Of a DNA stretch of 64,000 nt, positions 1 to 64,000 are shown one piece after another (within the stretch, counting starts at the first letter, position 1; the number at the start of each line of letters is the position of its first letter). The notes under the pieces are model-generated. The model had not been told where the DNA came from. It did no database searches and was given only the letters and a program-made list of their open reading frames with translations. A program made the position numbers and the translations under genes. The DNA is from Candidatus Eiseniibacteriota bacterium (lineage in GTDB: Bacteria > Eisenbacteria > RBG-16-71-46), in assembly GCA_031364845.1 (NCBI GenBank), contig JANLWX010000075.1:7687-71686 (forward strand), given 5' to 3'.

Positions 1-829
1 CGGGCGACGTCACATGGCGCAGCGTGCCGGACGAGCCCGGCGTTCCGAGTCCGTCGCCGCGCGACGTTCCACCGAGCTGCGGGCGGCGCGCCGCTTCCCG
101 ATCGCGCAAAGTGGCTGCGTCGCCGGGAAGCACGAGGTCCTGAACCCGCGTGAGCTGCAAGGGCCCCGTCTTCTCTTCGACCCACCGAATGTCGGGGCCG
201 CGGTTGATGCGCACGCCCTGGATATCGGCGGTGTTGTCGACGCGCCGCGGATTGCGGATCTGGGTTGCCGCGGTCGCGGGATCGAGGATCTTCGTGCTCA
301 TCGCGGGCGAGCCCATCGCGCTCACCGGGACATAGTTGAACGCGCTGGTCGGAAGATTCGAGTACGACCCGCCGCGCGGATACTGAGGCGCCCAGCCCAC
401 GTATTCGTCGGTGGTCTCCCAGTTGACCCACGCCGGTCCCCACTCGGTGCCCGGCACCCACACCCAGTTCTGGAATCGGTCGTAGAGCCAGGTGCCGTAG
501 TGATAGGTCGCCCACCCGAAGGGCTCGGACGATATCCACGTCCAGCCGTAGACATCGGTCGGCGTCCAGAACCCGTCCTCGAACGGGCGCCACGCGACCG
601 GGTTCACGCGCGGCCGGAACACATAGCCGAACGGCTCGATCAGCACCCAGTCGCCGTATTCACCGAGCGAATCGTAAAAAATGCGGTACTCGGGCAGCAG
701 CGAGGCGCGCGCGGCCGGCATCGACTCGCGCTCCGCGACGATGGACCCGGCCGCGCACGACATGAGCGCAAACGGGAGCACGACGAGAGTGACGAACTGG
801 GCGACACATCGGAGCGGGGATCGGTTCAT
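1..829 (-). CDS. DUF6600-like lipoprotein (3' end runs off the window)
   Basis: Not in the ORF track; translated manually from ATG 829: MNRSPLRCVAQFVTLVVLPFALMSC (lipobox-like), then FYDSLGEYGDWV..YVFRP..WRPF.DGFW..YGWTWIS.EPFGWATYHYG.W..WVWVPG.EWGPAWV, the aromatic-rich DUF6600 pattern. Confidence 0.8.
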   Translation of the reverse strand, partial: MNRSPLRCVAQFVTLVVLPFALMSCAAGSIVAERESMPAARASLLPEYRIFYDSLGEYGDWVLIEPFGYVFRPRVNPVAWRPFEDGFWTPTDVYGWTWISSEPFGWATYHYGTWLYDRFQNWVWVPGTEWGPAWVNWETTDEYVGWAPQYPRGGSYSNLPTSAFNYVPVSAMGSPAMSTKILDPATAATQIRNPRRVDNTADIQGVRINRGPDIRWVEEKTGPLQLTRVQDLVLPGDAATLRDREAARRPQLGGTSRGDGLGTPGSSGTLRHVTSP

Positions 830-1070
830 GGGCGGGTGCCAAAGATCGGTCTGGAGGAAGTTCGTTCAGGCGGGAGCGTTGACGACGAGCTTCCGCCGGG
901 GAGGGAGCGTGAGTCAAGCGACAGCCACATGGAGCGTTTCGAAGTCCCGGACCCGCCAACGCAGGATTCCGTCTTCGGCAGGCGCGTTCCTTGCGAAATA
1001 CCCTGCGTCGCGCCCGATTTGGGCGCAAAAGTGAAGCGATTGCCGACACCCGTGAAAAAAGGAATTTGCC

Positions 1071-1196
1071 ATGCGTCGTGCCACCTATCTCGCTCTATTA
1101 TTCGCCCTCGTCCTGCTGCTGATGGATTCCTCGGTCCCGAAATCCACGCACTCGGACGCACACGCGGCGAAGAGCGGAGCCGCGGTCCGCAAATAA
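1071..1196 (+). CDS. Putative 41-aa secreted or membrane peptide
   Basis: AAAGGA RBS-like sequence upstream; MRRATYLALLFALVLLLMDSSVPKSTHSDAHAAKSGAAVRK has a basic n-region and a hydrophobic h-region; too short for the ORF track. Confidence 0.45.
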   Translation: MRRATYLALLFALVLLLMDSSVPKSTHSDAHAAKSGAAVRK

Positions 1197-1221
1197 TTCT
1201 AAGCCTTCGCGGGGCGCGCCC

Positions 1222-2244
1222 ATGATGAGAAGCTCCATCACATGGAACACCGACTGTCAGCCTCTGGAACGCCTGCAGTTCGATGCGGCCGGGCTGATGA
1301 AGCAGCATCCTCCGGTGGCGGGTTCCCGCAACAAGAAAATCGTGCTCGGTGTTGCGTGCCCCAAGGGGGCGACGCACGGCGGCCGCATCGAGTACAGCCG
1401 CTGGCCGACTCTGACGATCGAGCCCGGGGCTGAGATCGCCGACCACGGCACGCGCAACGTCGGGCGCTCGGGGTTCTACGACTACGCGCACGAACGCGAT
1501 CTTCCACAGGCGACCGAGTGGCACGTCAACTTCGCCGACCCGCACCTGTTCGGCGCCTATGACTCACCGCTCTTCGCCCAGGACGAGATGCAGGTTGCCG
1601 AACACCCGGCACTGGGCGCCGTGCGTGAAGCGCTTCTCGCCCGCGGCCTTCCCGCGCTGACCAGCGAATTCGAGAAGCCGACGCCGGTCCTCATTCGGGG
1701 AGTCGAGCGCCGATGCTGCGTGTCGACCGAACCCGACGCCTCGCGGGGGCGGCCGCACGGACTCTACGGAAACCAATTCCATATCGCCGTACCCGATGCG
1801 ATCGAACGCGCGACGCGAAGGATCGAACCGCCCACGATCACGAACCTGATCGCGATGGCGGCGCCCGCGGGCCGGCACGGCACCTACACCGCCGAGGACG
1901 TTGTCCTGGTGCTCCTGACGGCGTACACCGGCTTTCGCGTAGCGGTGGCCGAGTCGGTTCGAGCCGGACGAACCGACCTGCCGGTCGTCGTCCACACCGG
2001 CTACTGGGGGTGCGGCGCGTTCGGCGGCAATCGCGTGATGATGGCGATGCTGCAGATGATCGCGGCCGAGCTGGCGGATGTGGATCGTCTCGTGTTCCAC
2101 ACCGGTAGCGACGGCGCGCGCGAGTTCGCGACCGCGCGCGAAACACTGGCTCGCGTGCTGGAGATCCCCGGGAACACGCTGCGCGAGCGGATCGTTCAGA
2201 TCGCCGCCCTCCGTCTCGCGTGGGGCGAGGGCAACGGGACCTAG
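1222..2244 (+). CDS. Poly(ADP-ribose) glycohydrolase (canonical PARG-like macrodomain) protein
   Basis: VNFAD...FAQDEMQVAEHP and HTGYWGCGAFGGN resemble the PARG DFAN..QEE and TGNWGCGAFGG motifs. Confidence 0.7.
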   Translation: MMRSSITWNTDCQPLERLQFDAAGLMKQHPPVAGSRNKKIVLGVACPKGATHGGRIEYSRWPTLTIEPGAEIADHGTRNVGRSGFYDYAHERDLPQATEWHVNFADPHLFGAYDSPLFAQDEMQVAEHPALGAVREALLARGLPALTSEFEKPTPVLIRGVERRCCVSTEPDASRGRPHGLYGNQFHIAVPDAIERATRRIEPPTITNLIAMAAPAGRHGTYTAEDVVLVLLTAYTGFRVAVAESVRAGRTDLPVVVHTGYWGCGAFGGNRVMMAMLQMIAAELADVDRLVFHTGSDGAREFATARETLARVLEIPGNTLRERIVQIAALRLAWGEGNGT

Positions 2245-2264
2245 GCGGTGTCTCAGACACCGCC
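2244..2264. terminator. Hairpin between convergent genes (possible bidirectional terminator or REP-like repeat)
   Basis: GGCGGTGTCT-C-AGACACCGCC perfect inverted repeat; no U-tract. Confidence 0.5.
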
Positions 2265-2266
2265 GC

Positions 2267-2764
2267 TCAGCGTCCTTCGAATCTCCGCACCGCCGGCACC
2301 GCTGCCGCGCGCACCAGTCCGTCGTTGTCGTCGAGCAGGCGCCGCAGCGCCGGCAGTTCGTCACGGCTCCCGAAGCGCTGCGCGATCTCGCATGCCCACA
2401 CGCGATGGCGCGGGTGCGAGTCGCGGCACCACAGGTCGAACAGCCGGCTCCACGTTCGCATCGAGGCGGTTTCGCGCAGCACCCACGCCGCCTCGTCACG
2501 CACGGCTTCCTCAGGATCGCTGCGGTAGAGGCGGAACACCGGCTCGAAGTCGGCATCGCTCCACAGACGCCTCAGCGCGTGGACGACCGCGAGACGCACC
2601 TTGGCCGACTCCGCGCTGACGAGCGCCACGATGTCGTCGTGCACTTCACGCATGACGAGCGTGGCCGCGCGGGCGCACGCGAGGGCGACCACGTCCTCGT
2701 CGTCCTCCGCCAGCCGCGCACGGATGAATGCGGGATTGCCCGCCGGCAGGCGCTCGATCGGCAT
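2267..2764 (-). CDS. HEAT-repeat protein
   Basis: Repeated VRxAAxxAL-type helices (VRLAVVHAL, DPEEAVRDEAAWVL, DDNDGLVRAAAVPAV); ATG 2764 lies just after the TRAP permease stop. Confidence 0.75.
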   Translation of the reverse strand: MPIERLPAGNPAFIRARLAEDDEDVVALACARAATLVMREVHDDIVALVSAESAKVRLAVVHALRRLWSDADFEPVFRLYRSDPEEAVRDEAAWVLRETASMRTWSRLFDLWCRDSHPRHRVWACEIAQRFGSRDELPALRRLLDDNDGLVRAAAVPAVRRFEGR

Positions 2765-2769
2765 CTGCC

Positions 2770-4560
2770 CTACTTCGCGAACTTCAGCAGGCCGGTGGTG
2801 AGCCACGGCACGTACGTGATGACGAGCACGCCGATCAGAAGGATCAGCAGCATCGGCAGCGAAGCGCGCGCGACTTCGAGCACCGGCTTGTTGAAGCGAT
2901 AGGACGACAGGAACAGGTTGAGCCCGACCGGCGGCGTGAGGTAGCCGAGCTCGAGATTCGCGATGAAGATGATCCCGAGATGGACCGGGTGAATGCCGAA
3001 CGCGAGTCCGAGCGGCACGATCAGCGGCACGACCACGACGATCGCCGAGTAGATGTCGAGCAGGCAGCCGACGACCAGCAGGAACACGTTGAGCGCGAGC
3101 AGGAACACGAGCGGCGAATGCACGTGCGCCTGGGTCCAGGCGACGAGCCGCGCGGGGACTTCGGCGTCGACCATGTAACTCGAGAGTCCCATCGCCACTC
3201 CAAGGATCACGAGCACGCCGCCGATCAGCACCACCGACTGGTGCAGAACGCGTGGGATGTCGCGCGTGAGTGACAGGTCCTTCTTGATGAACACCTGGAC
3301 CACGAACGCGTAGAGCGCAGTGAGCGCCGAGGCCTCGACGATGGTCGCGAAGCCGCCGAAGATCGCGAGCATCACGACCACCGGCAGCATCAACTCGAAC
3401 GCCGCGTCCTTGAGCGACGCGATCGCCGCATCGAACCGGAACGGATGCCGTCCCGCGCCGGTGAGCATGCCTTCACGCGCGCCCCATGCCGCGACCATGC
3501 CGAGCAGCAGCACGCCGGGCAGGATGCCGCCGATGAACAGGTGCTCGATCGGAATCTGGGCGACGACACCGTAGAGGATCAGCGGCAGCGAGGGCGGAAA
3601 CAGAAGCCCGAGCGAGCCGCACGCGGTCAGCAGTCCGAGCGAGAAGCGGTCGCGATAACGGTCCTGCTGCAGCGCCTGATAGAGCAGCGCGCCGAGTGCG
3701 AGGATCGTCACGCCGGAACCGCCGGTGAACGCGGTGAAGAACGCGCACACGATCGCGACCACCACCGCCGTGCCGCCGGGGATCCAGCCGAAGAACGCGC
3801 GGAACACGCCGACCAGCCGCTCGGAGGCCTTGCCTTCGGACAGCAGGTAACCGGTGAGCGTGAACAGCGGCACCGCGGCGAGCGTGGGGGAGACCGCGAG
3901 CCGATAGGTCTCGACCGGCATCGCCGCGATCGGCACGCCGTTGCTCATGAACAGGAACACCGCGATGCCGCCGAGCGTGGCGAAGATCGGGCCGCCCAGC
4001 ACGGTGCCGATCAGTACCACGACCATCGCCGGCCACGCCGGCTTCGCTTCGAAGAACTGCGGGTACTGTCCGATCCACAACCCGATCGCGATCCCGGTCG
4101 CCGCGATCGCGCGGCCGGGCCAGCGTGTGTCGGCGCGCCACACCAGCCACAGCGCGATGATCAGAAACGACAGCGGCAGCACGAGCTGCGTGATCCAGGT
4201 GGGCACGCCCGCGACGACGGTCTGCGACTCGCGCTCGATCAGCACCATCTGGAGCGAGGCGCGGAACAGCAGCATGGTGACCGCCGAGGCGATCAGCGCC
4301 GCGACGACCTGAGCGGTGCGCCGCACGCCGCCTTCCGGCAGGAACTCCGCGGTCGCGAGGGTGAGCAGCCGGCCCTCGCGCGCGGCGATCGCCGCGCCGA
4401 GGAAGCCGACCCACAACGTCAGGTGCTGGACGAACGGTCCCGAGCCCTGGATGCCGATCTTGAACACCAGCCGCCACACGATTTCGGCAAGCGGCAGCAC
4501 CACCATCGCGGCAAGCGCGAATCCGGCGGCGGCGGACTCGAGGCGGCCGAAGAATTTCAG
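2770..4560 (-). CDS. dctM: TRAP transporter fused small/large permease (DctQM)
   Basis: GSLGLLFPPSLPLILYG and LGYLTPPVGLNLF DctM motifs with an N-terminal DctQ-like part; in-frame CTG 4560 overlaps the dctP stop (track start 4506). Confidence 0.9.
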   Translation of the reverse strand: MKFFGRLESAAAGFALAAMVVLPLAEIVWRLVFKIGIQGSGPFVQHLTLWVGFLGAAIAAREGRLLTLATAEFLPEGGVRRTAQVVAALIASAVTMLLFRASLQMVLIERESQTVVAGVPTWITQLVLPLSFLIIALWLVWRADTRWPGRAIAATGIAIGLWIGQYPQFFEAKPAWPAMVVVLIGTVLGGPIFATLGGIAVFLFMSNGVPIAAMPVETYRLAVSPTLAAVPLFTLTGYLLSEGKASERLVGVFRAFFGWIPGGTAVVVAIVCAFFTAFTGGSGVTILALGALLYQALQQDRYRDRFSLGLLTACGSLGLLFPPSLPLILYGVVAQIPIEHLFIGGILPGVLLLGMVAAWGAREGMLTGAGRHPFRFDAAIASLKDAAFELMLPVVVMLAIFGGFATIVEASALTALYAFVVQVFIKKDLSLTRDIPRVLHQSVVLIGGVLVILGVAMGLSSYMVDAEVPARLVAWTQAHVHSPLVFLLALNVFLLVVGCLLDIYSAIVVVVPLIVPLGLAFGIHPVHLGIIFIANLELGYLTPPVGLNLFLSSYRFNKPVLEVARASLPMLLILLIGVLVITYVPWLTTGLLKFAK

Positions 4561-5630
4561 CGGCTCGCTCCGCTGCTGCGCAGGGCACGGAAGGCATTGC
4601 GCTCACGCATCGCGAGGTCCGCGATCTCGGGTGGCACGATGTTGCCGCGCATCTTGCCGGCGAACTCGTCTGCGACTTTGCGCCATGCGGCGAGTTCCGC
4701 GGGCTTGATGTCGATCACCTTGAGGCCGCGGCTCTGCATCTCGCGGACCGACGACGAATCCTGCGCCGGCACGTCCTTCATCAGGCGCGTCTCGGCTTTG
4801 GCGCACGCCTTCTCCATCACGGCGCGATCGGCGGCGGAGATCTTGTTCCACGCGGACTTCGTCATCACGAGCCCGCCGACCAGCGGACCGAGACCGGCAT
4901 TCGCCATGTACGGCACCTGACGGAACCACTGCAGTGAATTCGCGGCGAGCGGCGTGGTCGGAAGCAGATCGATCATGCCGGTATTGAGTCCCGGCAGGAT
5001 GTCGGTCGCGGCGAGCGCTACCGGGTGGAAACCCGACGACTTCCATGACTGCACCATGCGATCGTCGCCGGCCCACGCGAACATCTTCGCCTTCTTGAGA
5101 TCGGCGAGGGTCGAGATCGGCTGCTTGCTGAAGAAGTAGACCCAGCCGCCGTGCCCCCAGTTCGCGAGCACGAAGCCCTTGGCTTCGAGCCGCTGGCGGA
5201 GCAGCGGCTCCATCTTGTCGAGCACGTAGAACAACTCGGCATACGAATCGAACATGATCGGCGTGGCGAACACGTTGAAGGCATCGTCGATGTCGGCGAG
5301 CCCGGTGATCGTGAGTGCCGCCGCCTGGATCTGCCCGATGCGCATCTTGCGCACCATGTCGGGCTCATCGCCGGCGACACCGCCGGGATAGATCCGCAGT
5401 CCGACGCGGTTCGCCGTACCGCGGCTCCATTCGTCGCCCATGTCGCGCAGCACCTTGTGCCACACCGAGCCGTCCGGAACCAGCGTGGCGAGCTTGATCA
5501 CGGTCGGCGCCTGCGCCTGCGCGCGCGATGCGGGCATCGCGATGCCGATGGCGAACACCATCGAGAGAACGCCGAGCACACGGAGTGCAGGGCGCGAGAA
5601 ACGTCGGGGACCGCTCGGGTATGAGTTCAT
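4557..5630 (-). CDS. dctP: TRAP substrate-binding protein DctP (TatP type)
   Basis: Signal peptide; IKLATLVPDGSVW and IYPGGVAGDE..MVRKMRIGQ motifs. Confidence 0.9.
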   Translation of the reverse strand: MNSYPSGPRRFSRPALRVLGVLSMVFAIGIAMPASRAQAQAPTVIKLATLVPDGSVWHKVLRDMGDEWSRGTANRVGLRIYPGGVAGDEPDMVRKMRIGQIQAAALTITGLADIDDAFNVFATPIMFDSYAELFYVLDKMEPLLRQRLEAKGFVLANWGHGGWVYFFSKQPISTLADLKKAKMFAWAGDDRMVQSWKSSGFHPVALAATDILPGLNTGMIDLLPTTPLAANSLQWFRQVPYMANAGLGPLVGGLVMTKSAWNKISAADRAVMEKACAKAETRLMKDVPAQDSSSVREMQSRGLKVIDIKPAELAAWRKVADEFAGKMRGNIVPPEIADLAMRERNAFRALRSSGASR

Positions 5631-6583
5631 CGCTTGGAGTTTTCCTGGGGTAACGGGGAGTCGGTGGGTTCGTCGAGGAACAGATCATCGGCGTGCGCCA
5701 GCAACCAGCGCGCCTTCTTCTGAACGACGAGGTTGGCGAGCCGGTTCGGGGGATCGGCGTTGGGATCGATTGCGAGCGCGCGTTCGAGCAGCTCGGCGAA
5801 TTCCTTGCGGTTCTGGGTCTGCACCGAAACGTTCTCGGCCAGCGTCAGGTAGGTGCTCGCGCGCTTGCCCTGCGAGAGCGTGAGCGTCTGTTCGTAGTGC
5901 TGGCGCGCGCGATCGATCGATCCGCCCATCATCGCGGGCACCGATTCGAGCACGATCATCGCTTCGTGGATCGCGCCGTGTTCGTAAGCGGGGTCGAGCG
6001 CCAGCCCGCGGTTCATGAGCGCGCGGACCACGCCAATGTCGGCCAGCAACTCGGGATGATCCTTGCCGACGCCGATCGCCGAGCCCCACGCGGCGGCGAC
6101 CCAGTACAGCATGTCGAGGTCCTTCTTGTTCAGCTTGGCCGCTGCCGCTTCGGGGTCGGTCGACAGCGCGCGCCCGATCCCCGGGTGCGCGAGTTCGAGG
6201 CCGCGCACGCCGTAGTCGCGCGCGCGCAGGTAGAGGCCGAGGGAGCGCTCGCGCAATTCCTTCGCGCGTTCGTAGTCGGAACCTTCGATGTAGTCGGCGT
6301 CGATCTGGACGAACGCGACGCCGTACTGCGTGAAGCCGCGGCACGCGGCGAGCAACAGGTTACGGTTCTTGGGCACGACGCCGAGCAGCGACTCGATCGT
6401 CTTGAGCCCGAACGGCAGCGCCTCGCGCACCAACTCGGGATCGTTGTCGGTCGCGAACACGTCCTGGCCGCCCGCCATCGCGTTGCCGATGCCGTTCGCC
6501 GCCATCCGGTTGATCGAGCAGCCGGAGCTGCCCGCGGCGAGCGCCAGCATGACGAGCGCGGCCGCGAATCCATTCACCTTCAT
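5627..6583 (-). CDS. TRAP transporter TatT component (TPAT lipoprotein)
   Basis: Lipobox SSGC; DPELVREALPFGLK and LYLRARDYG; TPR-like helices; directly upstream of dctP. Confidence 0.85.
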   Translation of the reverse strand: MKVNGFAAALVMLALAAGSSGCSINRMAANGIGNAMAGGQDVFATDNDPELVREALPFGLKTIESLLGVVPKNRNLLLAACRGFTQYGVAFVQIDADYIEGSDYERAKELRERSLGLYLRARDYGVRGLELAHPGIGRALSTDPEAAAAKLNKKDLDMLYWVAAAWGSAIGVGKDHPELLADIGVVRALMNRGLALDPAYEHGAIHEAMIVLESVPAMMGGSIDRARQHYEQTLTLSQGKRASTYLTLAENVSVQTQNRKEFAELLERALAIDPNADPPNRLANLVVQKKARWLLAHADDLFLDEPTDSPLPQENSKR

Positions 6584-6599
6584 CGTGGAACGCACCTCT

Positions 6600-8306
6600 T
6601 TAGAGACCTTTGTACTGGGGTCCGCCGCCGCCTTCGGGCGTGACCCACGTGATGATCTGGTAGGGATCGGCGATGTCGCAGGTCTTGCAGTGGACACAGT
6701 TGGACGCGTTGATCTGCAGCCGCAGCGCGCCCGGTCCGCTCGCTTCATCGGGCACCATCTCGTAGACGTTGGCGGGGCAGAAGTGCTGGCACGGGTTGCC
6801 GAACTCCGAGCGGCACTTGGTCGCGCACACGCTGGTGTCGGCGACGACCAGATGGACCGGTTGGTCCTCGTCGTGCGACGTGCCCGAAAGATAGACATCC
6901 GCGAGCTTGTCGAACGTGAGCACCCCGTCGTACTTCGGCGCCGGCGACTTGCCGTTCGGATGCGTGTGCGCGAGCCGTCGCATCTGTTCGTGTCCCGCGT
7001 GATTCGGCGCGCGGTCGCGCAGCAGCCAGTCGCGCCCGCCGGTCAGCATCCCCACGCCGACGTTGAACATGCCGGCGAACAGCCCGTGCTCGAAGCCCTG
7101 GTGGAAGTTCCGCACGCCGCGCAATTCGTCGGCGGCCCACGAACTCTCGAAACGCCGCCCGTAACCCGCGAGGCGCTCCTTCGAGAAGTCGCCCGCGACC
7201 AGGCACTCGAACAGCGTCTCCGCCGCGAGCATTCCGGACTTGATCGCGAGATGCACGCCCTTCAACCGCGCGCCGTTGAGGAATCCGCCGGTGTCGCCGC
7301 ACAACAGCAGGCCGTCCGACGAGAGTTTCGGCATCGCCCACCAGCCGCCTTCGGGAATCGCCTTGGCGCCATAGGACACCGGCTTGCCGCCTTCGAGCAG
7401 CGCGCGCATGAACGGGTGCGACTTCATGCGCTGCAGATTCGCATGCGGATCGCTCGTCGGGTCGTGCGCATCGAGCCCCGTCACGAACCCCACCGCCCAG
7501 TGCGTGTCGTCCATGCCGTACACGAAGCCGCCGCCGAACGTGTCGTTCGAAAGCGGGAAGCCCATGGTGTGGATCACGCGGCCCTTCTGAACGCGGCCGG
7601 CCGGCATTTCCCACAGTTCCTTCACGCCGGTCGCATACACCTGAGGATTCTTCCCGGCCGTCAGCCCGAGCACCGGCTCGAGCGCCTTGGCGATCGTTCC
7701 GCGCGGGCCTTCGCACAGCACCGTGCACTTCGCGTGGCAGTCCGCGCCCGGCTGGTAGTTCGGCTTCTTTTCGCCCTTGCGGTTCACACCCTTGTCGCCG
7801 GTGCGCACGCCGAGCACGCGGCCGCCTTCGACCAGCGCGCTCGCCGCCGGCATCTCGGTGGCGACCAGCACGCCTTTGGCTTCGGCGACCTCCGCCATCC
7901 ATGCGCACAATTTTCCGAGCGACAGCAGGTGATTGCCGTGATTCGCGAGCATGGGCGGAGTGAGCGGCAGTCGGAACTGACTCTCGCCTGTGAACATGTA
8001 GACATCGTCGGAGGTGACGTCGGCCGCGATCGGACAGCCCTGCTCGCGATAGTCGGGCATCAGTTCGCGGATCGCGCGCGGGTCCATGACCGCGCCCGAG
8101 ATGCCGTGGGCGCCGACCGTCGCCGCCTTTTCGAGCACCGCGATCGTGATCTCGCCGAGTAGTGTGCCCGGCGCCCCGGCCGCGATCTTCTGGTCGTGGC
8201 TCGCGATCAGGTTCGAAAGATGGATCGCGCCCGCAAGACCCGCCGGGCCCGCGCCGATGAACTGGACGTCGAATTCGAGGACTTCGCGTTCCACGTCCGC
8301 TCCCAC
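6600..8306 (-). CDS. Electron transfer flavoprotein-ubiquinone oxidoreductase
   Basis: GAGPAGL FAD motif, IPEGG, KGVHLAIKSG, C-terminal CPANVYE..NCVHCKTCDIADP..PEGGGGP. Confidence 0.93.
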   Translation of the reverse strand: MGADVEREVLEFDVQFIGAGPAGLAGAIHLSNLIASHDQKIAAGAPGTLLGEITIAVLEKAATVGAHGISGAVMDPRAIRELMPDYREQGCPIAADVTSDDVYMFTGESQFRLPLTPPMLANHGNHLLSLGKLCAWMAEVAEAKGVLVATEMPAASALVEGGRVLGVRTGDKGVNRKGEKKPNYQPGADCHAKCTVLCEGPRGTIAKALEPVLGLTAGKNPQVYATGVKELWEMPAGRVQKGRVIHTMGFPLSNDTFGGGFVYGMDDTHWAVGFVTGLDAHDPTSDPHANLQRMKSHPFMRALLEGGKPVSYGAKAIPEGGWWAMPKLSSDGLLLCGDTGGFLNGARLKGVHLAIKSGMLAAETLFECLVAGDFSKERLAGYGRRFESSWAADELRGVRNFHQGFEHGLFAGMFNVGVGMLTGGRDWLLRDRAPNHAGHEQMRRLAHTHPNGKSPAPKYDGVLTFDKLADVYLSGTSHDEDQPVHLVVADTSVCATKCRSEFGNPCQHFCPANVYEMVPDEASGPGALRLQINASNCVHCKTCDIADPYQIITWVTPEGGGGPQYKGL

Positions 8307-8307
8307 G

Positions 8308-9294
8308 TCAGACCGGCCACGTCGCGGCGGGGCCGGCTTCGGTGCGCATCGCATGTTCGTGCGCCTGCGCATCGAGCCAGCGTTCGGCCTCGATCGCCGC
8401 CATGCAGCCGGTGCCGGCGGCGGTGACCGCCTGGCGATAGACCGCATCCGCGACATCGCCGGCCGCGAACACGCCCGGGATCGAGGTGCGCGCGGTCCCC
8501 GGCACGACCTGCAGATATCCGCGTTCATCCATCGGCAGCTGCCCCTTCAGGAATTTCGTGTTGGGCTCGTGCCCGATCGCGACGAACACGCCGTTGATCG
8601 GATGCTCGGTGATCTCACCGGTGATCGTGTCGCGCAGCTTCACGCCTTCGACCTTCTTCTGCTTCTCACCGAGGATCTCCGCGACTTCGCTGTTCCAGAT
8701 GAAGCGGATCTTCGGATTCCGCAGCGCGCGCTCCTGCATGATCTTCGATGCCCGCAGCGTGTCGCGCCGGTGGACGACCACGACTTCGCTCGTGAAGCGT
8801 GTCAGGTAGTTTGCCTCTTCCATCGCCGTGTCACCGCCGCCCACCACCATCACACGCTGGTTCTTGAAGAAGAACCCATCGCACGTCGCGCACGCGGACA
8901 CGCCGAATCCCATGAAGTCGGGCTCGCTCGGAATCTCGAGCAACTTGGCCGAAGCTCCGGTCGCGACGATCACGGTGCGCGCCTCGAAGTGCTTGCCGCA
9001 GTCGGTCCACACGCCGAAGGGATGCGTCGAGAAATCGACGCGCTCGACGTGGAGCTGCAGGAGCTCGGTGCCGAAGCGCAGGATCTGATCGCGCATGACC
9101 TCCATCAGTTCCGGGCCCATGATCGGTTCGCGAAAGCCGGGATAGTTCTCGACCTCGGTCGTGATCGTGAGCTGCCCGCCCGGCTGGTGGCCGGCGAGCA
9201 GGAGCGGGTGGAGGTTGGCGCGCGCGGTGTAGAGCGCGGCCGTGTACCCGGCCGGGCCCGAGCCGAGGATCACGACATCATGGATGCGGGACAC
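8308..9294 (-). CDS. trxB: Thioredoxin-disulfide reductase
   Basis: GSGPAGYTAA, ENYPGF, SACATCDG, GGGDTAMEEA, YRQAVTAAG. Confidence 0.97.
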   Translation of the reverse strand: MSRIHDVVILGSGPAGYTAALYTARANLHPLLLAGHQPGGQLTITTEVENYPGFREPIMGPELMEVMRDQILRFGTELLQLHVERVDFSTHPFGVWTDCGKHFEARTVIVATGASAKLLEIPSEPDFMGFGVSACATCDGFFFKNQRVMVVGGGDTAMEEANYLTRFTSEVVVVHRRDTLRASKIMQERALRNPKIRFIWNSEVAEILGEKQKKVEGVKLRDTITGEITEHPINGVFVAIGHEPNTKFLKGQLPMDERGYLQVVPGTARTSIPGVFAAGDVADAVYRQAVTAAGTGCMAAIEAERWLDAQAHEHAMRTEAGPAATWPV

Positions 9295-9652
9295 AGGTGC
9301 TCCTGATGAGAAGGGGTTCGCGAGTTCGGCGTGGCAAGCGGACGCCCAGGGTTCGATTCGCCGGCGGATTCTAGCCGGGACGATTCATCGACCGCCAGCC
9401 GGTTTGCCGGGTGCTATTGGATGTGCGGGTGGATGCATCGATCGCGAGCGGGTCCGATGTCCGTTCGCGGTGAAGTGCCGCGCCTCGCCGCCTGCGGGCC
9501 AAAGTCGATTTGCAGCGCCGGTTTCGCGCGCGGCGGGGCGACCGCGGACCCACAGGTGCTCCGCGCGGTTCCCGCGTGCTAACGTGACGGCCTCCGAAAC
9601 GCCGCGACCGTTTGCGGCCCTTTCCTGCGTCCTTCGACCCTTATAAGAGTCC

Positions 9653-10492
9653 ATGCCCGCTCCGCTGCGCCTGATGGCCGTGCTCGCCCACCCCGACGAT
9701 GAGACGCTGGGAATCGGCGGAACCCTCGCGAGATATGCCGCCGAAGGGGTCGAGACGTCGGTGATCACCGCGACCAGCGGGGACCGCGGCCGATTCGGCG
9801 AACACGCCTACGGCTCCGCGGGTCATCCCGGCGCGCGCCAGATCGCGCGCATCCGCGAGTCCGAACTGCGCGAAGCCGCCGTCGTGCTCGGGGTCCACGA
9901 CCTGTCGCTGCTCGGCTATCCCGACGGCCAGCTCGACCAGACCGATCCCCGCGAGATCATCCGCCGGCTGGTGGGAATCGTGCGCCGCGTGCGGCCCGAC
10001 GTCGTCGTCACGTTCGCCGCCGACGGCGGCTACGGGCATCCGGATCACATCGCGATCTCTCAGTTCACGAGTGCCGCGATGGTCGCCGCCGCCGATCCCG
10101 GCCACGTCGCGCTGCCCGGCGCTGCGGCTCTCGCGCCGCATGCCGTCGCCAAGCTCTACCAGCTGGCGTCGCCGCAGAGTGAGTGGGACATCTACCAGTC
10201 GGCGTTCAAGAAGCTCGTGTCCCACGTGGACGGCGTCGAGCGCCAGGCGGTGCCGTGGCCGGACTGGCAGCTCACGACCATGATCGATGCGCGCGAATAC
10301 GCAGCGACCGTGTGGAAGGCCGCCCGCTGCCACGTGTCCCAGGTCGAGAACTACGCCGGGCTCAAGGAGCTTTCGACGGCCGGCCACGTCGACTTGTGGG
10401 GCCGGCAGCACTTCTATCGCGCCTACAGCACCGTGAATGGCGGCCGGAAACCGGAAACCGATCTGTTCGAGGGCCTGCGCCAGGGGCGATGA
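9653..10492 (+). CDS. PIG-L/LmbE-family deacetylase
   Basis: AHPDDE, TSGDRG, RESEL, GYGHPDH, HVSQ motifs. Confidence 0.9.
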   Translation: MPAPLRLMAVLAHPDDETLGIGGTLARYAAEGVETSVITATSGDRGRFGEHAYGSAGHPGARQIARIRESELREAAVVLGVHDLSLLGYPDGQLDQTDPREIIRRLVGIVRRVRPDVVVTFAADGGYGHPDHIAISQFTSAAMVAAADPGHVALPGAAALAPHAVAKLYQLASPQSEWDIYQSAFKKLVSHVDGVERQAVPWPDWQLTTMIDAREYAATVWKAARCHVSQVENYAGLKELSTAGHVDLWGRQHFYRAYSTVNGGRKPETDLFEGLRQGR

Positions 10493-10742
10493 CACGCCCG
10501 GGCCGGTGCAGGCATTTCCCGCGATTCGGACCCTGGCCGCCGCCCCGGGCAAATCGCGAAGCCAGCGTTTCCGGCGGACGCGGAATGCGGTCCGCGCCCC
10601 CAAAATCAGGCGCAAAGCCCGGGATTTAGCCCGCCGATAACCCCTTGGAACCTCGGGTTCGCATCTCCGCGGGCTGCTGGGCTATCCTTACTCACGCCCT
10701 GGTCCGCACACGCCCGAATCGGACACCTTTGGAGCCTCCTCC

Positions 10743-12302
10743 ATGCGGCGTCATCTCGCTGGATTGCTCATGTCGATCGCCGCGCTGTCGTCGCCTGCCG
10801 CGCATGCCGCGCAGGTGCCGGACGGCTTCACCATGGAAACCGTGGTGGCCGGGTTCTACGAACCCAACAGCATGGCGTTCCTTCCGGACTGGCGCATCCT
10901 CATCACCGAGCAGCACACGGGGAAGGTGCGGCTGGTGGTCGGCGGCATACCCTCGATGATCGATCCGATCTATCTGGTCCCGGATCTCAACGCCGATGCC
11001 TACGAACGGGGCCTGCAAGGTATCGCAATCGATCCCGCGTGGCCGCAGCGGCCCTACGTTTACATCTACTACGATCAGACCGGCGGCCAGTGCAAGGTCG
11101 TGCGGCTCACGGCGACCGGTGATCTCGACGATCCTTCGGGCAACTATCTCCATCTCGCGAATCCCATCACGATCCTCGATGGGATTCCCGATGCGCGCAT
11201 CACCCACAACGGCGGCTGTCTGCGATTCGGACCCGACGGCCATCTGTACGTGAGCACCGGCGACGACGACGAACCGTGCGCGGCCGCCGATTCTTCTTCG
11301 CTGCTCGGCGCCATCCTGCGCCTGCGCGTTCATGGCCTCGAAGAGAACGTCAACGGCCGCGTGACGCGCGACCTCATCACCCCCTACGACAATCCGCTCT
11401 CGACGCCCGATTCGAATGCGCGCCTGGTGTGGGCCTACGGCATGCGCAATCCGTGGCGATTCAATATCGATCCCTACACCGGCAAACTCTACAGCGCCGA
11501 TGTCGGACTCATCACGTACGAAGAGATCAACGAAATCCTGCCGGGCGATTATCTCGGCTGGCCGTATCGCGAAGGTCCGGCAGTTCGACCGCGCGGGGCG
11601 TGCCCCGAGCCCGGCGGCACCGGCGCCAACTACTACAAACCCGCGACCGTGAGCATGCTGCGCAATCCGGACGTGCTGGTCTCGATCTCGAGCGGCGGAG
11701 TCTATCGGCCGCTCGTTGGCGCCTCCTACAACTGGCCGTTCGAATTCAGCGGCGACTTCTTCTATGGCGAGTACTACACCGGCGATCTCTACCGGCTTCG
11801 CAATGTGAAGGGCGTATGGATGCCGGGCGATTCGCTGCCGGGCCAGCCGAGCGGAGGACGCTTTGCGACCGGATTGCCGTCCGCGGTCGACTTCCACGTC
11901 GGCCCCGATGGCAGCCTCTACTTCCTGTCGCAATACGACAGCAGCCTGGTCGGTCCGACCGGACGCATCCAGCGCATCCGCCATCTCGGCCCGCCGCCTC
12001 CGCTGTCGGTCGACGAAGCCATGGTGAACCAGGTCTACTTCACCGGCACACCGAATCCGTTCGCCGGCGAGGCGCGCCTCGCGTTCCGTCTTCCGCGCTC
12101 AACGCAGGTTCGTCTCGACATCTACGATCTGTTGGGACGCCGTGTGCGACGCGTGCTCGATGGACCTGCGATCGCCGGTGAGACGCGCGTAGCGTGGGAC
12201 GGTGCCGACGCCGCGGGACGCGCGGTCGGACCGGGTGTCTATCTCGCGCGCCTCGAGTTCCTCGGCGTGTCGAAGTCGATAAGGCTGGTGCGGCTCAAAT
12301 AA
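10743..12302 (+). CDS. PQQ-dependent sugar dehydrogenase (GSDH family) with FlgD-Ig C-terminal domain
   Basis: Signal peptide; ERGLQGIAIDP, HNGGCLRFGPDG, AYGMRNPWR; C-terminal PNPF..IYDLLGRRVR..WDG..GVYLARL. Confidence 0.85.
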   Translation: MRRHLAGLLMSIAALSSPAAHAAQVPDGFTMETVVAGFYEPNSMAFLPDWRILITEQHTGKVRLVVGGIPSMIDPIYLVPDLNADAYERGLQGIAIDPAWPQRPYVYIYYDQTGGQCKVVRLTATGDLDDPSGNYLHLANPITILDGIPDARITHNGGCLRFGPDGHLYVSTGDDDEPCAAADSSSLLGAILRLRVHGLEENVNGRVTRDLITPYDNPLSTPDSNARLVWAYGMRNPWRFNIDPYTGKLYSADVGLITYEEINEILPGDYLGWPYREGPAVRPRGACPEPGGTGANYYKPATVSMLRNPDVLVSISSGGVYRPLVGASYNWPFEFSGDFFYGEYYTGDLYRLRNVKGVWMPGDSLPGQPSGGRFATGLPSAVDFHVGPDGSLYFLSQYDSSLVGPTGRIQRIRHLGPPPPLSVDEAMVNQVYFTGTPNPFAGEARLAFRLPRSTQVRLDIYDLLGRRVRRVLDGPAIAGETRVAWDGADAAGRAVGPGVYLARLEFLGVSKSIRLVRLK

Positions 12303-12330
12303 CCGTGACGACCTTTCGGGGTCGCCGCGC

Positions 12331-13500
12331 CTAAGATTCCCGCAAGCTCTTCGCGAGCGGTTGCCGCGCCGCGCGCAGTGACGGCAGGAACCCGCCCACC
12401 AACCCCATCAGCGCCGCGAACACGAGCCCCGCGATCAGCGCCTGCGGCGTGACGCGGAACGCGAACGCCAGTTCGCTGAACGAACTGAAGTTCGTGGTGC
12501 TGGTGACGATCCCGTTGATCGGCAGCGCGAGCAGGCATCCGATCAGGCCTCCGAACAGCGCCAGGATCACCGACTCGATCATGAACGACAGCATCACCGA
12601 CAGCGGCGTGAAGCCGAGCACCAGCAGCGTCGCGATCTCTCGCGTGCGCGCGCCGACCGCGGCGTACATGGTGTTCATCGCGCCGAACACGGCACCGACC
12701 GCCATGATCACGGTGATGAACACGCCCATGAAGCGGATGATGTTGCCGAGCAGCTCGGACTGCGATGAGTAGAACTCACTCTCGCGACGCAACTGGATGC
12801 CGAGCCGCGGATCGGCTTCGAGCTGCTTCTCGAGTGCCGCGAACGAGGCCGGATCCTTGAGTCTGAACGTGACACTCTGGAACGTGTTGTCGCGCTGGAG
12901 CGCCGGCATCAGCACCGCGTTGTCGCCCCAGATCTCAGACTCGAACGAGGCACCATCGCCGGTGAAGTGCCCGACGACCGTGAAGTCGCGTTGCTGAAAA
13001 CGGATCCGCTCGCCAATGCCACAGTTCTCGAATCGCTTCGCGATGCGTTCCCCGACGATCACTTCGTCGGTGCCGGGCGCGAACATGCGGCCGCTTACGA
13101 TCTTGATCTGAGGCCTAAGCCCGAGAGAACCGGGATCGATGCCGCGCACGGTGATGTTGGACGAGCCCGGCTGGCCGAGACGCGGCTTGTTGGTGACCAC
13201 GACGAGGTCGGCGCTCACGAGCGGCCGGCCGTCGCTGCCGGTCGCGACTCCGGGCAGCGCCCGCAGGATGTTGGCCTGATCACGGCTGATGCCGCTCGAG
13301 ATCTCGCTGCCGGCGCCCTTGCGCAACGCCATCGCGTTGTCGCTCGAGCCGCTCTTGATCAGTGCCGCCTGAAAGCCCGACGCGAGCGCGAGCGCTCCGA
13401 TGAAGATCGCCACCGTGAGCCCGACCCCGAGTGCGGTGGTCAGCGTCGAGACCGGCCGCTGGAACACGTTGCGCAGATTGTACGAGAGTGGAATCGCCAC
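12331..13500 (-). CDS. ABC transporter permease (MacB/FtsX family)
   Basis: N-terminal TM, periplasmic domain, NTMYAAV..RTREIATL..LGF. Confidence 0.9.
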   Translation of the reverse strand: MAIPLSYNLRNVFQRPVSTLTTALGVGLTVAIFIGALALASGFQAALIKSGSSDNAMALRKGAGSEISSGISRDQANILRALPGVATGSDGRPLVSADLVVVTNKPRLGQPGSSNITVRGIDPGSLGLRPQIKIVSGRMFAPGTDEVIVGERIAKRFENCGIGERIRFQQRDFTVVGHFTGDGASFESEIWGDNAVLMPALQRDNTFQSVTFRLKDPASFAALEKQLEADPRLGIQLRRESEFYSSQSELLGNIIRFMGVFITVIMAVGAVFGAMNTMYAAVGARTREIATLLVLGFTPLSVMLSFMIESVILALFGGLIGCLLALPINGIVTSTTNFSSFSELAFAFRVTPQALIAGLVFAALMGLVGGFLPSLRAARQPLAKSLRES

Positions 13501-13510
13501 GATCGGTCTC

Positions 13511-14707
13511 CTAGTTGACGCGACGCAGCGCGTCGACGATTCGCAGCTTCGAGGCCTGCCAGGCCGGGATCAATCCGCTCACGGCGCCCACCAGCAGTGC
13601 CACGCCGATGCCGGTGCCCACCGTCCGCCAGTGCACGCTCATCGGCGGCAACATGCCGCCCGCGTTGAATCCCGAGTTCTCGATCAGCAGCTTGGCGCCG
13701 ATGGCTCCGATCGATCCACCGATCAGCGTGATCGCCGCGGCCTCGATCAGCACCATGCGGAACACGGTGCCGTCCTCGAACCCGAGCGTCTTCAGCACGC
13801 CGAATTCATTGGTGCGCTCGCGGATCGCCATCACCATCGTGTTGGCGGCGACCAGCAGAATCGCGAAGGCGACCGCGAGGCCGATGACGCGGATCACGAA
13901 CGGCAGGTTGCCGTACATGCTGACGAATCCGGCCTGGAACGCGCGCTCCGACTCGGTGCGCGTCGCGGCGGAGGAGTTCTGGAACGTCGCGTCGATCTTG
14001 CGCGCGATGTCCGCCGCCTGATCAGGCGCCGAGAGTTGCAGCACGTAGACACCGACGCTGCCGCTGCCGCCCATGCCCTTCTCGCTCAGATAGTCCCAGT
14101 GGAAGAACATCGTCTCGTCGCCGAACGACTTGTTCTTCGCGCGGTACACCGCACGGATCGTGAGCGGCCACTCGCCAGGATAGATCGTGCCCGCGAGCGT
14201 GATGGTCTGGCCCAGCTTCCACTTGTTCTTGAGCATCAGCTTCTCGCCGACCACGCACGCGGTGCGCTCCATCATGTACGACGCGAGCTTGGGGTCCATG
14301 CCGGAAGGCATCGCCACCTGCATCTGCGGCGGCGAAGCGTCGACGATCTCCATGTCGGACGCGTAGATCGGAAAGAATGTCTTCCCATCGACCGCGAACT
14401 GCGCGAAGAAATTGCGCGGGTCCTTCGGATCCTGTCCGCCGAACCAGTTCTGGATCGTGACGTTGCTGACCCCGGGTGTGGCGGCGATGCGCTCGCGATA
14501 GGACAGCGGCATCGGGAAGATCAGCGAGATCGCGTTGCGCGACACGAGCCGCGTCTCGCTGCCGACCTCGATCGCCGCGTTCAGCGTGTCGAGCACTCCG
14601 CCGAGCGCGCAGAAAAGGAACAGCGCGACCATGACGCTCATCGTGGTGAGAAACGTCCGGCGCTTGTTGCGGCCGAGGTTGACGAGCACGAGTTTCAGGA
14701 AATTCAT
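13511..14707 (-). CDS. ABC transporter permease (MacB/FtsX family)
   Basis: RNKRRTFLT, ANTMVMAIRERTNEFGVLKTLGF, IVDALR. Confidence 0.9.
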   Translation of the reverse strand: MNFLKLVLVNLGRNKRRTFLTTMSVMVALFLFCALGGVLDTLNAAIEVGSETRLVSRNAISLIFPMPLSYRERIAATPGVSNVTIQNWFGGQDPKDPRNFFAQFAVDGKTFFPIYASDMEIVDASPPQMQVAMPSGMDPKLASYMMERTACVVGEKLMLKNKWKLGQTITLAGTIYPGEWPLTIRAVYRAKNKSFGDETMFFHWDYLSEKGMGGSGSVGVYVLQLSAPDQAADIARKIDATFQNSSAATRTESERAFQAGFVSMYGNLPFVIRVIGLAVAFAILLVAANTMVMAIRERTNEFGVLKTLGFEDGTVFRMVLIEAAAITLIGGSIGAIGAKLLIENSGFNAGGMLPPMSVHWRTVGTGIGVALLVGAVSGLIPAWQASKLRIVDALRRVN

Positions 14708-14720
14708 AGCGATCCCCGCG

Positions 14721-15392
14721 TCATTGGGAGAGAACGCCCTTGTCGAGGTGATGCACGTGCGTCGCGCGCTCGGCGGCGTGCGGATCGTGGGTCACCATGA
14801 TGATCGTCTTCTTGAATTCGCGATTGAGCCGCTCGAGCAACTGGAGAATCTCTTCGCCCGCCTTGCGGTCGAGATCGCCGGTCGGCTCGTCGGCGAGCAG
14901 AATCGCGGGATCGCTCACCACGGCGCGCGCGATCGCGACGCGCTGCTCCTGGCCGCCCGAGAGCTGGCGCGGATAGTGGCTCATGCGATCGCCGAGCCCG
15001 ACCAGCTGCAGCGCAGTCTCCGCGCGGCGCTTGCGCTCCTTGCCGCTCATCTTGAGCAGCAGCAGGGGAAGCTCGACGTTCTGCAGCGCGGTCAGCACGG
15101 GAATCAAATTGTAGAGCTGGAAGATGTAGCCGATGTTGCGCGAGCGCCAGCGCGCGAGCTGCGGGCCGCGCACTTGGGCGATGTTGGTCTCGCCGACGAT
15201 GATGTCGCCCGAGGTCGGCGCGTCGATGCCGCCGATCAGATTCAGCAGCGTGGTCTTGCCGCTGCCCGAGGGTCCCATGAGACCGGCGAAGTCGCCGTCG
15301 GGGATGTCGAGCGAGAGACCATCGAGAACCGTCACTTCCTGCGTGTCGCGCTTGTAGACCTTGCGGACGTTGCGGACCTGGATCGAAGCCAT
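14721..15392 (-). CDS. ABC transporter ATP-binding protein (LolD/MacB-like)
   Basis: [35 protein letters not shown]. Confidence 0.95.
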
Positions 15393-15465
15393 GCGGTCTC
15401 CTGTGGATCGCGGTGTTTCGGTGCGGCCGCGTCCGGCGTCTGCCGAGCGCGCGTTCCTCGCGCGG

Positions 15466-16647
15466 CTACTTCGCGGCGCGCACGCGCGCGCCTTCCTTGA
15501 GTCCCGAAGGCGGCGCGAGCACCAGGCTCTCTCCGCCGCTCAGGCCCGAGCGGATCTCGATGCTCTCTCCGTTCTCACGCCCCGGCTCGACCGTGCGCGA
15601 GACAGCGCGCTCCTTCTCGATCATCCACACCCGCGCGCTCTGCGCATCGCGCACCAGTGCTGCGACCGGAATCGTGACCCGCACCGGTGCTGCCGGGGCC
15701 GAGGTTCCCGCTTCGGCGGTGAACACGACCTTGGCGCCCATCTCGGGCAGGATGCGAGGATCGCGATCGAGAATCGCGACCTTCACCAGCACCGTCGCCT
15801 TCTGGCGGTCCGCGGTCGGCACCACCTGGCGCACACTGCCCGCGAACGAAGTGTCGGAGTACGCGTCGAGGGTGATGCGCGCCTCGTCGCCATTGTGGAT
15901 CTGCGCGATATACGCCTCGTTCACGTCGACCTCGACTTCGAGCGTTCCGAGATCGGCCATCGTCACGATCGCGGTGCGCGTGAGCCCGCCGCCCGCCGAG
16001 GCGGGGGAGACGATCTCGCCGACCTCGGCGTCCTTGCGCAGGATGGTGCCGTCGAACGGCGCTCGCACCAGCGTGTTCTCGAGCGTGGCGTCGGCGATGC
16101 GCTTCTGCGCGCGCGCGGTGTTGATGCCGGCCTTCAGCACTTCGACGCGCGTCATGACGTTCTCGAGTTCCGCCGGAGGAATCAGATCCTGCTTCCGCAG
16201 CGCCTGCGCACGTTCGAGGTCGCGTTCGGCCTGTGCCAGTTGTGCGCGCGCCTCGCCGATCTGCGCCTGCGCCGCTTCGACCTGAGCGCTGAAAATCCCG
16301 CTTTCGATGCGCGCGATCACCTGGCCCTTCTTCACGCGCGCGCCTTCGGTGACGCCCAAATACTCCATGCGGCCCGCGATCTTGGCCGACACCGACGCCT
16401 TGGTGCGCGCGACGACGTAGCCGTTGGCCGAAATGCCGGCGCCCGACACCGCCGTACCGCCCGTCACGGTCGCGGTGGTCGTCTGCACGGTCAGCGCCTT
16501 CGGCGAGCGCAGGAACCACCACGCCCCCGCGAGCACGACCAGCGCCACGAGCGCGAACAGCACGATCCGTCCGCGCCCGCCGGAGGGCGCCGGGCTCGGG
16601 TCACGATTGATGCGCAGATCGGAAATGTTCGGGGGTGCGGTGCTCAT
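15466..16647 (-). CDS. Efflux periplasmic adaptor (membrane fusion protein)
   Basis: N-terminal TM, lipoyl-like half motifs, coiled-coil hairpin, RAPFDG, EVDVNE, PEMGAKV. Confidence 0.9.
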   Translation of the reverse strand: MSTAPPNISDLRINRDPSPAPSGGRGRIVLFALVALVVLAGAWWFLRSPKALTVQTTTATVTGGTAVSGAGISANGYVVARTKASVSAKIAGRMEYLGVTEGARVKKGQVIARIESGIFSAQVEAAQAQIGEARAQLAQAERDLERAQALRKQDLIPPAELENVMTRVEVLKAGINTARAQKRIADATLENTLVRAPFDGTILRKDAEVGEIVSPASAGGGLTRTAIVTMADLGTLEVEVDVNEAYIAQIHNGDEARITLDAYSDTSFAGSVRQVVPTADRQKATVLVKVAILDRDPRILPEMGAKVVFTAEAGTSAPAAPVRVTIPVAALVRDAQSARVWMIEKERAVSRTVEPGRENGESIEIRSGLSGGESLVLAPPSGLKEGARVRAAK

Positions 16648-16754
16648 AGGGCCTCTGAGCCGACGGCGTGCGCGGATCGATGGGGGCGGATGCGACGCGC
16701 ATGATCGGCCACCGCGCGGGACAGGGTCAAGGCCGCGGCGTCGGGGTTGCCTGC

Positions 16755-16779
16755 GCTGGCGGTTCATGAATAGTCCGGG
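16755..16779. repeat. 25-bp dispersed repeat, copy 1
   Basis: GCTGGCGGTTCATGAATAGTCCGGG, identical to 57508-57532. Confidence 0.75.
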
Positions 16780-16846
16780 TTAGACTTCGAGCAATTGCAG
16801 CCGTGGTCGGTTCGACCCCGATCGAGGGCCATCCCCGGAGGAAACC

Positions 16847-17086
16847 ATGCCGTTCGTGATCGCGGAGCCGTGCATCGGCGTCAAGGACAAGTCCTGCGTC
16901 GAAGTGTGCCCGGTCAACTGCATCTATGAAGGTGACGACCAGTTCTACATCCATCCCGACGAGTGCATCGATTGTCAGGCGTGCGAGGCCGCGTGCCCGG
17001 TGCAGGCGATTTTTCCGGACAACGGCGTGCCCGACAAATGGAAGTCGTTCATCGAGAAGAATCGCGTTCACTTCGAGAACAAGTGA
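16847..17086 (+). CDS. Ferredoxin (7Fe/2x[4Fe-4S] type)
   Basis: CIGVKDKSCVEVCP..CIDCQACEAACP; GGAGG RBS. Confidence 0.95.
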   Translation: MPFVIAEPCIGVKDKSCVEVCPVNCIYEGDDQFYIHPDECIDCQACEAACPVQAIFPDNGVPDKWKSFIEKNRVHFENK

Positions 17087-17649
17087 ACACGACGCTGCCC
17101 GGCCGTGAGCAGGCACTCGCCCTGCTCCACGATTGGATCCAGAACCCCGGACTGCGCAAGCACTGCTACGCCGTCGAAGCCGGGATGCGTGCCTACGCGC
17201 GGCAGCTCGGCGAAGACGAAGAACGCTGGGGGCTCACCGGCCTGATCCACGACTTCGACTGGGAGCGCCATCCCGACGCGGAGCGCCATCCGATGCTCGG
17301 CGTCGATCATCTGCGATCGCTCGGCTGGCCCGAGGACATCTGCCGCGCCGTGCTCGGCCACGCGACCTACAGCGGCGTTCCGCGCGACACGCCGATGGCG
17401 CGCGCGCTGTTTGCGTGCGATGAACTGTGCGGGTTCTTGGTGGCCTGCGCGCTCGTGATGCCCACGAAATCGCTCGCCGATGTCGAAGTCGCCTCGGTGA
17501 AGAAGAAGCTCAAGCGCCTCGACTTCGCCCGCAACGTCAATCGCGACGACATCGTGAACGGAGCTGCCGAACTCGGCGTCGATCTCGATCAGCACATCGC
17601 CTTCACGCTCGAGGCGCTTCGCGGGATTCACGCGGAACTCGGCCTGTGA
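17083..17649 (+). CDS. HD-domain (HDIG-like) phosphohydrolase
   Basis: LRKH..AVE, GLIHDFD, H, ACDELCG, FARNVNR; GTG overlaps the ferredoxin stop. Confidence 0.85.
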   Translation: MNTTLPGREQALALLHDWIQNPGLRKHCYAVEAGMRAYARQLGEDEERWGLTGLIHDFDWERHPDAERHPMLGVDHLRSLGWPEDICRAVLGHATYSGVPRDTPMARALFACDELCGFLVACALVMPTKSLADVEVASVKKKLKRLDFARNVNRDDIVNGAAELGVDLDQHIAFTLEALRGIHAELGL

Positions 17650-18314
17650 TCGCAACCGTGCTGGCCGCGATCGCCGACAGCTCCGCGCACTTTCCCGGGG
17701 CCACACTCACGATGGGCGCCGCCGCCGACTCCGCGGACTACGCGATGAGGCTCGCGCGCCTTCACGAGTACCGCGCGTTCGTCGACCGCTGGCACGAGTT
17801 CTACCTCATGGTCGGCACCGCCGCCGTGACGCTCGCCGGACTTCTGTTCGTCGCGTTGTCGCTGCATCTCGAAGTGCTGGTGCAGGACCGTTTCGCCGCG
17901 CTGCTCGTGGTCGCGCGTTCGACGCTCAGCACGTTCGTCGTGCTGCTGATCGTCTCGCTCATGCTGCTCGCACCTGAACCCACGACCCGCACGACCGGTG
18001 TCACGCTGTTCGTGTTCTCGACGATCTTCCTGGTCGTGACCGTGCGCGAGATGCGCGGCGCGTTCCGCCACGAACACGCGGAGTTCTCGAAGAAGCTGAT
18101 CCGGCGCCGGCTGCTGTTCCCGGTGTTCGGCTACGCGCTGATTGGGTTGATTGGACTCTCGGTGATGTTCGGGGTCTTCGAGATGCTGTATCTCATGGTC
18201 AGCATCGCCTCGGGCCTACTCGCGAACGCGGTGTGGGCGTCGTGGGACCTGCTCGTGAAGGTCGCGCGCACGAAGGAGCGGATGAAGTCCGAAACGCCGG
18301 GCAACGGCCTGTGA
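17646..18314 (+). CDS. Membrane protein of unknown function
   Basis: WHEFYLMVGTAAVTLAGLLFVALS and ASWDLL; about 5 TM segments; start uncertain. Confidence 0.75.
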   Translation: MIATVLAAIADSSAHFPGATLTMGAAADSADYAMRLARLHEYRAFVDRWHEFYLMVGTAAVTLAGLLFVALSLHLEVLVQDRFAALLVVARSTLSTFVVLLIVSLMLLAPEPTTRTTGVTLFVFSTIFLVVTVREMRGAFRHEHAEFSKKLIRRRLLFPVFGYALIGLIGLSVMFGVFEMLYLMVSIASGLLANAVWASWDLLVKVARTKERMKSETPGNGL

Positions 18315-18429
18315 CGGGCTTCGGCGACACGCGCACCGGATGCTATGGTCGCACCGATGCCGGCTGCCCGAACGCGGCCGGAGAGCGTTGCCCGCGGGGC
18401 AGCACGATCGACATCACCGGGGGCATCCC

Positions 18430-19464
18430 ATGACTGGCATGATCGTGAGGGCGAGAGCACCGCTGAGGCTGGGACTCGCCGGCGGCGGCACCGACGTTTC
18501 GCCCTATTGCGACGAGTTCGGCGGATGCGTGCTCAACGCGACCATCGACCGCTACGCCTACGCCATCATCCACACGCTGGAAAAACCGCTCATCCGGCTG
18601 ATCTCGACCGATCGCCAGCAGGTGATCGAACTCCCGCTCGCGCCGCGGCTCGATCTCGACGGGCAGCTCGACCTGCACAAGGCGGTCTACAACCGGATCG
18701 TGAACGAGTTCAACGGCGGCGTTCCGCTCGCGGTCGAGCTGACCACGTCATGCGACGCGCCCGTGGGCTCGGGGCTCGGGGCTTCTTCGACGCTGGCAGT
18801 CGTGATGCTGAGGGCGTTCGCCGAGATGCTCAACCTGCCGCTCGACGATTATACGCTGGCGCACCTCGCCTACCAGGTCGAACGCGTGGATTGCGGACTT
18901 CAGGGCGGACGCCAGGACCAGTACGCCGCCACGTTCGGCGGATTCAATTTCATGGAGTTCTATGCCGATGACCGGGCAGTGATCAATTCGCTGCGGATCA
19001 AGAACTGGATCATCTGCGAACTCGAAGCGTCGCTGGTGCTGTTCTATACCGGTGTGTCGCGTGAATCGGCGAAGGTGATCGCGGACCAGAGCGCCAACGT
19101 GCAGTCGGGGGCCACGAAGACGGTCGAGGCGATGCACGCGCTCAAGCGCGAAGCGTGGCGCATGAAGGAGTGCATCCTGCGCGGTGACTTCGCGGGCATC
19201 GTCGATTCGATGCGCGAGGGATGGGCGAGCAAGAAGGCGACTTCGACGTCGGTGTCGAGTCCGCACATCGAATCGATCTTCGAACAGGCGCTCGAGGCGG
19301 GTGCGGCCGCGGGCAAGATCTCGGGGGCGGGCGGCGGCGGATTCATGATGTTCTTCGTGCCGCCCGAGAAGCGCATGGATGTCATCCGCACGCTCGGACG
19401 ATTCGAAGGCGAAGTCAGCAACTGCCACTTCACGAAGATCGGCACGCAGGGCTGGAGATTGTGA
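18430..19464 (+). CDS. hddA: D-glycero-alpha-D-manno-heptose-7-phosphate kinase (GHMP family)
   Basis: APLRLGLAGGGTD, PVGSGLGASS, GGRQDQY, KISGAGGGGF; adjacent to gmhA. Confidence 0.88.
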   Translation: MTGMIVRARAPLRLGLAGGGTDVSPYCDEFGGCVLNATIDRYAYAIIHTLEKPLIRLISTDRQQVIELPLAPRLDLDGQLDLHKAVYNRIVNEFNGGVPLAVELTTSCDAPVGSGLGASSTLAVVMLRAFAEMLNLPLDDYTLAHLAYQVERVDCGLQGGRQDQYAATFGGFNFMEFYADDRAVINSLRIKNWIICELEASLVLFYTGVSRESAKVIADQSANVQSGATKTVEAMHALKREAWRMKECILRGDFAGIVDSMREGWASKKATSTSVSSPHIESIFEQALEAGAAAGKISGAGGGGFMMFFVPPEKRMDVIRTLGRFEGEVSNCHFTKIGTQGWRL

Positions 19465-20045
19465 TGCGCGCGTTCATCGGACAGGAACTGGAGAACAGCC
19501 GCGCCGTGGTCGCCGCCATGGCGGACGATGCGGCGCTGGCCACCGTCATCGAAGCGGTGGCGCGGGCCTCGATCGTCGCACTCCAGGCCGGAAACAAGAT
19601 TCTATTGATGGGAAATGGCGGAAGTGCGGCCGACGCGCAGCACCTGGCCGGCGAACTGGTGAGCCGCTTCGCCTACGACCGCCCGGGCCTGCCGGCGTTC
19701 GCGCTCACCACCGACACGTCGGTGCTGACCGCGATCGGCAACGACTACGGCTACGAGCGGCTGTTCGCGCGCCAGGTCGAAGCGGTCGGCCGCCGCGGCG
19801 ACGTGCTGTTCGGGATCTCGACCTCCGGCAAGTCGCCGAACATTCTGGCCGCGCTCGAGGCCGCACGATCGCTCGGGATCATCACCGTCGGCATGACCGG
19901 CAACCACGGCGCCCGCATCGTCGAGCGGGTGGATCACTGCATCCAGATTCCGTCCGGCAGCACGCCCAAGATCCAGGAAGGCCACATCATCAGCGGGCAC
20001 ATCATCTGCGGCCTGATCGAACGCGCGATGTTTCCGCGCGATTGA
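19464..20045 (+). CDS. gmhA: D-sedoheptulose-7-phosphate isomerase
   Basis: GNGGSAADAQH, TAIGNDYGY, ISTSGKSPN, IQEGH. Confidence 0.95.
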   Translation: MRAFIGQELENSRAVVAAMADDAALATVIEAVARASIVALQAGNKILLMGNGGSAADAQHLAGELVSRFAYDRPGLPAFALTTDTSVLTAIGNDYGYERLFARQVEAVGRRGDVLFGISTSGKSPNILAALEAARSLGIITVGMTGNHGARIVERVDHCIQIPSGSTPKIQEGHIISGHIICGLIERAMFPRD

Positions 20046-20112
20046 CCCGCTGGGTTCCGGTGGGAGCGCGCGCATCGCTCCCGTCCTCATTCACGAGAGG
20101 CAGACGTCCGTC

Positions 20113-20766
20113 ATGAAAGACCTACTCAAGAAGACCCTCCCGAGGCCCGTGTTCGATTTCCTCAAAGGGATCTTCTATCGACTCCAGGTGATCCGCATCC
20201 GCACGATGGGCCGTCCCCGGTTCTATGGAGAGACGACCAAAGCGCACGCGCGCCGGCAGTCGGAGGGGTTCTTCGACAAGTACTGCCAGGGGCGCGGGCT
20301 CGACATCGGCTTCGGCGGCGACCCGATCACAGCCACCAGCGAAGGATGGGATTTCGAGGACGGTGACGCGCAGTATCTGAAGGGTCTCGAGAACGAGGCG
20401 TACGACTATGTCTACGCCTCCCATACGATCGAGCACATGGTCGACGCCGATGTCGCTCTGAAGAACTGGTGGCGGGTGACGAAGCCGGGCGGCTATCTGC
20501 TGCTGTATCTGCCGCATCGCGAGTTGTACGAGAAGAAGAAAACACTCCCGTCGCGATTCAACTCGGATCACAAGCACTTCTTCCTGCCCGACCGCGACGA
20601 AGCGCCGGACACGATCGGCGTCGTGCCGCTCATCCACCGCGCGCTGCCGGATGCCGAGATCGTCTACGTGAAGGAGTGTTCGGCCGGCCGCACCATCACG
20701 GATCCGAACATCATGAGCGACGGCGAATTCTCGATCGAGGCCGTGATCCACAAGCCGAAGCGCTGA
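20113..20766 (+). CDS. Class I SAM-dependent methyltransferase
   Basis: GLDIGFG, YDYVYASHTIEH, WWRVTKPGG. Confidence 0.85.
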   Translation: MKDLLKKTLPRPVFDFLKGIFYRLQVIRIRTMGRPRFYGETTKAHARRQSEGFFDKYCQGRGLDIGFGGDPITATSEGWDFEDGDAQYLKGLENEAYDYVYASHTIEHMVDADVALKNWWRVTKPGGYLLLYLPHRELYEKKKTLPSRFNSDHKHFFLPDRDEAPDTIGVVPLIHRALPDAEIVYVKECSAGRTITDPNIMSDGEFSIEAVIHKPKR

Positions 20767-20800
20767 TCGCTTCGCTCTCCCCGCAGCGCGCTCCCGCCGG

Positions 20801-21895
20801 TCAGGAACGCCGCGCGGTTTCGCGGATCACCGCGAGCACCGCCTCGGCGGTCCTGCGATAGGTGAGTTCGGCCGCGCGCGCGCGCGCGATCGGGCGCAGC
20901 CGTTCGCGAATGCTCTCATCGCCGGCCACCCGCAGCGCTTCACGCGACCACGCCACCGCATCGTGTGGATCCACGTAGATCGCGGCCCCGGCGCCGACTT
21001 CGCGGAACGCCGGGATATCGGAGGCGATCACCGGAAGTCCGTGCGAGAGTCCTTCGGCGAGCGGAGAGCCGAAGCCCTCGTAGACGCTCGGGAACAACAG
21101 CATCTCCGCATTCTCATAGAGCCATGCGAGCTCGGCCGGATTCATCCAGCCGAGGTGCGTCACGCGCCGCGCGCCGCGCGCGCGCGCCATGTCGGCGAGC
21201 GAAGGGAACCGCGGCGCGATCGGCCCGGCCGCGACCAGCGGCAGCGGAGGCCGCTCACCCATTGCCGCCCACGCCTCGACCACCACGCCGATGTTCTTGT
21301 GCGGCCGGTTGTCGCCGACCAGCAGCGCGAAGCGATTGTCTTCGAGCGCCTGGGGCCGGCACGGCACGAGGTCCTTTGGCCACGGCGCCACACCGGGCAG
21401 GATCGCGTGCACCTGTTCGGGGCGCGCACCGAGCAGCGTCAGGATCTCGCGCCGGCTGAACTCGCTTACGGTCACGATCGAACGGGCACCGAGCGCCAGC
21501 CGCAGGCTCGCGAGATAGAGCAGGTTCTGGCGCATCGGCCGCAGCCTCAGCGCCGCCACGTCGTGCACCGTCAGGACCTCGGGACAGCCCGACGCGAACG
21601 GGCGCAGGCTGAACGAGCTGAAGTACACATCGGGCCGCGTGCGCCGCAGCCATGCGCCGAGCTGAAACGTGCCGATCGGCTGGATCGGGTGGAATCCGCA
21701 ATCGACCCACTCAGCCCGCGGATGCGCGCGCAGCATTTCGAAGTCGAACCGGCTCTGCCGCCAGGCGGGATTCCACAGCAGCACGTAGCGCTCGTCGCCC
21801 GGCAACTCGAGCAGTTCCCTAAGCAGAGCGAATGCGTAGGTGCCGATTCCCGCGAAGTGGTCGCTCGCGTAGCGCAGATCGTAAGCGACGATCAT
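20801..21895 (-). CDS. Glycosyltransferase, GT4 (family 1) type
   Basis: GIGTY, TVHD, TVSEFS, PHKN, FPSVYEGFGSPLAE, SDIPAFRE. Confidence 0.9.
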   Translation of the reverse strand: MIVAYDLRYASDHFAGIGTYAFALLRELLELPGDERYVLLWNPAWRQSRFDFEMLRAHPRAEWVDCGFHPIQPIGTFQLGAWLRRTRPDVYFSSFSLRPFASGCPEVLTVHDVAALRLRPMRQNLLYLASLRLALGARSIVTVSEFSRREILTLLGARPEQVHAILPGVAPWPKDLVPCRPQALEDNRFALLVGDNRPHKNIGVVVEAWAAMGERPPLPLVAAGPIAPRFPSLADMARARGARRVTHLGWMNPAELAWLYENAEMLLFPSVYEGFGSPLAEGLSHGLPVIASDIPAFREVGAGAAIYVDPHDAVAWSREALRVAGDESIRERLRPIARARAAELTYRRTAEAVLAVIRETARRS

Positions 21896-22102
21896 CGAGT
21901 CCGGCGCCCGGGTAGAAGGGCCGCGAACCGATTCCACTCCACCACCATCGGCGAGGGAGCTGCCACCCAGAGGCCCCACAGTTCCGTGCTAATATGCCGT
22001 CTCCGGGGCGACAGGTCGTTGGATCTTCATGCATCCAGAATGTGTCGAAGCGGGCCGATGATAGCATGACCCCGAGGAGAGTCCGGACATGGTGTCCCCC
22101 GA

Positions 22103-23662
22103 GTGAGCGCATCGAATCTCAGCGCCGACCGTTCGTCGGCGGGCGGCCTCGGCGCCACCATCGCGCGCAACGCGCTGTTCACGGTCATCTCGCGGCTGAC
22201 GTTCTTCTTCGCGTGGGCGCTCGTCACGCCCTACATGCTGGGCGTGCTGGGCGAGGATCGATTCGCGATCTGGACGCTGTTCTTCGCGCTGTCGGGCTAC
22301 TTCCAGATCTTCGATCTCGGCCTGTCGCAGGCGCTGGTCAAATACGTCGCGCAGTTTTCGGCGGCGGGCGACACGCGCGGGCTGCGTGGCGTCGTCACCA
22401 TGGGGACGTTCGCCTACATCGGCCTCGCGACCCCGGTCGTCATCGGGCTCGCGCTGTTCCAGCGGCCGGTTCTCGATGCGATCCACACGCCGCAGGCGCT
22501 GCGCGCCGAAGCCGGCTGGACGTTGATCGGCATCGCGATCGTGATCGGCCTCAACAACCTCAGCGGCGTGATCACCGCGGTGTTGTCCGGCCGCCAGCGC
22601 ATGGACATCACCAGCCGGGTTCTGCTGCTCGTCACGGCGATCCAGGTCGGCGGTGCGATCCTCGCCTTGCGAACCGGCGGGGGGCTCCGCGGCATGGTGG
22701 TCGCCTACGGCCTGGGCGTGCTGATCGGCGCGTTGATCTCGTTCCGGGCGATGCGCACCGTCGAGCCCGAGGCGCGGCTCGACATCTCGTCGATGAGCCG
22801 CAGTCTGTTCGGTGAGCTGTTCCGCTTCGGCAGCGCGCTCCAGATCACGAACCTCGGGACGTTCATCCAGTTCCAGCTCGACAAGTTCCTGCTCGCGCAC
22901 CTCGTGTCGCTCGCGATGGTGACGCGCTACGAACTCGCGAGCCGGCTCGCGCTCGCCGCGTGGGCGCTGCCGACGTTCCTGATCATCCCGCTCGTGCCGG
23001 CCGTGTCGCAACTCGGATCGCTGGCCGATCACGACCGCATCCTGCGCCTGTACACACGCGCCTCGCGCTACATCGCGGCCGTCGCGTTCCCGGTCGCCGG
23101 GTTCATGATCGCGACGGCGTCCGCGCTGATCGTCGCGTGGCTCGGGACCAGTTACTCCGGAGCGGCGATCGGAACCGTCGGCATCATTTCGTTCCTGCTG
23201 CTCACGATGCTCACCGGCGTGGGCACGTCGGTGTGCCGCGGTCTCGGAGCGCCATGGATGGAAGTGCAGTACCACGTGGTCGGCACCCTCATTCATGTCG
23301 GCCTGAGCTTGTGGCTCATCCCGAGGATGGGGATCAACGGCGCGCTGATTGCCCAATTCATCTCGGGCGCCGTCTCGGTGAGCTTCTTCCTGTGGCGTTT
23401 GCACCGCTGGATCCAGGTCCCGTTCGGGCCCTGGCTGCGCGGCGTGATCGTCACGCCACTCGCCGTATCGATCACCGCCGCCGTGCTGGCCATCGTGTGG
23501 CGCGGCGGATTGCTGGCTGCGCCGGCCGGCCGCGTGGCCGCGTGGTTCGACATCGTGCGCGCCATGGCGGTGTTCGCCATCGTGATCGTCGCCGGGTATT
23601 TCGCGACGCGCTTCCTCACGTGGGAAGAAGTGCGCAACCTGGGGCGCTCGACGCGGGCGTGA
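22103..23662 (+). CDS. Oligosaccharide flippase (Wzx/MOP superfamily)
   Basis: Many TM segments; FDLGLSQALVKYVA, LFRFG, QLDKFLL. Confidence 0.85.
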   Translation: MSASNLSADRSSAGGLGATIARNALFTVISRLTFFFAWALVTPYMLGVLGEDRFAIWTLFFALSGYFQIFDLGLSQALVKYVAQFSAAGDTRGLRGVVTMGTFAYIGLATPVVIGLALFQRPVLDAIHTPQALRAEAGWTLIGIAIVIGLNNLSGVITAVLSGRQRMDITSRVLLLVTAIQVGGAILALRTGGGLRGMVVAYGLGVLIGALISFRAMRTVEPEARLDISSMSRSLFGELFRFGSALQITNLGTFIQFQLDKFLLAHLVSLAMVTRYELASRLALAAWALPTFLIIPLVPAVSQLGSLADHDRILRLYTRASRYIAAVAFPVAGFMIATASALIVAWLGTSYSGAAIGTVGIISFLLLTMLTGVGTSVCRGLGAPWMEVQYHVVGTLIHVGLSLWLIPRMGINGALIAQFISGAVSVSFFLWRLHRWIQVPFGPWLRGVIVTPLAVSITAAVLAIVWRGGLLAAPAGRVAAWFDIVRAMAVFAIVIVAGYFATRFLTWEEVRNLGRSTRA

Positions 23663-23681
23663 GGTCGCTGGGTGGACCGGG

Positions 23682-23756
23682 TCAGTTATCCACCTCGCTC
23701 GCGATCGCCGGGTGTTCACCGGCCGCGATGCGCGCAACGACGCGTTCCGCGCTCAG
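23682..23756 (-). pseudogene. Displaced copy or remnant of the dnaE2 3' end
   Basis: Reads LSAERVVARIAAGEHPAIASEVDN* versus dnaE2 LSVERVVPRVAAGEHPAFASEVD; 58/69 nt identical to 31979-32047 by manual alignment. Confidence 0.8.
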
Positions 23757-23796
23757 TCGGCGGCCGGCCGAGTGCTCCAACTGCTTGCTGGCGGTC

Positions 23797-24489
23797 TCAG
23801 AGACGTGCGGCGTAGGACACGATCCAATTGCGGATCATTTCGAAGTCGAGGTAGCTCAGGCCACCCTGAATGAACATGGAGTTCCGCGGCTTGCAGCGCC
23901 GGATCAAGAGGCAGTTGGGGTCGCCGGGAATGAGGTTCGCGGGAGCGGAGCTACCGTTGTCGAGCAGGCCTGCGTACGTGTCGGTGCGGTAGTTGCCGCC
24001 CGCGTTGGCCGCGTCGTGACAACGGGTGCAATGCGTATCCAGGAGATCCCTCAGGTTCGGCTGGTAGTCGAGTCCGGTGCGAAACGCGACCGACCGATTG
24101 CCCGTCGAGAGACCCGAGAGCGATTGCACATCGTGACTCTCCACCACCACGTCGAGGTGATCTTTGGTGTCGTCCCCGAACCATTCCGGTATGACCAACT
24201 GGACGACTCTGCCGTATAGAGTGTCCACCACCGTAGCCGAAGCAATCATGGCGCGGGTCGTCGGGGCCGCGGCGGAGTATACCGCGTAATGCGCAGGGTC
24301 TTCGGCGCTCGCTCGCCCGACGGGTTCGGCGAATTCGATGTCGATCGCATAGAGCGCCGCGGAAGCGGCGCGCAAGGGCGGGTTGGGAGCGACAATCCGC
24401 GCAGCGTGACATCCGGCGAGCGAGATCGCCGTCGCGAATATCGCCATGATCCACCGCGGCACGATGTGGCGCCGGGCCGGGGTGTGCAC
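23797..24489 (-). CDS. Lipoprotein with Ig-like domain and mono-heme cytochrome c domain
   Basis: Lipobox LAGC; CTRCH heme motif; IPGDP..S/C.L..M pattern resembling planctomycete cytochrome c domains; start uncertain. Confidence 0.7.
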   Translation of the reverse strand: MHTPARRHIVPRWIMAIFATAISLAGCHAARIVAPNPPLRAASAALYAIDIEFAEPVGRASAEDPAHYAVYSAAAPTTRAMIASATVVDTLYGRVVQLVIPEWFGDDTKDHLDVVVESHDVQSLSGLSTGNRSVAFRTGLDYQPNLRDLLDTHCTRCHDAANAGGNYRTDTYAGLLDNGSSAPANLIPGDPNCLLIRRCKPRNSMFIQGGLSYLDFEMIRNWIVSYAARL

Positions 24490-24532
24490 GCCGTGGCGAT
24501 ACCCGGTTCGTTGGTGGGCGCACAGCGAGAGT

Positions 24533-25699
24533 CTAGTTCGCATCGGCATCTTCGCTCGCACCGGTCATCCGACGGATCAGGGAGCATTCGAGGCTCACTC
24601 CAACCTGGCCTTGCCGAAAACTGCCCGCGTCCGTCGTCGTGATCGTGGTCGCGGCGAGTCGCGCGGTGTTGTTCGTGAAGCGGCAATACCCGCGAACGGC
24701 GAACCGCGGCCGGGCCCACCGCACACCGGCTTCGACGATGTGACGCGTGTCGTCGCGGTCGAAGTGAAAGCGGTCGGCGGGGCGATCGGAATCGTAGCGG
24801 CGCGTCTCCAGTTCATATGCGGCATCGGCCGTGACCCGCCACGGTTTGCGCCGCAGGAGTTCACAACGCCCACGGGTGCCGATCGACATGCCGTGATAAC
24901 TCACATCGGCGTCGTCGGGGGCGAAGCCGGGCGCTTCGTCGCCGTCTTCGGCCCGAGCGGTGCTCGCGCGGTATGCGCCGTGCGCACCGAGGCTCGCACG
25001 ACGCGGCATGCGATCCCAGCGAACCGCAATGTCGCCTTGATGGAGCTTGGAGTCGCGCTCGTTGAAATCGCCCGCGTAATTCCTGCGCTCGAATTGATAC
25101 TCGGTGGCGATCAACAGCCCTCGCGCGAATCGCTGCTCCCATCCGAGGGAACCGACGTCGAGCGAAAATTCGGCGCGACGATATCTGCTCAGCCCCGGAT
25201 AGCCGGGGGTCACATCTTCGTCGAGCAACTGGCGCAAGTAGTAGCGCGGAATCGTAAGCCAGCTCGCGGTCAGCTGCCGATCGCCACGAAACGATTCGCG
25301 CCAGCTGATTCCGCCGGAGTGCATGTCGGCCGTGCCGTTGCGCTGATGAAAATCCCCGTCGACATGGACGCGCAACGTATGGCGCCGGGCACGCGCCGCG
25401 CGTCGCTCATAAGCGAACCCCAGCGAGGGACCCCACACCAGATCGTCACGCGTTTCAATCGAGTAGCGATCGGGGTGGGCGCCTGCTTCGAAATCACGCA
25501 ACTGCGGATCCGAATACTGAAGGAAATTGCTGTCGTAGAGCGCTCCGAGACTCAGCGTCAGAGTCAGCGATGACTTTGCAGGCGCCGCGGTCCCGGGGCG
25601 TGCGAGCCCCGCGATTCCGAGCAGCGTTGTGATGAGCACCAGCGCGGGGGCGAAGTCGAGCGCGTGAGTCCGGGTCACGAAGCTCGAAGGAACGATCAC
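24533..25699 (-). CDS. Putative outer-membrane beta-barrel protein
   Basis: Signal peptide; YDSN motif; alternating aromatic/polar strands (YQFERRNY, YELETRRY). Confidence 0.65.
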   Translation of the reverse strand: MIVPSSFVTRTHALDFAPALVLITTLLGIAGLARPGTAAPAKSSLTLTLSLGALYDSNFLQYSDPQLRDFEAGAHPDRYSIETRDDLVWGPSLGFAYERRAARARRHTLRVHVDGDFHQRNGTADMHSGGISWRESFRGDRQLTASWLTIPRYYLRQLLDEDVTPGYPGLSRYRRAEFSLDVGSLGWEQRFARGLLIATEYQFERRNYAGDFNERDSKLHQGDIAVRWDRMPRRASLGAHGAYRASTARAEDGDEAPGFAPDDADVSYHGMSIGTRGRCELLRRKPWRVTADAAYELETRRYDSDRPADRFHFDRDDTRHIVEAGVRWARPRFAVRGYCRFTNNTARLAATTITTTDAGSFRQGQVGVSLECSLIRRMTGASEDADAN

Positions 25700-26601
25700 T
25701 CTTCACCACCCACGACCGGCTGCGGGATGCGAGCATGGATCTCGGCAGAACCACCTGCCGGCGCCGCCAGATCAACGGTGATGTCGTGCGTCCCATTCGG
25801 GATTACGACCCGAAAACGGTCGAACTTCGATGGGATGCGATCTTTGAGGTTCGAGTAACTCGCGGTCGAGGCCTTCGAGGTCTTGAACTCGACCTGCTTC
25901 AACAGTTGCGAGCCTTCAGCCAGACGCAGACGGTAGGAGTGGGTGCCGCGCATGGTCGCATCGAAGTCGAGGCGGCTGATGATGTCCAAAGTCGTCGGTC
26001 CCACCACGCGGAATCGCACCGGCTTGCCGGGCCACACGCTGTAGTAGGGAATCGACTTCTCGCCCTCGACCACGAGCACGCTGCGCAGGGCGTCGATGGG
26101 TGTCAGTGAAACCGTCGGTTCATCGCCGCGCGGAGGTGCTCCGCGCTGGAGTCGCAGGTAGATCGCGGCTCCGGTCGTGGCCAGGGTCAGTCGGTGCGCG
26201 CCCGCCGAAACGTCCACCGTCATCCGGCGGCTCTTTCCGATTGCGGCTCGACTTTCGGACAGCGTGACCCGGTCCGAGGCCGATGACTCGGTGGCATTGT
26301 GCTCGATCTCGCGACCGTTCTCGCTCACCGTCAAGACATACGAGGCGACGGCTCCCGGGTGGTCGATCTCGGCGCGCGAAACAATACGCAACCGCACCGG
26401 GCCATCGATGGGAACGACGAGCGGCTTGCCAGGAGCGACTCGAAAGTAAATGCGCTCCTTGCCGTCGACCAACACCGAGGTGGGCGCCTGCCCAGGAATG
26501 GATTCGATGGCGTCCCACTTTCCCGCGTGCGCCGGGGTGACGGCCATGAGAACGGCGATCGCGATGGCACCCATCCAACCAGACCTGTGTCTCGAGTTCA
26601 T
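25696..26601 (-). CDS. Secreted protein with two tandem beta-rich domains
   Basis: Signal peptide (AHA); internal repeat YFRVAPGKPLVVPIDGPVRLRIVSR / YYSVWPGKPVRFRVVGPTTLDIISR. Confidence 0.75.
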   Translation of the reverse strand: MNSRHRSGWMGAIAIAVLMAVTPAHAGKWDAIESIPGQAPTSVLVDGKERIYFRVAPGKPLVVPIDGPVRLRIVSRAEIDHPGAVASYVLTVSENGREIEHNATESSASDRVTLSESRAAIGKSRRMTVDVSAGAHRLTLATTGAAIYLRLQRGAPPRGDEPTVSLTPIDALRSVLVVEGEKSIPYYSVWPGKPVRFRVVGPTTLDIISRLDFDATMRGTHSYRLRLAEGSQLLKQVEFKTSKASTASYSNLKDRIPSKFDRFRVVIPNGTHDITVDLAAPAGGSAEIHARIPQPVVGGEE

Positions 26602-27717
26602 TCAGGAAATCCTTTCGGGGTGGGGTCGGCCCAGCAGTTTGTGTTGAAGGTCGACGCGGAGCACGAAGAAATTGACGGCGAGCACGAGCCCCGCAGCCAG
26701 CCCGACGATCCAAAGATTGTAGCGGTAGCGAATGAACAGCAACCCGCGACCGGGCTGGGGCGTCTCGCCCTTGGCATCGAGGATGTCGAAGGCGCGCGCG
26801 AGCTTCTCGACCTGAAGGAGGTGGACGATCGGCAGGCCGCGGTCGGAGAGGATATTGATCACGCCTCGGTTGGGATAGCTGCGCGCCGCGAGATGCCGGG
26901 TCATGCCCGCCGGGATCAAGCGGGCGTTTTGAGCGCCACCCAGACTCACGACACCGCCGCCGACGTTGACATAGGCCCGCAGCGGCACTCCCCATGCATT
27001 TGCCACCGAATCGTACAGCGCGACGCGCGAGCGCACGGCTTCGAGCACGGTCGGTTCACCCAGCAACCGAACATGGTTGCGTTCGATCGCGTCGGCCAAC
27101 AACTGCCGCCCGGCGGGAGAGAGCCCACGCCCGACGTCGCCGCCGCCTCCGAGTGAGGCTCCGACTGAACGGAAGTCCCACAGCCCGGCGTCCACCACGG
27201 CCGCTTCCATGTCGAGCCAGGTCAGTTCAGGATCAGTCGCGCCGAACATCGAAGCGCCCAGCGATGTCACGAGAATCGGTCGCGCACCGATTGCCCGGCA
27301 TGCCGAGAGCACGGCGAGGTTCATCCCGGGCAGCGAGCCGGTCATCCCGACCGCCACCGCATCTCCAGGTCGCACGCGCGCCTGCAGCAGCATCTGGGTT
27401 ACTGCCGCGGCGAAATTGGGGTGTGCGGCAAACTGCTTTGCCGACTGCGCGCCGCGATCGGTGGTGATGAGCGTGAACTGAGGGCCAATCACGCCGGAGC
27501 CGGTGGGATCGTTGCGCGGATCGATCTCGATGCCGATCCGCTGCTTGGCCGCACGTATGGCGCTTTCGGCACGCTGCATCAGGCGCACGGCGTCGAGTTT
27601 CTTGCGATAGGCTTCGGCGTGGACCGGAGACTGAGAGTGCTCGGCGATCGCATAGAGCACGACCGCCACGCAGGCGAGGCCAACCAGGGCGGGGGTGGAT
27701 GCGCGTGCGAGGCTCAT
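26602..27717 (-). CDS. pgsW: Poly-gamma-glutamate system protein
   Basis: N- and C-terminal TM; DP..SGVIG, PNFAA, GMTGSLPG, SLGASMFGA, SLGGGGD, YVNVGG; follows pgsBC. Confidence 0.8.
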   Translation of the reverse strand: MSLARASTPALVGLACVAVVLYAIAEHSQSPVHAEAYRKKLDAVRLMQRAESAIRAAKQRIGIEIDPRNDPTGSGVIGPQFTLITTDRGAQSAKQFAAHPNFAAAVTQMLLQARVRPGDAVAVGMTGSLPGMNLAVLSACRAIGARPILVTSLGASMFGATDPELTWLDMEAAVVDAGLWDFRSVGASLGGGGDVGRGLSPAGRQLLADAIERNHVRLLGEPTVLEAVRSRVALYDSVANAWGVPLRAYVNVGGGVVSLGGAQNARLIPAGMTRHLAARSYPNRGVINILSDRGLPIVHLLQVEKLARAFDILDAKGETPQPGRGLLFIRYRYNLWIVGLAAGLVLAVNFFVLRVDLQHKLLGRPHPERIS

Positions 27718-28163
27718 CGGATGATCGCCCCGCCGTTGAGGAGCATGAGGAGCAGGCGCACGAGCACGGCCGTCGTCGTCATGACGCACAACGTCTGTAC
27801 GATGCCCTGTCGTTCCATCCAATTGGCGATCAGCCCCGGAATCACATATCCAATCGTACGAAGATCGATCGGAACGCCCGCCTGAGGCAGGAACAGCAGA
27901 TCACGCGAGATGGCACCGAACGAGAATCCCAGCAGCACCGCGATCACGATGCGCCGCCGGCCGTAAACGAGCGCGTAGCGCGACAGCAATTTCAGTGCGC
28001 CCAGGGTGAGCAGTGCCACCGCCACCGTGCCCACGATACGGAGCGGTTCGTGAATCATGAGCGCGAGATAGCCCGGCACGACCATGCCTCCGGCGGCCAG
28101 GCCAAGCGTTTCGGAGAAGATGAGACTGATGACCAGCCCGAGGCCGATCGCCGTTTCAATCAT
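27714..28163 (-). CDS. pgsC: Poly-gamma-glutamate biosynthesis protein PgsC/CapC
   Basis: AGGMVVPGYLAL, YGRRR, IGYVIPGLIAN..RQG. Confidence 0.95.
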   Translation of the reverse strand: MIETAIGLGLVISLIFSETLGLAAGGMVVPGYLALMIHEPLRIVGTVAVALLTLGALKLLSRYALVYGRRRIVIAVLLGFSFGAISRDLLFLPQAGVPIDLRTIGYVIPGLIANWMERQGIVQTLCVMTTTAVLVRLLLMLLNGGAIIR

Positions 28164-29334
28164 GGTGCACCGCCCGATTGCTGAAATGGAGCACGATCGC
28201 TTCCCCCAATCCCACGATGTTTCCGATGCCGACCACCACGCCCCGCTCGGTGATCAGGTCGAGCACGCGCTCGTAGACTTCTTCGGCGCCGAGTCCGCCG
28301 AAGTCGGAGATCTTCGAACGGTCCAGCCCGCGCTGCACGGCTCGGAACGCGACCAACTCGGTGCCGAGACCGGTGAGCACGACATGGTCGGCGTCGAGTT
28401 CGCTGGCGACGAGATCGGCGATTTGTCCGGATCGCTGCAGCCGGTCGTCGCGACAATTGGCAAGAACGATACGGCGCGTGCCTGCGATCGGAGTCGCAAG
28501 ACCCAGTCGCCGCCAAATCAGCAGAGTCGACTCGGGATCGTTTGCCGCGAACGCGTTGACGAACGTGACGTGCTTCTCGCCGGTGACGACCCGATAGCGG
28601 CGCAGTGCTCCCGGATCTGCGGGCGCTTCGTGCATGCCACGCAACGCGGTAGAGCGCTCGACTCCGACGTGCTCACACACCGCCAGCGCGAGCGCGACGT
28701 TCTCCGAATGCTCGACGTAGGAGAAACCGGCGAGATCGTTCGCCGACACGCCACGGTCCTCGATCACACGCATCTCGGACCCACGTGACCGCGCCACCGC
28801 TTCGAGCAGGGGAGCGCGATCGTGCTCGGCGGTGAACAGGATGCCGTTGCGGGGAGCCGTCTGAGCCAGTGTACGCGCGACGTCGTCCACGGTCGGTCCC
28901 ATGACATCGAGGTGGTCGGCACGGACGTTGGTGATGACGCCGACGTGGCTCTGAATCAGCCGCAACTCCGCGAGCGGCTGGAGCTCTGGCGTCACCGCCA
29001 TGCATTCGATGACAACGGCTTCAGCCCGGGCTTCGACCGCCCGCGCGATGATCCGAGTCTGCTCGATGATGTTCGGTCGGCCGACGCGGAAGACGTCGAC
29101 TTCGCGACCATCAGGATAAATCATTCGAGCCATCGTCCCCGTGGTCTTGGCGAAAGTGCGGCGACCGCTGGCGCGCAGGCCACCGGCGATGAGACGTGTC
29201 ACCGAGGACTTGCCGCGTGTCCCGTTGACATGAATCCGCAACGGAATGCGCGCCAGTTGGCGCTGGTGGGCCCGACTTTCCCAGATACCGTAGCCCGCGA
29301 GCCCCGAGATCAGGATCGTTGATACGATTCCGAT
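28156..29334 (-). CDS. pgsB: Poly-gamma-glutamate synthase PgsB/CapB
   Basis: RIHVNGTRGKSSVTRLI, AKTTG, NIIEQ, ECMAV, TNVRADHLDVMG, NAFAANDPEST; probable ATC start 7 nt after GGAGG. Confidence 0.95.
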   Translation of the reverse strand: MGIVSTILISGLAGYGIWESRAHQRQLARIPLRIHVNGTRGKSSVTRLIAGGLRASGRRTFAKTTGTMARMIYPDGREVDVFRVGRPNIIEQTRIIARAVEARAEAVVIECMAVTPELQPLAELRLIQSHVGVITNVRADHLDVMGPTVDDVARTLAQTAPRNGILFTAEHDRAPLLEAVARSRGSEMRVIEDRGVSANDLAGFSYVEHSENVALALAVCEHVGVERSTALRGMHEAPADPGALRRYRVVTGEKHVTFVNAFAANDPESTLLIWRRLGLATPIAGTRRIVLANCRDDRLQRSGQIADLVASELDADHVVLTGLGTELVAFRAVQRGLDRSKISDFGGLGAEEVYERVLDLITERGVVVGIGNIVGLGEAIVLHFSNRAVHHD

Positions 29335-29338
29335 GGCG

Positions 29339-31588
29339 TCACCTCCGCAGGAGAACGGTCCGCTCAGTCCGCACGCCGTCGGAATGGTCAAGCCGCACGA
29401 AGTAGACGCCAGCGGCCACTGCGCGGCCCCGGTCATCGCGACCGTCCCACGTCATCACGCGCGCGCCCTCCGCCATGAAGCGCGACGCAAGCACACGCAC
29501 GCGCGCTCCGGTGAGGTCGAATACCGCGAGCGTCGCCGCCCCGGCGCGCGGCAACGAAAAGCGGAACGTCGTTGTCCCGCCCCGCGCGGGGTTGGGCGCA
29601 ACCGCCAAAGACAGCTTCAGACCAGGCTCTGAGGCCGGCACCGCGGTCGGTGGCCGCCGATACCCGGTGAACGCGGCGACGCCGTTGTCACTGCCTGCAT
29701 AGAGGGTAGCCGTGCCGGCGTCGACCGCGAGCGATCGGATCGTCCGATCGACCAGGCCCAGCTGGCCGCCCACCGAGAACCACGATGCGCCATCATCGAA
29801 ACTCTCGAACACCCCGGCGCCACTAACTCCGCAGAACACGACGCCCGGGTGGTTTTCGTCCCGCGCCAGCGCTCGAACCGGTCGCGCCGTCGGGAGTCCG
29901 GAATTCGACGCAACCCACAACGTGCCGCCATTGGCGGTCCGGTAGACTCCTGAATCGGTGGCAGCGAAGACGACACCCGGTGTTGCATCAGCGAGCAGCG
30001 CGTAGACAAATGGGGCCGGCAGGCCGGCGCTTTTCGAGATCCAGTTGAGGCCTCCGTCCACGGAACGGTATACACCGAACACGTCACTACCCGCGTACAA
30101 CGTCGGTACCGCACCCGGTACGAGTGTGAGGGATCGCGTGCTGAAACTCGCCGGGAGTCCCGATGACCGCGAAATCCACGTGGCGCCTGCGTTGATCGTT
30201 TCGAACACTCCGTTGCCCGTGCCCACGAACAATCTGCCGCTGGTGGACGGTACCGCCACGATGTCGCGCACGAAGCGATTCGTGAGCGTCGACCCGACAT
30301 CGGGATTGGTCCAGGTCGCGCCGTCGTCATCGCTGCGATAGATGCCCGACCCGTAACTGGTGAGAAAAACCCGGGAGGGCAGCAGCGGGTCCACGGCAAT
30401 ACCGTGCTCGGAGTCATGGGGCGTAAGGGCTGTGGCGCGTGTCCAGGACACACCGGTGTCGGTGCTGCGCCAGAACTGGTCGCCGAAACCTGAGCCCTCG
30501 TAGACCGCATGGGTGGAAGGCCGCACGGCGAGCGAGAACGCAAAAGTGCTGAGCATTCCGCCATCGAGCTGAGTCCATGAACCGCCGGCATTGTCGGTGC
30601 GGAACACGCCGCCGCCATCGGTTCCAGCCCATGCAGTGAACGGCGCGACGGGCCGAGCGAACAGGGCGTCGACTCGGTTCTGGGTGAGCCCGGTGTTGAC
30701 AAGATGCCACGTGCTGTCGTTGAGCGAGCTGACATACGCCCCACCATTGTCGGTGCCCGCGTACCGCATCGTATCGACCACGGCGATGCTGCGCATCCGC
30801 AGCGTGGAGAGTCCGCGATTGATGCGCGCCCACGAGAGCCCGCCATCCGTGCTCCTGATCACGCCGCGATCCAACTCCGCCACGTAGATGCGCTGTGGAT
30901 TCTGCCGGTCGAACTGGATCTGCTCCGCGGCACCCTGGTTTGCAGTCGTGTCGGCCACCTGGAGCCAGGTCAATCCGCCCGTCGTACTGCGGTGGATCCC
31001 GCCGCCGGTGCCGGTCGCGGCCAGCAAGGTTTCGGGCTTCTGCGGATGGAATACGATGTCGCGAACATTGATGTTCACGAGCCCGAGATTCACCTGGCTC
31101 CAGTTGCTGCCGCCATTGATCGAACGGTAGATCCCACCGCCGTAGGTCCCGGCCAGCACGTTGCCGGTCTTGATGGGATGGATCGCGATAGCCCGCACCG
31201 AACTCGCGGTGGACAGCAGCCTGTTCCAGTTCACGCCGCCATCCGTGCTCAAGAACACGCCGTCATTCGTGCCGCAATAGACCGAATCAGGATGTTTGGG
31301 TTCAACTGCCAGGCAGCGGACAAAAGTATTGACGAGCCCGGCCCGGTGATCGGTCCAGGTCGCTCCGCCATCGGTGCTCCGATACACGCCGGATCCGAAG
31401 GATGCAGCCCACATGCGAGTTGGGTTCTGCGGATCGGCCGCGATTGCCTCGACGCTCTTGGCTCGTGGCCCATTGCCCGTCCAAATTCCAATTCCCGCGT
31501 GGACCTCGCGGGGTGAGCCCGACATGACCGCGAACAAGGCAACCGATAGTGGAACGAACGCGATCGAGCGGTGCGTCATGACCTTCAT
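29339..31588 (-). CDS. Secreted BNR/Asp-box (VPS10/YCF48-like) beta-propeller protein with FlgD-Ig C-terminal domain
   Basis: More than 10 GVYRSxDGGxxW repeats; signal peptide; C-terminal PNP..VFDLTGARVR..WDGRDDRG..AGVYFVRL; AGGAG RBS. Confidence 0.85.
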   Translation of the reverse strand: MKVMTHRSIAFVPLSVALFAVMSGSPREVHAGIGIWTGNGPRAKSVEAIAADPQNPTRMWAASFGSGVYRSTDGGATWTDHRAGLVNTFVRCLAVEPKHPDSVYCGTNDGVFLSTDGGVNWNRLLSTASSVRAIAIHPIKTGNVLAGTYGGGIYRSINGGSNWSQVNLGLVNINVRDIVFHPQKPETLLAATGTGGGIHRSTTGGLTWLQVADTTANQGAAEQIQFDRQNPQRIYVAELDRGVIRSTDGGLSWARINRGLSTLRMRSIAVVDTMRYAGTDNGGAYVSSLNDSTWHLVNTGLTQNRVDALFARPVAPFTAWAGTDGGGVFRTDNAGGSWTQLDGGMLSTFAFSLAVRPSTHAVYEGSGFGDQFWRSTDTGVSWTRATALTPHDSEHGIAVDPLLPSRVFLTSYGSGIYRSDDDGATWTNPDVGSTLTNRFVRDIVAVPSTSGRLFVGTGNGVFETINAGATWISRSSGLPASFSTRSLTLVPGAVPTLYAGSDVFGVYRSVDGGLNWISKSAGLPAPFVYALLADATPGVVFAATDSGVYRTANGGTLWVASNSGLPTARPVRALARDENHPGVVFCGVSGAGVFESFDDGASWFSVGGQLGLVDRTIRSLAVDAGTATLYAGSDNGVAAFTGYRRPPTAVPASEPGLKLSLAVAPNPARGGTTTFRFSLPRAGAATLAVFDLTGARVRVLASRFMAEGARVMTWDGRDDRGRAVAAGVYFVRLDHSDGVRTERTVLLRR

Positions 31589-31954
31589 GTGCTCTCCTGT
31601 GGATACGGCGCGCGATGTCGATGGGGGAGCGGCCGTCTCCACACCGAAAGCATTGAAAGTGCTCCCCCGCATGTGATCATTCGCGTCCAGGCGGGGTTCG
31701 GCGGCCATCTGTGCCGATTTTGACCGGACGACGGCGTGCCCAAGTTTCCGGTCGAGCCTACCATTAATGAGCCTGCGCTTTGCGACCATTGTTCGCAAGA
31801 ATGTGGTCTCACGTTCTCGGCAACTGCCGCACGATGGATAGGAACTCTTCTTCGAGCTGGCAGTGGGTCCCGCATGAAGGTCGCGATTGCTCATATTGTT
31901 CGACACGGTTGAGAAAGGGTTTACGCCGCTACGCGCTCCGTAGGGGCGAACGCC

Positions 31955-34900
31955 TCATCGTCCCCACGACTCCACCGGATCCACCTCGCTCGCGAACGCA
32001 GGGTGTTCTCCGGCCGCCACCCGCGGCACCACACGTTCCACGCTCAGCGTGATCGCGCCCAGCGTGTCGTCGACCCGGCCTTCCATGCTCAGCACTTCGC
32101 CGCGCACGGCGTCGGCTAAGCGGCGGTAGGCGTCGGGGAACAGGACGCACTCGGCGATCCCGCTGCGGTCGGCGATCGAGACGAACAGCATCAGTCCGCC
32201 GCTTTTGGTCTCGATCCGCCGATAGGCGCACGGCAGTCCGGTCACGGTGACGCGGCGTCCGACGTGGCGTTCGATCTCCGCGGCCGGTGTCGCGCCGTGG
32301 CGCGCATCGGGGCCGAGCCATACGTCGAGCGGATGCGCGCTGAACCACAGCCCGGTCGCGCAGCATTCGCCGCGCACACGCTCGGCGAGGTCGAACTCGG
32401 GCAGTTCGGCGATCGCGACCGGCGTCACGGGCTCCGGCATGACCGCGGCCCCGCTCAGCGCGAGCAACTCCGGCGCGCGCTCCGCGGCGTGTCGCGCGGT
32501 GCGTCGTGACGAGAGACGCCCCGCGCGCTCGCGCGGCCGCCCGTGTAATCCGCCCGCGAGTGCGGCGGCACCCGGCGTTGCCGCGAGCACGCGCGCTTCG
32601 AGCAGCAGCGCCGGCCGCGTGCGCCCGGCGCGGTCGAGCGCGCCTGCGAGGATCAGCGCTTCGAGTTCGGGCAGCGTCGGCCGCGCGCGCTCGGCGAAGT
32701 CGGCGAGGCTCGTCCATGCGCGCCTTCCGCGCTCCGCGACGATGCGCTCCGCGGTCGAACGCGCGAGTCCGAACACGCGCGACAGCCCGACCCGCACCGT
32801 GCCGGTTTCCCACGCGGCTTCCCACACCGAGCGCCACACGCACGGCGCGCGGAACTCGACGCCTTTGCGGCGCAGGTCCTCGACGTGCACCCAGGTCGCG
32901 TACATGCCGGCGTGATGGTTGAGCACGCCGACCGCCCACTCGGCGGGGAAGTGCGTCTTGAGATACACGCTCTGCCAGCCGAGCGTGCCGTAGCCGGCGG
33001 CGTGCGCCTTGCAAAATGCGTACGCCGCGAAGCGCGTGAGGTCGCGCCACACCGTGCGCGCCGCCTCGACCGTGACGCCGCGCGCGCGGGCGTGCCCGAC
33101 GAATCCGCGCTCGAGCGAGCGGAACTCGTCCTCGGTCTTCGCGCGCCCGATCGCGCGGCGCAGATCGTCGCCTTCGGCGAGCGTCAGCCCGGCGATCGCG
33201 GCCGCGACGTGCAGCACGTCCTCTTCGTAGAGCATCAGCCCGTGCGTCGAGGCGAGCACCGGCGCGAGCGCGGGATGGTGGAATGTCACCGGCTCGAGCC
33301 CGCGCTTGCGGCGGCAGAACGCTTCTTTCAATCCCATTTCGGCGGGCCCGGGACGCACCGCGGCGACCGCGGCGATCGTCTCGTCGAGCGTGTGCGCGTC
33401 GAACATGCGCAGCAGGTGCCGCATCGCGGGCGACTCGAGCTGGAAGCAGTTGAGCGTGTCGCCGGCCGCCATGCGCGCCGAGGTCGCGGGGTCGGGATCG
33501 GGAATGCGATCGACATCGATCTCCACGTCGTGGTGCGTGCGCGCGAGCGATACGCACTCGGCGATCGTGCTCAGCGCGCGATTGCCGAGCAGGTCCATCT
33601 TCACGAGCCCGATCGCCTCGATCGCGCGCATCTCGAATTGCGTGACGACCACGCCCTTGGCCGCGGGTTCGAGCGGCACGTACCAGGTGAGCGGCCGGTC
33701 GGCGATCACGACCCCGCCGCTGTGGACCGACAGATGCCGCGGCGCGCCTTCCAGCTGCTCGGCGAGTACGAGCGCGCGCGACAACGCGGGCTCGCTCCAG
33801 TCGATGAAGCGCGCATCGGGCAGGCGTTCGAGGTGCGCGCGATAAGGCCGCTCGAGCGCATGCGGCACGCGGCGCGCGAGCTGGTTCACGCGCGCGTTCG
33901 GAATGCCGAGCGCCTTCGCCGTCTCGCGGAACGCCGAGCGCGCGCCGAGTGTCGCGTGGGTCGAGATCATCGCGACGCGATCGTGGCCGTAGGTGTCGTA
34001 GACGTGGGCGATCACCTCGTCGCGCCGCTGCCAGCACAGGTCGATGTCGAGATCCGGGCAGTCGGTGCGGCCGGGATTGAGGAAGCGCTCGAACGTGAGC
34101 CCGTAGCGCAGCGGATCCACGTTCGTGATGCCGAGCACGTACGCCACGATCGAGCTGGCGCCGGAGCCGCGGCCCACCGACGGGATCCCGCGCGCGCGGG
34201 CGAACTCGACGATCTCGGCGACCAGCAGGAAGTAGCTCGTGAATCCGAGGCGCTCGATCATCGCGAGTTCGTCATGCAGTCGGGCAAGGGCCGCGCGCGA
34301 ACGCCGGCCGTAGCGCCGCTCGACGCCGGCTTCGCCGAGCCGCGCGAGCCACTGCGGACCGGATTCGCCGTCGGGCACCGGCGCGAGCGGGAAGATCGGC
34401 GTGCCGAGGTCCAGATGGAGCTGCAGCCGCTCGGCGAGCGCGCGGTTCGCGGCGAGCGCGGGGGCCGCCGCTTCCGGCACGCCGGCCGCGGTGCACAGCG
34501 CGCGCACGCGGCGCGCCCACTCGTCGGGCGACGCGAGCCACGCGTCGCGCGCCGCGAACGCGGCGGGCGGCATGCGGTCGAGCAGTTCGCCGTGCGCGGC
34601 GGTGACCGCGGCGCAGTGGGCGTCGTGCTCGGACGGGGCGAGCATCACGACATCGCCGGTCGCGACCAGCGCCACGCCGAGCTGCCGTGCCGCCGCCACG
34701 CGCGCAGCGAGCCGGGTGCGTTCGGAAGCAATGCCGCGCACGCCGAGCGACACGCGCGCGGCGGGCACACCGGCCGCGAGCAGTGCCGCGGCCAGCGCCG
34801 GCTCCTCGACGATGATCTCGAGTCCGTCGCAATGTGCGGCCAGCGTCGCCGCGAGATCGAAGCGCTGGTCGAGATGCCGCGCGCTGATCGCGGCACACAG

Positions 34901-35161
34901 CGTGGCGAAGCCCGCGCGCGTGGCCGCGAGCAATAGCGCCTCGCTGCGCCCATCGCTGAGTGTGGCGCCCAGCAGAGGACGCAGACCGTCGGCCCGCGCG
35001 CGCTGCCAGAAGCGGATCGCAAGGTAAAGGTTGTCGCGATCGGTGAGTGCCAGCGAATCGTGTCCGAGTTCCAGCGCGCGTTCGATTAGCGCTTCGGGCG
35101 ACGCGGTCCCGTACAGCAGCGAACCGTGGGAGCGGACGCGCAGCGGCGTGAAGCCGCTCAT
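31955..35161 (-). CDS. dnaE2: Error-prone DNA polymerase III alpha subunit (DnaE2-type)
   Basis: GRGSGASS, FERFL, PDLDID, HSGG, KMDLLG, FQLESP, YAFCKAHA; degenerate PHP domain; C-terminal OB fold; in an operon with dinB. Confidence 0.88.
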   Translation of the reverse strand: MSGFTPLRVRSHGSLLYGTASPEALIERALELGHDSLALTDRDNLYLAIRFWQRARADGLRPLLGATLSDGRSEALLLAATRAGFATLCAAISARHLDQRFDLAATLAAHCDGLEIIVEEPALAAALLAAGVPAARVSLGVRGIASERTRLAARVAAARQLGVALVATGDVVMLAPSEHDAHCAAVTAAHGELLDRMPPAAFAARDAWLASPDEWARRVRALCTAAGVPEAAAPALAANRALAERLQLHLDLGTPIFPLAPVPDGESGPQWLARLGEAGVERRYGRRSRAALARLHDELAMIERLGFTSYFLLVAEIVEFARARGIPSVGRGSGASSIVAYVLGITNVDPLRYGLTFERFLNPGRTDCPDLDIDLCWQRRDEVIAHVYDTYGHDRVAMISTHATLGARSAFRETAKALGIPNARVNQLARRVPHALERPYRAHLERLPDARFIDWSEPALSRALVLAEQLEGAPRHLSVHSGGVVIADRPLTWYVPLEPAAKGVVVTQFEMRAIEAIGLVKMDLLGNRALSTIAECVSLARTHHDVEIDVDRIPDPDPATSARMAAGDTLNCFQLESPAMRHLLRMFDAHTLDETIAAVAAVRPGPAEMGLKEAFCRRKRGLEPVTFHHPALAPVLASTHGLMLYEEDVLHVAAAIAGLTLAEGDDLRRAIGRAKTEDEFRSLERGFVGHARARGVTVEAARTVWRDLTRFAAYAFCKAHAAGYGTLGWQSVYLKTHFPAEWAVGVLNHHAGMYATWVHVEDLRRKGVEFRAPCVWRSVWEAAWETGTVRVGLSRVFGLARSTAERIVAERGRRAWTSLADFAERARPTLPELEALILAGALDRAGRTRPALLLEARVLAATPGAAALAGGLHGRPRERAGRLSSRRTARHAAERAPELLALSGAAVMPEPVTPVAIAELPEFDLAERVRGECCATGLWFSAHPLDVWLGPDARHGATPAAEIERHVGRRVTVTGLPCAYRRIETKSGGLMLFVSIADRSGIAECVLFPDAYRRLADAVRGEVLSMEGRVDDTLGAITLSVERVVPRVAAGEHPAFASEVDPVESWGR
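31979..32047. repeat. 69-bp imperfect direct repeat (right boundary of the PGA island)
   Basis: 58/69 identity with 23688-23756, including a perfect 17-bp ATCCACCTCGCTCGCGA. Confidence 0.8.
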
Positions 35162-35177
35162 CGCGCGCCCGCGAGGA

Positions 35178-35849
35178 TCAGCCGGGCGGTGCGGGTCCGA
35201 ACTCGGGCATCGTGCGGCCGCCTTCCACGCGCAGGCGCGTGACTGGCAACTCGCCGCGGCGGAAGTGCTCCGCCGTCACGACGCGGCGCAGGATGCGCTC
35301 GCCCCACGCGCGCTCCTCGCCCGACAGCACGCGCGACGTGCTCGTGAAGCGGAAGTTGCACACCGCCAGATCGGCGTCTTCCATCCATGCGAGCACCAGC
35401 CAGTGCGCGTCGTCGTCGCCCGGCAGTCGCAGCCAGAAGCCCGCGATGTCGTAGTCGCCGACGTGCTCGACCCAGCGCTTCACCACGTGCTCGTCGCCGA
35501 AGCCCATCAACTGCTCGATCGCGAACGACGCCGGCGTGCCGATGTTGAAGCGCCCGCGCACGAGTGCGGTGCTCGGTTGCACCGGCATCGGCGGATCGAA
35601 TACCGGCGGCTCGGCGAGCAGGAAGCACAGCGCTTCGGCCCGATGACGCGGAGCGATCTCGGGGACCTGGCGCGAGGAGGCATCGAGCATCACGAACGCC
35701 GCCGTCGCGACCACGCCGAGCACGACTCCGATCACGACCCACGGCGCCAGCACGCGAATCGTCGATGAACGCGCGGGGCGCTTCGCGGCGGGGTGCGCGG
35801 GGCGCCGGAGCGCGCCCGGGGGCGGGGACAGCGAGATGTGCGGGGCCAT
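35178..35849 (-). CDS. Hypothetical single-pass membrane protein inside the dinB-dnaE2 operon
   Basis: ATG 35849; TM VLAPWVVIGVVLGVVATAAFVML followed by a globular, protein-like domain; fills the gap between dinB and dnaE2. Confidence 0.7.
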   Translation of the reverse strand: MAPHISLSPPPGALRRPAHPAAKRPARSSTIRVLAPWVVIGVVLGVVATAAFVMLDASSRQVPEIAPRHRAEALCFLLAEPPVFDPPMPVQPSTALVRGRFNIGTPASFAIEQLMGFGDEHVVKRWVEHVGDYDIAGFWLRLPGDDDAHWLVLAWMEDADLAVCNFRFTSTSRVLSGEERAWGERILRRVVTAEHFRRGELPVTRLRVEGGRTMPEFGPAPPG

Positions 35850-35875
35850 TCCCCGGAGTTTTCGGCATCGTTCGG

Positions 35876-37075
35876 CTACTTCGTGAGCGACGGCGTGCGC
35901 AGCACGAAGCCGTGGCGGTCCTCGTCGAGCTTGCCCTGGAGGTTGAGCGCCCGTCCCGAGACCAGCGCGCCGTGCCCGTACGCGGCGCGCACGCCGTCGA
36001 ACGCGCGGAACAACGCCGCGCGCCGCCCGGCTTCGCGCTCGTCGAACAGCGAGCCCTGGCTCGCGCCCGCGCGCTCGAAGTTCGACAGCGTGACGCCGAG
36101 CGCATGGAGCGCCACGCGGCGCGTGAACTGCCGCGCGAACAGCGCGAGCGCCAGCTCGAGCACGATCGGATCGGTGTCGGACGGGAGCCTGAGCGACCGC
36201 GCCTGCTCGGCGCTCTCGCCGTCGGCATAGCGCAGGCGCACCGCGACCGTGCGCGGCGCCACGCCCAGCTCGCGCGCGGTACGGCACGCTCGGCCCACCA
36301 AATACTCGAGCATGCCGTCCAGCTCCGCGCGATCGGCGGTGTCGCGATGGAACGACGTCTCGCGCGAGATCGTGACCGGGATCTCGCGCTCGGTCACCGG
36401 CATCGTGTCGTGGCCGCGGCAGCGCTCGTACAGCTTCTGCCCGTGCACCCCGAACAGCCGCTCGAGCGCCTCGCACGACAGCGCGCGCAGATCGCCGATC
36501 ACCTTGAGATTCATCGAGCGCAGCGTGCGCGCGTGCGCGTGGCCGACGCCCGCGAGCTGTTCGATCGGGCGCCCGGCGAGGAACGCGTCCGCCTCGTGCG
36601 CCTCGATGCACGCGAGCCCGTCGGGCTTCACGGTCTTGCCGACCAGCTTCGCCAGCATGCGATTGGGCCCGATGCCGCACGTGACCGTGAGCCCGGTCGC
36701 CGCGTGGATTTCGTGCTTCAACGCGCGCGCCGCGGCCGCGAGATCGCCGTGCAGGCGCTCGGTGCCGGTCAGATCGCAGTACGCCTCGTCGAGATAGGTC
36801 TCGACCGCCGGTGCCAGCGCGCGGCAGCTCGCGAAGATCTGCTCGGCGAAGCAGCGATAGATCTGTGCGTGGCCTTCGACGATCACCGCGTCCGGGCAGC
36901 GGCGCTTCGCTTCGCTCAGCGTCATCCCCGCGCGCAGACCGAACGCGCGCGCTTCGTAGGAGCACGAGGCGATCACGCCCGCGCCCACGATCACCGGACG
37001 CCCGCGCAGCCGCGGGTCGCGCTGCTGCTCGATCGAGGCGAAGAACGCGTCGATGTCGACGTGGAGCACGATCAT
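35876..37075 (-). CDS. dinB: DNA polymerase IV (Y family)
   Basis: HVDIDAFFAS, SCSYEARAFG, YLDEAY (catalytic acids intact), KPDG, QGSLF clamp-binding motif. Confidence 0.92.
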   Translation of the reverse strand: MIVLHVDIDAFFASIEQQRDPRLRGRPVIVGAGVIASCSYEARAFGLRAGMTLSEAKRRCPDAVIVEGHAQIYRCFAEQIFASCRALAPAVETYLDEAYCDLTGTERLHGDLAAAARALKHEIHAATGLTVTCGIGPNRMLAKLVGKTVKPDGLACIEAHEADAFLAGRPIEQLAGVGHAHARTLRSMNLKVIGDLRALSCEALERLFGVHGQKLYERCRGHDTMPVTEREIPVTISRETSFHRDTADRAELDGMLEYLVGRACRTARELGVAPRTVAVRLRYADGESAEQARSLRLPSDTDPIVLELALALFARQFTRRVALHALGVTLSNFERAGASQGSLFDEREAGRRAALFRAFDGVRAAYGHGALVSGRALNLQGKLDEDRHGFVLRTPSLTK

Positions 37076-37257
37076 CGCGGGTCCGCCCCGGTGGCCCGCG
37101 CGCATCCGCGACGCGGGACCTGGAATTCGTTTCGACGCTCGTCCCCGCGCACCGCGGCGCTTGCCTCCGGCTGCACGGGTGCCATCCGGTTCGTAGCGGA
37201 GGAGCAGGACGCACCGTGCGTCCCACTTCGCGCCGCGGCGCTCGTGGACGAGCTCAT
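37072..37257 (-). CDS. Possible 61-aa low-complexity ORF
   Basis: Start overlaps the upstream stop (TGATG) and stop overlaps the dinB start (ATGA); sequence unremarkable. Confidence 0.35.
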   Translation of the reverse strand: MSSSTSAAARSGTHGASCSSATNRMAPVQPEASAAVRGDERRNEFQVPRRGCARATGADPR

Positions 37258-37511
37258 CAACCCTCCAACGTGACCGAGTCCAGCCACCACACGAGGTCGG
37301 CCCCCGAGAGGCGCAGCTGATACACATCGCCGCTCGCGACACTGACCGAGAAGCAGAACTGCGCGTGCCGCCCCGCCCGGTCGATCCAGCGCGCGTTGAC
37401 CCGCGTCACGCGGTGTTCGCGCGCGCCGCGGCGAAACGCGAGCGGGGTGGCGATCCCGCCCTTGAAGTCGGCGCGAACCGCCACCGCTTCGTCGATGTTT
37501 TCCTGTCGCAT
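37257..37511 (-). CDS. Small DUF6504-like beta protein
   Basis: P.AF...R.HRV..V..RW...F.V....G.VYQL.......WWL pattern typical of small proteins beside Y-family polymerases. Confidence 0.7.
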   Translation of the reverse strand: MRQENIDEAVAVRADFKGGIATPLAFRRGAREHRVTRVNARWIDRAGRHAQFCFSVSVASGDVYQLRLSGADLVWWLDSVTLEG

Positions 37512-37522
37512 GGTGACGGCGC

Positions 37523-37551
37523 ACGTTACTGCACGCATGTGCAGTGCGCAA
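37523..37551 (-). promoter_or_regulatory. Sigma70-like promoter with a palindromic operator in its spacer
   Basis: TTGCGC-17 nt-TAACGT on the minus strand; ACTGCAC-N4-GTGCAGT palindrome at 37528-37545. Confidence 0.65.
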
Positions 37552-37752
37552 GCACGATGTCGCGCCGATCGCGTCGCCGGGTGGCTGAACCCGCGGCCTC
37601 GGGACGGAAATGCTGTTTCCGTACGGGTTTCGCGTTGACGGTCCGGGCCTCGGTGTCGCACGCTTGAGCAGTCCGGACCCGCCTGGGGGCGCCCAGGTTC
37701 ACCCCAAGATGACGGCCCGTCCGTACCTCAGGGCCGCGGAGATCGACTTCCT

Positions 37753-38610
37753 ATGCCGTATCGCCGCAGTCTGCTGCTGGTTCTCATGGGGCTCGCGCTC
37801 TGCGCGCCGGCCACCGTGTCCGCCGCGCGCAAGGCCGTGCTTCCCGCCGACATTCGACCCGCGCGACACCTCGATGGAACGATCGCCGTCGGACCCGAGC
37901 TCACGGCCGGCGGAACATGCGGTCTCGGCGGACTCTTCCAGCCGTTCGACATTCTCGAGGACTACTTCTTTCCGCCCGGCGACCAGTACTTCACGCTGCT
38001 CGACCCCGCGACCTGCACCGAGTGCGCGACCACCGGCACGATGACCGTGGACCAGGTCCACGTCTCGATCGACTTCCGCACGGCGTGCTCGCAGCCGGTC
38101 ATGATCTCGATCGTCGAGTCGACCGCCGGCGGATGCCCCGCGCCCGATCTGGCGAAGGTGCTCATGTCGCCGACGCAGTACATGCTGGACGGCCCGGGAC
38201 CCGGCACGTTCCAGTTCGATCTCAACCTGGCGAGCCCGATCTGTCTGCGCGGAAAAGCATTCCTCAACGTGACCGTCGATGAATTCGGCAGCGCCTGCAA
38301 CGTCGAAGAGTTTTCGACGCCCTCGCTCGCATTCGCGGACACGATGGAGTGCCAGCCGTGCCGCTACTACAACTACTACCAGGACGGCCTGGACCTCGTG
38401 AAGGATCAGCTGTGCCAGTCCGTCGGCCACTGGACGCCGGGCCCGCTGCTGCACTCGGTGAGCGGTTCCTGCTGCGATCTGATCCCGGTCATGCCGGGTT
38501 CGTGGGGACAGCTGAAGATCCGCTACGCCACCCCGCGCCGCCGTCGTCGCCGGATCTCGGCCGCCGTGCGCGGACGAAGAGTCCGGGCACAGGGGCCGCA
38601 ACGCTCCTGA
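37753..38610 (+). CDS. Secreted Cys-rich protein with SWGxLKxxY C-terminal motif
   Basis: Signal peptide; 12 Cys in the mature part; PGSWGQLKIRY near the C-terminus. Confidence 0.75.
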   Translation: MPYRRSLLLVLMGLALCAPATVSAARKAVLPADIRPARHLDGTIAVGPELTAGGTCGLGGLFQPFDILEDYFFPPGDQYFTLLDPATCTECATTGTMTVDQVHVSIDFRTACSQPVMISIVESTAGGCPAPDLAKVLMSPTQYMLDGPGPGTFQFDLNLASPICLRGKAFLNVTVDEFGSACNVEEFSTPSLAFADTMECQPCRYYNYYQDGLDLVKDQLCQSVGHWTPGPLLHSVSGSCCDLIPVMPGSWGQLKIRYATPRRRRRRISAAVRGRRVRAQGPQRS

Positions 38611-38651
38611 ACGAACGAACGTGGAGCGAAGGCCTACGCTACGGAGGTTCC

Positions 38652-38900
38652 ATGGAGTTCCTGCCCAGTGTCACGCGGGCCGACTATCGCGGGGAATATC
38701 GCATTCATCTGACGTTCAACGACGGCACAGAGCGGACGATCGACTTCGGCCGGTGGCTCGATGGACCGGTATTCGAACCCTTGAAGGACGCGGAGTATTT
38801 CCAGCGCTTCTTTCTCGATGGGGGAACGGTGGCGTGGCCCAACGGCGCCGATATCGCTCCTGAGACTCTCTACGCGCACGCCAAGAGCGAGGCAGCGTAA
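38652..38900 (+). CDS. DUF2442 domain protein
   Basis: GGAGG RBS; YRIHLTFNDG..IDF..GPVFEPLKD..F..TVAWPNGADIAPETLY. Confidence 0.88.
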   Translation: MEFLPSVTRADYRGEYRIHLTFNDGTERTIDFGRWLDGPVFEPLKDAEYFQRFFLDGGTVAWPNGADIAPETLYAHAKSEAA

Positions 38901-38913
38901 TCCGAAGCCCCCG

Positions 38914-40377
38914 CTACGGCGTGAGCAGCACGCGCGTCGCGTGCCATGCGTCGCCGATGCGTAACCGCGCGAAGTAGAGTCCGTTCGCGCATGCGCGTCC
39001 CGCATCGTCGCGGCGATCCCAGCCGACGTCGTGCTCGCCGGCGCCGAGCGTGCCCGTGACGAGGGTGCGCACCTTGCGGCCGGCCAGATCGTAGATCTGA
39101 ACCGTCACACGTCCGGTCGCCGGCACCACGAACCGCACGGTGCAGTTCTCCCGCGCGGGATTGGGCGTGATCGAAGGCGGCGCCACGTGCTGCGCGCCTT
39201 CGATGCCTTCGATCACACCGTCCTGCTCGTCCGGAATCCACGCCATCGGGTCGGGGATCGGATTCGGGCGTCCCGCGAGCGCGCTCGAGAGCGACCAGAA
39301 GATCAGGCTGATGTTCACGACCGAAGTGTCGGCCGTCGTCCACACGTAGTACGGATCCTCGGGCGGCGGCCAGAAGTCCCACTTGTCGGCATAGGTGCCG
39401 CGCGTTTCGATCGAACCGAGGAAGCGCATCACGTGGTCGTAGCGCGGGCTCTGCAGGTGATCGAAGACCAGCGCGTTGTATCCGAGTTCGTTCGTGAACG
39501 CGCGCGTGTCGTAGTCGAAGTCGCAGCCGCTCGCGATGCTGTAGTAATAGCGCATGCATCCCTGGTAGTCGTCGCACGGTTCTTCGTAACGCGTCACACC
39601 GTCGCTGCCGACGCGCGCTTCGAGGAACGCGCCCATCGCGGCGAGCATTGGATCGATCACAGGATCCGGGACCAGACGGCGGATCAGGATCAGCTCGTTC
39701 GACATCCATCCGGTGTAGTGGATGTCGGTCGAAGACGGACACCAGTGGGGGAAGCTGCCGTCAGGATGCTGGTACTGCGGCACGTTGGAGAGGATCTCGT
39801 GCGTCAGGCTCTCCGACTGCGTGTTGCCCGTCACGCGGAAGTGCTTGGCGAACGCCATCGCCGCCATCAGGCCGCCGTTGAGGATGTACTCTGAGTGCGA
39901 CATCGCCTTCAGCTCGTCGACGATCGCATTGCCGATCGCGAGATAACGCGAATCGCCGGTCGCTTCGTATGCCTCGAGGAACGCATACCCCAGCATGCCG
40001 TCGAACACCGAGTGCGAACGATATTCCGCCGAGTGTTCGAGCAGGAAGTCTGCGCGCTCGACGATGTCGCGGCGAATGCGCCGTAGCGGGGACACGCGAT
40101 AGAGCTCGGTGTAGCCGAGCAGTTGCGGAACCACTGACAGCCGCGCGGCCTCGGTCGCGTTGATCACGACGCGCCAGTCGAGCACGATTCCGTTCACTTC
40201 GCTGTGCTGGAAGAACTGATCCATGCGCCGCAGCGCGGGGATCAGCGGATCACAAGTCGCAGGCGGATTGCAGGGATCGCCCGCGAGTGCGATCGAGGGG
40301 GCACACATCACACACACCACGATGGCGATCCACGCTGTGACGACGCGGCGGATGACCGTGGGACACATGTGTCGCAT
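38914..40377 (-). CDS. Secreted alpha/alpha-barrel-like protein with FlgD-Ig C-terminal domain
   Basis: Signal peptide; AFLEAYEATGDSRYL and QYQHPDGSF helical-toroid motifs; C-terminal PNP..IYDLAGRKVR..WDRRDDAG..GLYFARL. Confidence 0.7.
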   Translation of the reverse strand: MRHMCPTVIRRVVTAWIAIVVCVMCAPSIALAGDPCNPPATCDPLIPALRRMDQFFQHSEVNGIVLDWRVVINATEAARLSVVPQLLGYTELYRVSPLRRIRRDIVERADFLLEHSAEYRSHSVFDGMLGYAFLEAYEATGDSRYLAIGNAIVDELKAMSHSEYILNGGLMAAMAFAKHFRVTGNTQSESLTHEILSNVPQYQHPDGSFPHWCPSSTDIHYTGWMSNELILIRRLVPDPVIDPMLAAMGAFLEARVGSDGVTRYEEPCDDYQGCMRYYYSIASGCDFDYDTRAFTNELGYNALVFDHLQSPRYDHVMRFLGSIETRGTYADKWDFWPPPEDPYYVWTTADTSVVNISLIFWSLSSALAGRPNPIPDPMAWIPDEQDGVIEGIEGAQHVAPPSITPNPARENCTVRFVVPATGRVTVQIYDLAGRKVRTLVTGTLGAGEHDVGWDRRDDAGRACANGLYFARLRIGDAWHATRVLLTP

Positions 40378-40412
40378 CGCTGAACCTCCGCACGGGCGAG
40401 GTAGATCCCTGT

Positions 40413-40898
40413 TCACACAACTCGTCGCGTGGGCGCCTTTCGATCCCGCACCGTGAGCGTCACATCGCAATCGAGGACCTGGAGCAGCAGCAGCAACTGA
40501 TCCACCGACTTTCGGTAATTCGTCTGATCCAGCAGACGATAGAGCTGAGGTGCCGAAGTGCCGAGCCGGCGAATGATCTCTCGCTTGGAGAGCGGGCTCT
40601 TCTTGGTCCGCTTTTGAGCCTCTACCGTAAGGCGATACAGCAAAGTATCTCTCAGGTAGCTGGGGTCCCGATTGTACTCGAGGACCTGATCCATGTGGAC
40701 GGTTCCATGTTCCCCCGAGTCGAGAACATACGTGAAACCCTCGCGCGCCAGATCGCGGTCGACGAAGACCCGAGCGATCCGCTCGGCAGCACCGACGCCA
40801 GCCGCGGTCTTGGAATAAGGGATCGCGTAGGTCGCCTTCGAAGTCTTCACTTCGAATGCCTTCTTGCGGTTGTTGTGTATCACCGACCGGATTTTCAA
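40413..40898 (-). CDS. Putative antitoxin with C-terminal helix-turn-helix
   Basis: LSKREIIRRLGTSAPQLYRLLD HTH; TTG start overlaps the stop of the upstream toxin-like gene (TTGA). Confidence 0.75.
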   Translation of the reverse strand: MKIRSVIHNNRKKAFEVKTSKATYAIPYSKTAAGVGAAERIARVFVDRDLAREGFTYVLDSGEHGTVHMDQVLEYNRDPSYLRDTLLYRLTVEAQKRTKKSPLSKREIIRRLGTSAPQLYRLLDQTNYRKSVDQLLLLLQVLDCDVTLTVRDRKAPTRRVV

Positions 40899-41087
40899 AG
40901 CAGTCCCTCGGATTCGAGTGTCTCGATCAATTCGAGGATGCGCGCCGTTGGCTGCCCCGCATCGGCATGCCGTTCTCCAGATCCCACTTCAGGACGAGCC
41001 GCTCATTGCGATAGACGTGTACGTGTCGGGGCGCGTGATCGCTCATCCACGTGCGAAGACAAAGCCCCCTCGCCGCGTCTTACCCAT
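40895..41087 (-). pseudogene. DUF4160-like (HicA-like) toxin gene with two frameshifts
   Basis: Restoring two missing bases gives MGKTRRGGFVF/TWMSDHAPRHVHVYRNERLVLKWDLENGMPMRG/PTARILELIETLESEGLL*, containing the DH.P.HVHV motif. Confidence 0.75.
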
Positions 41088-41094
41088 GAACTAA

Positions 41095-41124
41095 ACGTTA
41101 CCGCTCATGAAAACGCTTTGTCAA
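41095..41124 (-). promoter_or_regulatory. Sigma70-like promoter, probably giving a leaderless TA transcript
   Basis: TTGACA-18 nt-TAACGT, with the -10 element 7 nt before ATG 41087. Confidence 0.6.
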
Positions 41125-41318
41125 GCAAGACGCTCGTTCCGGCCGTAAGAATGGTCAGGCCGATCGCGATCGCGCCGCGACCCCACCGCCAGGGGACGAG
41201 CATTCACAACGCCACGAGCATCAGCAGCGCAGCGGTCGCGGCCCGCGGCGAGTAGCCCGATGAGAATGCCCACCAACCGAAGCGCGTCAGCCCAGGCCAC
41301 GTCGCGGTCGCCAATCAC
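41121..41318 (-). pseudogene. Possible degraded membrane-protein remnant
   Basis: Hydrophobic stretches spread over different frames (LVGILIGLLAA / AATAALLMLVAL* / VPWRWGRGAIAIGLTIL). Confidence 0.3.
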
Positions 41319-41484
41319 GACATCGTGCCCCTGTTCGAGTACCTTGCCTGCAATCTACTGACCGACCGAACGGGTGCCGAGACTCCCGACCCTCACAGAG
41401 CGCCTCCCAGATGGGCCGGTCCTTGAGTTGGGTCAGACCACGCGCGGAGAGCATCGGCCCTGAGGAGACAATGAGCCAACCCAA

Positions 41485-42324
41485 GTGAATGGTCCGCACC
41501 GGCTCGCGACCTTCTTCGCGCTCGCCTTCGGCATTTCGTGGTTGATCTGGACACCGCTGTGGCTCCCGGCCTTCGGCGTGAACGGGCTGCCGAAGCTTCC
41601 CTTCCAGCATGCCCTCGGAGCGTTGGGGCCGATCGTCGCGGCCTTCGTACTATCCTCAGCGCAATCCGGCCCGGCGGGGCCGCGCGATCTCTTGCGCCGG
41701 ATGGTCCTGTGGCGCGGGCGGCTCGTGTGGGTGGCGGTTGCGCTCTTTGCCCCGGCAGCAATCCTCGCGCTTGCCGTGGCCGGAGCACGGTTGCTCGGTG
41801 AGAAGCAGGTGTCGCTGACCGGCTTCGGCAGGTCGCGCGAGTTCCCACAGTTCTCGGCTCTCGGATTTCTCGCCTACAACATCGTCTCGTTCGGATTTGG
41901 TGAAGAGGTGGGATGGCGAGGTTTCGCGCTTCCTCGACTTCAGTCGCGGCACTCTGCTCTGGTCTCATCGCTTCTGCTGACGTCAGGTTGGGCGCTCTGG
42001 CACGCGCCGCTCTTCCTCTATCGGCCCGGCTATGTTGGGATGAGCGTGTGGGGAATTGCCGGTTGGCTGTTCAGCCTGGCAACAGGAGCGTTGCTGCTCA
42101 CGTGGCTGTACAACGAGAGCCGAGGAAGCCTCCTGGTTGTGGCGCTCTTCCACGCCGCGATCGATGTCGTGTTCACGCTGGACATTTCCACGCCAGGCGT
42201 CGTCAACATCGCGGGAATGCTCATCACTCTGTGGGGAATCATTGTCCTGCTGGTTGCGCGGCCGAGAAATCTGTCGAAACGAGGCAATAGGATCATCGGG
42301 CCAATCCCAGAATCTCGAGAATGA
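41485..42324 (+). CDS. CPBP/Abi (CAAX type II) intramembrane metalloprotease
   Basis: GEEVGWRGFALP, WALWHAP, WLYNESRGS, HAAID. Confidence 0.92.
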   Translation: MNGPHRLATFFALAFGISWLIWTPLWLPAFGVNGLPKLPFQHALGALGPIVAAFVLSSAQSGPAGPRDLLRRMVLWRGRLVWVAVALFAPAAILALAVAGARLLGEKQVSLTGFGRSREFPQFSALGFLAYNIVSFGFGEEVGWRGFALPRLQSRHSALVSSLLLTSGWALWHAPLFLYRPGYVGMSVWGIAGWLFSLATGALLLTWLYNESRGSLLVVALFHAAIDVVFTLDISTPGVVNIAGMLITLWGIIVLLVARPRNLSKRGNRIIGPIPESRE

Positions 42325-43172
42325 CCCTGCCGCTCATCGTTGTAGGTGTCGCCGTCGTCGCAGCTCTCGTCGTTCTCTGCGGAGAACTCCACTGGAGAGC
42401 GAGCACGCGAGCTCTGCGTGACCGGCTCGAAGCGGCCAGACTTCCAACAGGGCCCAGAGTTTTCGACAGGGGTGGACTCGAAGGACTGCCGGCCCCGGTT
42501 CAGCGATATTTTCGTGCCGTCCTGCAGCAAGGACAGCCCATCGTGGCAGCCGTCAGCGTGAGGCACACCGGGACCTTCAACACGGGCAACACGACCGAGC
42601 AGTGGAGGGCGTTCACCTCCACCCAGCGCGTGATCACGCATCGCGCGGGCTTTGACTGGGACGCGCGCGTCGCGATGGTGCCGGGCGCAGCGGTGCTCGT
42701 CCACGACGCCTACGTTGCGGGCGAGGGCCTTCTGCATGTGGCGCTGTTCGGACTATTGCCCCTGGTTCATCTGCGCGGCACGGGCGAGGTGGCGCAGGGT
42801 CAGATGCTGCGATATTTCGCCGAAGGCGCCTGGTACCCCACGGCCCTGCTGCCGAGCCATGGGGTGCACTGGGAAGCGGTGGATGAACATTCCGCGCGCG
42901 CGACGCTGAAGGATGGCGACGTTTCGTCGACGCTTCTCTTCCGATTCGATGCACAGGGGCTGATCGCCACGGTGGACGCGGAAGCGCGCGGACGAACCGT
43001 GGGCGGCACCGTTGTTCCTACACCCTGGCATGGGCGGTTTTGGAACTACGTGATTCGAGACGGCATGCGCGTCCCCCTGGACGGTGAAGTTGCCTGGCTG
43101 CTGCCTGAAGGGGCGAAGCCCTACTGGCGCGGGCACATCACCGAGATCCATTACGAGTTCGCACACGACTGA
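42321..43172 (+). CDS. DUF6544/DUF6920-like protein
   Basis: N-terminal TM; LPAPVQRYF, GF.WDA, D.Y..GEG, LRYFAE..WYPTALL, G.RVP..GEV.W. Confidence 0.75.
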   Translation: MTLPLIVVGVAVVAALVVLCGELHWRASTRALRDRLEAARLPTGPRVFDRGGLEGLPAPVQRYFRAVLQQGQPIVAAVSVRHTGTFNTGNTTEQWRAFTSTQRVITHRAGFDWDARVAMVPGAAVLVHDAYVAGEGLLHVALFGLLPLVHLRGTGEVAQGQMLRYFAEGAWYPTALLPSHGVHWEAVDEHSARATLKDGDVSSTLLFRFDAQGLIATVDAEARGRTVGGTVVPTPWHGRFWNYVIRDGMRVPLDGEVAWLLPEGAKPYWRGHITEIHYEFAHD

Positions 43173-43250
43173 GGCGCGCTGCCGAGGCCCGTCGTGCACA
43201 TCGCAACTCAAGCCCCGCCCAGCACCCGCCGATAACGACCGGGTACCGTC

Positions 43251-44111
43251 ATGCTCCGACGCCCCGGTTTGTTCCTGCCCGCCCTCGCGGTTCTTGTGCT
43301 CGCGCTCGGTCTCATCGAGCTGCGCGGCGTCGGTGCGCCTCCGACGCCGCTCCATCGCGCGTTCGGCCATGGACCAACGATCGTGCTGGTCCATGGGCTC
43401 GGCAGCCGCGCCGAGCACTGGCTGCCGGTCGCCCGCAAGCTCGCGCGCGAGTATCGCGTCGTGCTGGTCGAGTTGCCGGGTCATGGTTCGAGCGACATGC
43501 CCGAACCGTTTTCCCTCGAGCGCGCGACGCAGTCCTTGGTGCAGGCGCTGGAGGCGGATTCGCGCGGCCCGGTGATCCTGGTCGGGCATTCGGTGGGTGG
43601 CCTGGTCGCGGTTTCGGCGGCCCTCGCTCAGCCGCAGCGCGTGCGCGGGCTGGTGCTGGTCGAGACATTGCTCGAGCCGCAGGTCGGCGGCACGGAACGC
43701 GACGCGATGCTGCAGGCGCTCAACGACGACTATCAGGGTCTGCTGCGCTCGGCGTTCACCGCGTTCGGGCGCGATTCGGCGCAGGGGCTCGAACTCTATC
43801 GCGAGGCCGCGCAGGTCGACTCGGTCAATCTCAAACGCTGGATTCGCCTCGCACTCACCGCCGATCTCGCGGAGCCCGCGCGCAAGCTCGCGATGCCGGT
43901 GCTCGCAGTGCTGGCGCCGCATTCGTGGCCGCCGAGCGAGGCGTGGCCGGTCACGGCAGCGGCGATGGGTTACGCGGGGATCCCCGATGTGCATCCGGTG
44001 CGCATCACCGACTGCGGGCACTTCATCATGCTCGATCGCCCGAACGAACTGGCGCGTGTGATCGCGCGCTTCGCCGCCCATCCGCAGGGCGAGCCGATCG
44101 CGCGCAACTGA
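43251..44111 (+). CDS. Alpha/beta hydrolase
   Basis: VLVHGL, LPGHG, GHSVGG nucleophile elbow, GHFIM. Confidence 0.9.
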   Translation: MLRRPGLFLPALAVLVLALGLIELRGVGAPPTPLHRAFGHGPTIVLVHGLGSRAEHWLPVARKLAREYRVVLVELPGHGSSDMPEPFSLERATQSLVQALEADSRGPVILVGHSVGGLVAVSAALAQPQRVRGLVLVETLLEPQVGGTERDAMLQALNDDYQGLLRSAFTAFGRDSAQGLELYREAAQVDSVNLKRWIRLALTADLAEPARKLAMPVLAVLAPHSWPPSEAWPVTAAAMGYAGIPDVHPVRITDCGHFIMLDRPNELARVIARFAAHPQGEPIARN

Positions 44112-44120
44112 CGTCGCGCG

Positions 44121-44678
44121 CTACTGAGCGCTGTCGGGCGACGCCGGCCGATTGACCGCCGCCAGAGCCTGCGTCAATTCCTCCAGCATGCCTTCACGAC
44201 CGCCGTATCCGGTCATCGACTCATGCCGCCCGGTCGCCGGGGAATAGACGACGATCGTCGGGAACGCATCGATCTTGAAGCGATCCTGGAGCGTCTGCAC
44301 TTCGGGAACGTTCTGGCCGTCCTCGTGCGTGCGATCCACGATGCGCACCGGCACGAACCGCGTGTTGATCTGGTCGGCGGCTTTCGCGTCGGCGAAGACT
44401 TCGGCCGACATCAGCTTGCAGGGGCCGCACCATTCGGCGCTGAAGTCGTAGAGAATCGGCTTGTTCAGCGCGCGCGACGCCGACTCGGCGATCGCCAGCG
44501 GCTGCCATTGCACCAACTCCTTACCGGCCGCCTGCCCCGGCCGCTCGACCGGCGCGGACGGATGCTGATCTTCCCAGATGCCGGTCCCGACCCGCGCGAT
44601 CAGCAGCGCGCCCGCGGCGATCATCAAGATTCGCGGCCACGGGCGGCTCGATCCGGTGGCGTCACGATGAGGAGGCAT
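44121..44678 (-). CDS. Membrane-anchored thioredoxin-family protein
   Basis: N-terminal TM; KPILYDFSAEWCGPC and FPT. Confidence 0.88.
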   Translation of the reverse strand: MPPHRDATGSSRPWPRILMIAAGALLIARVGTGIWEDQHPSAPVERPGQAAGKELVQWQPLAIAESASRALNKPILYDFSAEWCGPCKLMSAEVFADAKAADQINTRFVPVRIVDRTHEDGQNVPEVQTLQDRFKIDAFPTIVVYSPATGRHESMTGYGGREGMLEELTQALAAVNRPASPDSAQ

Positions 44679-45372
44679 ACGACAGCTCCTTGCGATTGAC
44701 GAGCACGATCGCGAGCGCGATCGAGATCGTGACCGTCGACAGATAGGTGATCAGATGATGCCACGACGGATGACCGTTCAGGACCAGCACGAAGTGCAGC
44801 GTCGGATTGAGAAAGCCCTGCAGCTCGACGCCGATGCGCGAGATGAACGCGTGCCCGAGACCACCGCCGGCGGCCTGAAGGATTCCCGCGGAGGTGTAGA
44901 GCAGGAACAGGAGTCCGATGTCGCCGAGTCCGGCGACCAGCGCCGACAACAGCAGCAGCGGAGCGGTCGCGCCGAATGCGGAGGCAACATGGTCGGCCAG
45001 CGTGATCGCGACGGCTTCGGCACCGGGTGCGGCACCGCGCGCGGACAGGATCAACGTCGCGAGCCCAACCTGGAACACCGCGGCCGCGGCGGCACCGATC
45101 GAAGCGCCGAGCCAGCGGCTGATCACATAGACGTCGCGCCGCACCGGACGCGCGAACAGCAACTGCAGCACGCCCGAGGAGACATCCTGTCCGATCATGC
45201 CGGCGCCGAAGATGAGCGCGAACTGAAAGCTGTCGGCGATCGGCGCGAACCCCATCGCGGGTGCGGCGGCGATGAACAGCAGCGGAAAGAAGCCCGCGAC
45301 GATCAGGAACGCGAGCCGGATCGGCGTGGTCATCCGATGCCGCAGGAACGCGACGATCAGCGTGCCGTTCAC
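44662..45372 (-). CDS. ABC-2-type transporter permease
   Basis: About 6 TM; IGQDVSSGVLQLLFARPVRR; GTG overlaps the ATPase stop. Confidence 0.85.
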   Translation of the reverse strand: MNGTLIVAFLRHRMTTPIRLAFLIVAGFFPLLFIAAAPAMGFAPIADSFQFALIFGAGMIGQDVSSGVLQLLFARPVRRDVYVISRWLGASIGAAAAAVFQVGLATLILSARGAAPGAEAVAITLADHVASAFGATAPLLLLSALVAGLGDIGLLFLLYTSAGILQAAGGGLGHAFISRIGVELQGFLNPTLHFVLVLNGHPSWHHLITYLSTVTISIALAIVLVNRKELSYASSS

Positions 45373-46319
45373 GCGCCCGCTCCGGGCCGCCGGGGTTCGC
45401 TGAACAACCGTTCGAGCCGGCTCTCTTCGGGTGTGGCTTCGGCGACCGTGATGCCGGCGGTGACGAGACTGTTGAGCAGCCGCGCCGAGGTCGCGTCGTC
45501 GGCCGCCTCGAAGCGCGCGTCGCTCGGACCGGCTTCGCGCAGCACCGCGCCGGAGTACGCGGCGTGCGCTCCGAGCTGTTCGGGTGTCGGTGCCGTGGCC
45601 GCGGTCCAGCGCACGCGCAGCACGCGCGTCGCGGTCGCTCCGGCGCTCATCGTCTCGATCGCCTGAACGTGGCCCTTGCTCACGTACGCGACGCGGTCGC
45701 ACACGCGCTCGACCTGATCGAGTTGGTGCGAGTTGAGCACCACCGTCGCCCCGCGCTGGCGCAGGTCGCCGATCAGCCGGCGGAACAGAATGACGCCCGC
45801 GGGATCGACGCCCGATGCCGGTTCGTCCAGGAACACGTAACGCGGTTCGCCGAGCAGCGCCTGCGCGAGTCCGATGCGCTGCAGCATGCCGCGCGAGTAG
45901 CGGCGGATCGCGCGCGAGCCGGCATCCGCGTCGAGCCCGACCCGCTCGAGCGCCGCTTCCACGTCCGACGTGCGCCGCTCGGCGGGCAGCTTCGCGAGCG
46001 CGTGATGGTAGGCGAGGAAGTCGCGGCCGTTCATCCACCGGTCCATCACAAGGCGCTCGGGGAGGTAGCCGGTCATTGCGCGCACCGCGAGATCGTCGGG
46101 GCCGTGGCCATCGATCGTCACGCGTCCACTGTCGGGCTTGAGAAAGCCGAGCAGACAGCCGAGGAACGTGGTCTTGCCCGCGCCGTTGGGCCCGATGATG
46201 CCGAACGCTTCGCCGGGCGCAATCGTGAGCGACACGCCGGCCAGCGCGCGAACCTGCTCGCCCGCGAGCCCGCGGCGATAGGTCTTCGACAGATCCTCGA
46301 CAACGATGCCTTTGCTCAT
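45369..46319 (-). CDS. ABC transporter ATP-binding protein
   Basis: GPNGAGKTT, YSRGMLQR, LDEP, NSH. Confidence 0.95.
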   Translation of the reverse strand: MSKGIVVEDLSKTYRRGLAGEQVRALAGVSLTIAPGEAFGIIGPNGAGKTTFLGCLLGFLKPDSGRVTIDGHGPDDLAVRAMTGYLPERLVMDRWMNGRDFLAYHHALAKLPAERRTSDVEAALERVGLDADAGSRAIRRYSRGMLQRIGLAQALLGEPRYVFLDEPASGVDPAGVILFRRLIGDLRQRGATVVLNSHQLDQVERVCDRVAYVSKGHVQAIETMSAGATATRVLRVRWTAATAPTPEQLGAHAAYSGAVLREAGPSDARFEAADDATSARLLNSLVTAGITVAEATPEESRLERLFSEPRRPGAGA

Positions 46320-46398
46320 GCGCGCGATCCTGACAGAGCACGCAGGCGGCGGCAACGCGCGGAGGGAAGGTGTGGCGCTCCGAATTCCTAGCTCATGG

Positions 46399-46983
46399 TT
46401 ATCGCGGCAGGCGTGAGATCCTCACGACACACTTGTCTTTCGCAGGCTTCCACGTCACCCACCAGCGAGAGGGAACCCCGGTCGTCACCGTGACCGAAGT
46501 CGTGTCCTGGCACTCGCTGAATCCGGTTCCGGTCCCGGTGACCGCAAGTGTGACGTGGCCGTCCGCGACCGGATCGAGGCGAAGCTCACACCCACCCTCG
46601 CGAAGAAGCCCCGGGGTTCCGGCCGAGTCCTGAATCGAGAAATAGTGACTTACGGGCATGGGCTCGGGATGCCCCGGCACGGTGTCGGCTGGTGAGAGTG
46701 TCGTGGTGTCCTCCGGTGCGTCCTCGTCCGGGATGCCATCCTCCGAACCGTACCCGTGCAAGCAACCAGGAATCTGCCGAATTGGCCGATCGACATTCCA
46801 GCCCGTTCGCCGCCCCTGGCGGTCGATTAGCACCGCCCCAACTCGAGCATCTCCAAACCCGAAGATGTTCACGAAAACTAGAGAGAACTTCCCCGGTGTA
46901 TTGGCCGGCGAGCTGGAGCGTGAAGCGCACGCCCCGAGACTCAGGACCACGAACGCGAGCGCCCACGGAACGGTTCGCCTCAA
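46399..46983 (-). CDS. Hypothetical lipoprotein
   Basis: TTG start overlaps the upstream stop; MRRTVPWALAFVVLSLGAC lipobox; shares LID..GRR..IPG motif with the upstream protein. Confidence 0.7.
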   Translation of the reverse strand: MRRTVPWALAFVVLSLGACASRSSSPANTPGKFSLVFVNIFGFGDARVGAVLIDRQGRRTGWNVDRPIRQIPGCLHGYGSEDGIPDEDAPEDTTTLSPADTVPGHPEPMPVSHYFSIQDSAGTPGLLREGGCELRLDPVADGHVTLAVTGTGTGFSECQDTTSVTVTTGVPSRWWVTWKPAKDKCVVRISRLPR

Positions 46984-49220
46984 TGGAGGATTACGAACCG
47001 CGTCAACTCGTTGCCTTGAGAGCGCAGTCGTGCGAGATATACGCCCGGACGGACGCCGACAGCTCGCCAGTTCCACGTGACTGTCTGAGTGCCAGGGTCC
47101 CCGCCAATCACCACTGCATCGACTCTCCGACCAGTGATGTCGAACACGTCGATAGCATCACTGCTTGCTTGCGCGCCACCGAGGACGAACTCCACCGGTC
47201 CCGTTGTCGGGCTCCGGCGTATGTGCAAGCGACTCGGCTCCAGGGGCGGAGTGCCGTTCACGCCGATCGTGGCTGTGTGCGTGACCGAGACTGATTGTCC
47301 GGAACCAGAATAGTTCACGTCGTAAACGTTGCCCCTGGGCCCGACCGTCGTGTCAGCGATGTCGTCAGAGACGAAAATGCCAGTTGAGTTGTAATTGTTC
47401 ACGCTCATCGAAAGGCCATCGTCGGAATAGACATTCACGGTGTAATGCCCGTCGACGGTATTCGGAATGTCGATGTCGTAGCCTGTGATGGGATCATCCA
47501 CATCGCCGCCATTGTCGTGTTCGGACGATAGAGCCTCGATCGAGGCGCCGGGAATCTCGGAGACACTTTCGTCCGTGCTGGCATCCCGGAGCATGCGCCG
47601 CCCTACGGGGTCGATGACTTCGACCCGTCGAGCACCGCTGGCGAGGATAGCGAGTCCAGGGGGATCGTTCCCCGCAATAACGTTGCCCTCGGTCTCCAGC
47701 GCGGCCGTCGGGACTACATAGCGCGCCAGCTTGAATGTGTTCCGGTACTTGCCCTCGATGAGTTTGGTGAAGTTCCTGTTGTCGAAAGGGTCCTTGATTA
47801 CGTACGTCCCTCGTGCGCTTCCATCTGGGCGGAACGACGATGTCCAACCTGACGCGACGACCATGTGACCCGGCACGTGCACTTGCACGGCCATGTCTCG
47901 CACCAACAGGCTTTCGACCTGTGCGGCGAGCCGCGGCGAATCGTCAAGCTCGATCGAGTGAAGCTGATTGCCGGTGAAGCCGTCAGCGACACGAGGGATC
48001 ATGTTCCAGTAGACGCGGCCGGGATCGCCCACCGAGGGCACCGTGGCGCTGTGCATCATTGCCCGAGTCGCTTGCCCGTTTCGGCCAGCCACAGTCACCA
48101 GATACGTCGCGAGTGGGTTCGTGAACCTTCCGTCTTCGACGAGAAATCGGTCGCCAACGTTCAGGGTTGTCCCGCCAGTGGCCGTGTAGTGGATGGTGGC
48201 ACCTCCTGACACAACCAAGGTGACTTCAGCCACTTGGTCCGGCTGGTAACCTTCGTTCTGCTGGAGATACGTGTTGAGTCCGTTGACCGTGCACGGAAAG
48301 CCAGCGTAGGTGTAGTTCATCGCCATCGACGCAACTTGGCAGGCCGTGAAGTTTGTCGTGCGACGCGAGCCGACGGGAACGCCGCCGAACATGTAGCCAC
48401 CGTGAGCCACGTTCGTTGATTGTGACAACCTTACGACCGGCTGCGACGACGCGTTCACGACGGTAAAGTTCGGCCAGACCGAGAGGCCGGAGAACCGTGA
48501 TCCAGCGTAGACATGCGGCACGAACGAGCTGCAGAAGTGATCCAGCAACGTGCCTTCGACACGAATGCTCGCGATCCTCTTGGCGCGTTTGCCCTTAGGC
48601 AGGAGGAACTCCTGCGCGTCCAGATAGGCGTCACTGTTCTCGTAGATGTACGCAGTGCGCGCGTCCGTCGGCCGCGTCTCGTAGATCGGTCGATTCGTGC
48701 CACACGTGAGCGGGCCCGAGTCGAAGAAGTCGCGCACGAACGTGCCGACGTTGAGGCGGGCGATTGTGGTGTCACCATCGACGTACGTGACAGTCGCTCT
48801 TGCTAGTGTCTTACCAAAATCATTGAAGGGAGTAGTGCCGTTGTAGATGTTGACGCCCATCAGTATCGAGCCGAGCGAGGTAGCGAACTGGGGCGGTGAA
48901 ACGGTATACGTCGAGAAGGACTGCGTCTGCGTGGCGTTGACCTCGAAGTAGATCGCGTCCTTGGCGAAGCTGTTGAAGATCGCCATTGTGTCCGACGAGC
49001 CAGGCGTCGGCCTCATCACCAGCAGCGGCGGAGGGCTGGCGAGCGACGACGGATAGAGGGCAAAGTTCGCGTGATCGGTCGTGTTCGTGGACGACGTTCG
49101 GTCGGCGTAGAGACTGAACGTCTTGAAGGCGGCCGCATCGTTGGTCGGAGTTCGACCCGCTGCCGGGAAAGCGCAGATCGCGATGGCCACGAGGGCGGAG
49201 GAAATCGGCGTCGCTTTCAT
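46980..49220 (-). CDS. Secreted C39-like cysteine peptidase-domain protein with FlgD/T9SS-like C-terminal domain
   Basis: Signal peptide; ACQVASMAMNYTY..LNTYL..NEGY, GHMVVASG and IKDP suggest a Cys-His-Asp triad; C-terminal VFDITGRRV..PGVYLARL. Confidence 0.7.
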   Translation of the reverse strand: MKATPISSALVAIAICAFPAAGRTPTNDAAAFKTFSLYADRTSSTNTTDHANFALYPSSLASPPPLLVMRPTPGSSDTMAIFNSFAKDAIYFEVNATQTQSFSTYTVSPPQFATSLGSILMGVNIYNGTTPFNDFGKTLARATVTYVDGDTTIARLNVGTFVRDFFDSGPLTCGTNRPIYETRPTDARTAYIYENSDAYLDAQEFLLPKGKRAKRIASIRVEGTLLDHFCSSFVPHVYAGSRFSGLSVWPNFTVVNASSQPVVRLSQSTNVAHGGYMFGGVPVGSRRTTNFTACQVASMAMNYTYAGFPCTVNGLNTYLQQNEGYQPDQVAEVTLVVSGGATIHYTATGGTTLNVGDRFLVEDGRFTNPLATYLVTVAGRNGQATRAMMHSATVPSVGDPGRVYWNMIPRVADGFTGNQLHSIELDDSPRLAAQVESLLVRDMAVQVHVPGHMVVASGWTSSFRPDGSARGTYVIKDPFDNRNFTKLIEGKYRNTFKLARYVVPTAALETEGNVIAGNDPPGLAILASGARRVEVIDPVGRRMLRDASTDESVSEIPGASIEALSSEHDNGGDVDDPITGYDIDIPNTVDGHYTVNVYSDDGLSMSVNNYNSTGIFVSDDIADTTVGPRGNVYDVNYSGSGQSVSVTHTATIGVNGTPPLEPSRLHIRRSPTTGPVEFVLGGAQASSDAIDVFDITGRRVDAVVIGGDPGTQTVTWNWRAVGVRPGVYLARLRSQGNELTRFVILH

Positions 49221-49413
49221 GGTCGATCCTCTCTTCGTGGATTGAGCGAGCCTGCAAAGAGGAGACTGGCGCCGCCTCCGGAAGCAGGATAGCCCTGAAC
49301 AGACCGTCGCCATGTGAATTCTGCCGTTCGAAACGACTTCGATGAGACTCCCTGGCTGAGATTCGCCTCGTATGCCGCGAAACCTTTTCCGACTGGGGCC
49401 GCCGCACCGCAAC

Positions 49414-49449
49414 GAAAAAGCCCCGGCACTCGGGTGCCGGGGCTCTTTC
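49414..49449 (-). terminator. Rho-independent terminator after HU
   Basis: AGCCCCGGCAC-tcgg-GTGCCGGGGCT stem followed by a T-tract on the minus strand. Confidence 0.85.
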
Positions 49450-49467
49450 ACAAAATCGGGGTGCGGT

Positions 49468-49749
49468 CTACTTGAGGGCCAGCTCCTTCATCGCCTTCGC
49501 GATCCGGAACTTGAGCACGGTCTTCGCCGGGATCTTGATCGCTTCGCCGGTCTGCGGATTGCGACCCATGCGGGCCTTGCGCTTCACGACCACGAGCTTG
49601 CCGACGCCCGGGAACACGAAGCCATTCTTCGCCTGCTTCGCCGCGAGCACCGCGAGCTCTTCCAGAATCAGCGTGCTCTGCTTCTTCGTGAGCTCGAACT
49701 TGTCCGCGAGGTGACCCGCGATCTGCGACTTCGTCATCATCTTGGCCAT
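49468..49749 (-). CDS. hup: HU family DNA-binding protein
   Basis: MTKSQ, PGVGK, RKARMGRNPQTGEAIKIPAK..KF. Confidence 0.95.
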   Translation of the reverse strand: MAKMMTKSQIAGHLADKFELTKKQSTLILEELAVLAAKQAKNGFVFPGVGKLVVVKRKARMGRNPQTGEAIKIPAKTVLKFRIAKAMKELALK

Positions 49750-50094
49750 CGAGTGTCCTCTCCTTCGTAGGGGATTGTGCGGCTGATCGGACGGGCTACC
49801 CGTTCCGCTCGTGACCCACGTGCAAGCTTCTGGGAATCACGAGCCGCTCGAGCGTGTGCCCTAGCCAAGGCGGGGTATAGCAATTTCAGCCGCGAATTCA
49901 AAGGCAATTTTCACGTGCAGGGCCGCCCGACACAGATTTTACGCGGGAAAATCCAAGCATGAACCGGGCCCGCATGGATCGAGGGTGAAACGCATGTCGG
50001 CGCGTTGGAGGGTCGGCGAGGTCGGAATGCGCCCGATCGATGATCGCCGCGTGGTGTCGTTCATGAACGCGCGCGACGCGAAATGAATCGTCGC

Positions 50095-52692
50095 TCACTC
50101 GACGCGCACGAGTCTCCGCGTCGACGACCATCCGTCGGCGGAGGCGCGCGCGAAGTAGACTCCGGCGGGCATCGAACGTCCGCGCGCATCGTCTCCGTTC
50201 CACGTGAGCGCGTGGCGTCCGGGCGCAAACGAGCGTTCGCCCAGCGTGCGAACGCGACGGCCCGATGCGTCGTAGATCGCTACAGTGATGGAAGTTGATC
50301 GCGAAACTGCGATCGTGAATCCGGCCGCAGATCGGAACGGATTGGGGCCCGACGACGTGAACTCGAGCCGCTCGGAAGACGGCGTTTCGACCGCGACGGG
50401 AAGCTCGTTCAGGTCGAGCCGCCACTGCGATCGGCCGTGTGTGGCGGCCACCAGCGAGCGCGACGACGCGTGAAACGAGAGGTCGTGCACGGTCTGAAGC
50501 GGCATCCCCTGGCCGAGCGGAAACCATCCCGCGCCGTGGTTTCGCGTCGCCCACGCTCCGACGTCGGTGGCGGCGAACCACGTCCCGGGATGGGCCGGAT
50601 CGACCACCAGATCGTTGACCGGGGCGTCCGGAAGATTTCCTCCCACGCCCGACCAATTCGCTCCGCGGTCGAGGCTCCGGAACACATGCGGGACGTGTTC
50701 GTCCTGCGTGAACCCGGACAGCGTGACGTAGCAGGTGTTGGGATTCGTCGGGTCGGCGACGACGCGCGACACCCAGCGGCGCGGAAGTCCGGACGTGATC
50801 TCGACCCAGTTGGCACCCGCGTTGGTCGAGCGCCACACGCGACCGTCGTCGGTGCCGGCGAGGTAGAAGCTGCCGTCGGCGGCCGAGATGTCGAGCGTGG
50901 TGATGGTGCCGTAGTTGAGCTGCGAGGCGGGATTGGTCGAGAGATCGCCGCTCACCGGCGTCCAGTTGAGGCCGTTGTTCACGCTCTTGTAGACCCGCTG
51001 GCTGCCGGCGATCAGGATGTTGTGGTTCACGGGATCCATCACGAACGGCGCGTTCCAGTTGTAGCGATCGCTGGTGACGAATCCGGCCGGCGTCGAGAAA
51101 CTGGCGCCTCCGTTTCCCGAGCGCTGCGGGCCGGTGCCGCCGGAGGCGTTCTGGTACTCGGCGAAGATCACGCTCGGATTCGTGTGGTCGACCAGACAGT
51201 AGAATCCGTCGCCGCCGAGGATCGCGTTCCATGCGTTCGCCGGGCCGTTGGTGAGCAGCGTGTTGTTATCCTGCGTTCCGCCGAGCAGCCGCGCGGGATT
51301 CGAGGGGTCGATCGCTCCCGCATAGAACTGCGTGATCGGAAGTCCGCTCGCGAACGCCCACGTCGAAGCACCGTTGGTCGTGGTGTAGAAGCCGCCGTCG
51401 TTGCCCGAGTACATGCGCATCGGATCCACCTTGGAGATCCACAGCGCGTGCTGGTCGACGTGGACCCCGCTCGAGACCGACGAGAAGTTCACGCCGCCGT
51501 TGGTCGAGCGCATGATGTTGAGCCCGAGCGAGTACACGATGTCGGAATTCGTGGGATCGACCGCGCAGTCCCCGAAATACCAGCCGAACCCGCCGAATCC
51601 TCCGGTGAATCCGCTCACATCGCGCCGCGCCCATGAGCTGCCGCCGTCGGTCGAGCGGTAGAGCCCGCGCCCCACGTAGCCGAGTCCGCGGCCCGTGATG
51701 ATCTGCGCGTAGATCATCGACGGGCGCGACGGCGCGATCGCGAGTCCGATGCGCCCGACCGAGTCGGACGGTGTCGGCAGTCCGCCGGCGAGCCGCGTCC
51801 ACGAAGCGCCGCGATCGGCACTGCGCCAGATACCGCAGCCCGGTCCTTCCGCGCGCCGCGCGGTTGGACGCCGCACGCGTTCCCACGTCGCGCAGAACAC
51901 CGTCTCGGGATGCGCCGGGTTGACGACGACATCGCACACGCCGGTGCTGTCGTTCACGAACAGGGTCCTGGTCCACGTGAGCCCGGCGTCGGTCGAGCGG
52001 TAGAAACCGCGATCGGGACCGGTCGAGAACTGCGTGCCCATCGCCGCGACGTGGATCACGGACGGATCGGAAGGATCGACCGCGACCCGCGCGATGCGCG
52101 CGGTCGCCGCGAGCCCCAGGTGCTCCCAGTCGAGGCCGCCGTTGCGCGTGCGATAGAGCCCGTTGCCGTCGTAGTTGTCGATCGCGGTGTTCGATTCTCC
52201 GGTGCCGACATAGACCACGTTCGCATCGAGCGGATCCATCGCCAGCGCGCCGATCGAAGGCACGCCGAGCGCGTCGAACACCGGCGACCACGAACTGCCG
52301 AAGTCGCTCGAGCGGAACACGCCGCCGTTGGCGGCGCCGAAGTAGGCCGGATTGCCCGAAGGTGCCGCGACGATCGCCGCGATGCGCCCGCCGATGTTGG
52401 TCGGGCCCGCCATCTGCCACGTCAGCAGGCCTGCGTTCACGGCGAACGGCGACGATGCGTCCGACGCCACCGCCGCGCGCTCGACCCGCGCATGCTCGAG
52501 TGCGGCAAGCCAGCGTTGCTGCGGGATCGAATCGAGCGGGAACGCGCGCTGCTGCCCGAACCAGTCACCGGGGTAGAGCATCGCCGACGCTGCCGTCGCC
52601 GGTGGCGGGGTGGGTACCGGGCGATCGAGCACGATGAGGCTCGCGAGCGACAGTGCCACGACGGACAGCGCGTGCGACCGGTTCGTTCTCAT
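50095..52692 (-). CDS. Secreted BNR/VPS10 beta-propeller protein with FlgD-Ig C-terminal domain
   Basis: GPTNIGGRI, GTGE, repeated RSxDGGxxW, GGTQDN, GGDG, ATHGRS; CTD with WNGDDARG..AGVYFAR. Confidence 0.85.
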   Translation of the reverse strand: MRTNRSHALSVVALSLASLIVLDRPVPTPPPATAASAMLYPGDWFGQQRAFPLDSIPQQRWLAALEHARVERAAVASDASSPFAVNAGLLTWQMAGPTNIGGRIAAIVAAPSGNPAYFGAANGGVFRSSDFGSSWSPVFDALGVPSIGALAMDPLDANVVYVGTGESNTAIDNYDGNGLYRTRNGGLDWEHLGLAATARIARVAVDPSDPSVIHVAAMGTQFSTGPDRGFYRSTDAGLTWTRTLFVNDSTGVCDVVVNPAHPETVFCATWERVRRPTARRAEGPGCGIWRSADRGASWTRLAGGLPTPSDSVGRIGLAIAPSRPSMIYAQIITGRGLGYVGRGLYRSTDGGSSWARRDVSGFTGGFGGFGWYFGDCAVDPTNSDIVYSLGLNIMRSTNGGVNFSSVSSGVHVDQHALWISKVDPMRMYSGNDGGFYTTTNGASTWAFASGLPITQFYAGAIDPSNPARLLGGTQDNNTLLTNGPANAWNAILGGDGFYCLVDHTNPSVIFAEYQNASGGTGPQRSGNGGASFSTPAGFVTSDRYNWNAPFVMDPVNHNILIAGSQRVYKSVNNGLNWTPVSGDLSTNPASQLNYGTITTLDISAADGSFYLAGTDDGRVWRSTNAGANWVEITSGLPRRWVSRVVADPTNPNTCYVTLSGFTQDEHVPHVFRSLDRGANWSGVGGNLPDAPVNDLVVDPAHPGTWFAATDVGAWATRNHGAGWFPLGQGMPLQTVHDLSFHASSRSLVAATHGRSQWRLDLNELPVAVETPSSERLEFTSSGPNPFRSAAGFTIAVSRSTSITVAIYDASGRRVRTLGERSFAPGRHALTWNGDDARGRSMPAGVYFARASADGWSSTRRLVRVE

Positions 52693-52717
52693 CGGATCCG
52701 CCCTGGCGAGATGCAAT

Positions 52718-52749
52718 GACGGCCGGCGAAGGATCCTCCGCCGGCCGTC
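52718..52749. terminator. Intergenic GC-rich hairpin
   Basis: GACGGCCGGCG...CGCCGGCCGTC inverted repeat between the tandem paralogs; no U-tract. Confidence 0.55.
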
Positions 52750-52764
52750 GCATGATGGATGTGG

Positions 52765-55377
52765 CTACTGGGTTCGAACGATGCGCTTGTGCTGGCTTCC
52801 GCCCGGAGACTGCGCGCGCACGAAGTACACGCCCGCGCGGGTCGCGCGCCCCGCCGCATCGCGGCCGTCCCACTTGAACGTGTGGCGTCCCGCGGCGAGT
52901 TCACCTTCGTGGATCTCGCGCACGCGCCGTCCCATCGCGTCGAACACCCCGAGCGCCACCTTGGCCTCGTTCGGGAGCGTCATGGCGAAGCTCACGTCGC
53001 CACGGCTCGGATTGGGGCTCGGCGCCGACAGGGCGACCTTCGCTGCGGCGTCCGGCTTGCCGACCGCGACCGGCATCTGTGCGAGGTCGAGCTTCCACAT
53101 CGAGCGGCCGTGCGTGCCCGCGAACAGAATGCGCGCGTTGTTGTGGAGGTAGAGATCGTGGATTGCCTGGAATGGCAGGCCCTGGCCGAGCGGATACCAC
53201 GATGCGCCGCCGTTCTGCGTCGTGTACACGCCGAGGTCGGTGCCCGCGTACAGGCGGTTGGTATCGAAGTTGTCGGGCAGGATGTCGTTCACCGGCGCGT
53301 TCGGCAGATCGCCCGAGATGTTCGTCCACGTGTCGCCCTTGTCGGTGCTCTTGTAGACGTGCACCGGCACCTCATTGCTGCCATTGAATCCCGACAGCGA
53401 GCAATACACCGTGCTCGCGTCGAAGTTGTCGGCGGTCACGCGCGTGACGTAACGAATCGGCAGGCCGAGCGACTTGTCGGTCCAGTTCGAGCCGCCGTCG
53501 GTCGATCGATACACCTTTCCGTTGCTCGACCCGGAGTAGTAGACCTGTGGATCAACGGGCGAGATGGAAAGCGTGCTGATGGTGCCGAACGGACGCGAAG
53601 AGGATGCGTTGAACGCGAGGTCTCCGCTCACGACGAAGTAGGAGAGTCCGTTGTTCGTGCTCTTGTAGACCCGGTGCGAGCCGGCGAGCATGATGTTGTG
53701 GTCGAGCGCGCTCATCACGTACGGCGAATTCCAGTTGTAACGATCGGCGCCGTTGAAGCCGCCTGGGGCGGTGTAGCTGCCCGCCGCACCGCCAGTCGAC
53801 GAACGCAGCGGACCGAGGCCGCCGGACATGAACTGAGATTCCGTGAACACGATGTTGGGATCGGTGTGATCGATGAGGCAGTAGAAGCCGTCACCGCCCT
53901 GCACCGCCGCCCATGAATTCGGACCGCCGGCTCCCATCAGCGAGTTGTTGTCCTGCGTGCCGCCCATCATGCGCGCGGCGTTCGAAGGATCGGCGGTGAT
54001 CGCGTAGAACTGGCTGAACGGCTGCGTCGTGCTCTTGGTCCACGAGGTCCCGCCGATCACCGTTCGATAGAATCCGCCATCCGTCCCGAGGTGGATGCTG
54101 TTGCCGCTGGGGACCGCCGGATTGATCCAGATCGCGTGGTTGTCGACGTGCGCGTTGCTGGTGATCGAATTCCAGACCGCGCCGCCGTCGGTGGACTTCA
54201 TCAGGCTCACGCCGAGTGCGTAGACCTTCTCGGAGTTGGTCGGATCCACGGCCATGGTGCCGAAATACCATCCGAAGCCGCCGAAGCTGCCGGGGAAGGA
54301 GGCGCCACTGCGCTTTACCCACGAGGCGCCGCCGTCGGTCGAGCGGTACATGCCGCGACCGGTGTAGCCCATCGCTGAGCCTCCGATGATCTGGGCGTAG
54401 ATGGTCGAGAGCTTGGACGGAGCATAGGCGAGTGCGATGCGGTCGGTGCTGTCGCTCGAGGCCGGAAGGCCTTCCGCAACGCCGAGCCGGGTCCAGCTCG
54501 TGCCGTTGTCGACGCTGCGGTAGATCGCCGACTCGGTGGCCGGGCTCGGCCCGAAGTCCCACATCGATGCGAACAGCGACTCGGGGTGCGCCGGGTTCAT
54601 GATGATGTCGGCGCCGTAGGTCGAGTTGTCGACAAACAGGCGCTGCGACCAGGTCAGTCCGCCGTCTTCGGAGCGCCAGATGCCGTGGTTGCTGTTGGAC
54701 TGGAAGATCGAGCCCGCGCCCGCGAGCAGGATACGCTGCGGGTTCTGCGGATCGACCACGATGCGGTTGATGCGCTTCACTTGCGTGAGGCCCAGGTGTT
54801 CCCACGTCACACCGGCGTCGGTCGAGCGATAGACGCCGTTGCCGTCATAGGTGTCGACCGCCGGGTTCGACTCGCCGGTGCCGACATAGATCGTGCTGGA
54901 GTTGGTCGGATCGAGCGCGATCGCTCCGATCGAGAACGCGCTGAAGTCGTCGAAGATCGCCGTGAACAAGCTGCCGCTGTTGGTGGACTTGAAAACACCG
55001 CCGTTCGCCGAGCCGGCATAGATGGTGGCACCGCCCGGAACCACCGCCAGCGACGTGATGCGTCCGCCGATGTTCGTGGGCCCCGCGAGTTGCCACTCGA
55101 GCACCCCGGCGCTGGTCGAGAGCCGCATCGCCTCGTGATCCATGAGCGCCTGCTGGAGGGCTGCTTCGTAGGCATCGACCGGAATGGTGTTGCCCGGGAA
55201 CGCGCGCTGCTCGAACCAGTACTGGCTGGGACGGGTCCCGAACATCTTGCCGTTGGCCGCGGTCTTGGCCGCGATCGTGGGTGCCTCCGCCGGACGGTGG
55301 GTCACCTTGTAGCCGACGAACGCCGTCAGGGCGATCAGGAGCGCGCCGGTTGCGAGTCGTGTCTTGTGGGTTGCCAT
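52765..55377 (-). CDS. Secreted BNR/VPS10 beta-propeller protein with FlgD-Ig C-terminal domain (paralog)
   Basis: Same motif order as 50095-52692; CTD WDGRDAAG..AGVYFVR. Confidence 0.85.
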   Translation of the reverse strand: MATHKTRLATGALLIALTAFVGYKVTHRPAEAPTIAAKTAANGKMFGTRPSQYWFEQRAFPGNTIPVDAYEAALQQALMDHEAMRLSTSAGVLEWQLAGPTNIGGRITSLAVVPGGATIYAGSANGGVFKSTNSGSLFTAIFDDFSAFSIGAIALDPTNSSTIYVGTGESNPAVDTYDGNGVYRSTDAGVTWEHLGLTQVKRINRIVVDPQNPQRILLAGAGSIFQSNSNHGIWRSEDGGLTWSQRLFVDNSTYGADIIMNPAHPESLFASMWDFGPSPATESAIYRSVDNGTSWTRLGVAEGLPASSDSTDRIALAYAPSKLSTIYAQIIGGSAMGYTGRGMYRSTDGGASWVKRSGASFPGSFGGFGWYFGTMAVDPTNSEKVYALGVSLMKSTDGGAVWNSITSNAHVDNHAIWINPAVPSGNSIHLGTDGGFYRTVIGGTSWTKSTTQPFSQFYAITADPSNAARMMGGTQDNNSLMGAGGPNSWAAVQGGDGFYCLIDHTDPNIVFTESQFMSGGLGPLRSSTGGAAGSYTAPGGFNGADRYNWNSPYVMSALDHNIMLAGSHRVYKSTNNGLSYFVVSGDLAFNASSSRPFGTISTLSISPVDPQVYYSGSSNGKVYRSTDGGSNWTDKSLGLPIRYVTRVTADNFDASTVYCSLSGFNGSNEVPVHVYKSTDKGDTWTNISGDLPNAPVNDILPDNFDTNRLYAGTDLGVYTTQNGGASWYPLGQGLPFQAIHDLYLHNNARILFAGTHGRSMWKLDLAQMPVAVGKPDAAAKVALSAPSPNPSRGDVSFAMTLPNEAKVALGVFDAMGRRVREIHEGELAAGRHTFKWDGRDAAGRATRAGVYFVRAQSPGGSQHKRIVRTQ

Positions 55378-55553
55378 ATGTCGGGAGCTCCGAAGGTAGA
55401 GGCCAATTCGAGGGGGACTGGCGCAGCCGGAATTGAGCGAGGAAAGTGTAAGGTGAACGACACGCGGGGCGCCACCCCCAAGTTCCGGACGCGTCAGGGG
55501 ACGGGGCGACCGTCGAAAAACACGCAATTTCGCGCATTTCAAAGGGGACCCAC

Positions 55554-56912
55554 GTGATCGTCATGAAGTTCGGGGGCACCTCGGTCGGCATCCCCGATCA
55601 CTTCCGGATCGCCGTACAGGAAGTCGCGAGGCGCAAGGACCAGACTCCGGTCGTCGTCGTCAGCGCGCTCTCCGGCGTCACGAATCTCCTGGCCGAATTC
55701 TGCTCGGCCCCGGCCCGCCGGACCGCAACGACGGCGGCGCTGATCGACCGCCACGTGGACTTCGCGCGCGAGGTCGGCGTCGAGCCCGTCACACTCGCCG
55801 ACGCCCTCGACGCCCTGCGCGACGACCTCGAACGCGCCCCGGCGGGCAAGCCGACGCCCGAAGCCCGCGACCGGATCTTGTCGCACGGCGAGCGCCTGTC
55901 GTCCGATCTGTTCGCCGCCGGGCTGCGCGGCGCGGGGCTCGACGCCACGGCCGTCGTCGCGGGTGATGCGGGGCTCGTCACCGACGAACGCTTCGGCGCC
56001 GCCCACCCGCTCCCCGAGGCGCCGGCGCTGCTGCGGGCTTCGCTCGGCGGGCGCTCCGACATTCCGGTGGTCACCGGATTTCTCGGCCGCACGATCGACG
56101 GCCGCACGACCACGTTGGGGCGCGGCGGATCGGACTATTCCGCTGCGTTGATCGGCGCGGCACTCGGTGCTGCGGAGATCCAGATCTGGACCGACACCAG
56201 CGGCATGCTGTCCGCCGATCCGCGCATCGTCGCCGAAGCGCGCCCGGTGCCGCGACTGTCGTTCGCCGAGGCGAGTGAGTTGGCGTACTTCGGCGCGCGC
56301 GTGCTGCATCCGAAGACGCTGCTGCCCGCGATCGATCGTGAGATCCCGGTGCGCATCCTCAACACGCTGCGTCCCGCGGATCGCGGCTCGCTCATCATGG
56401 CGGCGGCCGAGACCGGCGCTTCGTGGTGCGTGAAGTCGATCGCCTGCAAGAAGGGCATCACCGCGGTCACGATCGTTTCGACGCGCATGCTGCTCGCTCA
56501 CGGCTTCCTTGCGCGAGTGTTCGAAGTGTTCGGGCGTCACCACGTGGTCGTGGACCTCGTCACGACGTCCGAAGTCTCGATCTCGGTGACGGTCGACGAC
56601 GATGCACAGCTCGAACGCGCGATCGCCGACCTCGAAGGGATCGGTCGCGTGGAAGTTCGGCGCGGGCTCGGCGTGATCGCGGTGGTCGGCGAAGGCGCTC
56701 CCCAGCATCTCGGACTCACCGGCCACCTGTTCACGCTGGTCGGCGGCATCGGAGTGGCGGTCGAGATGATCTCGCAGGGCGCTTCGCGCGTGAATCTCTC
56801 GTTCGTCGTGCGCGAGGCGGACATCGATCGGGTCGTGCGGCTGCTGCATCGCGGGTTGGGACTGGATCTCGATGTCGAGATGCCGGCGGCGGGCGGCGTC
56901 GCCGCGAACTAG
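55554..56912 (+). CDS. lysC: Aspartate kinase
   Basis: MKFGGTSV, VVVSA, GERLS, TTLGRGGSDYSA, ADPRIV, two ACT domains. Confidence 0.95.
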   Translation: MIVMKFGGTSVGIPDHFRIAVQEVARRKDQTPVVVVSALSGVTNLLAEFCSAPARRTATTAALIDRHVDFAREVGVEPVTLADALDALRDDLERAPAGKPTPEARDRILSHGERLSSDLFAAGLRGAGLDATAVVAGDAGLVTDERFGAAHPLPEAPALLRASLGGRSDIPVVTGFLGRTIDGRTTTLGRGGSDYSAALIGAALGAAEIQIWTDTSGMLSADPRIVAEARPVPRLSFAEASELAYFGARVLHPKTLLPAIDREIPVRILNTLRPADRGSLIMAAAETGASWCVKSIACKKGITAVTIVSTRMLLAHGFLARVFEVFGRHHVVVDLVTTSEVSISVTVDDDAQLERAIADLEGIGRVEVRRGLGVIAVVGEGAPQHLGLTGHLFTLVGGIGVAVEMISQGASRVNLSFVVREADIDRVVRLLHRGLGLDLDVEMPAAGGVAAN

Positions 56913-56989
56913 CGTTCGCAAAGCGTCCCAAAATCCGCGGGGCTCCGATGCCACCGGAGCTCCGCGTTTTCACCGCACCTGCAAGACCC

Positions 56990-57406
56990 TCAGCGCTTCG
57001 CCACCGGAATCACCAGCTTGAGCGCGCTCAGCGTCGGCGAGAACGCAGCGACCTTCACATCGACGAGCCCGGCTTTGAGCGCCGCCGCGCGCACGTGATC
57101 TTCCTTGAGCGCGGGACGGCCCTTCGGCCACACCACCCACACCATGCCATTGCGCGCGATCGCCGACGCCGCCTTCGCGATGCGCGCGAGGTCCGCCACC
57201 GATTCGACGCCGAGGAACACCGCTACCGAACCCTTTGCGATGCGGCCGATGCTCGCATTCGCCGTGCGCTCGGCGAGTTGCTCGAGGAATTCGGCGTCGT
57301 CGATGCCGGTCACAGAAACCCGCTGATCCGGCTTCACGCCGAGCTTGTCGATCAGGCGCTTCGGGTTGCGGATCTTCTCTGCCTGCGAGTGCGATCTGTC
57401 AGCCAT
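56990..57406 (-). CDS. DUF3052-like protein
   Basis: LIDKLGVK, WVVWPKG, GLVDVKV.AFS...SALK. Confidence 0.75.
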   Translation of the reverse strand: MADRSHSQAEKIRNPKRLIDKLGVKPDQRVSVTGIDDAEFLEQLAERTANASIGRIAKGSVAVFLGVESVADLARIAKAASAIARNGMVWVVWPKGRPALKEDHVRAAALKAGLVDVKVAAFSPTLSALKLVIPVAKR

Positions 57407-57416
57407 CCACTGCGTT

Positions 57417-57475
57417 GCGGAATCGGTGCGCTCCTCGACGTGTCTTAGACACGTCTGCGGTGCACCCGATTCCGC
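57417..57475. repeat. Long intergenic hairpin with GTGTCT-N-AGACAC core
   Basis: Outer arms GCGGAATCGGTGC/GCACCCGATTCCGC; inner GACGTGTCT-T-AGACACGTC. Confidence 0.65.
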
Positions 57476-57507
57476 TCCTTGTGGCTGGCCGACATCTCTC
57501 ACTCTCG

Positions 57508-57532
57508 GCTGGCGGTTCATGAATAGTCCGGG
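57508..57532. repeat. 25-bp dispersed repeat, copy 2
   Basis: Identical to 16755-16779; supplies the last codons and stop of the ycaQ-like gene. Confidence 0.75.
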
Positions 57533-58929
57533 CTGTGCGCGGTGAGCGCGGCCGCGAGCGGCCGCTTGAAGTGCGCCGGTCCGACGCGCCCGAGATCGAC
57601 CGTGTCGGCGCCCACGAACTCCGCGAGTGACCGCAGCGCGGCACCCACGCCCGCGAGCGCGCGATCGTGATCGATCACGCCCCAGTTCGCAGCCGGCGGT
57701 GTCTCGCCCGCGACGAACCATGGCTCGAAGTGGACCCACTTCACGTCGAGACGCTTCTCGGCCCGGTGCGTTTTCACGTCCGCGCGGCCGATCAACTGGC
57801 TGTCGTGGAAGATCGGCAGCGCGTAGTAGCCGTGCACGCGGCGATGACTCGGCGTATAGACCTCGATCCGGTAGTCGAAGCCGAACAGCCGCTTCACGCG
57901 CTCGCGGTACCACATCAAAGAATCGAACGGCGCGAGCAACGTGGTGCCACGCGACGGCGCGCGCCGCCGGCCGGCCACATGAAGTGCCGCGAGGTCATTG
58001 GGGAGCGCGAACCAGCGGTTGCGATCGCCCGCGACCGCGATCTCCGCCACCTCGCCGCTTTCGACCATTGCCCGCAAGGTGCTGCGCCGCACGGTCGCCT
58101 TCGTGCGCGGGAACGTGAGGTAGCCATTGAGATCGGTCTCGGTCGCCGCGCCCATCGCATGGAGCGATCGCACCATGTGCCAGCGCGCAAACGCCTCGCT
58201 CGTCATCGGCTCCACGGTGTCGAACTCCGCGAGCACGCGTGCCGAGAGATCGAAGCGCTTGTGAAAGTGCGAGCGCGAATGAACCATGATCCTCCCGGTC
58301 ATCCACAGATAGTGGAGTCCGTGGGTCGCGGGCTTCCAGTTCCACCACCCTGCGCCCCCCGCGGGGCGCTTCTCGCGAAACTCCGCATTCGCCATCGGCC
58401 CGCGCGCGCGAATCTCGGACTCCACGGTCTCCAACACACGCGCGTTCTTCTTGAGCCACCCCGACCAGCCGGTGTGCCGGAACTCGTAGTCGATCATCGC
58501 GCGCCGCCACGCGGGGAGTTGCGCGCGCGGCACCATGCACGCGGCATGTGCCCAGTACTCGAACAGCACGCGGCGTTTCCACGCGAGCCGGTCGAGCGCC
58601 GCACGCGGGAACACGCCGAAGCGGCTCCACGCGGTCAGGTAGTGCGCGCGCTCCACGACGTTGATTGAGTCGAGCTGCAACCCGCCGACGTCGGTGACGA
58701 AGCGCTCGAGATGGGTCGCGGTCAGCCGTCGCCCGCGCGGGCGGCCGAGGTGCTGGCGCTCGAGGAACAGTGCGGCGACCGCGTTGCGGGTGAAGGTGGG
58801 AAGAGGATCGCGCGCGGGTGCGGCGGCGCGCGCGCGGGCGTTGGCGCGCGTGGACTCCGTGGTTCGCGTGCGCGCGGCGGAGCGCGCGGGTTTCCGCGAC
58901 CGTGAGCCGGGCGCCGCGGGAGTCGCCAT
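57517..58929 (-). CDS. ycaQ: Crosslink-repair DNA glycosylase, YcaQ family (HTH_42)
   Basis: LQLDSINVV.RAH (QxD motif), FEYWAH, WWNWKP, LLAPFD, LFGFDYRIEVYTP..R.HGYY.LP. Confidence 0.88.
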   Translation of the reverse strand: MATPAAPGSRSRKPARSAARTRTTESTRANARARAAAPARDPLPTFTRNAVAALFLERQHLGRPRGRRLTATHLERFVTDVGGLQLDSINVVERAHYLTAWSRFGVFPRAALDRLAWKRRVLFEYWAHAACMVPRAQLPAWRRAMIDYEFRHTGWSGWLKKNARVLETVESEIRARGPMANAEFREKRPAGGAGWWNWKPATHGLHYLWMTGRIMVHSRSHFHKRFDLSARVLAEFDTVEPMTSEAFARWHMVRSLHAMGAATETDLNGYLTFPRTKATVRRSTLRAMVESGEVAEIAVAGDRNRWFALPNDLAALHVAGRRRAPSRGTTLLAPFDSLMWYRERVKRLFGFDYRIEVYTPSHRRVHGYYALPIFHDSQLIGRADVKTHRAEKRLDVKWVHFEPWFVAGETPPAANWGVIDHDRALAGVGAALRSLAEFVGADTVDLGRVGPAHFKRPLAAALTAHSPDYS

Positions 58930-58931
58930 CG

Positions 58932-60365
58932 CTACGCTTGGCCGGGCGGATACGCGCGCGCCAGCACCTCGACCAGGTGCACCATGCGCACGTCCGAGCC
59001 GCGTTCGCGCGCGCCGCGCGCCATGTGGAGCAGGCATCCCGGGTTCGACGCGACGACCAGCTCCGGCGCGATCTTCTCGATCGAGTCGAGCTTGTGCGAA
59101 AGCTGCGCATCGGCCATGACCGGATGCGTGAGGTTGTAGATGCCGGCACTCCCGCAGCACCAGTCGGAGTTCGGCAAATCGACCAGCTCGACGCCGGGCA
59201 GCGCGCGCAGCAACGCGCGGGGGGCGGCGCGCACTTTCTGCGCGTGTGCCAGGTGACACGGATCGTGATACCCGATGCGCAGTGGCCGCGCAGGGTCACC
59301 GGCCGCGTTGAGGCGCGTGGCGCCTTCGGGCATACCCAGCTCGGCCAGCACCTCCGACACATCGCGCGCGCGCGACGAGAACTCCGCGGCGCCGTCGCGC
59401 GCCTCGGCATCGTCGGCGAGCAGATGATCGTACTCGCGCAGTGCCGCACCACAGCCGGCGGAGTCGGTGATGATCGCGTCGTACGGTCCCTGAAACGCGG
59501 CCACGTTGGCGCGCGCGAGCTGCTTGGCCGTGCGCCGCAATCCTGCGTGCGCGTGCAGCGCTCCGCAGCAGGTCTGTGCGCGCGGCACGTGCACCTCGCA
59601 GCCGGCGAGCACCAGCATCCGCACGGCGTCGCGGTTGTGGCCGGGGAACATCGTCTCCATCACGCAGGTGGTGAAGAACGCGACGCGCGCGCGGGCGGCG
59701 CCGGCGGGATGAAAGCGCAGGCCGTCCCCGGCGCGCTCCATGCGCGCGCCGCGCGGCAACTCGCGTTCGACGCCTTCGAGGCGGCGCGCGGAGCGCGAGA
59801 CGAGTGGAGGCGTCATCGCGAAGCCCTGGATCGCGAACGACGGCAGCACGCGCCGCGCGAATGATGAGCGCATGAACGCGGCGATCGGCCCGCTCTGTCC
59901 GAGGCGCAGGAGATCGGCGACGAAGTGCGTGCGCCCGCGATGCGGGACGAGATGCTCGAGCACCCACGTGCCGAGCGAGCGCGTGGGGGTCGCCGGGCGG
60001 GCGCGGCGCTCGATCTGCCCGCGCGTCTCTTCGAGCATGCGGCTGTAAGGCACGCCGGCCGGGCACACGGTTTCGCACGCGCGGCAGCCGAGGCACTCGT
60101 CGAGGTGATGAACCACATCGGCATCCGCCGCGATGCGGCCCTCGGCCAATCCGCGCATCAGGTAGATGCGTCCGCGCGGCGAGTCGGGCTCGATCTTCAG
60201 CTCGCGGTAGGTCGGGCACGCGGTGAGGCACAGACCGCAATGGATGCAGGTGTTGAGATCGCGCCGTCCCGGCGCATCCTCGGCGTCGAACCACGAGGCG
60301 AGGATCGGCAGCGTGGTGAGAGGCGTCGCGGGCGGGTGCGGTTCGTGTGGGGAAGGAGCACTCAT
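58932..60365 (-). CDS. glcF: Glycolate oxidase iron-sulfur subunit-like (GlcF) oxidoreductase
   Basis: CIHCGLCLTACP, SPRGRI, CLGCRACETVCP, two CCG domains, YHDPCHL. Confidence 0.85.
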   Translation of the reverse strand: MSAPSPHEPHPPATPLTTLPILASWFDAEDAPGRRDLNTCIHCGLCLTACPTYRELKIEPDSPRGRIYLMRGLAEGRIAADADVVHHLDECLGCRACETVCPAGVPYSRMLEETRGQIERRARPATPTRSLGTWVLEHLVPHRGRTHFVADLLRLGQSGPIAAFMRSSFARRVLPSFAIQGFAMTPPLVSRSARRLEGVERELPRGARMERAGDGLRFHPAGAARARVAFFTTCVMETMFPGHNRDAVRMLVLAGCEVHVPRAQTCCGALHAHAGLRRTAKQLARANVAAFQGPYDAIITDSAGCGAALREYDHLLADDAEARDGAAEFSSRARDVSEVLAELGMPEGATRLNAAGDPARPLRIGYHDPCHLAHAQKVRAAPRALLRALPGVELVDLPNSDWCCGSAGIYNLTHPVMADAQLSHKLDSIEKIAPELVVASNPGCLLHMARGARERGSDVRMVHLVEVLARAYPPGQA

Positions 60366-60381
60366 CGCGACGAGGATAGCA

Positions 60382-60774
60382 TCATTCCTCGCGGCGCTTC
60401 GCGCGCGACCGAGGCGCGGGAGCTTCGTCCTCCATCTCATCCTCCATCTCGAGATGGAAGCGGTGCAGGAATCGATGGACGACCGGCGCCATCAGCACGC
60501 CGACGCTCGACAGAAACGCGATGCCGCTGAACAGCGCGTACGCCGAGGCGAACAGCTTGCCCGATTCGGTCTCGAGATGATCGACCGGTCCCATGCCGGT
60601 CAGGATCATCGAGGCGTTGAGGATCGAGTCGATCCAGCCGAGCTTGCCGAACGTGTGGTAACCGAGCACTCCGGCAAACAGCGAAAACCCGATCACCGGC
60701 AGCGCGATCGAGGCGTTGCTGATGAAGTGTTTGAGAAACAGATGGCGCGGAGCGAGCGGACGGCGCGCGGTCAT
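60382..60774 (-). CDS. Small 2-TM membrane protein with a pore-loop-like segment
   Basis: GYH..W.DS.LNASMILTGMGPV..GKLFASAYALFSG, HRFLHRFH. Confidence 0.75.
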   Translation of the reverse strand: MTARRPLAPRHLFLKHFISNASIALPVIGFSLFAGVLGYHTFGKLGWIDSILNASMILTGMGPVDHLETESGKLFASAYALFSGIAFLSSVGVLMAPVVHRFLHRFHLEMEDEMEDEAPAPRSRAKRREE

Positions 60775-61799
60775 GGGACCAGCACCAGCTTGCCGAAGTG
60801 TTCGCGCGCTTCGATGCGCTCGTGGGTGCGGCGCGCTTCGGCGAGCGGCAGCACCTGATCCACGATCGGCTTCAAGGCGCCGGAGCGCACGTGTTCGAGC
60901 ACCGCGGACAGTTCGTCGCGGCGTCCCATCCACGATCCCATCAGCGTGAGATGGCGGCCGAACAGCAGATTCACATCGAGCGTCACCTTGGCTCCGATCG
61001 TGGCCCCGCACGTCACGAGGCGTCCGTTCTTCGCGAGTGCGGCCACGCCACGCTCGAACACCGGGCCGCCGACGTGCTCGAACACGACGTCCACACCTTT
61101 CTTGCCGGTGAGTTCGCGCGCGCGCGCGGCGATGTCTTCATGCGCATGATCGATCGTCTCGTGCGCGCCGAGCGCGCGGGCGCGTTCGAGCTTCACAGCA
61201 CTGCCCGCGGTCGCGATCACACGCGCACCGATCAGCCGCGCGATCTGGATCGCCGCACTTCCGACCCCGCTGCCGGCGCCGATCACGAGCACGTCCTCGC
61301 CCGCGCGCAGTTTCGCGCGTCCGACCAGCATGTGCCATGCAGTGAGGAACACGAGCGGCACCGCCGCGGCCTGCGCCCACTCGAGGTTCGCGGGGAACGT
61401 CAGCAGATTCACCGCCGGCACCGCGACCTGCTCGGCGTAGCCGCCGTTGCGCGCGCGGCCCAGCACGTCGTACTGGCGGCACAGGTTGTCGTCGCCGTTC
61501 GCGCACGCTTCGCAGGTTCCGCACGAAAGCGTCGGCAGCACCAGCACCGCATCGCCTTCGTTCCACCCGCGCACGTTCGCCCCGAGCGATGCGATCGTGC
61601 CGACGATGTCGTTGCCCAGGATGTGCGGCATCTGAGGCGTGATGCCCGGCAGCCCGCGGCGCACCCACAGGTCGAGATGATTGATGCCGCACGCGCGCAC
61701 GTTCACGATCACGTCGTCCGGGCCGCACACGGGATCGGGCACTGTGCGGTATTCGAGCACCTCGGGTCCGCCGGTGCGATCGAACACGACGGCGTTCAT
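60771..61799 (-). CDS. Zinc-binding alcohol dehydrogenase/quinone oxidoreductase (MDR family)
   Basis: NHLD, CGTCEAC..C structural Zn site, GAGSGVG, HFGKLVL. Confidence 0.9.
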   Translation of the reverse strand: MNAVVFDRTGGPEVLEYRTVPDPVCGPDDVIVNVRACGINHLDLWVRRGLPGITPQMPHILGNDIVGTIASLGANVRGWNEGDAVLVLPTLSCGTCEACANGDDNLCRQYDVLGRARNGGYAEQVAVPAVNLLTFPANLEWAQAAAVPLVFLTAWHMLVGRAKLRAGEDVLVIGAGSGVGSAAIQIARLIGARVIATAGSAVKLERARALGAHETIDHAHEDIAARARELTGKKGVDVVFEHVGGPVFERGVAALAKNGRLVTCGATIGAKVTLDVNLLFGRHLTLMGSWMGRRDELSAVLEHVRSGALKPIVDQVLPLAEARRTHERIEAREHFGKLVLVP

Positions 61800-61815
61800 G
61801 CGCGCAGTCTTCCCG

Positions 61816-62670
61816 TCACTCGTCGAACAGCACGGTCGGCTCTTCGTAGAACCGCACGTGCCGCGTGGTGACGCGCTCGGTGAGCCACTCACGCAGCCAT
61901 GTGTTCTTCTGCTCGAGCGTCTGCGTGCGGTCGGCGAGGCGCTCGATCGGAGCGTTCACGCGCAACGCGCGCCAGCGGATCAGGTGCCGCGTGATCCCTG
62001 CGGGCAGCCGCGCGCCGCTCATGGCGAGCTCGAGGATCTCGTCGGGCTCGAAGTGCGGAAACACGACGACGGCGGTGACGTCGGGATGGCGATGACGCGC
62101 CGCTTCGAGCGTGTCGCCCGTGACGCGATAGAAGTGCCGGCGCCGGTAGATGTCGACCACCTGATTCAACAGGTCGTTCTTGTCTTCGAGATCGGTGCCG
62201 CCGGTGAGCGTCATCACCTTCGCGTCCGAGGTGACGATGCAGGCGAGCGCCTGGCGCCGCGCGAGCAGCGCGCGCCCGTGAATACGGTCCTCCGCGTGGC
62301 ACGTGAGCCCCGGAATCGCGTGCAGCGCCGTCTCGATCTCCTGCGCCGTCATCTCGCTCAGCGCGTGATACCAGGTCGCGAGCCGCACGTGCGGCTCTTC
62401 ATAGCGCGCGACCTGCACGACCATGTGCGGAAATCCCGCCGCGCGCGCCGCGGTCGAACGATTGGCGCCATCGAGCACGACGTAGCGCGGATCGCCGTCG
62501 TAGTCGGCGAGCGAAGCGACGACCGGCGGGTTCTTGAGGTGCGTCTCCTCGCGGAGCTGGCGCACCAGCGGCTCCATGCGATGAGCGTCGTGCTGCTCGT
62601 GCGGAACCAGACTTTCGACCGGAACGAAGCGCAGATCGGGGAGCGGAAAATCGGCGGAGCCGTGGACCAC
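61816..62670 (-). CDS. SbnI/SerK-like (ParB/Srx fold) putative free-serine kinase
   Basis: LVPHE..L..NPPVV..YVVLDGANR..VVQ at the N-terminus and G.RLPAGITR..RALRVNAP at the C-terminus; GTG overlaps the DHS stop. Confidence 0.65.
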   Translation of the reverse strand: MVHGSADFPLPDLRFVPVESLVPHEQHDAHRMEPLVRQLREETHLKNPPVVASLADYDGDPRYVVLDGANRSTAARAAGFPHMVVQVARYEEPHVRLATWYHALSEMTAQEIETALHAIPGLTCHAEDRIHGRALLARRQALACIVTSDAKVMTLTGGTDLEDKNDLLNQVVDIYRRRHFYRVTGDTLEAARHRHPDVTAVVVFPHFEPDEILELAMSGARLPAGITRHLIRWRALRVNAPIERLADRTQTLEQKNTWLREWLTERVTTRHVRFYEEPTVLFDE

Positions 62671-63794
62671 TACTTCCTCGTCTGCGTCTCGGCGGCGCGT
62701 CCCCGCGAGAAGTAGGCTTCCTTGAGCCGCGCCATCACGTCCGCGCGGCGATCGTAGAGCCGCTTGAGCGGACGCGGCGCGTGGCGCGCGAGCGCGTAAG
62801 CCGTGAGCAGTGGCAGGCCGATCGTCGAGTCGGCGTAGCAGATCACGGTGCCCGGCAGCTGATCCGGATCGATCTTGCCCCAGCTCACGGCTTCGGCCGG
62901 GGTGGCACCCGAGAGGCCGCCCGAGTCCGGACGCGCGTCGGTGATCGCGAGGAAGTAGTCGTGGCCCTTCTCGGCGATGCCGAGCACTTCCTGAATCTGC
63001 GGCTCGGTCTGCAGCAGGAAATTCTTGGGGCTGCCACCGCCCAGAATCCACACCGCGCTCTTGCCCCCGTGGAACTTTGCGTCCCACACGATGCCCGCGG
63101 TCTCGTTCACGTCGGCATTCACATCGAGCAGCAGCTTGCCGCCTTCGAGCGCCTTGGCCGCGATGTTCATGCCGATCGACGAATCGCCCGGCGATGACGT
63201 GTAGATCGGCACACCGTATTCGTAAGCCGCCGCGAGCAGTGAGCGGTGCTTCAAGCCGAGCTTGTCCTCGCGCGCGCGGATGTACTTGCCGCACAGGTTG
63301 TGGAACTCGGCGCTGCTCATGGTGCGCTGGAACTCGGGTGCCGCGATGATCTCGCGGAAGAACGCGTCGGTGTCGAGCAGCACCGAGTAGTCGAAGAAGA
63401 TGTCGTAGATGCGCACCACTTCCTGCTCGCGCAGCGCCACGTCGTCGACCTGGAACGTGCCCTGATGCATCGAGAGCCCGATGCCGAAATGCGCGTCGTG
63501 ATAGAGGTTCGCACCGGTCGAGACGATCCAGTCGACGAATCCCGCGCGCATCAGCGGAATGATCGCGCTCATCCCGAGCCCGGCCGGCGTGAGGGCACCG
63601 GTGATCGACAGCGCCACCGTCGAATCGTCGGCGAGCATCCGTTCGGTCAACAGCCGCGCACCCTCGCGCAGGCGAGCGCCGTTGTAGGCCAGGAACGCCT
63701 GATCGATGAGATCGGCCGCAGTCTCCTGGCCGGTGATCGCGGGCGGATCGATCGCGCGACCCGTGATGTGCGGATTCCTCTTGCGTGCGGTCAT
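62670..63794 (-). CDS. Deoxyhypusine synthase-family protein (probably homospermidine synthase-type)
   Basis: [46 protein letters not shown]. Confidence 0.9.
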
Positions 63795-63830
63795 GAAACT
63801 CCTCGGGGACGGGCGCGGGGCGCCGTGCGG

Positions 63831-64000
63831 CTAGAGATAACGGGTCTTCAAGATCTCGACATGATGGCGGCCGTGGCCCGCGATCACGAACGCGAGCGCG
63901 CGCACGCTCATCAGGTTGTCGCTCGCGACCCCGCTGCGATTCCAGGCGGCGGCGTCGAGTTGGCGGAACAACAACAGCGACGACTTGCGCACCACCTCGA
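63831..64000 (-). CDS. DinB/YfiT-superfamily protein (5' part outside the window)
   Basis: Manual translation: RKSSLLLFRQLDAAAWNRSGVASDNLMSVRALAFVIAGHGRHHVEILKTRYL*. Confidence 0.75.
   Translation of the reverse strand, partial: EVVRKSSLLLFRQLDAAAWNRSGVASDNLMSVRALAFVIAGHGRHHVEILKTRYL

Follow-up and report, generated by a model that had tools for sequence, protein, structure and literature searches.

Background

How could poly-gamma-glutamate (PGA) leave a cell that is surrounded by two membranes? In the papers that I searched, I found no explanation of how the polymer exits from cells with an outer membrane, and the reviews among them name Fusobacterium nucleatum alone as a Gram-negative producer (passages of PMC4928254). 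The question is raised by a locus in the genome of an uncultured, two-membrane Candidatus Eisenbacteria. At positions 23797-31588 of the window (the whole stretch of DNA analysed here, 64,000 nucleotides), genes for a propeller, pgsB, pgsC, pgsW, a tandem sandwich protein, a barrel and a haem c lipoprotein follow each other on the minus strand (Table 1). I consider it probable that this block is a PGA operon adapted to a two-membrane cell, in which the sandwich protein and the barrel would provide the export route.

Results

The preliminary description of this locus had claimed seven co-oriented genes that abut or overlap, and this is borne out by their minus-strand coordinates, family scores and junctions. 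The overlap is 8 nt between pgsB and pgsC, 4 nt between pgsC and pgsW, and again 4 nt between the sandwich and barrel genes, while pgsW and the sandwich gene abut; these overlaps suggest translational coupling. Upstream, the block ends at a gap of 366 nt, followed by a gene for a DnaE-type polymerase; downstream lies a convergent flippase-like gene.

Table 1. Genes of the predicted PGA locus, with their positions in the window
Gene or product	Coordinates	Strand	Evidence
BNR/Asp-box double beta-propeller protein, 749 aa	29339..31588	-	Sortilin-Vps10 108 bits; FlgD_ig 32.7 bits
pgsB, poly-gamma-glutamate synthase (amide ligase)	28156..29436	-	TIGR04012 435.5 bits (cut-off 222.7)
pgsC, polytopic membrane subunit of synthase	27714..28163	-	TIGR04011 121.4 bits (cut-off 96.45); PF14102 117.2 bits
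pgsW, poly-gamma-glutamate system protein	26602..27717	-	TIGR04332 284.8 bits (cut-off 100)
Secreted tandem beta-sandwich protein, 301 aa, unnamed family	25696..26601	-	Signal peptide; structure model
14-stranded outer-membrane beta-barrel, 388 aa	24533..25699	-	Signal peptide; structure model
Haem c lipoprotein	23797..24561	-	Lipobox LAGC; CTRCH; Ig-like N-terminal part; C-terminal CxxCH domain

The coordinates of pgsB are those of the longest open reading frame, and the actual start is possibly the TTG at codon 16 or further on. Its product has a Mur_ligase_M domain match and a hydrophobic helix near the N-terminus (residues 34-52). For PgsC, a hydropathy scan gives either four or five hydrophobic segments, because two of the five windows above the threshold overlap. 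PgsW has 371 amino acids if translation begins with the ATG at 27717, whereas its longest open reading frame opens with a TTG at 27822. Its membrane helices at residues 3-21 and 335-353 enclose a domain of about 300 amino acids, which by the positive-inside rule would be periplasmic. Its motifs TTDRG, NPNFAA and TWLDME are invariant. A Pfam profile search placed PgsW in no family, and a search for relatives of solved structure found none.

It had been noted earlier that neither PgsA nor CapD is recognisable at this locus, and that PgsW might replace PgsA. With respect to PgsA this holds for the genome at large, as PgsA/CapA (PF09587) has no match above the cut-off in the 97%-complete assembly; the best one reaches 20 bits against 27 and is located on another contig (as a control, the same search was positive in 7 of 14 genomes). 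With respect to CapD it holds for the cluster only, as the genome does possess one GGT gene, from the family that includes CapD, on a separate contig from the pgs cluster. The missing PF09587, the place as third gene and the two-helix topology all fit a replacement of PgsA by PgsW, which I infer from them.

For the tandem sandwich protein, a search of the Pfam and NCBIfam profiles gave no family. Its structure model (pLDDT 88.7) consists of two all-beta domains; tandem CBM22 and CBM51 come out on top among its fold matches, which are generic, with TM scores of 0.2-0.3. Homologues are found in 894 cluster representatives at E<=1e-3, and a net positive charge is carried by 90 of 98 distant sandwich proteins (median +13). 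The Eisenbacteria proteins share a conserved C-terminal ...VGxEE tail; in distant homologues the tails are variable and do not preserve the terminal EE. This protein is a candidate for the periplasmic link.

The barrel protein has no family assignment of its own, but PF13505 is found on 6 of the 62 homologues listed for it. Its model (pLDDT 85.5, pTM 0.80) has 14 strands; the fold matches are porins, and the top TM scores belong to the 14-stranded CymA and OmpG. On the basis of strand alternation, its lumen is of mixed charge (20 K/R vs 18 D/E, with nine conserved positive and nine conserved negative positions) and not electropositive like that of AlgE. Genomes without pgsW have weaker barrel paralogues beside T9SS cargo and beside ABC exporters; the superfamily is therefore not confined to PGA. 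Within the locus, the barrel is a candidate for the outer-membrane exit.

Comparison among relatives shows that the conserved unit consists of five genes, pgsB-pgsC-pgsW-sandwich-barrel. Of the genomes of 41 relatives, which are kin and not independent, 9 have pgsW, and strong sandwich matches occur in exactly the same 9, in every one of them adjoining pgsW. Strong barrel matches are found in 8 of these 9; in the genome G040 a barrel-like gene sits on a different contig. When the search was seeded with the sandwich protein, pgsW was directly upstream in all 30 evaluable cases among 32 genome loci, and a barrel was downstream in 29 of the 32. A further sample, seeded with PgsW, comprises the best 80 of 412 metagenome relatives, that is, those most similar to the Eisenbacteria PgsW; Spirochaetota, Bacillota and Aminicenantota have PgsW clusters outside this sample. 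In the distant group of these loci (37-46% identity, GC 0.33-0.70), the sandwich gene is present in 36 of 37 evaluable cases, followed by a barrel in 25 of 25. The close loci have the sandwich gene in 30 of 32 cases, and the barrel downstream in 10 and upstream in 2 of 17; at the other five (L059, L066, L071, L072 and L086) no barrel was found within the examined flanks.

Natural fusions also join these proteins. PgsW and the sandwich protein are fused in three full sequences (P0187, P0225 and P0326) and one fragment among the 150 best representatives, and the sandwich protein and the barrel at L121 and L127. The latter fusions would, indirectly, fit a physical contact of sandwich protein and barrel. 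Three loci (L088, L094 and L119) are minimal and consist of the five genes, with no other conserved candidate for an exit gene. An exception comes from Cetobacterium somerae, a two-membrane member of the Fusobacteriota, which has pgsBCW and neither the sandwich nor the barrel family within the one replicon searched, of 664 kb. The preliminary description had expected its accessory genes to co-occur with pgsBCW. For the repeat protein, as it called the sandwich protein, and the barrel, this was found in the phyletic match, in the synteny seen from both directions and in the fusions. Their proposed role as a conduit gains from the co-occurrence and the fusions and loses from the replicon of C. 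somerae; they may form one.

The two outer genes behave differently from this core. The propeller sequence includes a signal peptide and, at its C-terminus (about 29357-29602; C227:37043-37288), a sorting domain of T9SS type A (TIGR04183, 27 bits, cut-off 23). Its score against NF045728, 187.8 bits (cut-off 175), comes from six repeated blade-like stretches on a profile of 246 positions, and the likeness in sequence to GH74 double propellers in the PDB is weak (E 1e-15 to 2e-5). The genome has T9SS machinery (PorU 479 bits, SprA 564 bits) and at least 150 matches to the sorting domain, i.e. T9SS cargo. The start of the haem c lipoprotein lies somewhere from 24561 to 24447. With 21.8 bits it falls just short of the PSCyt1 cut-off of 22; the CxxCH is conserved in all 23 aligned sequences, and 6 of 77 homologues have a precomputed PF07635 match. 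Five of the nine pgsW-bearing genomes among the 41 relatives have the cytochrome, as a single copy and each time after the barrel, and in the 32 relatives without pgsW none was found save for one match at 8e-4. Both flanks are evaluable at 20 loci, of which 13 have propeller and cytochrome and 7 have neither, with no discordant case. The propeller and cytochrome are an optional, co-varying pair that is specific to this lineage, and for them the expected co-occurrence with pgsBCW held only in part. The T9SS tail and the machinery in the genome fit the earlier suggestion that the propeller is a surface protein, and its optional occurrence limits that reading. In other phyla, the equivalent positions are taken by a C25 peptidase with the same type of T9SS tail and by an LVIVD propeller lipoprotein.

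Discussion

In the mechanism that I propose, PgsB and PgsC would, judging from their family membership, polymerise glutamate at the inner membrane, with PgsW standing third, where Bacillus has PgsA/CapA. The sandwich protein, net basic in most relatives, could take up the polyanion or guide it through the periplasm, and the 14-stranded barrel would be its way out across the outer membrane. At the cell surface, the T9SS-exported propeller and the haem c lipoprotein might hold the polymer or act on it. A wider and more tentative reading, which I consider possible and still somewhat doubtful as a whole, is that PgsBC, PgsW, sandwich and barrel form one continuous trans-envelope machine, a synthase-dependent system for polyamide secretion that would share no sequence ancestry with those for polysaccharides and would be widespread in uncultured two-membrane phyla, with partners delivered by the T9SS that anchor or trim the polymer and fill the roles of CapD and PgdS in Bacillus. 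Such partners would be the propeller and haem c lipoprotein here, and the C25 peptidase and LVIVD lipoprotein elsewhere.

Alternatively, the sandwich protein could be a PGA-binding tether and the barrel its anchor in the outer membrane, resulting in an attached capsule, while PGA itself exits by another route. CBM-like folds serve for binding, the sandwich proteins carry a net basic charge, the barrel lumen is without electropositive character, an adjacent barrel is missing at some loci, and the Fusobacteriota replicon has pgsBCW without either gene. However, the fusions of PgsW with the sandwich protein and of the sandwich protein with the barrel link these proteins in a row between inner and outer membrane, so that passage fits better than surface tethering, and the minimal loci show no alternative conserved exit gene; I therefore regard the tether as unlikely. 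Still less do I expect that no free PGA is made at all and that gamma-glutamyl chains are added to an envelope protein, a lipid or peptidoglycan, which I deem very improbable; the preliminary description had offered this alternative for a protein substrate. In its favour are the conserved tail of the Eisenbacteria sandwich proteins and the T9SS surface enzymes that are found alongside the cluster in many lineages. Yet PgsB scores well over the cut-off of the PGA synthase equivalog (Table 1), and distant homologues do not retain the C-terminal EE. Moreover, PgsB of Bacillus is located in the cytoplasm, and the signal peptide of the sandwich protein would, once it is exported, keep it apart from the ATP-dependent ligase.

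The outer pair could also be neighbours with a separate function, outside the PGA system. Their absence from 7 of the 20 loci agrees with this, and as the genome has at least 150 cargo genes, T9SS cargo beside any operon is not rare; furthermore, no PGA chemistry is known to require haem. On the other hand, the pair flanks the core on both sides and co-varies without exception, the cytochrome is confined among the 41 relatives to a single copy after the barrel in pgsW-bearing genomes (the one faint match aside), and distant lineages likewise place T9SS cargo and a propeller lipoprotein at the cluster. A separate function seems quite unlikely to me, and a surface role of the pair in the predicted PGA operon is the reading that I retain.

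The pgsBCW gene families were known, and the sandwich and barrel families attached to them are unnamed. In the literature searched, neither PgsW nor TIGR04332 nor 'poly-gamma-glutamate system protein' is mentioned as a PGA gene, and the sandwich and barrel families are not named either. The locus and its relatives contribute two concrete families, which the fusions place in order between inner and outer membrane, and this makes the question of PGA export testable through expression of the five genes; the sandwich and barrel genes are the best candidates for the exit of the polymer from two-membrane cells. PGA genes are common in uncultured phyla of soil and sediment, which bears on polymers in soil and on the engineering of PGA production in Gram-negative hosts.

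With the PgsBCA(E)/CapBCADE systems of Bacillus, the locus shares the PgsB and PgsC families and the order of synthase, membrane subunit and third membrane-anchored protein. It differs in that the third gene is pgsW, without a Pfam family, instead of PgsA/CapA, in that the cluster has no CapD-type GGT, and in that the host has two membranes and two additional conserved genes, sandwich and barrel. The pgsBCW cassette of NCBIfam (TIGR04012, TIGR04011 and TIGR04332), for instance in C. somerae, has the same three families, adjacent and in the same order. There, the locus ends after pgsW and is preceded by ggt and a gene for a succinylglutamate desuccinylase, and the annotated PgsW gene has 960 nt (~319 aa) and matched residues 35-170 of the query only.

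In synthase-dependent secretion of alginate, cellulose and PNAG, an inner-membrane synthase works with a partner in the periplasm and a barrel in the outer membrane. The Eisenbacteria locus follows the same one-operon logic as AlgK/AlgE, BcsB/BcsC and PgaA, and BcsB-BcsC (9b8i) ranks 16th among the fold matches of the sandwich protein and PgaA (4y25) 23rd among those of the barrel. However, the predicted polymer is a polyamide and not a polysaccharide, there is no sequence relationship, and the barrel has 14 strands, whereas those of exopolysaccharide secretion have 16-18. A profile search at E<=0.01 found no TPR family, the periplasmic scaffold of exopolymer systems, in any product of the seven genes. 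With type A cargo of the T9SS, in a genome that has PorU and SprA, the propeller shares the signal peptide and the TIGR04183/FlgD_ig tail, and the cargo at the cluster is a BNR double propeller here and a C25 peptidase in other phyla.

Results

The poly-gamma-glutamate (PGA) genes of this contig belong to a real, conserved five-gene module, in which pgsB, pgsC and pgsW are followed by genes for two undescribed envelope families, a 301-aa secreted protein with tandem beta-sandwich domains (the sandwich protein) and a 388-aa putative outer-membrane beta-barrel. The preliminary description had placed this core in a tight, co-oriented block of seven genes, with a BNR propeller at one end and a haem c lipoprotein (the cytochrome) at the other, and both the block and its boundaries are confirmed by the open reading frames, which fill the span, the family matches, the tight junctions and the flanking genes. 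PgsB reaches 435.5 bits against TIGR04012, PgsC 121.4 bits against TIGR04011 and PgsW, which has no Pfam family, 284.8 bits against TIGR04332; the 749-aa first protein is a BNR/Sortilin-type propeller that ends in a FlgD_ig/TIGR04183 sorting tail, neither the 301-aa nor the 388-aa protein matches a family in the family scans, and the last gene product scores 21.8 bits against PSCyt1 (cut-off 22) and carries the lipobox LAGC and a CTRCH motif. pgsB overlaps pgsC by 8 nt, pgsC overlaps pgsW by 4 nt, as does the sandwich gene the barrel gene, and pgsW and the sandwich gene abut. On its 5' side the block is separated by a 366-nt gap from a DnaE-type polymerase gene, and on its 3' side it meets a convergent flippase-like gene. 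Promoter and terminator scans gave sites no more numerous than in shuffles. The source assembly measures 4.6 Mb and is 97%-complete; the window covers positions 7687-71686 of its contig C227, and the names carried by close homologues assign it to Candidatus Eisenbacteria.

Coordinates of the operon, its neighbours and features at related loci
Feature	Location	Strand	Remark
Seven ORFs (PGA block)	window 23797-31588	-	ORF calls
DnaE-type polymerase (PHP, DNA_pol3_alpha, finger, HHH_6, OB domains)	window 31955-35161	-	directly upstream, same strand
356-aa ORF without Pfam family	window 35158-36228	-	precedes DnaE-type gene
Methyltransferase, unassigned 368-aa ORF, Polysacc_synt_3/MatE flippase-like protein	window 20113-23662	+	converge on operon end
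Additional T9SS type A sorting tails (three)	window about 38929-39171, 50107-50346, 52777-53016	-	tail matches
Barrel gene with one extra N-terminal sandwich domain	L121 9876-11504; L127 9810-11555		metagenome loci
Barrel paralogues	L143 (G009:C102) 5606-9157; L144 (G002:C30) 7928-13613		beside CarboxypepD_reg-repeat T9SS cargo protein and ABC exporters
Second sandwich domain after pgsW	L047 3663-4055		
Cytochrome gene in two pieces	G032:C150:8847-9361		
Cetobacterium somerae pgsBCW	L147 (NZ_CP143320.1) 2469-9876		upstream: ggt, DUF6305, TRAP permease, succinylglutamate desuccinylase gene

Sampling covered genomes of Eisenbacteria, a single Fusobacteriota replicon and metagenome contigs without a taxonomic label. 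Among 41 related genomes, which are not independent observations, pgsW is present in 9, strong matches to the sandwich protein occur in exactly these 9, each adjoining pgsW (one extra match, at 2.9e-4, lies elsewhere), and strong barrel matches occur in 8 of them, the match in G040 being weak and on another contig. The reverse test was seeded with the sandwich protein and covered 32 genome loci, all Eisenbacteria-like and some from the same genomes as the 41; here pgsW stands immediately 5' of the sandwich gene at all 30 evaluable loci, and the barrel gene lies downstream at 29 of the 32. A barrel-like gene (27-29% identity) is located 5' of pgsB in L031 and L034, in L010 the ORF 3' of the sandwich gene does not resemble a barrel, and in L047 the second sandwich domain alone can be detected behind pgsW, with no barrel found within the flank. 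The scan of genome contigs with alignment A1 returned Eisenbacteria-like relatives only, at 36-65% identity.

For the forward test I scanned metagenomes with the PgsW alignment (A5) and examined the best 80 of 412 relatives, that is, the loci most like the query. In the distant group (PgsW identity 37-46%, GC 0.33 to 0.70) a sandwich gene follows pgsW at 36 of 37 evaluable loci, L124 being the exception, and the barrel gene comes next in 25 of 25. Among close-group loci, 30 of 32 have a sandwich gene (the exceptions are L086, which looks chimeric, and the fragment L093), and the barrel gene is downstream in 10 of 17, upstream in 2 and not found in 5 (L059, L066, L071, L072 and L086). Three loci, L088, L094 and L119, have the five-gene core only. 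Co-occurrence with pgsBCW, the check proposed in the preliminary description, is borne out by these counts for both families; the barrel was not found at the five close loci, nor either family on the Cetobacterium somerae replicon discussed below.

Two kinds of fusion link PgsW to the sandwich protein and the sandwich protein to the barrel. Three of the 150 best sandwich relatives (P0187, 672 aa; P0225, 683 aa; P0326, 693 aa) consist of a full PgsW (297-317 bits to TIGR04332) and then the tandem sandwich, and a fourth, P0306, is a fragmentary protein of this type. In the alignment the PgsW C-terminal helix and a second hydrophobic stretch precede the sandwich domains, and this order fits a periplasmic location of both PgsW domain and sandwich. 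The barrel proteins of L121 and L127 have their own signal peptide and one sandwich domain (profile positions 1-150, i-E 4e-20 and 2e-24) ahead of the barrel.

The model of the sandwich protein (pLDDT 88.7, 25-sequence alignment) has two all-beta domains after a signal peptide. Its top Foldseek matches are the tandem carbohydrate-binding modules 4xup and 2ygm, with BcsB-BcsC at rank 16, but as their TM values are only 0.2-0.3 the predicted fold is best described generically, as a jelly-roll or CBM-like sandwich. When a profile was run against 1.84 billion cluster representatives, 894 relatives reached E<=1e-3 and 453 reached E<=1e-10. In two homologue searches no match has a Pfam family or a name beyond 'hypothetical protein'. 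The C-terminal EE tail was considered as a polyglutamylation site, which would make the sandwich protein a substrate, and was rejected because the tail varies in distant homologues. The 388-aa protein is modelled as a 14-stranded barrel after a signal peptide (pLDDT 85.5, pTM 0.80); the 14-stranded CymA and OmpG give the highest TM, PgaA ranks 23, and PF13505 is found on 6 of 62 listed homologues. Complex prediction of sandwich (residues 27-301) and barrel (40-388), both with alignments, scored 0.00 twice without controls and is evidence neither way.

Discussion

An export mechanism for PGA is the best-supported reading of the module, and I consider it somewhat probable. The preponderance of net basic sandwich proteins (90/98) is weakly suggestive of polyanion binding. 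The observations that follow stand against the export reading. In Cetobacterium somerae (Fusobacteriota) ggt lies upstream of pgsB-pgsC-pgsW, after which comes a cold-shock gene, and neither the sandwich nor the barrel family has a match anywhere in the 664-kb replicon searched; its accessory set differs from that of the window and seems directed at the turnover of glutamate or PGA. Genomes that lack pgsW have weaker paralogues of the barrel, next to T9SS cargo and ABC exporters; their setting suggests a wider barrel family that serves other export contexts. An electropositive barrel lumen was sought and not found, the lumen being of mixed charge (20 K/R vs 18 D/E).

PgsW would take the place of PgsA/CapA, the third protein of the Bacillus system; PMC4928254 ascribes chain removal and transport to PgsA. 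No match to the corresponding family PF09587 exceeds the cut-off in the genome (20 bits vs 27), and the control was positive in 7 of 14 known genomes. Hydrophobic helices span residues 3-21 and 335-353 of PgsW, and its alignment shows invariant motifs; a solved-structure sequence search with PgsW gave nothing significant, and among its atlas neighbours it is also present in Spirochaetota, Bacillota and Aminicenantota. In the literature searched, PgsW, TIGR04332 and 'poly-gamma-glutamate system protein' are not used for any PGA gene, and nothing was found on an outer-membrane route for PGA. PMC4928254 cites Candela 2009 for F. nucleatum, and a CapA protein of Leptospira is listed in PMC10100824.

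The propeller and the cytochrome form an Eisenbacteria-specific pair of putative surface accessories. At 20 loci where both flanks could be judged, both flank the core in 13 and neither in 7, without a discordant case, and five more loci have both, again with none discordant. As the genome encodes PorU (479 bits), SprA (564 bits) and at least 150 T9SS tails, the propeller is very probably surface-exported; its likeness to GH74 double propellers is weak. The cytochrome gene is single-copy and occurs in 5 of the 9 genomes with pgsW, in every case 3' of the barrel gene; the other 32 relatives lack it save for one match at 8e-4. All 23 aligned sequences retain CxxCH, and a solved-structure sequence search with the cytochrome gave nothing significant. 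In one genome the gene is matched in two pieces, which may reflect a frameshift or an assembly error. Distant lineages have other accessories at the cluster: a C25 peptidase of about 1250 aa with the same kind of tail as the propeller (downstream, not upstream, in the lineage of L121 and L127), an LVIVD-repeat lipoprotein immediately 3' of the barrel, and an HGSNAT-like acyltransferase.

Around the operon, the three converging genes may belong to a distinct surface-polysaccharide locus, and the DnaE-type gene and the 356-aa ORF may form an error-prone polymerase cassette, in a region with a GC content of 0.72-0.73 as against 0.63-0.66 in the PGA block.
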